Part shown: in pieces, positions 1-64,000 of the stretch
Position numbering within the stretch: position 1 is the first letter of the stretch
Layout of the letters: the number at the start of each line of letters is the position of its first letter
Assembly (NCBI GenBank): GCA_964016885.1
Contig: OZ024742.1
Coordinates: 314,836,001-314,900,000 of the forward strand
DNA from: Eledone cirrhosa
Taxonomy: Eukaryota
DNA: 64,000 bases
Direction: 5' to 3'
Program-made: the position numbers and the translations under genes
The notes under the pieces: generated by a model
What the model saw: the letters and a program-made list of their open reading frames with translations, nothing else
Told to the model about the DNA's origin: nothing
Databases searched by the model: none

Positions 1-8
1 ATCCTTAA

Positions 9-87
<79 letters not shown>

Positions 88-131
88 CATATATATATAT
101 GTATATATATATATATACATATATATATATG

Positions 132-209
<78 letters not shown>

Positions 210-238
210 TATATATATATATTTATATATATATATAT
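1..238. repeat. (TA)n microsatellite, representative of dozens of (TA)n/(CA)n/(GA)n tracts in the window
   Basis: Direct; such tracts generate most of the [12 protein letters not shown] ORFs in the track. Confidence 0.99.
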
Positions 239-960
239 GTGTGTGTGCGTGTGTATGTATAAATATATATCTATATCTGTATGTACATAGATATATATAC
301 ATTTCTTTTCATCATTTTTCTAAAGTTTATGGAAGATAGTTTCGTTCTCTTCCCGAGCCTATAAAATATACACCTGTCATGTCTTCAGGAATGTCTAGTG
401 TTATTTTACCATGAATAATATATTTGGGAATACAGATTTACGTTGTCAATTTTATATTCAAAAGTTGCCTGTATTCTGTTTTTTTAAATATTTCTCGAAA
501 TATCATTCAACACTAAAACACACCAACTATTTATTATCTTAGAAAATAAACCACTTATTTACAATCGATTTATAGATTCGAGGAAATTATAAACATTCCT
601 TAATTATATGTTCTAGTTAGCTAATATATTGTTTATATATTCTAGCTAGCTAATATATTGTTTATATGTTCGACATCTATGAACACCCAACTGTGTTAAT
701 ATGAATAGTTTACATATTAATTTGACAAAGATTAATAATCGCATTAATCTTCGATATCGATGCACCTATATGTGATTGAATATAAGATAATTAAATTTGA
801 TGGAATTGTATTTGTAACTACATATTTAATTGATTTATTTGAGTTAATACATAAATTAGTTATCATTTGGAAATTTATGTAATATCGATGTTTAATGAAG
901 TGTTTAATTAACTAGAATTATATTTAAGTTATAATAGTAAAGCGCATGGTTTAGCGTGAA

Positions 961-1100
961 GGCGCATGGCTTACTGGTTAGAGCATTGAGCTTGCAATCG
1001 AAAGGTTGTGAGTTCAATTCTCGGACCGGGTGATGTGTTGTTTCCTTGAGCAAGACACTTTATCTCACGTTGCTTCAGTTTGCTCAGCTGTAGAAATGAG
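961..1100 (+). mobile_element. tRNA-derived CORE-type SINE, 5' part
   Basis: A box TGGCTTACTGG, B box GAGTTCAATTC, then CORE-like TTCCTTGAGCAAGACACTT. Confidence 0.8.
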
Positions 1101-1412
1101 ATGGTAGGACTGAGATCCCTATCATTAAATCACCCAAAACACCTCCAGCGAGATATCCCTTGGAGGAGGCCAGCTAAACCTGCATAGGTGTGAGCTGTCA
1201 CACACACACACACACACAGGAAAGAAATTATAAAAAAATCCGATATTCAGATCAAACCACAGAAACTGTTCCCCTTAGGTGTTTTTTTTACAACCCCTGA
1301 CAGAAGTATCAATTATTTTCCGGTGACAGGATGTAGGATTTGTTTTCTAAAGTTACAGAACCGGAACATATACCAGCGCTTTGATAATTCCATTAATTTA
1401 GCAACATTTGGT

Positions 1413-1520
1413 TTAGTACTATATTTATCGATCTTTACGAAATGAAAGGCAACGTTGACATCGATGGGATTTGAACTCGAAGCTTAAAGATATTCTAACA
1501 CCTCTGTCAATTCATCGCCG
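1413..1520 (-). mobile_element. degenerate copy of the main tRNA-derived SINE
   Basis: Reverse complement resembles GAGTTCAAATCCC..GCCTTTCAT..GATAAA..GTAC of copies at 17122 and 61743. Confidence 0.6.
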
Positions 1521-2049
1521 CATAATGTACTATTATGCAATCAGTTATCAAAGTATAATATTATGATAATGCTTTTATAGTTCACAGTAAATTAATCCCT
1601 AATGAATCGAGTGGTTAAAAGAAAGTATAAAATGGTTCATGATATAACCTATGGTGCGCATCAAGTGTTAAACAACTAAATAGGTTATTTACATGAAGCA
1701 TATAACCAAACATTTAGCATACTTTGTGATAGGTTCAGCAACTCCATTCAGTGAATTAATAAGTGCTAGGATTAAAGAGTACATTAGTGATGTTGTGTGA
1801 TTATGTGATAGAAAGTGTTCCGGTGCTATTATTGTGATATAAGGTGTGGCTATTCGTCACCGAGTGATTGATGTGTACTATATCATCTAAATTGCAGATA
1901 GTTATACATGGCACTGTACAGATATGAAATATATTAGTAAATGCAAAGCTGGAAATGTTTTAGTGATAACGGATAGTAATCATAATTACAAAATATTACG
2001 TTAATTGTATAAAAGTGTTGTATTGACATAGTCGTTTGATATACATATA

Positions 2050-2082
<33 letters not shown>

Positions 2083-2127
2083 GTATATATATATATACAT
2101 ATATATAGATATACATATATATATATG

Positions 2128-2158
<31 letters not shown>

Positions 2159-2176
2159 GTATATATATTTATATAC

Positions 2177-2269
<93 letters not shown>

Positions 2270-2314
2270 TAAATATATACACACGGGTGTGTATCATTAT
2301 GTATAGAAGATTAT

Positions 2315-2683
2315 ATTAATAAAAGGAATTCCAACTTTGTCTGATTTACTCGTTTTATTTACAATCCTTTAAAATTATAATGGTATTAGAATGAAATAGT
2401 ATGGTAGAATATTAAGTGTTAATTGAAAAAGTACTTTCATGCTTTCGCAATCTTCAGGTTCGTATTCTGTGGTGACAGTCAAGTTTGCAATTTTCAACTG
2501 TGAAAATTGCAAAATTGACTGTCACCACAGAATACGAACCTGAAGATTGCGAAAGCATGAAAGTACTTGTTCAATTAACACCTAACATTTAATATTCTAC
2601 CATACTATTTCATTCTAATACCATTATAGTTTTAAAGGATTGTAAATAAAACGAGTAAATCAGACAAAGTTGGATTCCTTTTA

Positions 2684-2689
<6 letters not shown>
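2315..2689. mobile_element. foldback element (~180 bp arms, ACTG spacer at 2497-2500) with an HHR in each arm, between (TA)n tracts
   Basis: Near-perfect inverted repeat read directly. Confidence 0.9.
2536..2572 (+). ncRNA. minimal type I hammerhead ribozyme
   Basis: GAAC-CTGAAGA-T TGC GAAA GCA T-GAAA-GTAC-TT^GTTC; stem I GAAC/GTTC, palindromic stem III AGTACT, U-U at 10.1/11.1. Confidence 0.8.
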
Positions 2690-2769
<80 letters not shown>

Positions 2770-2782
2770 CATATATATATAC

Positions 2783-2851
<69 letters not shown>

Positions 2852-2866
2852 TATATATATATAAAT

Positions 2867-2905
<39 letters not shown>

Positions 2906-2956
2906 TATACATAAATATATATATACATATATATATATACATATATATATATATAC

Positions 2957-2987
<31 letters not shown>

Positions 2988-2992
2988 CATAA

Positions 2993-3043
<51 letters not shown>

Positions 3044-3072
3044 CATATATATATACATATATATATATATAC

Positions 3073-3116
<44 letters not shown>

Positions 3117-3121
<5 letters not shown>

Positions 3122-3507
3122 AAGAAAGAAGGGTAACATGGTTGGCTGTACAATAAGGGCTTTATTCAAAGTGCTGACAATTCTTTCGTTGATCTGGTGC
3201 GTCTAGAGTTCGCTAATCGCTTGATGCTGCGTCAATCGATCTCCAATACGTTGTTTACAACTAGTCAATACATCAGAGCAAGTGGATATATCAAGCCCTT
3301 ATTGTACAGCCAACCATGTTACTCTTCATTCTTTAACTATTATTACTCCAAGTATAACCTACATAGAAATTACCGCAAACTCGCTGCATCACTGTGGAAG
3401 CGTCTTGTTGAGTCAAACTAAGCCGCACGTTAAAACCATCCACAACACGGAGTACTCTAACTGGACTACCTCTAAGTGGATCACCTATAACGATAACTTC
3501 TTATCCC

Positions 3508-3508
<1 letters not shown>
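3117..3508. mobile_element. asymmetric foldback element (47 bp arms) with a degenerate minus-strand HHR at 3172-3280
   Basis: Arms ~3117-3162 and 3293-3339; minus strand TGCT-CTGATGT-ATTGA..TCAAC-GAAA-GAATTG-TC^AGCA; (TA)n on both sides. Confidence 0.6.
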
Positions 3509-3604
<96 letters not shown>

Positions 3605-3978
3605 AGTGTGTGTGTGTATCAAATTCTCAAAAGATGATAACTAAAACTGCTTTCTATATATAAAGAATAGCTTTTATAGTGTTAGCTAAGATGAGACTCA
3701 AAGCAGAGTAGAGAAGCGCGGGCGTATTTTAGGTTGCTCTGCTATGTCAATTGTTTCGAAACCGATCATCTCATGGTTCGATCATAATGCAATAAAGTTT
3801 ATTTATAGTGCAAAGTTGACTTCGTTCCTGCTTACTTTGATTTGGACTCTCCATGTTACAGCCGCCTTAATCCTGAAGTACACTGAAATATAAACCCTAC
3901 ATGAAGCGAATCCTTGAAATAGCATTCATTCCTTTAAGCGTCGAAATACCGGTATCAATATGTTTACATATATATAGC

Positions 3979-4036
<58 letters not shown>

Positions 4037-4290
4037 GTATACATCGATCCAGCAATATGTGTATGGATATATGTGCGTGTCAGTGTGTTTGTGTGTGCAT
4101 ATGTGCAATACATATGCCTGAATTGTAGAGAAATTAAAAAGAATATTGAGACAATGTCTGATATTGAAATAATGCAAATATTGATACAATATATCTAAAT
4201 TTCCGATTCAATATATCAAGAAAAGCTTAAATTATATATATATATATATATTGTTATACTTGGGGAGGGTCATATTTATGTATAAATAAG

Positions 4291-4456
<166 letters not shown>

Positions 4457-5261
4457 GGTTTTAAAAGTTGTGACCGTATTGATAGACAGATTGTTAAATA
4501 TATTCATATATAATTTGGTATTTTATTTATGAAAAATCTCTTCCGCCTCATTTGGAGTGTGAAGTGTGAAGAAGTGCAAACATAAAACAGTGCGACACTT
4601 ACCCTTATTGCACTTACCCTGATGGCACTATTCTTCCTATCACCAGGTGGGATGGGAGAGGACATTGCGGGCTAGTTGATATAAGATCAATAATATTAGT
4701 CGCAATTTTTGCTCAGAGTTCTCCGGGTACTTTGATTTACGATATCCTTTGATGGAATATAAATGAAGGAAATAATGTTACGGTAAACTGATCATTAAGG
4801 AATAGGGGCAGGGAAGCAGGCTGGTGGGTGGGAAGTTAGATAAGTAGATGGGTAAGCTTGGTTGGTTGATTGGTTGTTAGGTTGGTAGGTTGGTTGGTTG
4901 TTTGGTTTGTTGGCTGTTGGATTTGTTGGTTGTTTCAAAGAGTTCGTAGACTAGTTGGTTCAGAGGGTTGTTTCTTAGCTTGATGGGTGGTTTCTTGATG
5001 GTTTGTAGCTTATTTCGTTCGATGGCTGTTTATTTCAAGAAAAGGGCAACTTGTAAATGTGTAGGTGTTTCGTTACTGTGATGAAATTTGAAGAGTTGCC
5101 TTATGGATACGGGCGAATAAATAATACGATAATAGTGTTTAAACATTTATGACTACAAAAGTAACAACCACAATAACTTCTATGAGCCTAGTTTAAGGTG
5201 TTAAGGTATATTAGAGGTAAGAAGTTTATATTTAAGAGAGCTCTTGTGCATCTAGTACGTG

Positions 5262-5428
5262 TCATGGAATTGTGTGGTTTGTGTTTTGTAAATAGACTGG
5301 ATGAAGTCTTATTCCGGAACGAGTATGGAAATTCCGAAGTATATCTATTTGTTGTATTTGATGTCGAATCCAGGTGATTTTTTCTTTACAGTGCCCATGT
5401 ATTTCCAGTACGAAGTCTCTGCAGATGT
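5262..5428 (-). CDS. putative terminal coding exon of unidentified host gene (DICRDFVLEIHG...NHTIP*)
   Basis: Acceptor ttcattgcAG; phase-1 entry matches exon 10583-10520; open to TGA; non-repetitive. Confidence 0.55.
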
Positions 5429-5591
5429 CTGCAATGAAATTATACAACATATCAATATATAAACATGTACAAGATTTTACATAAATATATGAATATATAC
5501 GTGTATCTCAATATTACGCTTAGGTTCCATCATGTAACAAGAAATTATGAGTTTCATATGATCAGAACATGCATATATATATATATATGTA

Positions 5592-5629
<38 letters not shown>

Positions 5630-5834
5630 GTGTGTGTGTGTGTGCGTGTGTGTGTGTGTACGTGTATGAGTGCGTGTATATGTGTGTATATGTATGTGTG
5701 TGTATATATATATATATGTGTGTGTGTGTATTTGTATGTGCATGTATGCGCTAGCGAATATTTATGCACAGGCCTAAATCTATTTTAAAAACCGCTGCCA
5801 TTTTCGTTTAACAACTTTATGTACATTATTCTTA

Positions 5835-5923
5835 AACTCCTTTCATCCTTACGGGGTCAATAAAATAAAGTACCAGTAATGCACTGCGTAATTGCTGGCC
5901 TTGTGCCAAAAGTAAAAACAATT
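5835..5923 (+). mobile_element. 5'-truncated tRNA-derived SINE
   Basis: CCTTTCATCCTTACGGGGTC..GCTGGCCTTGTGCCAAAAGT matches family 3' half. Confidence 0.85.
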
Positions 5924-6156
5924 GGTTATTCGAAATAGAATATTAATCTAACGACTCGATTTATACCATAAATGTGTTTTTTGTCTTTGCAAGAAATCGT
6001 TCTTCTCGTTCCCCCATAACGACGTAATTTTTTTCCGTTTTTTTCCGTTCAATGCTAGGGAAGATCTTTGCGAACCAAAGTATCGTTTTCCTATTTTCCA
6101 TCGGTTGTAACATTTTTCGAAATATTTACTTCTGCGTCCACAGATTGATTTCTTTT

Positions 6157-6198
6157 AGTTTCAGAAGATCCCGTTAAGGGTGAAAGGAGCTATTCTTT
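6157..6198 (+). ncRNA. truncated CAGAAGA-core HHR-like motif
   Basis: AGTTT-CAGAAGA-TCCCGTTAAGGGT-GAAA; 3' strand lost. Confidence 0.55.
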
Positions 6199-7391
6199 AT
6201 ATATGCATGAGAAAATATTCATGAGAAAATATTCCACTGTGTGATGTTCATTGGGTTTCACTCCGCCACTGTTCTGATCATATGAAACTCATAATTTCTC
6301 GTTACATAATAGAACGTAAGCGTAATATTGAGATGTAAATTAGATCAGTTTTATAGATTCCTGTTCTGGGTCACATTGTTGAACACCCAACAGTTATAAC
6401 ATTTTATTTTATCTTATATTTCAAAATCGTGTGGAAAATACATATAGTTGTATATTCCGTACAGTTAATTGACCTCTTAAGTAGCCGGAACCCACAGCAC
6501 CAATAGCAACAAAGAATAAACTAAATAAATAAACGAGTAATGCTAGGAGTATCGATAATGAGTTCTATAGCAGAAATCTATTAAAAATATATACTTTATT
6601 TTTTCGTTGATAAAAAGCCAAGGAACACAGTTATGGCCCCCTCTGTATAGTGGAGCAGTCATTCCTATACTGGCTCTCTCATCAGGCGCTAGGAGAAAAT
6701 TAAAATAAAAACCCTTAGCTCATGGAATATTGTGTTATCCCGGGGGTGAGTTATTTTTCAAGAGAATCAACTCTCAACAACATTCAAATGCTACGGCGCT
6801 AGAATCTTTGAATCCCACGTATGTGAAATATGTGCCTGGCTTAAGTTATAAGTTAATCTATGTGTATATGAAATATTATCGTGACTTGATTTCTAAGTTA
6901 TTTATAACAAAATCTTAAAAAGCCTAAATGACTTCGTTACAATACGGAAAATAACACATATTATAGACTTAAAAAAGCATAATAGATAATTCTCACTGGG
7001 AAATATAATTTGCTTCTCTTGTGCATAATTAAAGTTGTATAGTTAGGTTTGAATATAAATGTGTGGGTGTTACTTAATGTGTTACTTAAGGAATTATGCA
7101 CAATCTAAACCACTTCTAAGAGTATCCTAAAATTTAAAATCTGAACACTAAGAAAAAGAAAGCGAATTGTAAGAATGGTAGCTAGAGTGCCTGAGGATGA
7201 CTGCATTAGCAAAATTAAAATGCCCTATACTGGCAGAAGTTTGAAACATCAGGTAACATGTATTTGTGTTGAGATTTATTCATATAATAATTGGGTCTGT
7301 ACATTTCAAAAAGGACTTTGTTTTCCTTGATCTATTTCTTCGAAAACTCTTGGCACTATACACACACACACATACACACACACACAGACAC

Positions 7392-7500
<109 letters not shown>

Positions 7501-9199
7501 AATATATATGTATATATATACGTATATATATATGATATCATTTTATTGTGACAACTGTTAAATATGTGAGTGATATAAACCATATATTTCCTTTTGCGGT
7601 TTTACTATCTTCACATTCAGTGAAATGCACTTTCATCACATTATACATATTTCTGAAATACACTCACATTTCATTAATATTCACTATATTTTGATAATTC
7701 TGAAAATATTTCATTACCAAATTTATTTCCTTTTTGTCTACATTGTTGGCAACAACTCAACGTACATATGATTCCAAAACGTCTCTTCATATTTTATGGA
7801 ATAAAATTATGCTAAAAACCTTTTTGGACCAACTTCAAACTAATATCAATTTTTTTCTCATACAATTTTCCTTTTGTCATTTTTACAATATTTTAACATA
7901 ACTTCAACTACGAATTAGAAAAGTGAACTGTTTTTGAGATCCTATTTAAAAAGTGTGTAACCTAGCAACGGTTGTTTCAATCACTGGTGTATAATCGATA
8001 TTCCTAGGACTTGTCTGTATTGTTAGTTTGGTGTCGAATTTGTGTATTCTACTGATAAATGACTAGTGATTCATGAGGTCAGATAATATTGAGACGGCCT
8101 CTACTAATGGGAATTAACTTCTGTGATATAACCTCATTGTTGGTCCACCACCATATAAATGGAATAATTTTCTATACTATTACATAAAAGATGACAACAT
8201 TCGTATGTTATTCAGGGAAATCAAACTTGTTGAACTCAAACAAGTATCCACAACGATTACCCTATACGACATAGCTAGCGCATTTAGTATAATCAATGTA
8301 TTACTAAACTAACGGAATATGTAGATATCTTCATAAATATTACAAATGTAGGTAATGGGTGAAGAGTGCCTGGTCGGTAGTAACCTTTACAAAATGCACT
8401 TAGGATATATTTTTACGTAGAATTTAACCTTATAGATATATGTTAGATTGCTGAAGAATCTAATAGAACCACTATAATATTATCCATAAGCTGTTCGATG
8501 CCAATGCCTTGCTTACTCCTGAAAATACCATAAAATGCTGCAACCATACATTCGATGAGATTTTTGCCTCGTTACTGCTTGATAAAAAGCAGTTAAGTAT
8601 ACATTATTGAGAGCAACAATGTTGTTATGATTTTATATTTTATATCAATCATATCATTTGATATATGTGAATTATAGAAAGCCTAAACAATTTCAAAACT
8701 TAGGCAAAGGGTACAGAAAGCAGAAGAATTAACAACTTCAGTGTATTCGACCTCGTTGATATTTAATTGGTATAATATTTAAATTCAACTGCCTTTAATC
8801 TATGTTTTGGTGATAGACCTTGATGTCTTGTAGAAGTGAGATATTCGCATATGACCGTAATATGCAGTCGATTTAGTATAGTCATTAAGAATATTGAATA
8901 TTTGTTGCGGCTCTGCATTCCGTGTTCAAGATTGACAGAGTATTTTTGTCTGGTCACGACTGCATGGGTTCCGAGAGTGACGCTTGTAGATATTTTTATA
9001 ACAATGTTGAATATCCAAATTTATTATATACAGATAAAGATAAAGATAATAGTTTCAAATAGATATAACCTTATCTATGAGAGATTATCAGACTTATGTA
9101 ATTCATCCGTGTATCTGGTAACTATCTTCGTTCCTTTCTGCTCACATTTTCTATTTTAACATAAATAAGTTAAATTCCAAATCTAAATCCTAGGCCCTT

Positions 9200-9480
9200 C
9201 TCACTCTTTTTTGCTATCTCTGGCAAGACTGGCCATATGGGGCCGAAATATCGGGTCAAATTATTGCGACATCTTGCCTTTGGTTTTTCTCAACTACCGT
9301 GGTTTCCCTTCTGTAACTGTAATAGTCTATCTGTTGCCTCTGAGACGAGTGACATGGCCAGAACACCTATGCTTGCCCTTCTTGTTGGTCCTGATTGCAT
9401 CATTCACTCGAGACTGCCGTCGAATCTAAATGTTTCTCCCCCTGTTACGTAAAATGACGCCGAGCATGATTCCCTCCGTT
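9200..9480 (-). mobile_element. old RTE-clade LINE 3' coding remnant
   Basis: Minus translation ..SGHVTRLRGNR*TITVTEGKPR.. resembles the RTE C-terminal WAGHVAR..RWT..VTEW.PR pattern. Confidence 0.55.
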
Positions 9481-10151
9481 TTAAGTGTTAATAATATCAG
9501 GAATACCCACCGAAATATGTTTCAGCTTTATTGACTGTCACTGAGCGTTTGTTTGCACACAAAAGGAGTCATTAATATATCTCTATTAATCTGTTATTAA
9601 ATGTGTTATGTATTAAGCAAAGGTTAATCACGGTTTGTATGTCAAATATCTTACTGACTAACTCACATTTAATACACAATGCTGGTCACTTAATATGTTG
9701 ATGTATGGGTATCATAAGCCACAATCTCTTATCAATCATTTAAAATAAAACTCTACCGTAATTAATTCTTCTTAGATGCGTGGATCCATATGGTCTACCA
9801 GTTAAGTTAGGGCAAAATATGTATCGACGCATATTCAATAATTGGTCAATAATAGATGTCATTTGAGTCAGTGATTAATGGTAATGAATAGTGATGTTTT
9901 TTTTTCTCTTAAAGTGCTCATATTAGATTATTTGTGATTAGACAAATTAACAATTACATATGCAAATCCTATTAAAAATTGTCCGTAGCTTAACGAACGA
10001 ATACTTCATAAAACTAGTCGTTGGTTTAAACATCAATTATATAATCACTGATCATACAAATAAATGTGAATTCTTAGAGGTTGAAAAAATGTATCAGCCT
10101 CATATCCAAAAGTATATCTCAAACTAACAAGAAATATACTGTAAAAAAACT

Positions 10152-10239
10152 CTACTACTACTACTACTATAACAACAACAACTACTACTACTACTACTAC
10201 TAATACTACGTCTACTACAACTACTACTACTACTACTAT

Positions 10240-10295
<56 letters not shown>

Positions 10296-10296
10296 T

Positions 10297-10336
<40 letters not shown>
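10152..10336. repeat. (ACT)n microsatellite
   Basis: Direct; source of the poly-V and poly-S ORFs. Confidence 0.97.
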
Positions 10337-10338
<2 letters not shown>

Positions 10339-10519
10339 ACACAATATATTTAATACTTTAGTTATTCTCAGAAATATGCGTGAATCAAGCGGTTCCTACT
10401 CGAATTCTTAGTTGGTAAAAACAATAATGCATTTGTAAAAACATGAGAAAAGAACATAATTATATACATCTTGATATAAAAATAATCACTGTGTTGCGAC
10501 TTAAAACAGAAATAATTAC

Positions 10520-10583
10520 CGATGATGATGGATCCTCCATCGATTTCGGCGATGAGCATTCCATTATTCGATAAAATGAACGT
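10520..10583 (-). CDS. putative 64-nt internal exon (TFILSNNGMLIAEIDGGSIII)
   Basis: tactttatAG acceptor, G|GTAATT donor; phase 0 to 1 fits both neighbours. Confidence 0.6.
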
Positions 10584-10999
10584 CTATAAAGTAACGATTA
10601 AGTTGATATGTTGTCTATAGATACATGTTCTCTTAACGCAATTTCGAAACTGAATCAGCACGATGCAACATGTGATAAGGAAGAACCTTTGAATTATAGG
10701 TATAAACCAACTGACGAGTGACCACTTTGTTTCTGTTCATAACTATGAAGGCTTAAGTAAACTCGAGATTATTGTATAATTATCTGCCTAATATGCCATG
10801 TAGAGGAATCATACCGGCACCTTCATGACTGTGAAGGGAACCTCTTAACGATTCATCCATACATAGTAAATGTATTTACGTTGTAAATGATCAAACAAAA
10901 GCCAAACTCAAATCGGAGGTGTTACAAATGTGCACGGCAATCTGTAAATATCATATAATACTCTCAATAGAATACCCCAATCCAATCCAATGAAGTGCC

Positions 11000-11320
11000 T
11001 TCTTACTCCCGTTGGAGGAACCACTTTCTCGTTGACATCCACCGTTTTCTGTTTCGTTTCGGTTTGGTCATGTCATGAGTGTAGCCGTACTCACCACACT
11101 TTGCCAATTGCAAGTTGGTGAGATTATTTAACTCATAGTTGGGGTGGATGGCCATTGACTCTGACTTCATCCAACCTTTTAACGGATCTTGATTCTTTGC
11201 TGCAATGGTTCCACTTATCCTCTTCACCATATACAGATTTCGGTGGGGAAGCCGATTTAGTCCAAGACAACTCGACTATGACACAGGTTGTACAGAGATC
11301 CTGCAAAATTTGGTCGTGTT
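11000..11320 (-). mobile_element. 5' leader of a diverged RTE-related element
   Basis: Colinear blocks TACAACCTGT, GACTAAA, CCCCACC..TGGTGA.GAGG, GAGTCAATGGCCATCCA shared with the leader at 28025. Confidence 0.65.
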
Positions 11321-11492
11321 GAATATTTTCCTCCGTCGCAAACGAAACAGTGGGTACATAAACAGCAATAACTCACGAATGACTCATCCGATGATGTTGA
11401 AACAAGCATGTACGTGCAGCGAAGTCAGTACGCAACATGTCTACATGCATTGTACATAGGGAAATCACTAACTTTACTATTATATATATATA

Positions 11493-11590
11493 TAGGGAAA
11501 AGGTCAGGACACCGACGGCAGAGCTCAAGCCATTTCGACGGCTATTTCTGGACTAAATTAACTTTTTAGCGTGGTGTTGATATAGCCCGT
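11493..11590 (-). mobile_element. PLE pseudo-LTR fragment with 3' half of HHR
   Basis: Matches 19467-19560; related fragments at 12770-12820(+), 17629-17680(-), 18348-18455, 61120-61260(-). Confidence 0.8.
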
Positions 11591-11756
11591 ACATTATATA
11601 TACATAATGTACGAAGCCGAAAGCAAGTGTTCAAGCGCGGAAATGCTATAAACATAGCTTAGAAAATAACGTGAACACCCTTAAATGATGGCAAAAGACG
11701 TTGCCATTGGTCGCTATGAGGAATTTAACCCCATATCATCCAGAAACCTGCTAGAC

Positions 11757-12544
11757 CAAAGGTTCTCAACGGGGGGCATATGCACCCCCGGGTCTGTTTC
11801 GGAACTCCAGGGGGGCGTTTGGGAGCAAGGTCACGTTAGGGGGGCGTTTGGAGCTGGGGGAGGGGGGTTAGGGGCGTTGGAAGGCTCTTTATTTTGGTAA
11901 GTTTTATAAGCCATATTTGTATGTCTTTGAGACGGCCAGTGTGAATGCATTTGAATGAGCTTGCAGACAGCATAACTATAGTCTGACCGCAGCTGTGAGC
12001 AGGTGTGCAGGCATGTGTGGTAATTGAGACGTTAACCAGTAATTGAGATCCTAAAAATGGAAAAACCCACAGTCAATTGGGTCAAAGATACTTTGAGCGC
12101 AGCCAGTTAGCATTTTATTTTTCCTTCACCGATAACAATGTAGTGCATATCTGAAATTATTGACTCAACCGTAACGAGTTAACACTATGTAGATCTATTT
12201 TATTCCCTATGGTATAAATAATATTACAAATAAAAAAAAAAGAAAAGAAAAAACAGAAGCGAATAGCACACACATCTAGGACCACATACAACACATAATC
12301 AGATAATACACACATCTAGGACCACATACAACACATAATCAGATAATACACACATCTAGGACCACATACAGCACATAATCAGATAATACACACATCTTTG
12401 GAATATTGTTAATCAATTTTTTAGTAATCTACTGATATAAAAATCAGTAGTATATTGAAAAATAGAAAAATAGGGGGAGGGGGGCGTTTCGTGATTTCGA
12501 GGGACAAAAGGGGGCGTTTGGCCTAAATGGGTTGAGAACCTGTG
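11757..12544. mobile_element. non-autonomous hAT/Charlie-like element
   Basis: TIRs CAAAGGTTCTCAAC / GTTGAGAACCTGTG; perfect 8-bp TSD TGCTAGAC at 11749-11756 and 12545-12552. Confidence 0.93.
12268..12397. repeat. 40-bp minisatellite, ~3.2 units, inside the hAT element
   Basis: Unit ACACACATCTAGGACCACATACAACACATAATCAGATAAT. Confidence 0.97.
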
Positions 12545-12737
12545 TGCTAGACGATTTAATCATTAAACTAAGAAGCCTTCGACGAAATCCTTCTTGTCGT
12601 TTTTAACTAGATAACTGGGCAACAACGTTTATATGTCAGCAGGCAGGGAAGACACCGTCAGCCAGACATCCGTATGTAAACAAATAATGTACGATGTCGA
12701 ATTTTCAGTTTTTTTGAAGAGCTGAGACTATATGTAT

Positions 12738-12771
<34 letters not shown>

Positions 12772-12819
12772 TAGCCGTCGAAACGGCTTGAGCTCAGCCG
12801 TCGGGGTCTTACTGGTTCC

Positions 12820-12854
<35 letters not shown>

Positions 12855-12909
12855 GTATATATATATATATATAAATATATATATACATATATATATATAT
12901 ATGTGTGTA

Positions 12910-12952
<43 letters not shown>

Positions 12953-14678
12953 TAGTATAAGTATAAAGAAAGTATAAAGTGCTCCAGCACAGAAATGCTA
13001 TAAAAATAGTTAATACAATAGGGTGAAGAACCTTAAAAACAGAAAAAGAAGTTACCATCGGTCGCTATGAAGAATTGAACCCCGTATCTTCCAGATATCG
13101 GCTATCCGTAGACAGAGGAACCTCTGAGACATCACATCACGCAATTCTTGGATTCTGTGTGATTGTATAAACCATTAATCTAAAGAGTTTTTGACCAGCA
13201 ATTCCGTCTTTTTGGAGGATTTTAAAGCTCGAATGGGACGCACTCACTTCAAATTTTCCCAGCTCTTTGTAAGTCAACACTTTTGTAAAAGTATGTGAGT
13301 TGGAACTAAAATGGAGTATTGTTTTCGTTTATATGGGTGTTTTACCCGATTTTCTAAGATATATTCACAATTATTTCCTACGTTCAAGATGTTCTACATT
13401 TTGTAAACATTTCAACTCACTTGACGTTCAAGTGTTTATTTACAAATAAACACCTTCAATTTATGATGGTAAATATCATCCGAGGTCATTTGGTTCTATA
13501 GTATAGAGCGCTTATCCAGAATTTGGAAGGTACAGAGTTCGTTTTTCTGTAGTAGCTATGACCACTTTTAACCGATGTTCTAAAATATTTTCACAGTTAT
13601 TTCCAACATTCGAGATTTTATCCATGTTCTAAGCATATATATATATATGTGTGTGTGATGAGTCGATATGTCTTTAGGTTAAAGGATGACACTGAGTTTA
13701 TTACAGTTCTCTGTACCCTGAGATGTTTTTTAACTTCCGAGTTCAACTTTGCTTTTCAAAGTTTTGGGTTGATAAATAATCTTCCAACCCACCGTCTGTG
13801 GATTGGTAGTTTATCTGAAGGAAATGTGCCTTAAGTCGGGTATTCCAATATGACCAATCACTCCAAACGTTTTCAGAAAATCTTAATGCCATGGATGGAG
13901 ATATTAAAGAGATTTGCCAGGAATTAAAACCTTACTCTATATATGGTTGGATATTTACTGCTATCAACGGCACCATCATCCTAAATTATATTTATATTCA
14001 AATCCATATTATACAAGGAATGCTACTTTTCTATACACGCTATAAATTATAGGATTATTCAGCTACAGTTAGCTAACATAAAACCAGAATCTAGATCCAC
14101 ATCTACGCACCACTCACTAACAATGGGATAAGTAACTACTAACACATTTCATGAATGTAATGTCATTTGCATGGTAATAAAAAGGTGTTAAAGCAATAAC
14201 AGCAATAGCAATATTAATGGCAATAACGGTAATAGCATTAATGTAAATAGTATAAATAGAAATATTAACACCTAAGATAAAGCACATCACTGAAGTTGTT
14301 TTAAAAATAATGTAACAAAAAATAGAAGTTTCAGTAACGTTCACAAAACATATTGCAGCTAACAAGAACGAAGATAAAACATTAAAAAGTGAATTTCAAA
14401 GTATCTCTTTCTTCGTTAGATCAAGTACAATTTACGCAAGGCAATGTCATTGGATAATATACAAAAGTATATTAGTGTTTTTATACATCTATAATATTCA
14501 TATTTACACACATATATACAAGGTAATTTGGATAATTCTGAATAATGATTAAAATAAAGGCAATACCAGAAATACTTTGTCCCTGGACCAACGGGACGAA
14601 ACTACACACATTGATTAATTTCATTTGATACCAGGCTGGGTACATTTAAAATAATAATAGACACAGCAGAAAGGACAT

Positions 14679-14845
14679 CTGTCGGTTTTAACGATGAGTG
14701 TTCTAGTTGGTTGACTAAAGGAATAGCCTGCATGTAAAATTAATGTGTAAGTGGCTGAACATTATATACACACATGAATATTCTCAACGTAATTTTCGAG
14801 AGGATTCAGTGGGACAAGCTTGGCTTATTGAATTGCAGGTACAAT
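14679..14845 (-). mobile_element. degenerate SINE body fragment, probably 3' part of the CORE-type family
   Basis: Recalled similarity to a common octopus repeat; not verifiable within the window. Confidence 0.45.
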
Positions 14846-15142
14846 CCATCCAACAGGCTGCCAAATAGTTTTTATCAACACAATTTGACTCAGAATTCTT
14901 GAAACAGCTTGAGGCTCTGATAGATAATTATTGTCTCATAATCCATGCAGTAGGATCGAACATAGGACATTATCATCATGAAGTGAGTTACCTAATTATT
15001 CGGTCATGCTTCGTTCACCTAGTCATAATAGCCAGATTAGACACACAGAGCTTCAAGAATGCAATCAGTGGCGATAACATTATTTGCAATAAAATAGTTC
15101 TTACTGCATAAGTGGAAATGACACTTTTTTTATTTCTGACAG

Positions 15143-15250
15143 TATTCCAGCGCGTCTCCATTGCCGTTCTCCGTGGAAACGCCTTCTCCATTCTGTCCGC
15201 CGGGGCTGTGGGTGGGCCCCATCGCGTACCGTTGTAGTTGTTGTATACAG
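15143..15250 (+). mobile_element. CRE-clade non-LTR retrotransposon 3' fragment
   Basis: FQRVSIAVLRGNAFSILSAG, the C-terminal motif after the restriction-like endonuclease; matches 45780-45845. Confidence 0.75.
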
Positions 15251-16049
15251 ATATTAACTCATCAATCCCATTGTCCTAATAATATATATATATATATTGC
15301 CTGCGCTGAAACTTTAGATGTTGCACATATAGTAACGACTATGGCATGGTAAGGATAGAACATTGTTAATTAAAGTAACAATAATAAGATGTAAATATCT
15401 TGCGTTGAGGATTCAAGAGTTAAATAATTATGAAAACTGAGAAGAATTTCGACGGAAGAAGAAGAATAGAAAGGAGACGATCATTCTTAAGATTGCAGTA
15501 ACGAAGACGATCAACGAACTGAAAGTTGTAATATGATAAAAACGAAATTATATGACGGAAGTTAGTCAGAAAGATAATAGGAATGAGCAAAAGGAAAAGG
15601 CAGAGAGGCTGTAGCAATATTAACGGAAAGTGATACATTACAAAAAATATATTATGGATGTACATATGTAATACATTACCTAGGAATGTTCAATTTTCTG
15701 TATCTGTTAACCTCTTATACTCATTATACAGTGACAGACGACTTAGCGAAAATTACAGTGAGTAAATTTGAAATGGGATAAAGAATTAACACATAACTAA
15801 CAAGGTCATAAAGAAAATAATAAAAGCAACAATAAAAAGAGCCAGAGAACACAATGTCGACAGTATGAGCTTTATTTACAATACGTGCAAGTGTTACGTA
15901 CTAGCTTTATCAACAGTCCGTTTAAATTCCGTTTTGTATACGCAGAATGTTTTAGTCTTAGACTTATGTGTTACTTAAAGTATAAATTTGACGGAAGTAA
16001 TATATACGTCATTCACTATATAAAATATTTACTCCTGTTCATATAAAAG

Positions 16050-16254
16050 TTACATATGTGTGTTCCGGTAAATATACGATACAGTTCATTCACACCACAC
16101 AGACAAATCTGAAAGGATTATATATATATATAGCGTTCAAGCTGCACCTAATTCTCGTGTATATAAATATATATATATATATATATACTGGAAATGTGCA
16201 CCCACGTACACGAGGATGTATGTGATGAACAGAATTAGATGCAGCTTGAACGCT

Positions 16255-16322
<68 letters not shown>

Positions 16323-16388
16323 CTTCCGCATTTGTCTGTCAGTTGTCAACGAACTGTATGGTATATTTACCGGAACACACATATGTAA
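16050..16388. repeat. inverted repeat (~67 bp arms) around a (TA)n-containing spacer
   Basis: TTACATATGTGTGTTCCGGTAAATATAC.. versus ..GTATATTTACCGGAACACACATATGTAA; followed by an 18-bp unit x3. Confidence 0.8.
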
Positions 16389-16867
16389 GCCATAAATAAG
16401 CACATGCTATAAATAAGCACATGCCATAAATAAGCACATGCCAACTATGAATATTATTCTGTATTCTTTAGAGATGAAGAGAGGAGGAGTAAATAATAGA
16501 AGTGTTCCTTGAATGGAATAACGATAACATTTCGTACAAAATATGTAATACTTAAGACATTAAAATCAAAACGTATGATCACAAAGGTAGTATCAGGAAA
16601 ATATTTGTTAGTCATTAATATAACGCTATCCTTATTTAGTATGCGAAGCAATTTCGAACCTATATCGGCTGGACGTTTTCCATGGAAGTAGAAATACATC
16701 GAAAGCTGACGTAGTATTGGCAATAGCATGGCTAAGTAAACATCTAGAAATGTCTTAAACCAACACAATTGATGATAAAACTATTATGAGTCATTACACG
16801 AAATCAATAATGCCCAATGTATGTCTCTATTGCTCTTCTATTTTTTTATATTTTTTTATATATATAC

Positions 16868-17007
<140 letters not shown>

Positions 17008-17121
17008 ATATGAATATGTATATATATATTTTCATATAAAGAATGAGTTATATGGTTTGTTGATTATTATTCAACATAATTAGTTTTATAACAGATTTGT
17101 AGCACTCTACAATATTTATCT

Positions 17122-17308
17122 GGAATTGGCAGTATTGGTAGAGTGTCGGATGCCATGCTTTGGCGCATAGAGTTACGGCCCTTGCCATTCTGAGTTCAAA
17201 TCCCGCCGAGGTTAACTTTGCCTTTCATCCTTACGGGGTCGATAAAATAAAGTACCAGTAATACACTGGGTAATTGCTGGCCTTGTGCCTAACGTAGAAA
17301 CAATTATT
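17122..17308 (+). mobile_element. tRNA-derived SINE
   Basis: A box TGGCAGTATTGG, B box GAGTTCAAATCCC, conserved body, ATT tail. Confidence 0.92.
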
Positions 17309-17356
17309 AATATTAACAATATTAATAAATGGAAATTATCTTTATAATACCATATT

Positions 17357-17416
17357 TATTTTATTATACGTATTTCAAGGACACAAGATTTTAGTGTGCT
17401 TTCATCAGATAAAATA
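17357..17416 (-). ncRNA. type I hammerhead ribozyme, intact core
   Basis: TATTTTAT-CTGATGA-AAGCACAC..GTGTCCTT-GAAA-TACGTA-TA^ATAAAATA; 8-bp stem I, palindromic stem III. Confidence 0.88.
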
Positions 17417-17596
17417 TAATATTTCGTGTTAAGATATTGACACACATTAGCGCAAACTTACTAGTATAAGACCGCTATATATATATTGTTATATTTAGGG
17501 AGGGTCATATTGTTATAATATTGCCAGAAATAAAAATAAAACACACTCACTGCTTGGTTTGGATTATATATATTATAGGATATAAGTATATGTGTG

Positions 17597-17630
<34 letters not shown>

Positions 17631-17799
17631 GAAAAGAGTCAGGACCCCGACGGCTGAGCTCCGGCCGTTTCGACAGCTAGATCCGAACTAACCCAACAGT
17701 AAGAGATGTCAACATGAATGGACCTGTTATTTTTGTCGAAAGACATTTTTTCCAATTCCATCCCGCCCGTCCCATCAATCTATTTTATTTCTCATTCTT

Positions 17800-17835
17800 T
17801 CTTCTGATGAAGGACTAGCGTCCGAAACGTTTAGA
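17800..17835 (+). ncRNA. minimal HHR with weak stem I
   Basis: TCTT-CTGATGA-A GGAC TAGC GTCC-GAAA-CG-TT^TAGA. Confidence 0.65.
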
Positions 17836-17919
17836 CCCTCTTCCTGCTATATCAAGCGTTAACTTAACATATACCTTCCATATACTGTACGATTGTGTTG
17901 TTATTTCTGTTTACCTTTT

Positions 17920-18023
<104 letters not shown>

Positions 18024-18147
18024 ATTATGTAATAAACAACATAAGGCAATTATTCCATTTACCAGTGGTTTCTTAAAAGCAAAAGGTTTTGCTTTCAATC
18101 CTCAGAATGAAAAATCCTGGTTTGTTTTATTTATATATATATATATT

Positions 18148-18349
<202 letters not shown>

Positions 18350-18462
18350 CGAAAGAATTGGGGTAAGGAACCAGATGGACCATAACGTACCAGAGTACTC
18401 ATTAATAGCCGTCGAAACGGCTTGAGCTCTGCCGTCGAGGTCATTCTTTTTCCCTTTATTAT

Positions 18463-18534
<72 letters not shown>

Positions 18535-19236
18535 ATAATAAAGGGACCAATGAGGATTCGTTATTCTTACATGTGTTTATTCTTACAAGTGGAAATATGG
18601 AAATATAAAATAGGAAAGTGGCAAAACTTTTATTTGCGCAGTAGTTCAGTATATATGAATCAATCTGTAAACTAAAATGTCAACATTACATTGATTATGA
18701 TAATTGATAATGTTGTGATGCTCGAATGTTTTCTCCTGGTGATCTTTTACTCCTATACTTTTATACTTGAATATAAACGAGTAATCTGAAATTTGCTGTT
18801 AAGGTAAATTAATCGATTTAAGACACAGAATTTAGTATATAGATTTATTCGGCTACAGTAAAACAGTTTAAGGAAAAGTTTTGCAATTGTTTTATTTCAT
18901 ATTTCATTTGGTTTGAATACATATAAGGATAGTTATGTCTTATATATGTTCATCATGCTTGTGTATTTATTACTTAATGTCTCTCTTCACTTACACATAG
19001 GATTGATTTATACAAAGTTTAAATCTGGATTACATAAATATTACAAATTGGATAATACTCATTGTTGATCATCACAATTATACACCAGCACCGCTATATA
19101 TATATATCTGTGTGTATGTGTGTGTGCGTGTATTATTTGAATAAAATGACAGGAGGCGGGACTAACTATATGCAAGTACTAGTTCTATCCAGTGGTGAAC
19201 CACCAGACTTCAATATATATAAATATATATATATAT

Positions 19237-19422
19237 AGGAAAAGAGTCAGGACCCCGAGGGCTGAGCTCCGCCGTTTCGACAGCTATTTCAGAAATAGCT
19301 GTCGAAACGGACGGAGCTCAGCCGTCAGGGTCCTGACTCTTTTCCTATTACCCACTCTACTACCCATAGTTTCGAGTACTCTGGTGCAGTGGTCCACCTA
19401 GTTCCTTACCACACTTCCTTCG

Positions 19423-19425
<3 letters not shown>
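19237..19425. mobile_element. PLE pseudo-LTR foldback with one-sided tail, in (TA)n
   Basis: ~55-bp arms centred on 19291, each an HHR 3' half; right arm extends ~80 bp further. Confidence 0.88.
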
Positions 19426-19466
<41 letters not shown>

Positions 19467-19469
<3 letters not shown>

Positions 19470-21160
19470 AAAAAGTTCAGGACCCCGACGGCAGAGCTCA
19501 AGCCGTTTCGACGGCTATTACTGGATTAAATTAGATTTTTAGCGTGGTATTAAATAGCCTAACTTTTCAAGGGTTAATTCCATATATGGTCATACGATAA
19601 TCATGCAATTCTGAAGGTTTTAGTTGTCAAAAGGGTTGGTTAAAATGTCTTGTAAACACAGTTAAATCTTTCATGGTGTTAGGTAGGGGGTGGGGTGGCT
19701 GAACTTGCTTGTAGATCAATGAGGGAGAGTGTGTGAATCCGGTCAGGCATTGAAAGTAAATTCAATACAGCAAATTCTAAGGAGTGTGAATAAATTAGGT
19801 TAGCTAGAAAGCTGGCGAAAAAAGAATTCTACAGGAAACTGAGAATGGGAAATTATAAAAATAAAAAATTTTTAAATAAAAAAATTAAAAATTAAAACAT
19901 TAAAACATAAAAAAAAAACCTCTAGTCTAAAACGGCTGCTATATTGTTTAGCGGGTATTGCGTTTTCGACCAATGCTATATAGAATTTACGGGGGTGGGG
20001 GTACTGAGGCTCTAAAAGCCCAATGGTCTGTCTCCGGGTAAGCGAAAGAGGAACAAGGAAAAGGAAGAGGGGAGAGAGTGGCAGGAAGTGAGAAGAAGAG
20101 ATAAAGGGAAAAAAAGAAAAGTAGTACATCTACCTATGTATGCTGAGGTTTCCCATATCTTGTTCGGCAAGTGGGGAAAAGAAGGATGTTACAGCCATTG
20201 TCTACCCACCCGGGTCATGAGGGGTTTGAGGGCAAAGTAACTCCTACGCAATCGGTGTTTACATGCGGTTACAAGTTCGTCTTTTTTTATTAGAAGTTGG
20301 TCCTTCGTAAACAGCATTTGTATTGTTTCCTCCAAGCATAAGTTACACGGACGGCATCCTCCTGTGTAGGAGTTAGCCCTGGAAATTAAGCTCCAAGTAA
20401 GTTGGTATGGGATGTTATTATCTTGGAGGTCCCAGATGTGGCCTGACAGTTTAGTGGCATGTCGCCGGGCAGGGTTTCTGAACGTATGTCGGTGTCGGTA
20501 GAGCCGGGTCTTAAAGTCACAGGTGGTTAATCCTATATAGGCTTTGCTGGAGTTTTCCGTCTTCACGTTGCATTGGTAGATCGCGTTACTTTCTCGGCAT
20601 CTGTTGTTGAGTGGGCACGTAGATCTATCAGGGCAGTTACACCTCCTGGTCGTCTCTCCACTAATGTCTAGGTTATTTCTTCTGTAGGAGTTGAGTTTCT
20701 TGTTGTTTGAGGAGGCTATGTTTTGTGCGAAGTTGGGTGTGGTGCTGTAGGAGAGTTTGATAGTGTTTTTGTTGATTATGTTGTGGTAGCGAGTTGTGAC
20801 GGGAAGTGTTTTCGAGGAGTCTAAAGAAGATTTTACCGGTTGGTGTTGCAACCTCGGCATTGTGGAGAGGGTTGAACCACGTTCCGTGGCGTGAGCGGCG
20901 GCGTTGCCTGCGGGTTTCGATAAGGGAGCCTGGGTAAAAGGAGATTTCCTCCCGAAAGCCGGTTCGCTTGAGGGCTTGGTTATAATAAGGCGCATGTTCA
21001 TCGATAATCTGCTCATTAGCGGACAAACGAGATATGCGGAGGGAAATGTTTTTAACCAGGTTATTGGTGATGTTTCTAGGATAGTTAGAGCGGCGGTGGA
21101 TATAGTGTAGGTTGTCGTTTGGTTTCCTGTATGGGTGGTACAGATCCTTTTCGAGGTTGA
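19467..21160 (-). mobile_element. 5'-truncated Neptune-type Penelope-like element (RT thumb, linker, GIY-YIG endonuclease, pseudo-LTR)
   Basis: YHPYRKPND..YIH..SN, WFNP, IKLSYS, CNC..CPL..C, AIY..YIG..FKTRL, CNLCLEE; frameshift near 20800. Confidence 0.92.
19482..19575 (-). ncRNA. HHR, U3-A8 core variant with long stem II
   Basis: CCC-TTGAAAA-G..GGCTATT..AATAGCC..C-GAAA-CGGC TTGAGCTCT GCCG-TC^GGG. Confidence 0.75.
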
Positions 21161-21518
21161 TGTGTGTGCGTGTGTGTCATTATGTGTATGTGTGCGCGAG
21201 CCTGTCTTTGTGTGTTCTGTGTGTGTGTCTTTGTGTGTATGTGTGTTCGAGCGTGTTTAATATATAACACACCCGATCCGTTTCATACTGTGTTCTATTT
21301 TCTTTTTCTTTATTCCTAATTTAATGTTTAGAGAAAATGGGTACATAAACACTTTTAGTTTGAACTCGAAAGTAATACATTGGACTGATTGTCAATAATA
21401 TTTCTGAATGTTTACGTCACTCATGTACATAATATTCTCATTATTGCAATAGCAGCGGTAGAAACATCTGCGCAGTGAAGTAAGTGACTGTATTAATTTC
21501 CAACCCAGATACTCTTAC

Positions 21519-21582
21519 CCACTTCAGGTAAAACATGGAGAGGGCTGATATGTCTGTTTGTGTATGTAAAAAAAGGGAATGT
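21519..21582 (-). CDS. putative 64-nt internal exon ([21 protein letters not shown])
   Basis: cctatttacAG acceptor, GG|GTAAGA donor; phase 2 to 0 fits both neighbours. Confidence 0.6.
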
Positions 21583-21619
21583 CTGTAAATAGGTATACAC
21601 ACGCGCAAAACACACACAT

Positions 21620-21696
<77 letters not shown>

Positions 21697-21742
21697 TGTA
21701 TATATATATATATATATTTATATATGTGTGGGTGTGGGTGTG

Positions 21743-21787
<45 letters not shown>

Positions 21788-21789
<2 letters not shown>

Positions 21790-22040
21790 TCTTCGCCTAC
21801 TTATTCATGGGATGGGGGGGGGGAGTTGTGGTGAGAGACATCAAGCACTCCTTCCAGATGGTCCTGCCAGAGGTAACTGTCTCCAATTGGTCCGACTGGA
21901 TCCGCAAGTGTGACAAATGGACCTCATGGATGTTATCCAACCATCTTACTCGAGGTTTGCCGCTGAGTCCCTAGGCAGTTGATTTTGGTTGGAAACCGTC
22001 CAGCGACTCTTTCCTGGGACATGCTAAGCACATGCTCTTA
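21788..22040 (-). mobile_element. RTE-like LINE 3' end
   Basis: Minus translation [27 protein letters not shown]; short GAA tail. Confidence 0.65.
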
Positions 22041-22246
22041 ATAGTGGAACTGTATATTTGTATGTACATATTTTGTTGCAAATATATAAACATGCATGCA
22101 AATATACGTGTACGTGTGCGTGCACACGTATGGAAGTATGTACAGTGTGTCATAAAATGGGCCCCATGTATAGTTACTCCATGATTCCACTCTGCTGCAC
22201 ATCTTACAGGACAATAATAGCATATATATATGTGTGTGTGTGTGTG

Positions 22247-22296
<50 letters not shown>

Positions 22297-22723
22297 GTGT
22301 GTGTGTGTGCGTGCGTGTGTGTGTGCGCGTGTGTGTGTGTGTGTGTGCGTGTGTGGGGGGCGTGTGTGTGCGCGCGTGTGTGGGGGGGTGTATATGTGTG
22401 TGTGTGTGTGCGTGTGTGTGTGTGCGTGCGTGTGTGTGTGTGTGTGTGTGCGTGTGTGTGTGTGTTTTAGTAAATGCGCGCATGTATATGTACAGGGAGA
22501 GAGAAGGAATGACGGAAGAAGAGAAAACGAGATAAATACATATATTAGGTAGGAGGATAGATTGACGGGAAATGTGTATGTTCTGATGAACACACACGCA
22601 GCACACACGTGTATATGTCTGAGTATCTGTATATACATGATTACATATACAAAACCATATATATATATAAATGCATATATCCATATAGGCATACATACTT
22701 ACAGACATAGGTATATACATAGT

Positions 22724-23340
22724 TACATACATGGTGGCTGCCAACTCGTTTTCGAGTACGGCCACTACTTTATATCCATGTAGGAGAACCTCTACCGATG
22801 CGCTGAACGAGTGTGACTTTTTAGTCCAGCCAGCGACTTGAAAACTCTGGTACAAACACTACACTTGTGACAATTATTGACACACAGTGCTGGGCCCATG
22901 GCACCATGTGACGACAAGTGCAGAGAGATCTCCAGATATAAAGCAATGCCTGTGCCGTGAAGCTTGTATAGTGAGCAAAGGCACTGCACAAAGCCAGTCC
23001 CACTCTCTTAACCAAGATGATATTTACCAAAAAGAAGAACATGTCATCATCATTGGATACCATCAGGGCTGCAGGTGTTATATCAGAGTTTTCCTTCTCC
23101 TAGAATTCTGCCTTGACAAAGGCTAAGGGGTCATCTCTCCCGGTGATTTTGGATGGCCATTGACTCTTAAGAGCTCCTTTGCCCTTTGACAGGTTTTGTT
23201 TTTAGTCCTGCAGGATGTCCAAAGTCACCCTCCTCACCAAGAAACCTTGGTGGGGTTGCCAGTTTAGTCGCCAACGGCCCGACCATGGGACAGGTTGTAC
23301 TGGGATACATGTTACCAGTAGCACCAACTGGTGACCTGAC
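22724..23340 (-). mobile_element. bipartite non-autonomous RTE derivative, copy A
   Basis: RTE 5' UTR fused to last C2H2 finger, 3' UTR and (ATGT)n; near-identical to 28025-28644; abuts (ATAC)n at 23341-23460. Confidence 0.9.
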
Positions 23341-25226
23341 ATACATACATACATACATACATACATGCATACATACATACATACGTACATACATACATAC
23401 ATACATACATACATACATACATACATACATACATACATACATACATACATACATACATACACATATGTATGTGTGTATAGCTGTGCGTGTGACTGAGTAT
23501 ATGCATACATAGATTTATTCTTATATATCGACATATAATTATTACATACATACACCAAAACTGCTGTTTTTTCTACATTTACAGATAAACCTCTAAGGAT
23601 ATACTGTTAACGGATGTCGCCAGAACCAAAACAAAACCGCTTTATGTCAAAGTATATGACACTTGAATGAATGAGTGTCTCTGTGAAGATACATGCGTAT
23701 CTTGTAAATAGATTCGTATAAATAGTCCTTAGTGTACGAAGATTAAATATTTCTTTGAATGTAAAATAGATTTTTTTAAAATAATTTGTCTTAGTTTTGT
23801 TTTTGCGAAATAAAATTAATGAATTTACAGCGATGTGATTTGAAGTAAGACCTTTAGTATTTTAATGTAAAGTATAATTCTATGCGTGTGTGTGTTTATG
23901 AGCGTTTGTATTTGTGTATTATCTATCCGTATGGTGTGAAAGCTGATATATACGAATGGAATTATCCTGTAGTATTAATGCCTGTCTATAAAATTTTTAT
24001 ATTATCTCCAGCCTAGGCATTTCAAGCTATGAATATGACTGGGGTCCATATAATTGACTATATCGGTTGTTAAAGTGAGATTAGATATTATTTTATCCTA
24101 AATATAATTTTATCCTAAACTGAATATAATGTTCTATACCTAAGTGAGGAAAATGATAGTTGCTGTCTTTACACCATGGAATCCAATCATATCCCTTTTT
24201 CTAAAATATCATTTAGAAAATATTCACAACTATATTCACAGAAAATATGAGATTTATCAATCTTTCGAACCGACCGATTGAAGATAGTACAAGAAATGTA
24301 AAAGGATATAATGCAATGGAGAAGAAACATCGACAGAACGATGTACAAAATATATAGTAGCATTAGGTTTACTGCCGGCTACGCTCAAATATCGCTGTTC
24401 GCAATGTGACCTTTCACTCTTCCAACGTTTATAAACTACCAGTATACAATTACATGCTACGATCTGTCTGTATCACATAAAGAGCGCCTCTTCTTGTGTG
24501 TGCGTGTGTATTTCTATGGGTACGCAAATGTACGTATATAAGTTTGATCGAGGACACAAGTGTACGTGTGCAAATGCACATACTACGAGATTAGTCTCTG
24601 CCACTCCCTGCGCTGGTAAACTCACGTGTGCGCACACAATCTCACACATAGAGAACAATACATAAATTATAGCCCTACAGTCACTATCAGGATCTGACGT
24701 ACATCAAGAAATGTATAGCCTTGAATCTTTGTACCAATGAAATACGTACATACACACACACATTTATTCTTAGCTCTCTAATACTTAACTTCCGTCTACT
24801 AACTTTCCTATACATGATCTTCGTTCTAAAATTCTTGTTTTCCAGCATAGCTGACTTACTACACACATACTTTCCAACTGTCTAAGGTTTTCTCGTTTTT
24901 ATTTCTCCTTGTCCACCGCAAATATGCTTTATTCTCTCTCATTCTATATTCCGAAGAAGTTAGTTTTAACATATTTAATACAGAGGACATTAAAAACCTT
25001 TATTATGTGATCAGACATATACAATATTAATCAATATCTTATATAATATCAATTATTTCGGCAAGCGAAGAAACACCTCTGGGCTTATTTCACTCTATAT
25101 GCTTCGCAGTTGAAGTCATAAGTATGCATACAAGTATGTTAATTTCGTATAACTAATGATATACGGTGTGTTTAATAGATAAAGATTTAGAAACCCTAGT
25201 TATAAATATTGAAAGGCTGACAGCAA

Positions 25227-25240
25227 GCGCCATCTAGCGG
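25227..25240 (-). promoter_or_regulatory. candidate CTCF site
   Basis: CCGCTAGATGGCGC fits the CTCF core consensus, in a GC-richer non-repetitive patch. Confidence 0.5.
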
Positions 25241-26280
25241 ACTCCGTCAAAAGCAGTGGGGACAACTGACTATGTACATTTCAGGCTCTGGCCAACATCA
25301 GGACAGTGCTTCTCCTGCTCTCTGCTGGAACTTGAAACAGGCGAAAATCTATTTTACAATATAATATACACTTTGTGTGGTTGGAAAATGAATTAACTTA
25401 AGCAGACCTGTGATAGTGTACAGAACTCCGGGGTAGAATCAATATTGTAAACTGTGTTTTGTTGAGTCAGTCTAGGTAGAAGCAAATGCTATGGGGATGA
25501 ATTTCTAAAGATTAGAAATATCTTTGTAATGAATGGCTTTTACTTCGACATTTCTATTACGCTAATAAATACTTAGAAAAAGATGGGCTTTCCAAAATAA
25601 TTCCGTTGCATCATCGTTAAAAATAAGAAATAAAGTGGTTTCTCTAAGATAAAATATTAAATGAAAATTGCAAGTTAATTAGTGATACCTTTTGTAAAAC
25701 CTTTCTTGATAGATAATACAGTAACAAAGGACAAAACATATGGAGTACGACCTGGTCATACCATACGGCTCTCTACTAGCTGTGCCTTCTTTAACATATG
25801 TTAAAAAAACTACTTGAAACATTGATGACAATGACAGGGAGAGTACGATTTTCAAAATCGATGAAATGCGTCACAACAGTAAAATGTAACAATTATAAAT
25901 GCTTACAGAAAATATGATGTGACATGTACGTATTATATATTAAAGAATTGTGAGAATCCAGACAGGGTTATATATACTTATTACATTCAATGGCATGGAA
26001 TGTCTAATACTATATACACCATAGGAGAAAACAAGAATTTCCAGCATCTGAAGAGAGAAACTATGGAAAAGTTCCCAGTCCTTATTCGCTTACTAATTGA
26101 AACTCGTCACATCACGAAACATGTATAATAGCTAAATAAATGTATACACAACTTCATATGGCCTTCGCTATATTTATTGTTCTGTATACTCCGAACTTGA
26201 ATTAGTACATGTCGTTGAGTGCTTTAATATATTAGCACCACCATTAACTGATTGGAGTATATGTATGTATGAATGTATGT

Positions 26281-28026
26281 GATATCCCTCGCCGTTTCTC
26301 CCTTTTACGAACTACACATCTTGCTCTTGTTCTCACCAGACGATGGTCGGTCCAACACTCTGCCCCACGCATCCCACGAACACTGCACAGATCCTGTACA
26401 TCCCGCCACCTCACAAGGACAATATCAATCAGGTGCAACTGTTTCGATCCAAGATGCATCCATGTTGTCTTGTATTTGTCCTTCTGTGGGAACATAGTGC
26501 CGCCAATGAACAAGGCCAGCTCAGTGCACATTTGCAATAACGAGTCCATTGCCATTGCACTTTCCGACCCCATGCTTGCCCAGAGCTCTCCAGGTCTCAC
26601 AATCACGGCCCACGCGAGCATTAAAATCTCCAAGAATGAAAATGCTGTCTGCTGCAGGCACTTTCCAGGCAAGAGACTTTAATTCGTCATAAAAAGCCTG
26701 CTTTCCTTCATCAATGCATTCCAAAGTTGGTGCATAAGCACCAATCACGGTTGCATATCTTCCACCCTCTAGAGGAACTCTCACAGTGATCAGTCTGTCA
26801 CTAACGCCTGTCGGCAGCTCCTGAAGATGGTCTGTTATAACTGTTTTTATGGCAAAAGCGACACCAGCTTCCCTCCTCCCCTCCTTCCTTCCCCTCCAGA
26901 AAAACGTATATCCACAGGATTTCTCTGTGAAATGGCCCTCACCATGAAGTCCAGTTTCTGAGAGGGCCAGAACATCCATATCATAACGCCTGAGCTCCTT
27001 GGCAACCAATACCGATCTCCTTTCAGGTCGCTGTACATTTGTTTCAATATCAAGCAAAGTACGCACATTCCAGCACCCAAAATTGAATGGTTTGCACACA
27101 GTAGACTGATGACGACCAGGCCCAGACTGCGGCGCCCTGGGACAACTGCCGGGCCAGACCCTTTCACATGATGCTGATCCAGAGCCCTTATTGTCATTTA
27201 CTTCAATTGTGTTAGGTACCTTCATTGTAATGTAGTTTGCCTTTTTAGGCTTCGGCCAGCCAGAGTTCAACATCAATGTGACAAGTGCAGAGAGATCTCC
27301 AGATACAAAGCAATACCTGCGCCGTGAAGCCTTTATAGTGAGCAAAGGCACTGCACAAAGCCAGTCCCACTCTCTTAACCAAGATGATATTTACCAAAAA
27401 GAAGAACAAGTCAACATCATTGGATACCATCAGAGTTGCAGGTGTTATATCAGAGTTTTCCTTCTCCTAGAATTCTGCCTTGACAAAGGCTAAGGGGTCA
27501 TCTTGTGAGCACTGGGAAGCATGCGCTAGCGACCGATCGCTTTGGAGGAAAGCAGTGGCTAGTGGCAAGAGTCTATTTGAGGAAACAAGAAGAAAGCACG
27601 CGACACTAAAACGAGATGTCCGGAAAGGAATCCATGTTGGCCTTTGCGAAGGCACTGACAGACGGCCTGACCTTACATGTGAGACTTGTAATAGGGCATG
27701 TCTAAAGAGTCACCTGAGAGCGCACAAGAACAGGGAAGCAGGCACCTGTGGAGCTATAAGTGTTCATCAGACGACGTCATGTAATGTTTCTGGAAGGGTA
27801 TGCAGGTCGAGTAGTGATCTCACACGACACCTTGGTTCACATGGTACCATGGCCCAGCACTAGGTGTCAATCATTTTCACAAGTGTCGTGTTTGTACCAG
27901 AGTTTTCAAGTCGCTGGCTGGACTAAAAAGCGACACTCGTTCAGCGTATCGGTAGGGGTTCTCCTACATGGATATAAAGTAGTGGCCGTACTCAAAAACG
28001 AGTTGGCAGGCATCATGTATGTATGT
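26281..28026. mobile_element. RTE family A, 5'-inverted insertion: minus 5'UTR+APE endonuclease (26281-27503), plus C-terminus and 3' UTR (27500-28026)
   Basis: WNVRTL, SET, YAPT, GDFNAR, TDHRLV motifs; DRSLWR and C2H2 remnants; (ATGT)n at both outer ends. Confidence 0.88.
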
Positions 28027-28644
28027 CAGGTCACCACTTGGTGCTACTGGTAACATGTATCCCAGTACAACCTGTCTCATGGTCGGGTCGTTGGCGACTA
28101 AACTGTCAACCCCACCAAGGTTTCTTGGTGAGGATGGTGACTTTGGACATCCTGCAGGACTAAAAACAAAACCTGTCAAAGGGCAAAGGAGCTCTTAAGA
28201 GTCAATGGCCATCCAAAATCACTGGGAGAGATGACCCCTTAGCCTTTGTCAAGGCAGAATTCTAGGAGAAGGAAAACTCTGATATAACACCTGCAACCCT
28301 GATGGTATCCAATGATGTTGCCTTGTTCTTCTTTTTGGTAAATATCATCTTGGTTAAGAGAGTGGGACTGGCTTTGTGCAGTGCCTTTGCTTACTATAAA
28401 AGCTTCACGGCACAGGCATTGCTTTATATCTGGAGATCTCTCCGCACTTGTCGTCACATGGTACCAAAGGCAAAGCACTATGTGTCAATAATTGTCACAA
28501 GTGTAGTGTTTGTACCAGAGTTTTCAAGTCGCTGGCTGGACTAAAAAGTCACACTCGTTCAGCGCATCGGTAGGGGTTCTCCTACATGGATATAAAGTAG
28601 TGGCCGTACTCGAAAACGAGTTGGGAGCCACCATGTATGTATGT
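28025..28644 (+). mobile_element. bipartite non-autonomous RTE derivative, copy B
   Basis: Same junction (TCACAT, 28454-28459) as copy A. Confidence 0.9.
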
Positions 28645-31170
28645 GAAGAGGACATTGGAAGGAGAGATGCAGGCTGCAGATCTTGGTGAGGATTGGCCGA
28701 CCCTTAAAAAGTCGGTTTATGATGTAGGCAGGCGTGTTCTGGGATTGGCGCAGAGGAAACATCAGGACTGGTTTGATGAGAATGATATACATATAGAGGA
28801 CTTGTTGGCTGAAAAGAGACGTGCTCTGTCACGCTACTTGACGGCAAAACCACATGAGAGGAATACGTTGCATGAGGAACTCAGGGATGTAAAATCCCGT
28901 GTTAGGCGGAGTCTTTCTCGGATGAAGCATCAGTGGTGGAGTGAGAAGGCTGGTGAGATACAAACTGCGTCTCATTCCAATAACACAAAATTGTTGTACA
29001 GTCTCTTGCGTGAGGTTTATGTACCGTCTTCTTCTCTGGTGACACCGCTTCGCAGTAAGGATGGCAAAGAACTTCTTCGTGACTCACAAGGAATTCTACG
29101 AAGGTGGCGAGAGCACTTTGATGATCTTTTGAATCAGCCGTCTGTCGTCAGTGAAGATTTCCTCAATCTCATTCCAGAAAGTCCTGTGAAAGTAGCTCTC
29201 GCAGAACCTCCGACGCTTGTGGAGGTTGCAGTGGGTATTTCGAAGCTGAACAGTGGAAGATCTCCAGGTATGGATGGCATACATGCTGAGCTCCTACAAT
29301 ATGGTGGTGAGAGACTCCTGCAACATCTTCACTCTTTGTTTGGCAGGATATGGGCTAATGAATCCGTAGCTGAGGACTGGAGAGATGCAGTAATGGTGGT
29401 CTTGTACAAGGGAAAGGGTAACAGGAAGGATTGTGGGAACTACAGAGGTATATCTCTGCTTTCTGTCGTAGGGTGCTTCTGGACCGTCTGCTGACACACA
29501 TTGCAGATTGTGTTCTTCCTGAAAGTCAATCTGGTGTTCGTGCTGGACGCGGCACTACTGATATGAGCTTCTCAGCTAGACAGCTCCAGGAGAAGTGCAT
29601 GGAACAAGGCTTGTATCTGTATCAGGTTTTTGTCGATCTGACAAAAGCTTTCGATACTGTTAACAGAGATGCATTATGGAAGGTTCTCCAGAAACTTGGT
29701 TGCCCTGATAAGTTCCTTGCTTTAGTTAAGTCTTTCCATGACGACATGAAGGCTTAGGTTAACGTCGGGGGTAACATGTCGGAGCCTATCTCAGTAAAAA
29801 ATGGAGTGAAACAGGGGGATATTCCAGCACCGACCCTGTTTGCCATATACTTTGCAATGGTTTTCTGTATTGCATTCAGGAATTGCGAGCATGGTGTTTA
29901 CATCCGATATCGAACCTCAGGCAGCATATTTAACATCAGGCACTTTGCTGCGAAGACAAAAGTATTTACATCAATCATAAGAGACCTCTTGTATGCAGAT
30001 GATTGCGATCTTGTAGCGCACACAGAGAGTGATATGCAGCACATTTTGAATGCATTTTCTGACGCTTGCACTGCCCTAGGTCTGACTGTCAGTCTCAAAA
30101 AAACCGTCGTCATGTACCAACCTGCCCCTGGTAAGCAGTACACTGAACCAAACATCTATGTGTATGGCAAACGACTTGGAGTGGTTGATCAGTTTGTCTA
30201 CCTGGGAAGCACTGTCAATCGATACAGCAACCTTGACAGTGAAATCTCACTTAGGATTAGGAAAGCAAGTGATGCTTTCGGAAAGCTAGAAAGGCGACTC
30301 TGGGGTCGGCGAGACATATGCAGGAGGATAAAGGTAAAGGTGTACAGGGCTTGTGTGCTCTCTTGTCTTCTTCATGCCTGCGAGACCTGGGTCACATATC
30401 GACACCACCTTAAGCAATTGGAGCGTTCCATCAGATGTGTCTCAGACGGATCCATGGCGTTCACTGGAAGGACCACATCAGTGATGTCGAGATTTTGGAA
30501 AGCTCTATGTGTGACAGTATAGAAGCTCTTGTGCTTAAGCAACGACCCGTTGGAGTGGTCACCTTGCCAGGATGAAGGATGCTAGAATACCAAAACAACT
30601 TTTTTATGGAGAGTTGGTTAAAGGAAAACGACCGCCACATAAACCAAAAAAGAGGTATATGGATTCCTTGAAAGACTCTCTGAAAGACGCTAACATCTCT
30701 GCTGATACATGGGAGAATATTGCTGCTGATCGTAATAAATGGAGAAAGACTGTATATGAGGGAAAGTTGCCTTTGAGGCATCTCGATTCGCATACGAGAA
30801 AGTAAAGCGGGATGTGAGGAGGGGCATTGCTGTTGCACTTCCAGACGGCGAGGGTCCTCCTATGGTGCTGACATGCAGCGTATGTGCGAGACTCTGCCTA
30901 AGTAAAGCTGGACTCGAAAGTCATCTTCGCAGTCATAAAGTAAGACCAATGGTTGACTACCAGGCTGCTGTTGGAGATGCTACTCATCATGCTTGCCAAA
31001 CATGTGGTAGAGAATGTAAATCAGCAGGAGGGCTCAAGCGACATGCAAAAGTACACGAACTCCAACCACAGCCGACTATTCCCAGTGAATGTTTTGGTTG
31101 CCGACTCTGTGCAAGACATTTTAGATCATTGGCTGGGCTAAAAAGCCACATTCGATCGCAGCGCTGTTAG
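28645..31170 (+). pseudogene. RTE family B ORF, 5'-truncated: reverse transcriptase plus three C-terminal C2H2 fingers
   Basis: QDWFDEND, SPGMDGI, NYRGISLLS, FVDLTKAFD, GVKQG, YADD; several frameshifts and a stop; 3' UTR end at 31513-31580. Confidence 0.95.
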
Positions 31171-31337
31171 TTGCTATCGTGTGTGTGTGTGTGTGTGTGT
31201 AGATATGCTTATGTGTGTGCGTGTGTGTGTATATATATATGTATATGTATATTATTATTGTTGTTGTCGTTATTGTTATTGTTGTTGTTATTATTATTAT
31301 TATTATTGTTGTTATTAATGTATGTGTGTGTGTATGT

Positions 31338-31379
<42 letters not shown>

Positions 31380-31384
31380 ATATG

Positions 31385-31451
<67 letters not shown>

Positions 31452-31549
31452 CTTTTTTTATATATTTTTTTTCTTTTTATTTATTTATTATTATTTTTTT
31501 TTTCTTCTTGTGCAATGGCCATACTCGATAACGAGGGGCAGCCATCATG

Positions 31550-31583
<34 letters not shown>

Positions 31584-32025
31584 TGTACGTATGTACGTAT
31601 GTGTGTGTGTGCGTATGTGTGAGTCCCGGGTTCAATCGGGGGTAACCACGGTAGGTAAGGTACTCTATACATTAATAGAGTATAAATATCAAATTTAATA
31701 TAGAAATCAGCAGGAAGTCTGTCATTACCACAACAGAGATCTGACGAGCTTTTGATTCCAGAATCGGGCTAGATCAATTGTTTACTTTATTACTTTATTA
31801 TTATTATTATTGAATGCCATGGTTGACGGAGGCTAGGCTCTCTAAGGTATAGTAATTTTTAACCGTTAAAACAATTGTAAATTGTTTAAAACTTGAACCA
31901 AATTGTTGATAAAGACACCCTCCTCCTCGTGAGAGGGGTCTTTCTGTCCATTATTTGGCCCTTCGGGGTTAAATAACCAGTTATTGGGGTTTTGTACCCA
32001 ATATTCATTTTAAACAAAAAACAAC

Positions 32026-34117
32026 ATGGCTACGAAAAAGAAATTTCATACGTCACTCCCACTCATTCCGTCTTCTTCTTCCTCAATCATCACTACAGCA
32101 GAGAGAAGATTGTCTCTCTCCCTCCCTTCCTTAAATGTGTCTCTCTCCCTCCCTTTTCTTTCGCAAGCGACGAAAGAAAAGAAAAGTCTCGTGCAAAGCG
32201 TGCAAGGTTTCTCCACGACGACGACGACAGCGACGAAAAAGGTGTGCGGGAAATACGAAAACCCAGTTCATTCGTCTGACGTCAGGAATAATAGCAGTAG
32301 CAGCCGTAATAACAACAGCAACAGTGACAATGAAAACAACAGTAGCAGCCGCAACAGCATCACCAGCAGCATAAACAACAACAGCATTAGCAGCAGCAAC
32401 AACAACCACAGCAACAGCGGCGAAGGCAGTAGTCGTAGTACCTGCAGCAACAACAAAAGTAACAGCAGCTCTGATGACAACAACAACAACAGCAGCATAG
32501 AAAAACCAATCTCATTTGCAGGTATTGCGAAAAACTTGGAAACAATCCTCATAACAAATGAGGAATTAGAGGAAGCGAAGAAGATGGTGACAAAGAACGG
32601 ACACCGAGCAATCTGCAAGGCAGCGGAAAATTTTTTCGAAACCCAAGAGCACTGTACGGTCACGTACCGTACAGTAAGTACAAAATCCCGTAGGGTTGAA
32701 AGAGCCACAGAGGCTCAAATACAAAAAGCCTTGGGGTCTGTGTGGCAGCGGAAAACGCACATCACCCGAGGCAAAAAATATGCCACCGTAGACGTACATT
32801 TTACCACACCCCAGGAGGCAAAGGCCCAATCAGTAGTGACCCTAAGGAGCGAGGAAATGGTGTTGGTGCCCTCCTACTGCGGGCAAAAAATTGTGAGGGT
32901 CAAACTGACCACGTCCCCCCCGGAATGGCCCCTTCTTGGCTGGCAGCGTCTGTCCTCGTCGGAATCGAGGACAAAACAACTGTACTGCAAGTACAGAAAA
33001 AAGTAAGAGAAGATTGGGTCGGCACTTCCATTGAGATGCTAATCCAAACCAACCAGGAGTGCATCGAAGCTATCCCGGATGTGATAGACTTCGATAACGG
33101 CACTCAACTGCCCATAAGTGTTGAGGGCAAACGCCCGAAATGCTTTCGCTGTGGATCGAAGACTCACCTCAGAGCCTTCTGCAACGAGAAGACCCTGAGA
33201 AAGGAGAAAACCCCCCTCCTTCCGAATCCGGCTCCACGGCTACCAGCAACAGGACAAGCGGCAACCAGGAACGATAGGTCCATGGCACCCATACCCACGC
33301 CACGGAAATCAAAAACAGCAGCAGCAGTGGAAATATTAACAACAACAACAGCAATACCAAATGCAGCTGTAACAGAGACTCCAGTGCAAACATCACCAAC
33401 AACAAGTGAAACAGTGGAGCTGGTACCCCTCCCCGACCTCACAGAATCAGACATGGAGTGTGAGGTGGGAGAAAGATGGCAAAAGGTCGTAAGAAGGCAC
33501 AAACGCAGAAGCAGCGCATCGTCGCCTTTGAAAAGGGAGGAAAGAAATGAGAAAAAGGTAAAGTCTACTGCAAAGAGACCCACAGCAGCAACACCACCAA
33601 CACCATCACCACCCACACTAGCACCACCATCACCACCGGCGACAACCCCACCGCCAACAACACCTTCAACACCACCACCACAAGCACCAACATCGCAAAC
33701 ACAACAACAAAACACACACACCCAGCAACAACGACAAGAAAATAGCAGAACCACACCCCACCCCCTAAAAACAAATGCACGGCAATAAATACACACAACA
33801 AGAAACTAATGACTTACATAATTGAACACACAGACATTTCACAACAGGACTACATAATACCAGCACCAATCAAAACGCCAACTAACATAAGACTGCTAAA
33901 AATAGCACAGAAACAATACACAAACATTAAAACGAAATTCCCCAACGCAGTTGGTGATTTCAGGGACCTAGGAGGAACCATCAATCGAAGAGAATATTCA
34001 GACATTCTCCTAGAAGAGCCGACGACCAGCCGAAGGGACGATTCAAAGGTCCCTTCACCAGACGATCAAGTGAAAAGGGATGTAAAAACCATCCCTCCTC
34101 TACCAAAAGTACGGTAA
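32026..34117 (+). pseudogene. ORF1, gag-like (CFRCGSKTHLRAFC), two frameshifts
   Basis: Track pieces 32026, 32742 and 33809 are colinear with copy 2 ORF1. Confidence 0.85.
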
Positions 34118-34152
34118 GTGGTCTTTCCCATCTTTTCCACTCTATTTTAAAC

Positions 34153-36285
34153 ATGACCTCACTCAGAATAGGCAGCATAAATGCGCGTGGCTTGGGGTCG
34201 TCATGGAAGCAGGGTCACCTGCTCAACGACCTCAGGTCACTAAACATAGATGTAGTGGCCATCAGCAAGACCAGAATCTCCGAAGCATGGGCCTTCACAC
34301 CGACCTTCGGCGGCTACGATGTGTACGCATCTCCCAGCCGTCCTGGATCGGGTGGAGGAGTTGCTGTGCTTTTTCGGAGAGGTTTGGATCTCGCCATACG
34401 GGCCATCTTCCTGGACCCAGAGGGTAAGCTGGTGGTGCTGGACGTGACCAGCGGAGACGGGCAAGCTTTCAGGCTAGTGGCCGTCTATACCCCAACAGGA
34501 GCAGGGCGGCCTGATTTCTTCCGGCGTCTGGAGACCTTTCTTGGAACGTCCCGCTCTTTAGTGTTAGTGGGCGACTGGAACGGGATCTTAGATGCACGCT
34601 GGGACTGTGTGGGATTAGCGGATAGGGGTGGAGGGTGCAAGAGCCTCACCAACCTGCTCAGGCGTTTTGAACTGTCTGACAGGTACCGAATGGATTTCCC
34701 GAATGTGCCAATGTGGACTTGGACAAACCGCATAGGGTCATCCAGATCATATCTAGATAGAGTATTTTGTAGGGAAATAGATAGGTCTAGCATAGGCTGT
34801 CCACAATTCAAGATAGTCAGCTACACGGACCACAAATTCGTGATCTGTGTGCTTGACTTAGATAGGCTTCATAGACGAGGACCCGGCTACTGGAAGCTAA
34901 ACGCGTCCTTATCAGCATATGCGGACGATGTCACCGTAGTGGTGTCGAACGCCAAACACATCGAGGCGATCGGCACTACACTAAGAGAATACGAAGCGGT
35001 GACAGGAGCAATGATCAACCAGGAAAAGTCAGTGGGCCTGCAGCTCGGCACCTGGAGAGGCAGGTCCATGCCGTCCAACAGCGTCGTCGGACGCTGGACG
35101 GACGGACCGGTTAAATTGCTAGGGGTCTGGTTCGGTCCGGACCTCCTGACGGACAAAAACTGGGACGAGGTGACGAGCAGGGTGGCTTCTCTCACCCAGA
35201 AATGGGCCGAGAGGAAGCTATCCCTGAAAGGTCGAGCGGAGGTGGCTAACGCGTACATCGCGTCCGTCATCTGCTACCGCCTGACCGTCGTACCTTGTCC
35301 TAAGCCTCGCCTGACTGTGCTGGAGCGTTTGCTCTTTCGCTTTTTGTGGAAGGGACGCGCTCCGATGGTCAGGCGGTCCATCTGTTGTCAACACCCGCTA
35401 CGTGGAGGGCTGGGCATGCCGTGGCTGATGATGCGCAGGCACGCGCTCAGGCTACGACATCTCCACCTCTTCCTCGACGGTGATCAGGTGTGGTCGCCGT
35501 TAGCTAGACGCGTGTTTCCCCAGCTCGTTTCCTTGACGGAGCTGCAGTCCTGGGTCAAGCGAAGACCGAGAGGGAGCGCCTGGAGACTGGAATGTCTTCA
35601 GGCGCTCACAGCCCTCGACCAATCGGGCAATGTGATCGGTGGAAACTCCACCTCGGCGTTCTATAGAGGATTAGTGGAGGGGAAGAGCGACGACGCACTT
35701 GGGGAAACTCTAGGCGTCGACGAAAATCAACTAGCCAATCTCTTCGGAAGAACTTTCGGGCCAGGGCCTATGGACAACTTCCAGAAATCTCTGGCCTGGC
35801 AGTGCTACCGAGGAGCCTTGCCAGTTCGGGATAAACTCTACAGGCATGGAGGTGCCGTCAGCCGGGCATGTCCGAGATGCGCGCAGGGCGACGAAACCGT
35901 CCTGCACGCACTCGTCCAGTGTCCGAAAATTGCTGACTTGTGGGTTTATGTCGAACACCTGCTGTCGCGTTTAGGACGGATCCGGCTATCATCTGAGTCC
36001 ATCGTGAGGATTGCCCCGCCCTCCTCCTTTAGCCGGGAAGGGCAGGCAGTTTTTATCTGCCTGGTGGCCATGGCGAAAGAGATAGTATGGTGGACACGTT
36101 TGAAAGGGCTGAAGACGAGCACTTACCTCTTCGGTGATGCTCTGATTGACTTTTTCAAATTTCATTTGAAAAGGAAAATCAGAGTAGAGAGGCAAGTGCT
36201 CTCTTCCCAGCATTTTGTTGAAAGATGGGTGAGAGAAGCAAGAATGGCCCGAGTGAATGGGCCTACTCTGAGCATATATCTGTAA
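34153..36285 (+). CDS. ORF2 with in-frame deletion of most of RT (710 aa)
   Basis: APE domain, then WKLNASL|SAYADD junction at 34911/34912, C-terminal CPRC..H..C. Confidence 0.9.
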   Translation: MTSLRIGSINARGLGSSWKQGHLLNDLRSLNIDVVAISKTRISEAWAFTPTFGGYDVYASPSRPGSGGGVAVLFRRGLDLAIRAIFLDPEGKLVVLDVTSGDGQAFRLVAVYTPTGAGRPDFFRRLETFLGTSRSLVLVGDWNGILDARWDCVGLADRGGGCKSLTNLLRRFELSDRYRMDFPNVPMWTWTNRIGSSRSYLDRVFCREIDRSSIGCPQFKIVSYTDHKFVICVLDLDRLHRRGPGYWKLNASLSAYADDVTVVVSNAKHIEAIGTTLREYEAVTGAMINQEKSVGLQLGTWRGRSMPSNSVVGRWTDGPVKLLGVWFGPDLLTDKNWDEVTSRVASLTQKWAERKLSLKGRAEVANAYIASVICYRLTVVPCPKPRLTVLERLLFRFLWKGRAPMVRRSICCQHPLRGGLGMPWLMMRRHALRLRHLHLFLDGDQVWSPLARRVFPQLVSLTELQSWVKRRPRGSAWRLECLQALTALDQSGNVIGGNSTSAFYRGLVEGKSDDALGETLGVDENQLANLFGRTFGPGPMDNFQKSLAWQCYRGALPVRDKLYRHGGAVSRACPRCAQGDETVLHALVQCPKIADLWVYVEHLLSRLGRIRLSSESIVRIAPPSSFSREGQAVFICLVAMAKEIVWWTRLKGLKTSTYLFGDALIDFFKFHLKRKIRVERQVLSSQHFVERWVREARMARVNGPTLSIYL

Positions 36286-36532
36286 ATTAAAGGTGGAAAA
36301 CTGGGAGAGGGCACTTTCCTTGGTGGTCAGGGTCATTGTGGCTTTTTACTGGGCTTTCTCCACAAATCTCCCTCCGAAGTCTCCCCCCTATTGGGGAATT
36401 TTTCATTGTTATTTTTGTTACATCCTCTGTTTTTGTTTTTTACACGCAGAAATGCCCATTTGTACCGTCCTGCATTGTCCTGCACTGTCCTTAATGTCTA
36501 CTTTATGTAAACCCTTGTGGTTAATAAAGAAA

Positions 36533-36570
<38 letters not shown>

Positions 36571-36573
<3 letters not shown>

Positions 36574-36748
36574 GGCAGTATCGGTAGAGGGTCGGACGCC
36601 ATGCTTTGACGCATAGAGTTACGGTCCTTGTCATTCTGAGTTCAAATCCCGCCGAGGTTAACTTTGCTTTTCATCCTTACGGGGTCGATAAAATAAAGTA
36701 CCAGTAATGAACTGGGTATTTGCTGGTCTTGTGCCAAAGGTAGAAACA

Positions 36749-36787
<39 letters not shown>
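36571..36787 (+). mobile_element. tRNA-derived SINE between the two LINEs, long (ATT)n tail
   Basis: Family match; first ~8 nt missing, joined at ATT. Confidence 0.92.
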
Positions 36788-36997
36788 GGCGACCTACGTA
36801 GGAAATCGTATTATCGTGAGCTCCGCAAAGGTTTGTTATTTCCGTTTGTTTAAACATTGCCATTTATGGAAAATTTTATTGTTAACTGTTTATAAGCACA
36901 CATACATTGTTTTCCGAAAAGGACACCTAAAAAGATTGGGGCCTTGTGCCCAAAATTTTAACTTTTATTATTATCAAAAAGTTTCTTTGAAAGAAAA

Positions 36998-38973
36998 ATG
37001 GCTACTTCACCTCTGCACGAAGCAGCTGAAAGCCTTCCTCACAAAATAACACCTCACACCGACACCACCATTGTAAATGTTACTACGTTTGCCAACACAA
37101 AAAAAAATATAAGCAGTAGCAATATTTTAAATTTGTCTCAGGCAGACATTCATTTCCCGCCATTACCAATGACTGCAGGTGTTAAAGCCTCCACCACCAC
37201 CACCACCACCGCGACAACAGAAACAAAAGAAGAAAAAAATAAATTAACTCGTGATGTCGAAATGAAATCAAGCAAAATGGACTCTTCCCCACCAAAGACG
37301 ACTGACGTCACCACCACCACAACTGAAAATAAAATTAATATTAACGATAGCAACAACAACAACAATGACATTATAAACCCCCCCCCTCAGTTTCGCCAGA
37401 GTAGCAAAACAATTCGAAGCATTTACCGTAACTCAAGAAGATTTAGAAAATGCCAAACAAATGGTAAAGAAAGATGGGTACAGGGTCAGCCTCACCCCCC
37501 CCCCCCACACACACACCTAATAAAATGGAGCATCGGCGCCTATGCACCGTGTCGTATAGAACAATAAATGTAAAATCGCGCCGAGTGGAACGGGCATCCG
37601 AGTCCCAAATCCCAAAAGCTTTGGGACATGTGTGGGCAAGAAAAACCCACATCAGACGTGGGCAAAAGTATGGAACCGTGGATGTGTTCTTTGAAACACC
37701 AGAGGAGGCTAGAGAACACTCCATGGCCCCATTAAAAAGTGACGACCTCACACTCGTCCCAAGCTATTGTGGCCAGAGACTCGTAAAGATCAGGGTGACC
37801 CACGTTCCACCGGCCATCGAAATTCCCTGGCTAATAGCGGCTGTCCTCGCCGGCATCGAAGCCAACACGAAAATAATAGCAGTAGCAAAAGAATAGCAGG
37901 AAAACTGGTCCGGATCTGGGATGGAGCTCTTAATCCAAGCGGACCAAAAAAGCATTGAGGAGATCCCAGAGGTAATAGACCTCACTGACGGCAGCCACCT
38001 CACGGTAATTGTCGAGGGCAGAAGACCTAGGTGTGTCGTTTGTGGTGAAGGAACCCACCTAAGGGCTTTCTGCCCTCAGGCTAAAAGGTTGAGGCCACCT
38101 CTCCTACCCACCCCAGTGACACAACCATCAACACCACCAGTAGCAGAGATGGCAGCAACAACTGTAGCAGCAACAACAGAAGCAACTATAACAGCAACAA
38201 CCCCAGCAACAGTAGCAAAACCAACAACACTACCACCACCAGCAAACCCAACACCACCACAACCCAACGCTTCAGAACTAGCACCAGCGCCTACACCATC
38301 CACCACACCACAACCAAAACTAACGGCTGTGGAGGATTTTCCACTCCCCGGCCTATCACAACTGGAGACATATTGTGACGACAAGGAGTGGGAAACGATA
38401 TCCGGAAAAAAAAAAGAAACCAAAAAAGAAAAAAATTCTCTTCCTTCCCCCTCCAAAAACAAAATACAGAGGGAAACAAATAAACTAAGAAACAAAAAAG
38501 TTAGGACAGATATGCCACGATCCACACCAGCATCACCAACCCCATCAACCCAAACACCAACACCATCACCATCATTAACTCCAACACCACAATCACCTAC
38601 ACCACAAAAGTCACCAAAATGCGAAACAGAAACAAACCCACAACAAACGCAAACAAAACAAAACAACCAAAACGATACACACTACACAGCATTAAATTTG
38701 AACAACAAGCAATTATTACACTACATCCAACACAACACCAGCATCACAGAAAAAGACTACACAACAACCCCAAAATTCACACCACCTCCACACATACAAA
38801 TCACTCGCATCACACAGAAAACGTACATGACACTAAAAAAAAAATTCCCCAAAGACATCGGAGACTTCCGACAAGCACTCTCCAGGAGGATTTATAAGGA
38901 CATCCTTCCTGAGGAGGCCACAAGCAGTGAAAAGGATGGAAAAGCCGTCCTTCCCCTACGAGAAGTAAGGTAA
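36998..38973 (+). pseudogene. ORF1 of copy 2 (CVVCGEGTHLRAFC), disrupted
   Basis: Frameshifts around C-runs at 37380-37510; TAG at 37894. Confidence 0.85.
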
Positions 38974-39007
38974 GTGGTCTTTCCCATCTTTTCCACTCCT
39001 TTTCAAC

Positions 39008-42000
39008 ATGACCTCACTCAGAATAGGCAGCATAAATGCGCGTGGCTTGGGGTCGTCATGGAAGCAGGGCCACCTGCTCAACGACCTCAGGTCACTAAAC
39101 ATAGATGTAGTGGCCATCAGCGAGACCAGAATCTCCGAAGCACAGGCTTTCGCACCGATCTTCGGCGGCTACGATGTGTACGCATCTCCCAGCCGTCCGG
39201 GATCGGGGGGAGGAGTTGCTGTGCTTTTTCGGAGAGGCTTGGATCTTGCCATACGGGCCATCTTCCTGGACCCAGAAGGTAAGTTGTTGGTGCTGGACGT
39301 GACCAGCGGAGACGGGCAAGCTTTCAGGTTAGTGGCCGTCTATGCCCCGACAGGAGCAGGGAGGCCTGATTTCTTCCGGCGTCTGGAGACCTTTCTTGGA
39401 ACGTCCCGCTCTTTAGTGTTAGTGGGCGACTGGAACGGGATCTTAGATGCACGCTGGGATTGTGTGGGATTAGTGGATAGGGAAGGAGGGTGCAAGAGTC
39501 TCACCAACCTGCTCAAACGTTTTGAACTGTCTGACAGGTACCGAATGGATTTCCCGAATGTACCAATGTGGACTTGGACAAATCGCATAGGGTCATCCAG
39601 ATCATATCTAGATAGAGTATTTTGTAGGGAAATAGATAGGTCTAGCATAGGCTGTCCACAATTCAAGATAGTCAGCTACACGGACCACAAATTCGTGATC
39701 TGTGTGCTTGACTTAGATAGGCTTCATAGACGAGGACCCGGCTACTGGAAGCTAAACGCGTCCTTACCAGCGCGCAAGGCCTACAGAGACCGGATTAGCG
39801 AACTAGTTAAGCGGGCGTTGAGGGGGCCATCGTCAACAACAAGTGGTGGTTTGCTCTGAAAAGAGCAATTAGAATAGAGTCCATTAGGTTTAGTAAGACT
39901 TTAGCAATAGAGAAAAATAGAGCAGAGGGAGAATTAGTTAGAAAATTAGATGAGGCGCTTAGCAAAGGCATCGCGACCGACGTACTTGCGGCGAAATTGG
40001 CCCTTGACCAATTCTTCAATGCAAAGCACGAAGGCTGCGTTGTCAGAGCTAGGGTGCGTGCTCTCAGACACGAGGGGACGAAAGCCGTTCAATGGGCCCG
40101 AGTGGCGGAGGCGCGTCGTGGCAACAAAGCCACGATCCGGTCTTTGGTGGACCACGACGGGCGCATGCTACTCGATCCCGGGCAAATGTGTGAAGCTTTT
40201 CAGCGACACTTCGCTCAATTGTTCGGGGGCAGTGGCGCGCCGGATCGAGGGATGGACTTTAGTGTCTACCTCGACGGACTGCCGCGGCTTTCGGCCACTG
40301 AGGCGGAGTGTTGCGAAAAGCCGATAACAACCGCTGAAGTACGGGATGCAATGACTAGTTGCACAAGGGGTAAATCGCCTGGTTTGGATGGTCTGCCCTA
40401 TGAACTTTACGTACAAATGCCAAACTTGTTCGGAGGCCTCTTGGCGGACGTCTACTGCAACTGGCAACAGAACGGGAGAATTCCCAGCTCTGTGAGCCGA
40501 GGAGCGGTGGCGCTGCTGAGAAAGGATCCGAACAAGGGGGATAACATAGATAATTTTAGGCCCATAACTCTGCTAAACACAGAGTTCAAGATTTTGGCCA
40601 AGGTGCTAGCAAAGAGGTTGGCGCTTGTCGTTGGTGGTCTGGTGGGAGAGGCACAGACATGCGCCATTCCCGACAGATCCATCCACGACAACCTCCACCT
40701 CATGCGATACATCGTAGAGAGGGTAGCTAGGGAACCTGGCACGGGTGGGTCTTTGATCAATTTAGATCAGTCGAAAGCCTTCGATAGGGTCGACCATCGT
40801 TACCTAACGGCAGTCCTGAGGGCGGCTGGGTTTGGGCCCGTCTTCAGAGGCTGGATCGCTGCCATGCACAGCGACATCTGCTCTGTAGTGAGAGTGAATG
40901 GTCACCTTTCGGAACCGCTCAACATCATGCGCTCGGTCCGCCAAGGATGTCCCCTCTCGTCCCTATTGTACGTATTGACTCTCGAGACATTACTGCACAA
41001 ACTGGAGACATTGAGGGGGGTCCCGTGCGAACTAGGATGCGGAAGATCCGTGTCAGCATATGCCGACGATGTCACCGTAGTGGTGTCGAACGCCAAACAC
41101 ATCGAGGCGATCGGCACTACACTAAGAGAATACGAAGCGGTGACAGGAGCAATGATCAACCAGGAAAAGTCAGTGGGCCTGCAGCTCGGCACCTGGAGAG
41201 GCAGGTCCATGCCGTCCAACAGCGTCGTCGGGCGCTGGACGGACGGACCGGTTAAATTGCTAGGGGTCTGGTTCGGTCCAGACCTCCAGACGGACAAAAA
41301 CTGGGACGAGGTGACGAGCAGGGTGGCTTCTCTCACCCAGAAATGGGCCGAGAGGAAGCTATCCCTGAAAGGTCGAGCGGAGGTGGCGAATGCGTACATC
41401 GCATCCGTCATCTACTACCGCCTGACCGTCATACCTTTTCCTAAGCCCCGCCTGACTGCGCTGGAGCGTTTGCTCTTTCGCTTCTTGTGGAAGGGACGCG
41501 CTCCGATGGTCAGGCGGTCCATCTGCTGTCAACCCCCGCTACGTGGAGGGCTGGGCATGGCGTGGCTGATGATGCGCAGACACGCGCTCAGGCTACGACA
41601 TCTCCACCTCTTCCTCGACGGTAATCAGGTGTGGTCGCCGTTTGCAAGACACGTTTTTCCCCAGCTCGTCTCCTTGACAGAGCTGCAGTCCTGGGTCAAG
41701 CGAAAACCGAGAGGGAGCGCTTGGAGACTGGAATGTCTTCAGGCGCTCACAGCCCTCGACCAATCGGGCAATGTGATCGGTGGAAACTCCACCTTGGCGT
41801 TCTATAGGGGATTAGTGGAGGGGAAGAGCGACGACGTACTTGGAGAAACTCTAGGCGTCGACGAAAATCAACTAGCCAATCTCTTCGGAAGGACTTTCGG
41901 GCCGGGGCCTATGGACAACTTCCAGAAATCCCTGGCCTGGCAGTGCTACCGAGGAGCTTTGCCAGTTCGGGATAAACTCTACAGGCATGGAGGTGCCGTC

Positions 42001-42426
42001 AGCCGGGCATGTCCGAGATGCGCGCAGGGCGACGAAACCGTCCTGCACGCACTCGTCCAGTGTCCGAGCATTGCTGACTTGTGGGTTTATGTCGAACACC
42101 TGCTGTCACGTGTAGGACGGATCCAGCTATCAGCTGAGTCCATCGTGAGGATTGCCCCGCCCCCTTCCTTTAGCCTGGAAGGGCAGGCAGTTTTTATCTG
42201 TCTAGTGGCCATGGCGAAAGAGATAGTATGGTGGACACGTTTGAAAGGGCTGAAGACGAGCACTTACCTCTTCGGTGATGCCCTGATTAACTTTTTCAAA
42301 TTTCATTTGAAAAGAAAAATCAGGGTAGAGAGGGAAGTGCTCTCTTCCCAGCATTTTGTTGAAAGATGGGTGAGAGAAGCAAGTATGGCCCGAATGAATG
42401 GGCCTTCTCTGAGTATGTGTCTGTAA
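39008..42426 (+). pseudogene. ORF2 (~1139 aa) with a single frameshift near 39822
   Basis: SET, GDWN, TDH; KSPGLDG, FRPITLLN, KAFD, RQGCPLS, YADD; second frame open from ~39825. Confidence 0.93.
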
Positions 42427-42677
42427 ATTAAAGGTGGAAAACTGGGAGAGGGCACTTGCCCTGGTGGTCAGGGCCACTGTGGTCTTTTAATGGGCTTTCT
42501 CCATAAATGTCCCTTGGAAGTCTCCCCCCTATTGGGGAATTTTTCTTTGTTATTTTATTTCAACCTCTGTTTTTTTACACGCAGAAATGCCCATTTGTAC
42601 CGTCCTGTATTGTCCTGTACTGTCCTTAATGTCTACTTTATGTGAACCCTTGTGGTTAATAAAGAAAACATTATTAT

Positions 42678-42724
<47 letters not shown>

Positions 42725-42735
42725 TAACAGATTAA

Positions 42736-42786
42736 AGTTTAAGCAAAAAATCGCTGATTTCACCCTTAACGGGATCTTCTGAAACT
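42736..42786 (-). ncRNA. CAGAAGA-core HHR-like motif
   Basis: Same as 60322-60372 with a stem III substitution. Confidence 0.6.
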
Positions 42787-42841
42787 CGCACATACACACA
42801 CACACGCACACACAGACACACTCACACACTACACACACACG

Positions 42842-42936
<95 letters not shown>

Positions 42937-43281
42937 ATGGAGGGGGGTCATCCATATGAGTATATATTTTGCTTTGTTTCTTGAATACAATTCTGAGCCA
43001 ATTCCATCTCAATGATATTATCATGCCTGTTAGCTTACCTTTGAGGAAAATATGTTATTACAATATTATTGTTGTTCAGAGACTGTAACTCAACTAAACG
43101 TTCATGGGATCTATTTAAGTGAAACATTATATAAGTTCACTAACTCTACTCCTCAATACATTTACACATATATTCACATACTATAGAAGAGAAAAATTCG
43201 AAACTCCGTAACCACTTACACCTTCTGGCACTGATCCCTCCCCACACACAGACGCACGCACACACATAGACACATACGTAA

Positions 43282-43312
<31 letters not shown>

Positions 43313-45629
43313 AACATATATATATACATATACAGTATATATATATATATATCATTATATATATAACTATATATATTAATGTACGATATTTTTCATATAA
43401 TCATTGACAGTTTAAAGTATCATGTTGTTTTTCGAGAGGTATCATTGTAACATTCTGAAACAGCCGGTGGTAACATTAAGTCATTAAATTGTGGGTTAAC
43501 TCCTATTACCTATCCTAACAACAGTTCTTTTGTTGTATTTATTGCTATTGGTTTCACATTATTGTATCTGGAATACAGTTGCCGAATGTTAAACGTAACT
43601 CTCTACAGACTAACGAAAATCGTTGACGTGTTTGGCAATTTTTCATTGTTTATTTTATTTATTGCATAATTTAGTTCTTTAAAAATTTAAATGTAAATGC
43701 TTCTACCTATATCATTTAATTCTCATATAAACATGTAATTCATATAAAATTTTATGACATTTCTAAACATTTTTCTCGGTGTGATAGATAAATACTAGGC
43801 GAGAATGTTACGGTTAATCGTATTATGGAGACATGTAGACTAAATAAAGATATACATTGTAAATATTTTACTTTCCCATATCATTAAAAATATGACGTAA
43901 TAATCAAAATTCAATTTCATTAAACAAGTTGCTTGCCTTTGCTTTGCTTTAGTTACCGTTACGGTTGGTCTACTGTTTAAAGAAAACGTATTTCTAAAGC
44001 GCATTTACACTTTATGATCAAGGACGAAAGCAGTCGTCTTGACCCATTTGCTCAGAATGCATTACCACCTAATACTTCATTAATGACGATAATGCCAGGA
44101 GAAATTTTAATTCCCATGAAATTAGTACATTTACCTCTTTACCAGTCTTAAATAATTGAATATTTCTAAAATTAAAATATGTTGTTGGATTAAATGAATC
44201 GAGATTTAAATTTAAAATTATCATAACAGAATTTTATAATTGTCACATCAGATGTTTTCAATATAAGGAGAAAAATGTTAATTTCTAATTTAAGCAGGAG
44301 TTCAGCAAATTTGGGGGAAAGGCAGAGTGGATTAAATCAACCTCAGTATTTAACTGATACTTTATGTTATCAGCCTCACAAGGATGAATTGGAAATTTCT
44401 CCTCAGACAGTAAGGAGCCAAATCAAATATCGCAATGGCATTTCATCCACCTCTTTACCGATCATGTCTACCACCCTCTATCGACAGAAATATTGAGAAT
44501 AGTGAAACTTGAAACTATTAGATTTAAGAAAATCTCTAAATCCTAAACACTTAATAATATTACAGATGAACCTTCATTTTAAACCATTAAAATGAGCTCA
44601 CATTTTGATGAGCTGTATTATAATTTGAATGTTTGAATGTTTGTAGATTAATTAATTTTCTTTTTTATACATGCAGAAGGGCTCGATTGTTTTAAAGTAA
44701 AAGCTGACAATATTGCTTATAGTATTACTTGATTATATGTTCTTTATTTTAGAAAACATTATTATTGACAGCAGGAGCTATATTCTCTATGTATAAATAA
44801 AGGTACAGCTTTATTTTGAAACAACACTATATCTTTGTACAATATAAACACAGCCTGAAGTGTAAAACAGTATATGACTGCAGTAATATGCAGCATTAAC
44901 GACAAAAGCAACCATAGCAAGACCGACAACACAGATCACATAATAATCGATGTAACAATAATAACATCAAACATTTTAACGTCACTGAACCAACAAGTAC
45001 ACGTCCTTATCAGACATCTCTTAAACATTTAACAACTAAAGGCCACACAATGGCAGAAAGATTAGAACAAATATATGATCAGTTCAACTAGGTAATGAAT
45101 TTATGCTTTCTTTCCATCAAACATCCGAAATGTAATGCGAATTTCGGACACTTCACACATTTCAGAGCTAGGTTTCACAAGCATACGCATAAACCGCATA
45201 AGATCTGAAGAAAACACTGTACTTCTTAACATTTGCAATTATTAATTCCACACTGTCAAATATGGAAGCTGAACAAAGTAGCACATAGAAAATCTACTCA
45301 CTCCCTTCTCACCAGCAACACAAGACAATGTCAAGTACATGACAAATTACAGTCAGAAAAATAAAATACGGCCAAAATATAACACTTTCCATACAACATA
45401 CCGATAACATTCGAATCCCACACGGAAAAGGATTAAAGAAAGACATAACGTTGCGCAATTATAATTTGAAGAACAACAGAGTGACTAAGAAAACGTATCA
45501 ACAATTATTTTATATACACAATTCAAGGTACTGCTGTATAATTAACAAAATAAAAAAAGAAAGAACAACGATGCTCTTCACATCCTAACATGTTTTTTCC
45601 CAAAACATATCCAAAAGCCTCCAACACAA

Positions 45630-45990
45630 TAAAATACCGGTCGCTCTCCGACAGGTTTGCGGTCGTACTCTTGGCAGTGGAGACTTATGGTGTCCTCGGC
45701 CTGAGGGCTACCTCCCTACTCACCACCATAGGCGCTGATCTGGCCAGCCGCAGGTGTGAGCCTCGCAGTTGGAATGGCTCTTCCAGCGCAACTCCCTTAC
45801 CATCCTCCGGGAAAACGCCTTCTCCATTCTCTCCGCCGGTGCTGTAGGGAGGCCAGCACATGGGACTCCATTTGCTCACCATACGGAGAGATGGGGAGGG
45901 CCAGAGAGATGGAGGCGATGACAGTGGGATGTCGGCTGTTCTTTCATGCTTGCTTAGGTTACAATTGTATTGTGATAAAAGAAAGGCACC
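45630..45990 (+). mobile_element. CRE-clade retrotransposon 3' fragment
   Basis: KYRSL..AVETYGVLG..WLFQRNSLTILRENAFSIL across one frameshift. Confidence 0.8.
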
Positions 45991-46687
45991 TGCTCTCAAA
46001 CTGTTGGTTATTAGCAAACAGTTCGGTAATTTCAGAGAAAGTAGGTAAAGTATTTATAAAAGAAATATATTTTCACCAGCATCTACAAACGATACAGTTC
46101 CTTGCTACAGCAAGGCTCAGCTTCCACTATATATTTAATAATTTTTACTGAATACATCAGATGTTTAAGCAATGCAAATTGAGAGTTCACTGATGTTTCA
46201 TAACCAAAAAGGCATATAATTTTTAACTTAATAATTTTTAACTTAAACGTATCTCAGTACCTAGGGAGTAAATGTCACTGTTGGTGAATAAAAATTCAGA
46301 AAAATGCATCTAGCATTCTCAAGGACTATTGATATAGCCGTGACATCATTGCAGTTTAAAACATTCGTAGCGAGATTCTTGTATGTTTATTATACAAAAC
46401 ATCGAATATTCCTTAATATACGCCCTACTATGAACCATGTTATGTTAGTCCTTCTATTAATCACTCCTAGCTAATCAGCTTGACACTAAGTGAAAATGAG
46501 CATCTCGAGCCGAGATTTTATTTTGCCCTGTATGCAAATGAGCATCTCCAGCTGATAATTCAAATGAAAAAATGTATATAAGCTTTTAACTCTTTCCTAT
46601 CTTAGTAGCAAATGACAAGACCGCAGAAAGTCTCTTTCAGGATTAACGTATGTAAACATAACATAATTTCTTCATATACACACCTAT

Positions 46688-46721
<34 letters not shown>

Positions 46722-46726
46722 TATAT

Positions 46727-47199
46727 AAAATTTCAGGTTATCAATAATGTAGTGATAATATATCGTTACGTTAGAGATGAACAGCGTACGTGCAGGTTTG
46801 CTCAACGAGTATAAATTATATTCCGGAGAAAATGTAGAAAGGATGAATATAAAATGAAAGTGCTTTTTTTTAAAAGGAATTTATTAGGTATTGACATATG
46901 TTTCTGTAACAGACGGAATACCTATGTATCGCTGCTTGCGTAATCATATAATGTTAGCAAGCATTCGATAGCAAATGTATAATCAGTTGTCACTTCTTCA
47001 GAGATTTTGGATAAATTTTGGAATTTATCCAAAATCTCTGAAGAAGTGACAACTGATTATACATTTGCTATCGAATACTTGCTAACATTATATGATTACG
47101 CAAGCAGCGATACATAGGTATTCCGTCTGTTACAGAAACATATATCAATACCTAATAAATTCCTTTTTAAAAAAAGCACTTTCATTTTATATTCATCCT

Positions 47200-47204
<5 letters not shown>
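46727..47204. mobile_element. foldback element (~183 bp arms 46835-47204, left extension) with long-stem-II HHR-like motif, in (TA)n
   Basis: Centre TTGG 47018-47021; CTGAAGA-A GTGACA..TGTTAC A-GAAA-CATATG-TC in the left arm; stem I poor. Confidence 0.8.
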
Positions 47205-47288
<84 letters not shown>

Positions 47289-47565
47289 AGTGTGTGTATG
47301 TGTGTGTGTATGTGTATTTATATGTATGTGTATGCGTGTGTGTCTGTGTGTGTTTGTATATGTGTGTGAATTTATGAGTGAGTATGCGTATGTATATATA
47401 AATATATACTACATTCATAATTATGTATTGAACGTGAAAACGAAAGCAATATGTGTGAGGATTTGTCATAGTAGAATACCAAACAGAATAAATAGCAATA
47501 TTTATATACGCCCTTTCAAGTTTTTGTTTTTGTTCTTTTTGAATTTCCTTAGAGTAGGATAACTA

Positions 47566-47727
47566 CCGTATTTCCCGGCGCCGAAGACGCTTCGTCCTCG
47601 AGGACGCACCTTAATTTTAATAACCAAAAATTTGATTATAAACAACCTTCGGCTACCAGGACGCATGGTAGCTTTTTTGAGAATTATTTTAGGAAAAAAG
47701 TAGCGTCTTCGACGCCTGGAAATACGG
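47566..47727. mobile_element. Tc2/pogo-like MITE
   Basis: 25-bp imperfect TIRs CCGTATTTCCCGGCGCCGAAGACGC; TA on the left. Confidence 0.85.
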
Positions 47728-48076
47728 TTGCTAGCACTAGAATAGATGTATTCTACAACAAGCATATGAGAATAATATTTTGTTTTTGAAATATAAATAT
47801 GACATTACGCATTTTTGGATTTGATCAGTTGAATAAATTTATTCGAGGTACTTAATTCATCGACTCCGAAAATAGGAATGTCAAATCAACACAATGGTAT
47901 TTAAATTGATTCATGATTATTCATTGACCATAACGAAGAAAACAAATGATAAAATATCACTTAACCCTTTAGCATTTAAACCGGCCATATCCGGCCAGTA
48001 TTTTCTCACCTCTTTCTGTTCAAATTGGGTGTAACCGTCCATTCATTCATAAGTTAAGTTATTATTCTCAACATAA

Positions 48077-48269
48077 ATAATTGTTTCTATATTTGGCACA
48101 AGGCCAGCAATTATTCCAGTGCAATACCGGTACTTTATTTCATCGACTCCGTAAGGATGAAAGGTAAAGTTAACCTCGGTGGGACTTGAACTCAGGCCGT
48201 AAAGGGACATAACTCTATGCTGGAAAGTATAGCGTCCGATCCTCCACCGATACTGCCAATCCACCGCCC
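48077..48269 (-). mobile_element. tRNA-derived SINE, full length
   Basis: 12-bp TSD TTCTCAACATAA at 48065-48076 and 48270-48281. Confidence 0.95.
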
Positions 48270-48575
48270 TTCTCAACATAATATCAACATTTTATAGATA
48301 CAATATTATGTGAGGTAAAGCTTTTACCATGAAAATATAATAGTAAATCTAATGTAAATCTTATAGAGTTAAATAACAAATTCAAATTCTACGGAAAATA
48401 TTGCAATTTACAGGAAAAATAGAAAACGTCGGATAACAATGTAATCTAGTTGGTATCTTGATCTGACCGCGAGATTGAGAACATACGATGACAAAAACAA
48501 GGTAACAAAACAAAAGCTAAAAAGGTACACACACACACATTTATATATATGGGGGTGGGGATGTATGTGTGTGTA

Positions 48576-49582
48576 TTCGAGGGTGGGCTGAAACGTCCAT
48601 AAGCTGAATGTGAGGAAGTAATGATAGAGCTGTGATAATTTGCATGCATTAACTTCAACTATTTATATTAATAACTGCATGGTTGCGTTCTCGGTAAACT
48701 GTTCAAAGAAAACCTCAAATGAAGCTATTAGCGAAATCTCTTGAAACTGGACAACAATTGGATATTCATGCTGACAACAAAGGATATTCATGCTGACATG
48801 GTTGTTACATTAGGGGCTGATACTCCAGCTTTATCAACTGAGCAAATGAGAGTAGCTGAATTTAAGAGGAAAGGGAATCTTGAAATTGTCGCAAAATTTG
48901 GACGTTCTACCATTGTTTGAGGCAGATCCAGCTGGTTTCCTTGAACGTCTCTTAATCCAAAATTAGCTTTGGGTTCATCACTTTCAGCCAGAGACATGGA
49001 GACGGTTCATGTAGTGAAAACATCCATACCCACCTGATCCAACGAAGGCCAAGGTTGTTTCATCTGCATGGAAGGTGATAGCCTCAGTTCTGTTGTGGTG
49101 TCTATTACTATATTGAAACTGGTCATACCATCAATAGAAAGTACTATGTTGACTTGCTGATGCAGTTACAAAATGCTATCAAGAACAAACTCCCAGGAAA
49201 ACTAATGAAACAAGTCTTGTGTCATGAGAACAATGCACCAGCTCAAACATACTTGGTTTCAATAGCTGTTGTGCATGGCAGTGGCTTTCAACTGTCTAAT
49301 GGCCCTCCGTATTTTCCTCATCTGGCCTCATCTGACTATCATCTGTTCCCTAACATGAAACAACACTTGGCTGTGAACTAGGATCGCAGTGATGATGAAG
49401 TCATAACCGTTTTTACCAACAGGATGAAAGCTCTTTCCCCCAATGGAATACAAGCGCGGCAACACCGATTAAAGAAGTTTTTAGACCACAAGGGAGTCTA
49501 TGCTGAAACATATAACCCTCATTCGATCACATTCCAGGAGAGCATCTTGGTCAACCTATGAACCTTTCAGGGGGCCCTCGTA
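48576..49582 (+). mobile_element. degenerate, internally deleted mariner transposon
   Basis: ~30-bp TIRs (CGAGGG..CTGAAA.GT.CATA.G.TGA); HENNAPA..PPYFPHLASSDYHLFP matches HDNAPAH..YSPDLAPSDY. Confidence 0.9.
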
Positions 49583-50182
49583 TATATGTATATATATATA
49601 TATATATATATGGGGGGGGGGTATTATAAGATACTGATACTGGCTCGCTATCCGAATGATTCGTCGTATGAACAACCTTCAGAGTCAAATTTTGAAGGTC
49701 AGAAACATGTGTTCACATGTTGGCGTCAAACGAGAAGCCAACATGAAACATGCGAGACAATTCTGGGAAATTTATATTTTGAGAGAAACAACAAAACAAC
49801 GATGACAAATACGATGAACAATGCGGCCAATGAGTTCACAAAGAAAGAAAATCGCAGAAAGTAAATAAAAAACAATGACGGCTCTCATAAAATAACAATA
49901 CAACTATTGTTGGTTCGAATTTCAAAGAGCATCGAATATAATGAAACTTACACTGGCAAAAGTAAAACTTCAGTATCTAAGATATATATAGACTATTATT
50001 CACTGAAAGTATGTGAGATTATATTGCAAAGTTAATAAACCGCATGACCAGCTTTCAGTCTAAATTGACTTTGTTTTATTCAAATATTAATACAGTGGGA
50101 ATATTTCAAAACTTGGATCGACTGAATGAAATGAAAATGTCATTATAAATTTAATCATATATATATATATATATATATATAT

Positions 50183-50510
50183 AGGAACAAGTAAGACCCC
50201 GACGGCTGAGCTCAAGCCGTTTCGACGGCTAATTCTGGACTGAATGAAAATTTATTCTGGTATTTAAATAGCCGAGCCTATCAAAGGGTAATTCCATATA
50301 TGGTCAAAGAGATAATCACCAGGATTGGTCACATCACAAGTTAGTAGTAAATCTGTGATGGCAAATTGGTGGGGGAAGGGGTAGCTAAACTTGCCGGTAG
50401 GAGAAAAAGGGAGAAGGGGTGGAGTAGACCCATTCATGCGTTGGTAGTGCCGGCTACAGCTGGGCGTGAGGTCATGGTCCACCTGGTTCCTTACCACATT
50501 TCCTTCGTTA
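50183..50510. mobile_element. ORF-less PLE derivative: minus-strand HHR (50196-50289) plus inverted tail, in (TA)n
   Basis: ACCCT-TTGATAG..GAAA-CGGCT TGAGCTC AGCCG-TC^GGGGT; tail matches 19390-19425. Confidence 0.85.
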
Positions 50511-50705
50511 TATATATATATTGGTATACTTGGGGAGGGTCATATTGTTGTAATAATAACAGAACACACTCACTGTTTGGTTGGTTTTCGCTTCTGTATC
50601 TCTTATATCAGTTAATCTATTTGGTCCTCAATGTTTACCATTGACTGACCAACGGTCAGAAATATAGATATAATATAGACACAAACACATATATATATAT
50701 ATTCT

Positions 50706-50747
50706 AACAAAGTTCTTTCGTTGCACATCTGCAACATCGTCAGTGAT
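50706..50747 (-). ncRNA. minimal HHR candidate
   Basis: ATCA-CTGACGA-T GTTGCA GATG TGCAAC-GAAA-GAAC-TT^TGTT, next to (TA)n. Confidence 0.65.
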
Positions 50748-51468
50748 GCTATTATGTTCCTCCAGTTGTATTGCTATCTTTATTTATATATGTATTGTGT
50801 GTGTTTGTGTTTGTGAACCCCTCTATCCCTCTCTCTGTCTGCGTATGTACATGTGTCTAAATAGGGAACACGTTTTATTTTAAATATTGAACACACGACT
50901 TTGACCAAGTTTGATCGATTTTATTAAAGATATTTTTCTGTATTATATTTTCTAATACCTTTATTTTGATTATAGAGAAGATATAACGTTCCTAAATCGA
51001 TTAGTCTATTAAATGTTGAAACTTTCAAAGTCTATTCTCCAGAATAAGAACTGTAGTACCAGTAGCGATATTTTCGCGTGCTTTGCAGTGATCGCAAATA
51101 TTCTGAAAAATAGTAGTAAAATAATGGAGGCCGAATTTATAAATTATTCATCGGTAGGCTTCATACTAGGAATTACGTAGACTGTAACTGTTTGGAAATT
51201 TGTGGTTTATAGTTTCATATTAATAAAACTTTCATAACTTCACTCTTCGTTCTGTGTGGGATTCTAAATAGATCTATTGTATTATCAACTAAATATTTTC
51301 TATCTAATTTTGGTTACACTCCTTCCTAATCATAAACACATAGATACGATATATTGCAAAAGGCACCAAAATGAAAACCTGCTCGTTGAGACGAAACCGC
51401 ATACTAGCAAACCAAAAAGCTAACTTCGGATTTGAGTAATCTAATATACAAATGTTAATGTAAATATG

Positions 51469-51648
51469 GTGGATTGGCCGTATCGGTAGAGGATCAGATG
51501 CCATGCTTTCCAGCATAGTTACGTCCATTTACAATCTGAGTTCAAATCCCGCCGAGGTTGACTTTGCCTTTCATCCTTACGGGGTCGATAAAATAAAGTA
51601 CCAGTAATGCACTGGGTAATTGCTGGCCTTGTGCCTAAAGTAGAAACA
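51469..51648 (+). mobile_element. tRNA-derived SINE
   Basis: 15-bp TSD GTTAATGTAAATATG at 51454-51468 and 51649-51663. Confidence 0.95.
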
Positions 51649-52335
51649 GTTAATGTAAATATGAATGTCTGTAAACATCTCGAATCAAAGAACTGTTTCA
51701 ACGGCCACACAGGTACTACATTTTTCGTTGGTTGACTATGCACTTAAAACAAAGATCCGGGACCTATAATCATTATGCTGTGCATGCAACAAAATTATAT
51801 ATACAAAACATTCGTCAATAAAACTGTAGATTTATATAGATACCCAGACAAGGCGAAGTAAATAATTCCGTACTATGTTGGCCCATACGTATGTGTGTAT
51901 ATCTATCTATCAACAGATACAGTAGTAGACTAATAGTGATCACAATTTGAAGCCTCAAATAGTGATTAAGAATGAATATGGAAGAGATAGTGATGCGACA
52001 TAAGACAACTAGTTCCATAGCTGATCAAAATTGGAAATTTCAAAAGCTAAGCAAGAAAAACTAAACATTTTTGTTGCTCTCTAGTTTCTACAAGGAATAT
52101 GTCAGTTTAATACAGCTTGAGACTAAGTTAGCATTCGTGATGGTATTCCGGAGTGGAGGTGAAATAAGAGTATGCGAGCGAGTTATTTATTTTTCTAAGG
52201 TATCTAAAACAGTGCATGCCATAACCTTTTCGAGAAGTCGGGCATTTTGATGACTAATATCTCTGTGGGTGTCGAATAGCCTCCATCGTTTGGTGTCCGT
52301 GTTGGTGTTAAACAGGAATGTATTCATATACATAC

Positions 52336-52646
52336 ATATCTTGTCGCCATGAATCTCTTAAGCAGGATGTAGATGTGAACGATGGCATATCGTTTAGGGG
52401 AAAACCTTTCAGCACACTGATGTCTCTATTTATCCGGATTGTTTTTACAAGATCACTGTGAAATTCTACATTTAGGCAGATGGAACTGGGAATAAACACG
52501 CGAATAAAAATCGAGAATGCATCAAGAAATAGGATATCAAAGAGCAGCCCTTGGCCATTACTAAATTCGGCCCCCCATTGTATAAGATCTTTCATCCAAG
52601 CTCGATGGATAGATGCAACAACATCATGGAATCGATGCTCACCAAG
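52336..52646 (-). CDS. putative 311-nt internal exon (LGEHRFHDVVASIHRAWMKD...LRDSWRQD)
   Basis: ttttctattgttAG acceptor, AT|GTATGT donor, 103 open codons, phase 0 to 2. Confidence 0.7.
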
Positions 52647-52963
52647 CTAACAATAGAAAATATATATATGAAATATGAAAATATATTTATAAAACATGTA
52701 AAACATGTAAAATATTAAAGTTTGAGGAAATTAGTTATGAGCATCTCTTCGACATTTTCTTCGACACTGAAACCATGCAATTTTAGTAACTATATTTAAA
52801 CACCTTTCTTGATTCATGGATGGTGCTCTCAAAACCTGTAAACTTATATACACAAATTAGGTTTTTAGACATGCAATAAAGAATAGATTTTAGTGTATGG
52901 AATATAGAAGTGCGGGAAAATAATGATATAGATGTAAAACACTTTAGCTTGATATTTAGATTT

Positions 52964-53037
<74 letters not shown>

Positions 53038-53079
53038 AGAGAGAGAGAGAGATGGACCCTAATGGATAATAATAAATAA

Positions 53080-53152
<73 letters not shown>

Positions 53153-53296
53153 AATATAAATTCATCGAGAATCGCATTTCAGCGGGTAGAAAAAGCAAAA
53201 CGTAACGCAAATTCCGAGTCATACTGGCAAACTATAAAAGACCAGACCAATAAACATAGGTTATAAATGGGCTAAAAAAGACTAGAGCAATAAACA

Positions 53297-53596
53297 TCTA
53301 TATATATAAAACAGAGGATGTCTGTGTGTCTGTTTCCCTAAAACGCGAAAAGTACCCAACGGTTGTTTTTCGAACTTTACACGTGTAATAAATATGACCC
53401 CGGAAGTGTTTTGAGCAAAAATAAATTTCAAATTATTCTGTCCTGGGGATCGAATTAGTGAAGTGACCAATGTCTCTACATAATGAGAGAGTGAGAGGGG
53501 AGAGAAAGAAACGGTGAGGCGAAGTGACGAAGTGGCTTTTTCTCCTCTTCCTCCTTTTTCCATTCGTCACAGCGTTTTTCGATAGAATGTAAGTTA

Positions 53597-53650
<54 letters not shown>

Positions 53651-54699
53651 GAGTGAAAGAAAGAGACAGACTACAAGAGGGGGATAGCGGGAGGGAGAGA
53701 GAGAGTGAAATACGCTGTCTTTTGATACTGTCAAAGATAAATGTCGTATAACTATTATCATGTGTGCGTGTGTGTGTGTGTGCGTGTGTGAGCGTTCCAA
53801 TAAGAGTAAAATCAATTAACATGTGAGTGTGTGTATGTGCACATATGCGTGTGTGAGTTTGCCATATGTATATGTGTCTGTATCTGTATACACGTGTATA
53901 TATATATACATATATATATATGTGTAGGAGGTGAGTTTTATTGTAGTACAATAAAGCAATGCAGATATCGGATAAGAAGCACTCTACAGTTTGTAGGACT
54001 GGAGTATACATAATATATATTATTATTATATATATTTATATACATGTGTATATGTCGTCTGCTTCCCTTATGAGTTAGCGATCTCTTTCTCTTTCTCTTA
54101 GTCTTTCTCTTTTTAGATAGATACATAGATATGACGTCGCGCCTTCATAATATCTGTCTGTATGCCTGACTGTCTGCATTACGTCATTATGACGCGATCA
54201 GTGTGTGTGTGTATATATATTATTATGCCAGGGAACGTCTTCACGAACCAAAGTATCGTCTTCCTGTTTTCCAGATTGATTTTTTTAGTTTAAGAAGATC
54301 CCGTTAAGGTTGAAAGCAGCGATTCTTTGCTTAAACATTAATATGTTATTTTAATATAGATATTCGTGTACAAGTATTGTTGCATACACAAAAACAAAAT
54401 ATAAACAAACAAGGCCAAAGATTACATCAATTAGTCTTAGTTTATGTACTTCATACTGCTTTTAGATAGAATATCTCGTTAAGGGTGAAAGCAGGGATTC
54501 ATTGCTTAAACTTTAGTCTGTTATTTTAATATATATATATATATATATAATTATATATTTATGAACAGATATTTTTGCATACACAATAACAAAATATAAA
54601 CAAACGTATTTATTTCACGAGGTTCGATAAGGATAAATATATATCAAATATATAAGAACCCTATAGCAAATCCCGAGCAACGCCGGGCCATTCTGCTAG
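53297..54699 (+). mobile_element. non-autonomous Helitron
   Basis: A|TCTATATATATAAAA start; CCCG AGCAACGC CGGG hairpin then CTAG|T; no TSD; flanks rejoin as CAATAAACA|TAGGTTATAAA, also seen intact at ~53248. Confidence 0.9.
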
Positions 54700-54806
54700 T
54701 AGGTTATAAAGGCCATACAAAACTGAGAAGGCGGTCAAGAAGGCATAAACTACATAAGCCAAAAGAACAAGTCAAGCTAAACAGGTCAGACAAAATAAAT
54801 GACATA

Positions 54807-54841
<35 letters not shown>

Positions 54842-54844
<3 letters not shown>

Positions 54845-55538
54845 AGAAAAACGTGCTGCGGGGTTGCTAATGGGTTACATATGAATAAAGTTAGTCCTTC
54901 ATCAGTGATCTTCCAACCATCATTGGTATTTCATCGCTTTAAAGACCATATACCTCCGGTGGGTGCGAGCAACGGCTAAAAAAAGTCGTTAGGACACGTA
55001 AATAAAGGGAACACGAGTGTAAACAAACAAAAATGGTGAAGCAACGAAAAGTGAGGAAGAAGGAGTCAAGTCCCAAATTTCTATGAATTTAAATTCGGTG
55101 AAATCGTGAACGAGAGAGAATAAAGACCATCAAACCTGGTTGGAATGTAAGCAAGGAAGGAATTCCGTACAGGTCTAACGGGAGGAAGAAGGGATCTAGT
55201 CTGTGAATTCGGTGAACGTAAGTTCTGTGAAATCGTAGACGAGAGAGAGAAAAAAAGCGACCTGCCAGACCAAGGGTGCGAAAGAAAAGAATTACGCACA
55301 CGTCAAACGGGAAGAAGGAGGAGGAGGAGAGGTAGTAACAGAGAATGAGTGAGTGAAGGGTGAGGAAGAGGCTAACAGAGAGAAGATAGTGACTGCTAGA
55401 GAGGGTAAAGATATAGAGAAAGATGTAGCAGTAAGAACGAAATAGACGTGTAACAGCGGGGAAAAAAATATGTGTAAATATGAGAAAAACGTGCTGCGGG
55501 ATTGCTAATGGGTTACATATGAATAAAGTTAGTCCTTC

Positions 55539-55540
<2 letters not shown>
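54842..55540 (-). mobile_element. ORF-less element with ~60-bp terminal direct repeats and a partial HHR core, in (TA)n
   Basis: 54842-54901 equals 55481-55540; minus strand CTGATGAAGGACTA as at 17804, GAAA half missing. Confidence 0.65.
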
Positions 55541-55572
<32 letters not shown>

Positions 55573-55639
55573 ATATATAACAAACCTAACATATATATAT
55601 GAAAAAATGCAATATATATATATATATATACGTATATAC

Positions 55640-57880
55640 AGTATATACAAAAGAAATGAATACAAAGCAGTATATACCGTTAAAACATGTTTATATAACA
55701 ATGCACCTAGGTACGTTTCGCCCAGAACGGGCTTCTCAAGGGCATAGAAAACAAAAAAAATGATAGGTACGCGACCCAGGAGGGGTTTTAAGGTTAAATT
55801 CACATCAGAGTTCATTCTTTGTTTAAGGACATGTGTTGTTGTTGCCACAGAACAGGGGGAGTAACTCCGGCCGGTGCTTGAATAATTTTGTCCCACTGGT
55901 TTTTTACCCGTTCACATGATGGTGCTTTGCGTTATTATTTTGTGGGTGCTGCTTTACTAATGCCGGTTCGAGCCGGGTCCGGGATGCATATTTAGTTCAC
56001 AGATGTTTGTTTGCGCCGCCTGCCCAACGGAGTGTTATAGTTTGGGCAGGGGGACCCAGTTTATGGTTTTTATGTCACAGTCGGTTCCCACCCGAAATAA
56101 GACACTTGTATTCAGTGCCTACAGTTTATGACTGATTCGGCTCTGCTGTTTATGAGTTCGTGGGGTGTTCTTATGATGTAGTAAAGCTCCATGAAGCAAA
56201 GCTCGCACTTCCTCTTGAAATTGTATTGGCAGCCCTACCGACAATATCCCAGTGTGTGAAGAAGCTGATGTTGGCGTCTTTTAATGTAGTGACGTAATTG
56301 GCAAGTGACGTGGAGTGCCTTAGTCTTTTGTTTCCTGAAAGAGTGGAGATGTGTTCTAAATCGAGTTTTTAACTGGCCAGAGGTGGCCCTTATATAGTGT
56401 TTAACTCTATTATGGCTAGTTATAGTGCACCTATAAATAACATTATCAGTCAGGCAGTTTCCTCTGAGAAGGCAGCCTCCCCTGTCACGACAGTTGCATT
56501 TTCTGTTACGGTCGGTCCTACTTCCTGAAGTAAAGCTATTACTATTGCTACCTATGTTGTTATCTATGTCTCTATCTCGGTCATTGGTACTGTTATATCT
56601 CGAGACGTGCGGGGTAGTACCATTATCCCCCCGCTCGCCGCAGCCCGTTCAGTTGCCGGTGAGTGACCCGTGCAGGTCACCAGCATATTCCCTAGTCTCG
56701 CCTTGGTTATGTCGGTTTCGTCTGTTGGGGCTGCCACCAACACTATTGGGTGCTGTTAGAGCGACGTTAAGGCTATTAGTGTTGCTGTCGAGTCTAGATG
56801 TACCTGTGCTAAGGTGTCGTGTTTTGGTGATCTTACTGTGATTAGTTGCTCCTATGATGTCTGCTAGATTGGGGGTGGTAGAGAAGGATATTTTAACATT
56901 ATTCTTATTAAGAATTTTCCTGTATTTATGATTGGGTGGGAAGTTCTTCTCTAAGGCTTCGAAGAATATCTTCGGTATGTCGGAGGCCACACTCCGAGAG
57001 TAGGGGTGGTGGAACCATAGGACATTACGGTGGCGTTTCCGCTTTACCGTGGGTTTCCTACGGGTTGTGCTTCCTAGTTGACTGTACTTATGGTTGTTAC
57101 TGTGCTGTAGCCAGTTATGCGTCCCCTTCGCTTTATGTTCAGGTGGCCGCGCCTTCCTTCCGTTATTTTTATGCTAGACACCGGTTGGAGGGCGTTGGTA
57201 ATAGGCCACCGCCGTTGATAATCTTATAGTTAGGGAATAATTCTCGTAGGCTACAGCGGCTGGCGTTACCAATCTGGTGACCCTTACTGTGCTGTAGGTT
57301 ATCTTGGCCGCCACTCATGTAATTAACTATACGGCCAAGTTCCTTAGTGTGGTTCTCTATACTATGGTTCTTGACTCTGTCCTGGCTGCAGCGTACTCTG
57401 TTATAGGTATGGCTTACTATAACATTAGTCCTATGTTGAGGTTGGTTACTAGAGCTAGCGTTAAGGATATAGGATATTCTCCGGTTAAATCCGACATTCG
57501 GCCGCTTGGTTGAAGGTATCCTCGTTGGTGGAGAGCCTCGAGATCCTATGGGATATGCTATATACTATGGAGTTTAGAGTAGACTTAGGGTGGTTATATG
57601 CATAGTTTATATAAGACAGAATCTCGCTGGGTTTATGGCATGGCTTGTATAGGCCCGTACTCAACTCTATGGTTATGTCCAGGAAGTTGACTATCTAGTG
57701 GTTGAGGTCTATAGTCACGGATGGGCCATATATCTTGAAGAACCTGTGTATACGCTTTTTAAGGTTCTCTATCCTGGGGGGGGGGGGGCTATGGTTTCTA
57801 ACCGTAAATAGGGCATCGTCCCTCTATACACCTCCCTGTAGGGCCGGTATCTCGTCCCTGTAGGGCCGGTATCTCGTCCC
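55640..57880 (-). mobile_element. degraded Neptune-type Penelope-like element
   Basis: Frameshifted YR-DDA RT motif near 57815, KILNKNNVKISFS, CNC..C, VIY..YI, CELC. Confidence 0.85.
55701..55745 (-). ncRNA. HHR, U3-A8 variant, at 3' end of PLE 2
   Basis: ATGCCC-TTGAGAA-GCCC GTTCT GGGC-GAAA-CGTACC-TA^GGTGCAT; stem III one change from palindrome. Confidence 0.7.
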
Positions 57881-58128
57881 TAAGTCTATATGAAAAAATG
57901 CAAAGAATGTCTTCTACTTGTAATTCTAAACATTTTATTTTATAATATTATAATTTCACTATTTGGTTTAGTAGATCTAGTAAGTTAACAAAGAACTTAC
58001 AAATTATAAAATTATAAAATTATAAAATTAAATTGTTTAGAACTACAAGTGCAGTAATTATTTTCCTTTTTTCAAATATGCCTAACTATACCAAGTATTT
58101 CACGTATTTCACACATTTTGCATATACA

Positions 58129-58205
<77 letters not shown>

Positions 58206-58216
58206 ATATATATGTA

Positions 58217-58276
<60 letters not shown>

Positions 58277-58324
58277 TTTATCCCGGGGGTAACCACAGTA
58301 AGTATGGTAGAAAAGCAGGAAGCC

Positions 58325-58401
<77 letters not shown>

Positions 58402-58439
58402 ATATTAACAAATGGAAACTATATTTATAAAACCATATT

Positions 58440-58505
58440 TATTTCATTATACATATTTCAAGGGCCACCAAGGCAAACTATGGTGCGCTGTCATCAGATA
58501 AAATA
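58440..58505 (-). ncRNA. type I HHR of the 17357 family
   Basis: TATTTTAT-CTGATGA..GAAA-TATGTA-TA^ATGAAATA; a 3' half also at ~59815-59850(+). Confidence 0.78.
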
Positions 58506-58577
58506 TAATATAGGTTAGTTTTATAAATAAATATTGACATACTCTGAAAAAGTGCAACCATTCTGGTTGGAATCTCC

Positions 58578-58765
58578 TTATTAAAATAACAGATTAAAGT
58601 TTAAGCAAAGAATCGCTGCTTTCACACTTAACGGGATCTTCTGAAACTAACAAAGTCAATCTGTGAACGCATTCTTTGCTTAAACTTTAATTTGTTGTTT
58701 TAATAAATATTTGCTCTACGGTTCTTATATATTTGATATATATTTATCCTTATCGAGCCCTCTTT
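58578..58765. mobile_element. foldback element with CAGAAGA HHR-like motif (58598-58648, minus)
   Basis: 58578-58613 is inverted at 58671-58706, followed by a tail. Confidence 0.75.
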
Positions 58766-59398
58766 GGATTTTAGTCTTCAAATTTATTATTATTACTATA
58801 TATATATATAGAGAGATATATATATATATACAGAGAGAGAGAGAGATAGAGAGAGAGAGAGGGGGGGACAGAGAGAGACGGAGATTGAGAGAGAGAGAGA
58901 GATTATGGGCGAAAGAAAGCACGAGAGAAAAAAGAGAGCGATCAAAACGTTATGAGATTAATATGTATGACAATTTCCTTTAATATCTGTCTAAAACATA
59001 ACAGAAATTACTACAGATGTATTTGCCGACACCTATTTACAAGTGACGTTGAGCCAACATAACTAGTGATTTCCGCCCAAAATACTATTCAATACACAAT
59101 GTTACTATTATGACTGGTTAGCCTGTAAAATAGTAATGGATATATTTTTAAAGTGTCCCGAATGTTTTTCAAATGTTTCCACTTATTTCCTTGGGTTATA
59201 TACGAATATATATCCACACACACACACACACACACACATACATATATATATCTGTATATAGTTGACGGCTGAGAGGAAAGTGTAGTCAGTAACAGAGTAG
59301 AGTTTTATTGTTTATTTTATTAAGGGTAAATATTTAGTCTTGTTAAACAGGCGAGGGTCCATAATAACAACACTCACTATCAAGTTTTAATAAAATGA

Positions 59399-59476
<78 letters not shown>

Positions 59477-59539
59477 GTATGTATATATATATATATATAT
59501 ATATGTATATTGGCAACATGACACTGCGAAAGTATAACA

Positions 59540-59604
<65 letters not shown>

Positions 59605-59771
59605 GAAAGAGAGAGCGAGAGAGAGAAAGAGAGAGATAAATAGATAGATATAAGCATATACGCACATACTTTCACTTACTTTCATACACAGACACACAAA
59701 CACACGGACTCACAAACACAGACATGCACACAATCACACACATATATATGTATATATATATATACACATAC

Positions 59772-59803
<32 letters not shown>

Positions 59804-60252
59804 ATTTGGTACCCTTGAAATATATATAATAGAATAAATATGGTTTTATACATATAGTTTACATTTATTAATATCATTGATATATATATATATAAATTAA
59901 TAAAAACAATGAAATAAAAACAAAGAACAATTTCATTGTTTTTATTAATCTATCTTGATTCTGTTTTCCTATGATTTTTATCGAAAAAGGTTTTGAATGC
60001 ATCTTTTCTTTTCATGATATCATCTATATTTGGATTACATTGAGTTATTCATACGGATTGGACACTACCTATATTTTGGTAGATTTATATACATATATAT
60101 ATATATATATAATAAATAAAATAATAGGAGGCTAGACTGGTGTAAATAATATTACATCAAGATTGACCATACGGAATGACCAATTCTATCCAGTGGTGAA
60201 CCAACAAACCTAAATAAATACATATATATATATATATATTCTTTTCCGTTTA

Positions 60253-60305
<53 letters not shown>

Positions 60306-60321
60306 TAAAATAACAGATTAA

Positions 60322-60372
60322 AGTTTAAGCAAAGAATCGCTGCTTTCACCCTTAACGGGATCTTCTGAAACT
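60322..60372 (-). ncRNA. CAGAAGA-core HHR-like motif, best copy
   Basis: AGTTT-CAGAAGA-T CCC GTTAA GGG T-GAAA-GCA GCGATTCTT TGC-TT^AAACT. Confidence 0.7.
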
Positions 60373-60531
60373 AACAAAGTCAATCTGTAAACGCAGAACT
60401 GGATATTTAAAAAAAAGGAGGGTAAGTGTGAGTATGTGAGTATGTGTATGTAAATTTAATTATTACTGTTTAAAATGCATAAATATATTGCATGTTAACA
60501 CTTAGTGGTGTCATCATCTATAATATCTTAC

Positions 60532-60584
60532 CTTGCAATCTCTCAGCTGTGTGTAATATGCGTCCAGATACTGGTAATCAACGT
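60532..60584 (-). CDS. possible upstream exon (VDYQYLDAYYTQLRDCK)
   Basis: Strong AAG|GTAAGA donor in phase 0; acceptor purine-rich and weak. Confidence 0.3.
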
Positions 60585-61088
60585 CTTATTTTCATTCCCT
60601 CGCACTATTACATTTTATTAAACCTATCTATTTATCCAACTAAAATACTGCGTTGAATAACAATCCATTTGTATATAGATATATCAGCTTATCATGTTCT
60701 CTTTCTTACAGAGATATCTGCGTTTCTTTTGCAGGGTAGAATACACATTGATAAAGATGTGTTAGAAATGCTCTAGTTGTGGTGTTTTGTTTGTTGGTTA
60801 CTCGTTTTGTTTGGTTGGATGACAAGGTTCATTATTTAGATTTATCACCTTCAAATGTCTGTTAAAATAACAGGTCACAATTTAGACATATCACATTCAC
60901 CCACACCTCTTCAACGTCTCTCATGTTGTATCACGTCATATGTGTATTATATAACATGTCTATTTATTTTCATTTAATTATCTTACTCTTCCTCATCCTC
61001 ACTCTATCACCTTTTCATGGGTCATTTTATACCTCCGTGTATACGTTTAAATACATATGCTCACAATCATATTTTTGTTATCATTTTC

Positions 61089-61119
<31 letters not shown>

Positions 61120-61522
61120 AGACAAAGCAAATGTGGTAAGGAACCAGATGGACCATAACGCACCAGAGTACTCAATAATTAGGGTAGTAGAGTGGGTAAT
61201 AGGAAAAAGTATGACCCCGGACGGCAGAGCTTAAGCCGTTTCGACGGCTATTTCTGGACTAGTCTATATATACTGGTGCATTAGTTCAGCCGAAACTCGA
61301 GTCCGGGAACTATTATAGGCACCCGTTCTACGTGTGTTGTATTGAAGCGAATAACTATGTGTATACTCTGGCAATGTATCTTACATTGCCCATGGAGAAC
61401 GCTGAGATACAACCGGTACTGGCATTGATAAATATTCTGGGTCCGTCAATTCCTTATTATATATATATATATGTATGTGTGTGTGTGCGTGGGTGTTTGT
61501 GTGAGAGTGTGTGTGTGTGCGC

Positions 61523-61553
<31 letters not shown>

Positions 61554-61598
61554 TGTGTGTGTGTATGTGTGTGTGTGTGTGTGCGTGCATATATATAC

Positions 61599-61982
61599 AT
61601 TGTTATACTTGGGGAGGGTCATATCATTATAATATTGCCAGAAATAATAACAAAACACACTCACCGTTTGGTTTGGGTTGGTTTTCGTTTCTGTATCTGT
61701 TATATCTCCAAACCAAACAATGTTCTGTTATTATTTCTGGCAGGGCGGTCAATTGGCAGTATCGGTAGAGAGTCGGACGCCATGCTTTCCAGCATAGTTA
61801 CGTCCCTTTACGGTCTGAGTTCAAATCCCGCCGAGGTCTACTTTGCTTTTCATCCTTATGGGGTCGATAAAATAGAGTACCAGTAATGTACTGCGTATTT
61901 GCTGGCCTTGTGCCAAAAGTAGAAACAGTTATTATTTCTGACAATATTATAACAATATGACCCTCCCCAAGTATAACAATAT
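61599..61982. mobile_element. foldback element interrupted by a SINE
   Basis: Arms TTGTTATACTTGGGGAGGGTCATA..; single arms at ~4250, 17484 and 50520, all beside (TA)n. Confidence 0.8.
61743..61927 (+). mobile_element. tRNA-derived SINE, full length
   Basis: 16-bp TSD GTTATTATTTCTGRCA at 61727-61742 and 61928-61943. Confidence 0.95.
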
Positions 61983-62027
61983 TTGATTCGACATACGATT
62001 TCATATCAAAAACGTTGCAAATCAAAT

Positions 62028-62088
<61 letters not shown>

Positions 62089-62097
62089 CAATATAGG

Positions 62098-62172
62098 TAT
62101 TCCATTACCCAAGGTTTCGCGAAGTTAGTCGATTCTAACTGAAACGTTTGATATCGCTCATCAGATGAAATA
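62098..62172 (-). ncRNA. canonical type I HHR in left arm of foldback 62098-62275
   Basis: TATTTCAT-CTGATGA-GCGA..TCGC-GAAA-CC TTG GG-TA^ATGGAATA; right-arm copy has CTGATGG. Confidence 0.9.
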
Positions 62173-62366
62173 TCTTGATTATGGATATACATAATAAAGA
62201 TATTTCATCTGATGGGCGATATCAAACGTTTCTGTTAGAATTGTCGAACTTCGTGAAACCTTGGGTAATGGAATAATTATGTTGTGTTCTTTATTACATA
62301 ATGAAATAGCTCTGTACTATACATATAGCACTCTTCTTTCCTTTACCTTTTCTACGGAAATACTTA

Positions 62367-62398
<32 letters not shown>

Positions 62399-62590
62399 GT
62401 GCATGTTTATGTATATTTACATACACACACACATACACATATATACATACATACTTACACATATGCATATAAATATATATAAACATTGAAAGGGTATATA
62501 TATATAATTAGACATAGTCACAGATACATATATGAGTTTGGCCACGGTGTGACTCAATGAAGAATTAATTGAATAATTATTAATTAGAGC

Positions 62591-62790
62591 TATATATAAA
62601 AATGTAAGACCAAAGAATCATTAGATAAAATATATACAGTATTTCCTCTCCCAATCAGTATAAATTAATCACATAAAAAATCATTTAAACGAGGCTATAA
62701 GTTTAAAATGTTTATTTGGTTAATTATTGGGAGAGGAAATACTGTATATATTTTATCTAATGATTCTTTGAACTTACATTTTTATATATA
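62591..62790. repeat. foldback element with ~63-bp arms
   Basis: Direct inverted repeat; GAAA-TACTGTA-TA may be an HHR remnant. Confidence 0.8.
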
Positions 62791-62795
62791 TAAAC

Positions 62796-62874
<79 letters not shown>

Positions 62875-63280
62875 CGTGTGTGTATAACACAAGTAAAAAT
62901 AAACTATATGGATATATACACATATATACACGTACAAACTGAGTTATCTAACGAGAGTTAAGATTGCCAATCAATAATATATTTAGCCTGAGTGTGTTTA
63001 TGTTGTTATATAGAGTAATATAGAAGTAATCTCATTTACAGTTAGAATTAAAAGGTGACATATATAACATAGAGCTTATATAACACATTAGCATCAAACA
63101 ACATATTTCTTTAATCATTTAGCACATTACTAGTGAGAAATAGTGACAACAACAACTGCAACATTACTAGTACCAACTGAACAGCTAGAACAACAAAAAA
63201 CATTTGTATATATAATATCAAAACCATGGGCAACAAAAACAACATTAGTGACATCATGAACATCAACAACAACGACAGCA

Positions 63281-64000
63281 GTGACGAAAACAACAGCAAC
63301 AACAAGACCGATGGAAATATTAATTATGTCAAAAAACAAAACTACAACAAAAACGTTCTCGGACATCACAAACACAAATAAAAGAGGAATGTTTGTATTA
63401 TCAATGGAAAACAAACACGTTGAATTGGCCCAGGCCAAACAAAACAATAAAATACGAAGGCAAGAAGGCAGTGGCAAGGGTGCCACGCTAAATAGTAGCA
63501 GAATAGGCAATAGAAATCCGGTCTGTTACCAAACTGTGTGCTTATCGACCAGGCGACCCGAACTGGCTACTGTTACTCAAGTGGAAAAGGCCCTCAAAGA
63601 AGTAATGATTGATTATGTTCACATTTTACCAGCAAGGTAGTCGACCAGCGTTGAGATCCTCTTTAAAAGCGAAGACCTTGCACAAAAACATTCAGTGACG
63701 CCTCGTTGCATGGAGGAGTTTATACTCTATCCAACCTATCTCTCAAGAATGACGGCCAGGCTGAGAATACCAGGTATTTTGCCAGGCATAAACATCTGGT
63801 GGATTGTTAGTTGCGTTGAGCTTGGAGATCCGGTAAAATATGTCTCGGATATATCTGGAGATTCTACTTCATGTAAAGACAGAAGAAATACCAAAGATAC
63901 CGGAACAAATACAGTTGCCAAACGGCAAAAAACAAAAGTCTCATCTATGTATCTCGATAGGACATTTGAGAGCCTCCTACACGCAAAAAGCAGGAGACCA
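63281..64000 (+). pseudogene. third, diverged Tx1-type ORF1 remnant
   Basis: VCYQTVCLSTRRPELATVTQVEKAL aligns with VTYRTVSTKSRRVERATEAQIQKAL; stop at 63638. Confidence 0.75.

Follow-up and report, generated by a model that had tools for sequence, protein, structure and literature searches.

A hammerhead-like motif on the reverse strand of the Eledone cirrhosa contig OZ024742.1 (assembly GCA_964016885.1) reads CAGAAGA where the core of the canonical ribozyme reads CUGANGA. The locus raises the question of whether A at core position 4, in place of U4 of the conserved CUGA turn, reflects decay of single copies or the regular state of a family, and what such a state would mean for the mobile element that carries it. 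We have addressed this question from the 64,000-nt stretch of DNA that was analysed (positions 314,836,001 to 314,900,000 of the contig, hereafter the window) and from the copies of the motif in the rest of the genome. Our findings indicate that the A4 motif is a real, fixed U4A variant of a Hydra-type Penelope-like element (PLE) hammerhead.

The motif and its copies in the window

In the focal copy, three helices surround the core and the junction is open at stem I, with 5 bp plus 9 distal pairs in stem I, 3 bp plus a U-U in stem II and 4-5 bp in stem III (Table 1). The C3-G8 pair, G5, A6, A9, G12, A13 and A14 are all in place, each in at least 147 of 150 copies in column counts, as are A15.1-U16.1 and an H at position 17 within a CUU site (U17 in 28,626 of 29,190 copies). 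Two features depart from the type I hammerhead: the U4 of the CUGA turn is an A, and the purine-pyrimidine pair at 10.1-11.1 is a U-U. As U4 is absent, we file the motif as a hammerhead variant and refuse it canonical membership. The U-U was pointed out in a first-pass annotation of this DNA and is borne out by the sequence; it is no special feature, being the norm in Hydra-clade hammerheads (14 of the 25 families in the table of PMC8557442) and a known tolerated mismatch (PMC3088659). Fold prediction adds a distal helix of 9 bp, unmentioned in that annotation, that would prolong stem I past a U-rich bulge.

Table 1. Features of the A4 motif, its copies and its sister family (window positions unless a locus is given)
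Feature	Position	Strand	Basis
Type I hammerhead-like three-way junction	60322..60372	(-)	Sequence, chance test
Stem I (AGTTT/AAACT)	60372-60368/60326-60322	(-)	Sequence
Core CAGAAGA	60367-60361	(-)	Sequence
A at core position 4 (canonical U4)	60366	(-)	Genome-wide copy counts
Stem II (CCC/GGG plus U-U closing pair 10.1-11.1)	60360-60348	(-)	Sequence
G12-A13-A14 of GAAA	60347-60345	(-)	Sequence
Stem III (AGCA/TGCT)	60344-60328	(-)	Sequence
U17	60327	(-)	Sequence
Predicted cleavage site after CUU	60326..60327	(-)	Hammerhead numbering; no junction hotspot
Predicted distal stem I, 5' arm	60380..60388	(-)	Pair probabilities 0.72-1.0; 0/9 subfamily differences
7-nt U-rich bulge in stem I	60373..60379	(-)	Carries both subfamily differences of the extended motif
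Predicted distal stem I, 3' arm	60313..60321	(-)	Fold prediction, subfamily columns
Putative transcription start, at stem I base 1	60372	(-)	5'-end pile-up in DNA copies
5'-truncated pseudo-LTR fragment of a PLE, (TA)n tract at end	60296..60415	(-)	Alignment to full unit L066
Second copy (58671-58578), joined to a short partial copy in inverted orientation; mismatch in stem II	58578..58706	(-)	Sequence
Third copy; G, then start exactly at the putative transcription start; stem III mismatch	42710..42786	(-)	Sequence
Older-subfamily copy, breaks off within stem III	6052..6198	(+)	Sequence
Older-subfamily decayed copy; C3 changed, A4 kept	54225..54365	(+)	Sequence
Decayed copy with A4 but altered C3 and G8	54459..54562	(+)	Sequence
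Sister PLE family	20189-21256; L118, L122, L126, L128, L130, L133	(-) in window	Protein identity, hammerhead

The CAGAAGA core occurs in the window at 6162(+), 42781(-), 58643(-) and 60367(-), confirming the four copies initially listed. The full type I topology that had been ascribed to all four is found only at 60367: the 6162 copy is without the 3' half of stem III and the cut site, and single mismatches lie in stem III of the 42781 copy and in stem II of the 58643 copy. Two more degenerate copies had been said to keep A4; they do so, at 54293(+) and 54467(+), and both have lost C3. The focal fragment itself exists in at least 40 identical 116-nt copies.

That this arrangement resembles a hammerhead merely by chance is hardly credible and is refuted, to the extent that sequence permits, by position and composition. 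Its folding energy is no better than that of shuffled sequences (z = -0.03) and Rfam returned no hammerhead match for the A4 copy with E up to 10, both of which would suit a chance origin. Against it, when the 1,006-nt 3' region was shuffled 3,000 times with its dinucleotide content preserved, an equally good motif never arose, even with any base allowed at position 4, and the motif takes the same place in its element as the sister-family and published Hydra hammerheads. Moreover, Rfam was equally blind to a natural U4 copy and to the canonical hammerhead motifs of the window, none of which was matched; since the U4 copy was missed as well, the failure is not due to A4.

A4 as the family state

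Throughout the 3.0-Gb genome, the exact 24-nt motif is present with A4 in 19,868 copies and with C, G or T at position 4 in 214 (1.07%). Among the first 100 of the 214 listed, the alternative bases were 40 G, 31 C and 29 T, and this spread over three letters points to decay as the source of the non-A4 copies. A downstream 29-mer, with 29,190 copies, sets a lower bound for the size of the family. When only the flanks were used for the search, 984 copies were retrieved, mostly of the older of two subfamilies, and A4 was found in all 100 of those listed; column counts likewise gave A4 in 150 of 150 copies, part of this set having been fetched with A4-containing queries. Contigs of 8 runs with 8 other organism labels (related organisms) carry only A at this position; these runs are of low depth and were chosen for near identity, and position 4 is spanned with room on both sides in 5 of them and lies near contig ends in 3. 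In addition, A4 is common to the two subfamilies, which are about 11% apart. The initial proposal that A4 is family consensus and not decay is thus upheld by the genome-wide counts and by the flank-selected matches, and the consensus is CAGA, not CTGAAGA.

No second A4 family appeared in 1.25 Mb of sampled loci, and two CAGATGA matches in another family proved to be one locus found twice. Nor was a closer sister family with U4 seen in the sampled loci, where nothing of this kind lay in the range from about 58% up to decayed copies of the A4 family itself. As had been anticipated, standard motif searches would miss the A4 motif, as descriptors built on CUGANGA, like those employed by Craig et al. 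(2021; PMC8557442), exclude CAGA. We found no report of a natural U4A hammerhead in the literature searched, subscription journals lying outside that search, and the novelty of U4A is accordingly provisional. The sequence of the A4 family is absent from the supplement of PMC8557442, no CAGA core is among the 6 matches in the searchable part of the PMC4209133 supplement, and the available portions of PMC11014351, PMC7151607, PMC6155905 and 10.1101/2022.01.19.477025 contain nothing on U4A. The accessible part of a preprint (10.64898/2026.07.22.740005) employs descriptors of the canonical and minimal types, which have no bearing on the core.

The parent element

At locus L066 the motif is present twice in direct orientation, at a distance of 3,259 nt, and the copies flank a single ORF whose start is 156 nt past the predicted cut site of the first. 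The A4 motif lies inside a pseudo-LTR, and its suspected link to a PLE is substantiated by this parent. The single ORF combines a reverse transcriptase (RT) with a C-terminal GIY-YIG endonuclease, as seen from the YRDDG and YIG motifs, and its Atlas neighbours carry RVT_1, HTH_animal and GIY-YIG at scores of 0.95-0.98; Pfam and PDB sequence searches gave nothing useful. Pseudo-LTRs, inverted 5' copies (in L062, L063, L065, L067 and L069) and insertion in (TA)n, evident from (TA)n ends at other loci, agree with the layout of Hydra-clade PLEs. In line with this, the natural copies in L066 and L072 carry RWR, DKT, CxCX5C, CxxC..E and N..CxH, which correspond to the RWK-type motif, DKT, CxCX5C linker, CxxC before E and CxH after N given for the clade in section 11 of PMC8557442. 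Judged by these protein motifs and this layout, the parent is probably a Hydra-clade PLE. A Naiad parent was ruled out by the C-terminal endonuclease, and a Neptune or Nematis parent by the linker, which differs. The unit, at 3.26 kb, is slightly over the clade's usual length of under 3 kb. A canonical hammerhead near the 3' end, a trait described for the clade and not defining it, is missing: no CUGA or UUGA hammerhead lies elsewhere in the 2 units scanned, where the A4 motif stands alone.

Spliced genomic copies at L217, L235 and L052, compared with L066:4334/4366-5084, reveal a spliceosomal intron in the 3' region of the element, with two alternative donors and one acceptor, that is retained in most copies. 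In this regard, A4 might have been fixed as part of an AG splice acceptor, a U-rich tract followed by CAG, with splicing rebuilding or removing the core. The three spliced copies with their two donors, and the Penelope intron of Drosophila virilis that ends at helix I (PMC4209133, in the part available), lend this idea some appeal. We nevertheless consider it very improbable: all three spliced copies among the 301 surveyed use an acceptor 102 nt upstream of C3, and a genome-wide search for the two donors joined to either core-adjacent AG gave 5 matches, with no exact donor end and none at CAG. The check was genome-wide for these two donors and extended to other donors within the sampled loci; for the two donors, with no exact junction at the core, a splice-acceptor origin of A4 is largely refuted.

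Putative transcription start and insertion ends

The 5' ends of genomic copies accumulate at the motif. A non-T base directly precedes stem I in 2,606 of 19,868 copies (13.1%), when about 1-2% would be expected from decay and random truncation, and when the cut site is changed or interrupted in 564 of 29,190; 28 of 30 fetched copies were true junctions at stem I base 1, and the preceding base was G in 53 of the first 100 listed. Among 78 mapped copies, all selected for U17, the interval from -8 to +4 around C3 contains 27 of the 5' ends, compared with just 2 for the 13 positions ahead of it. An extra G at full-length 5' ends is a mark of a copied cap, and the site at stem I base 1 resembles an invertebrate initiator. 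Since 5' ends at stem I base 1, mostly after an extra G, suggest a capped transcript that begins with the ribozyme and is copied uncut, we infer that this base is the transcription start. As the 5' arm of distal stem I lies upstream of this start, it would be present solely in read-through RNA.

Downstream of the cut site, insertions stop after either about 25 or about 110 nt, and the copies that span this site imply that their templates were uncut RNA. The two insertion ends are reminiscent of the two priming sites described for the Anolis Poseidon element in the accessible part of PMC11167929.

Other hammerhead families and repeats in this genome

A sister Penelope-like family, with about 50% protein identity, carries a U3-A8 hammerhead at the same place in the element, with a stem II region of about 55 nt, a GUC site and a similar 9-nt stem III loop. 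Among 23 repeated hammerhead-like clusters in the 1.25 Mb, a sample biased towards the A4 family, which is the most frequent of the 23 there, 21 are mostly U4, one is a two-copy C4 cluster and the A4 family alone has A4. C4 hammerhead-like motifs were noted at L008:574, L070:6077, L080:939 and L094:1789; they comprise the two-copy cluster and a related single, plus 2 of the 5 copies of another cluster, and possibly represent a natural U4C family.

A canonical CUGA family is present in the window as an inverted pair at 2540(+) and 2457(-), with U10.1-U11.1 and a palindromic stem III; it has at least 6,308 exact copies genome-wide, which seem to begin about 45 nt upstream of the core, and no ORF of a parent element was found for it. 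Canonical hammerheads of other repeated families lie at window positions 17408(-), 17804(+), 18105(-) and 62164(-), and retrozyme-like tandem repeats of ~310 nt, each with a canonical hammerhead, at L030:100-410, L079:5895-6515 and L131:5833-6145. The window also holds another broken Penelope-like ORF (56235-57859, minus strand, 40-45% identity), broken non-LTR retrotransposon ORFs with endonuclease and RT (26521-30522 and 32014-42426, of which 36962-42426 looks like a near complete element with ORF1 and ORF2), and a 627-nt inverted repeat, 97% complementary, whose arms (22724-23350 and 28015-28641) are 4.7 kb apart.

Conservation, cleavage and the probable role of the A4 motif

The family divides into two subfamilies, one older (67 copies compared) and one younger (110), which have diverged by about 11%. 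Columns that differ between them number 51 of 446 upstream, none of 69 in core or paired positions and 2 of 7 in the bulge (p=0.0004, or 0.0008 without four group-defining sites), so that all core bases other than position 4 and all four helices have been kept through this divergence. In a downstream control, none of 100 columns differs either (19 old and 37 young copies). The constraint thus covers the whole leader and does not single out the motif, which weakens subfamily conservation as proof of catalysis. Among copies of the A4 family the stems show no covariation; in the remaining families of this genome, as in the published Hydra ones, the stems have other sequences yet pair, as judged by eye and position and not by alignment. 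In contigs of related organisms, the distal stem has A to G in one and C to T in two, and wobble pairs are kept.

Junctions at the cut site do not discriminate. Position 17 is non-T in 564 of 29,190 copies, and junctions among 30 of these numbered 8 by script and 12 by eye, 3 of the 12 being microhomology joins. A control position, changed in 620 copies, gave 5 junctions in 30, against 8 in 30 by script at the cut site (p=0.53); cut-site junctions are estimated at 150-225 of 29,190, not clearly above the control position. The CUGA family of this genome has 76 such copies with 14 junctions in 30, about 35 of at least 6,308. Junctions at the cut site are thus just as scarce with U4 as with A4, and their scarcity is uninformative on A4.

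Taken together, the place of the motif in the element, the family-wide A4, the intact remainder of the core and the 5' ends piled at stem I base 1 are, in our opinion, somewhat better explained by a slowed ribozyme, retained chiefly as a structured 5' portion of the RNA of the element, than by anything else. Transcription would begin at stem I base 1, and the capped RNA would open with the hammerhead. Reverse transcription would be primed between 25 and about 110 nt 3' of the cut site and would read across this site, so that the observed copies could arise from uncut RNA alone. By weakening the U-turn, A4 would protect both the cap and the region used for priming from cleavage. Any cutting that persists would more probably affect read-through RNA, in which the arm of distal stem I is present as well. 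Attenuation is favoured by the U3-A8 hammerhead of the sister family at the same place, by the low activity of single CUGA-turn mutants in mutational scanning (PMC9901934, in the data available), by the uncut template of Poseidon and by the leader-wide conservation. Against it, the retention of core and helices through about 11% divergence fits selection on catalysis equally well, and a natural U4C viroid variant is functional in vivo and still infectious, according to the available text of PMC3088659.

A possible, if rather unlikely, alternative is that the A4 core cleaves usefully, mainly in read-through or tandem transcripts, with help from the prolonged stem I, from a contact of loop II or from the protein that the element encodes. 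The intact rest of the core, the contrast between paired and bulge positions, the 9-bp distal stem and the wobble pairs kept in relatives would all be in keeping with an active variant. So would the descriptions, in the sections available, of protein-assisted cleavage of PLE hammerheads (PMC11167929) and of other rare core variants that keep activity and cleave slowly (section 8 of PMC3088659). The same weak turn mutants that favour attenuation speak against useful cleavage, as do the conservation that is not specific to the motif and the lack of a cut-site hotspot. In addition, predicted ensembles rarely form the proximal 5-bp stem I (pair probability 0.05-0.08, never above about 0.1), and the minimum-energy structure is 2.1 kcal/mol more stable than the hammerhead fold, in a model that takes no account of tertiary contacts.

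It seems improbable that A4 abolished cleavage altogether and that the letters persist through overlap with an internal promoter and the first-copied region. A relic of this kind would account for a motif that begins at the putative start and for the conservation of the whole leader, and the copy numbers of Naiad elements are high even though these lack canonical hammerheads (PMC8557442). Within the extended motif, though, the subfamily changes are confined to the unpaired bulge, and a promoter would presumably require neither 69 invariant positions nor distal pairing across the start.

We regard as quite doubtful a further reading, in which the choice of transcription start acts as a switch for a working purine-4 hammerhead. 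Transcripts begun at the start of the element itself would have the weak 5-bp stem I alone and stay uncut for translation and copying, and read-through RNA from upstream would gain the 9-bp distal stem and be cut. If true, over 20,000 copies would cut read-through transcripts genome-wide, unseen by CUGA-based searches.

In any case, the A4 family offers a natural experiment with a substituted U-turn and CUGA-core neighbours as controls. The role of the hammerhead in Penelope-like elements is called open in the available text of both PMC8557442 and PMC11167929. PLE hammerheads are generally weak in vitro (PMC4209133, likewise in part). If the slowed ribozyme that we favour is correct, an element with more than 20,000 copies can spread without efficient self-cutting. 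A slow A4 RNA would support cleavage as dispensable or costly; an A4 RNA that cleaves well would require a broader core consensus and a corresponding extension of every census based on CUGANGA.

Comparison with known systems

Canonical motifs are called universal in the Hydra clade in the available text of PMC8557442, and the hammerheads of the 25 families in its File S2 (Craig et al., 2021) are all CUGA, in contrast to the CAGA reported here. Otherwise the A4 motif has much in common with those listed: a type I fold near the element's 3' end, A at N7 in several, a UH site, U10.1-U11.1, a 3-4 bp stem II and a 4-bp stem III. The layout of Hydra-1_aJap is closely similar, and loop III differs, with 9 nt in the A4 motif against 1-3 nt in the Hydra-clade hammerheads. 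Compared with the 25 families, U4A is thus the sole odd letter of the core and, besides the longer loop III, the one real departure.

Among the variants described by Perreault et al. (2011; PMC3088659) are U3-A8, A6C, U15.1-A16.1, insertions, U10.1-U11.1 and the viroid U4C. As in the A4 motif, a single departure sits in an otherwise complete motif, and U4C concerns the same position; U4A is not named in the main text of that paper (supplementary figures S6 and S7 aside). Those variants are rare, whereas A4 is fixed in over 20,000 copies.

A further parallel is with Poseidon of Anolis (Frangieh et al., 2024; PMC11167929, available in part). There too, the hammerhead lies just upstream of internal reverse-transcription starts, the tail has two 3' ends, the template is uncut RNA and no read ends fall at the cut site; unprocessed RNA is the main template, and hammerhead mutants leave insertion in vitro unaffected. 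The Poseidon hammerhead has a canonical core whose cleavage with protein help has been shown, and it overlaps the start of the ORF, in contrast to the A4 family with its ORF start 156 nt past the cut site.
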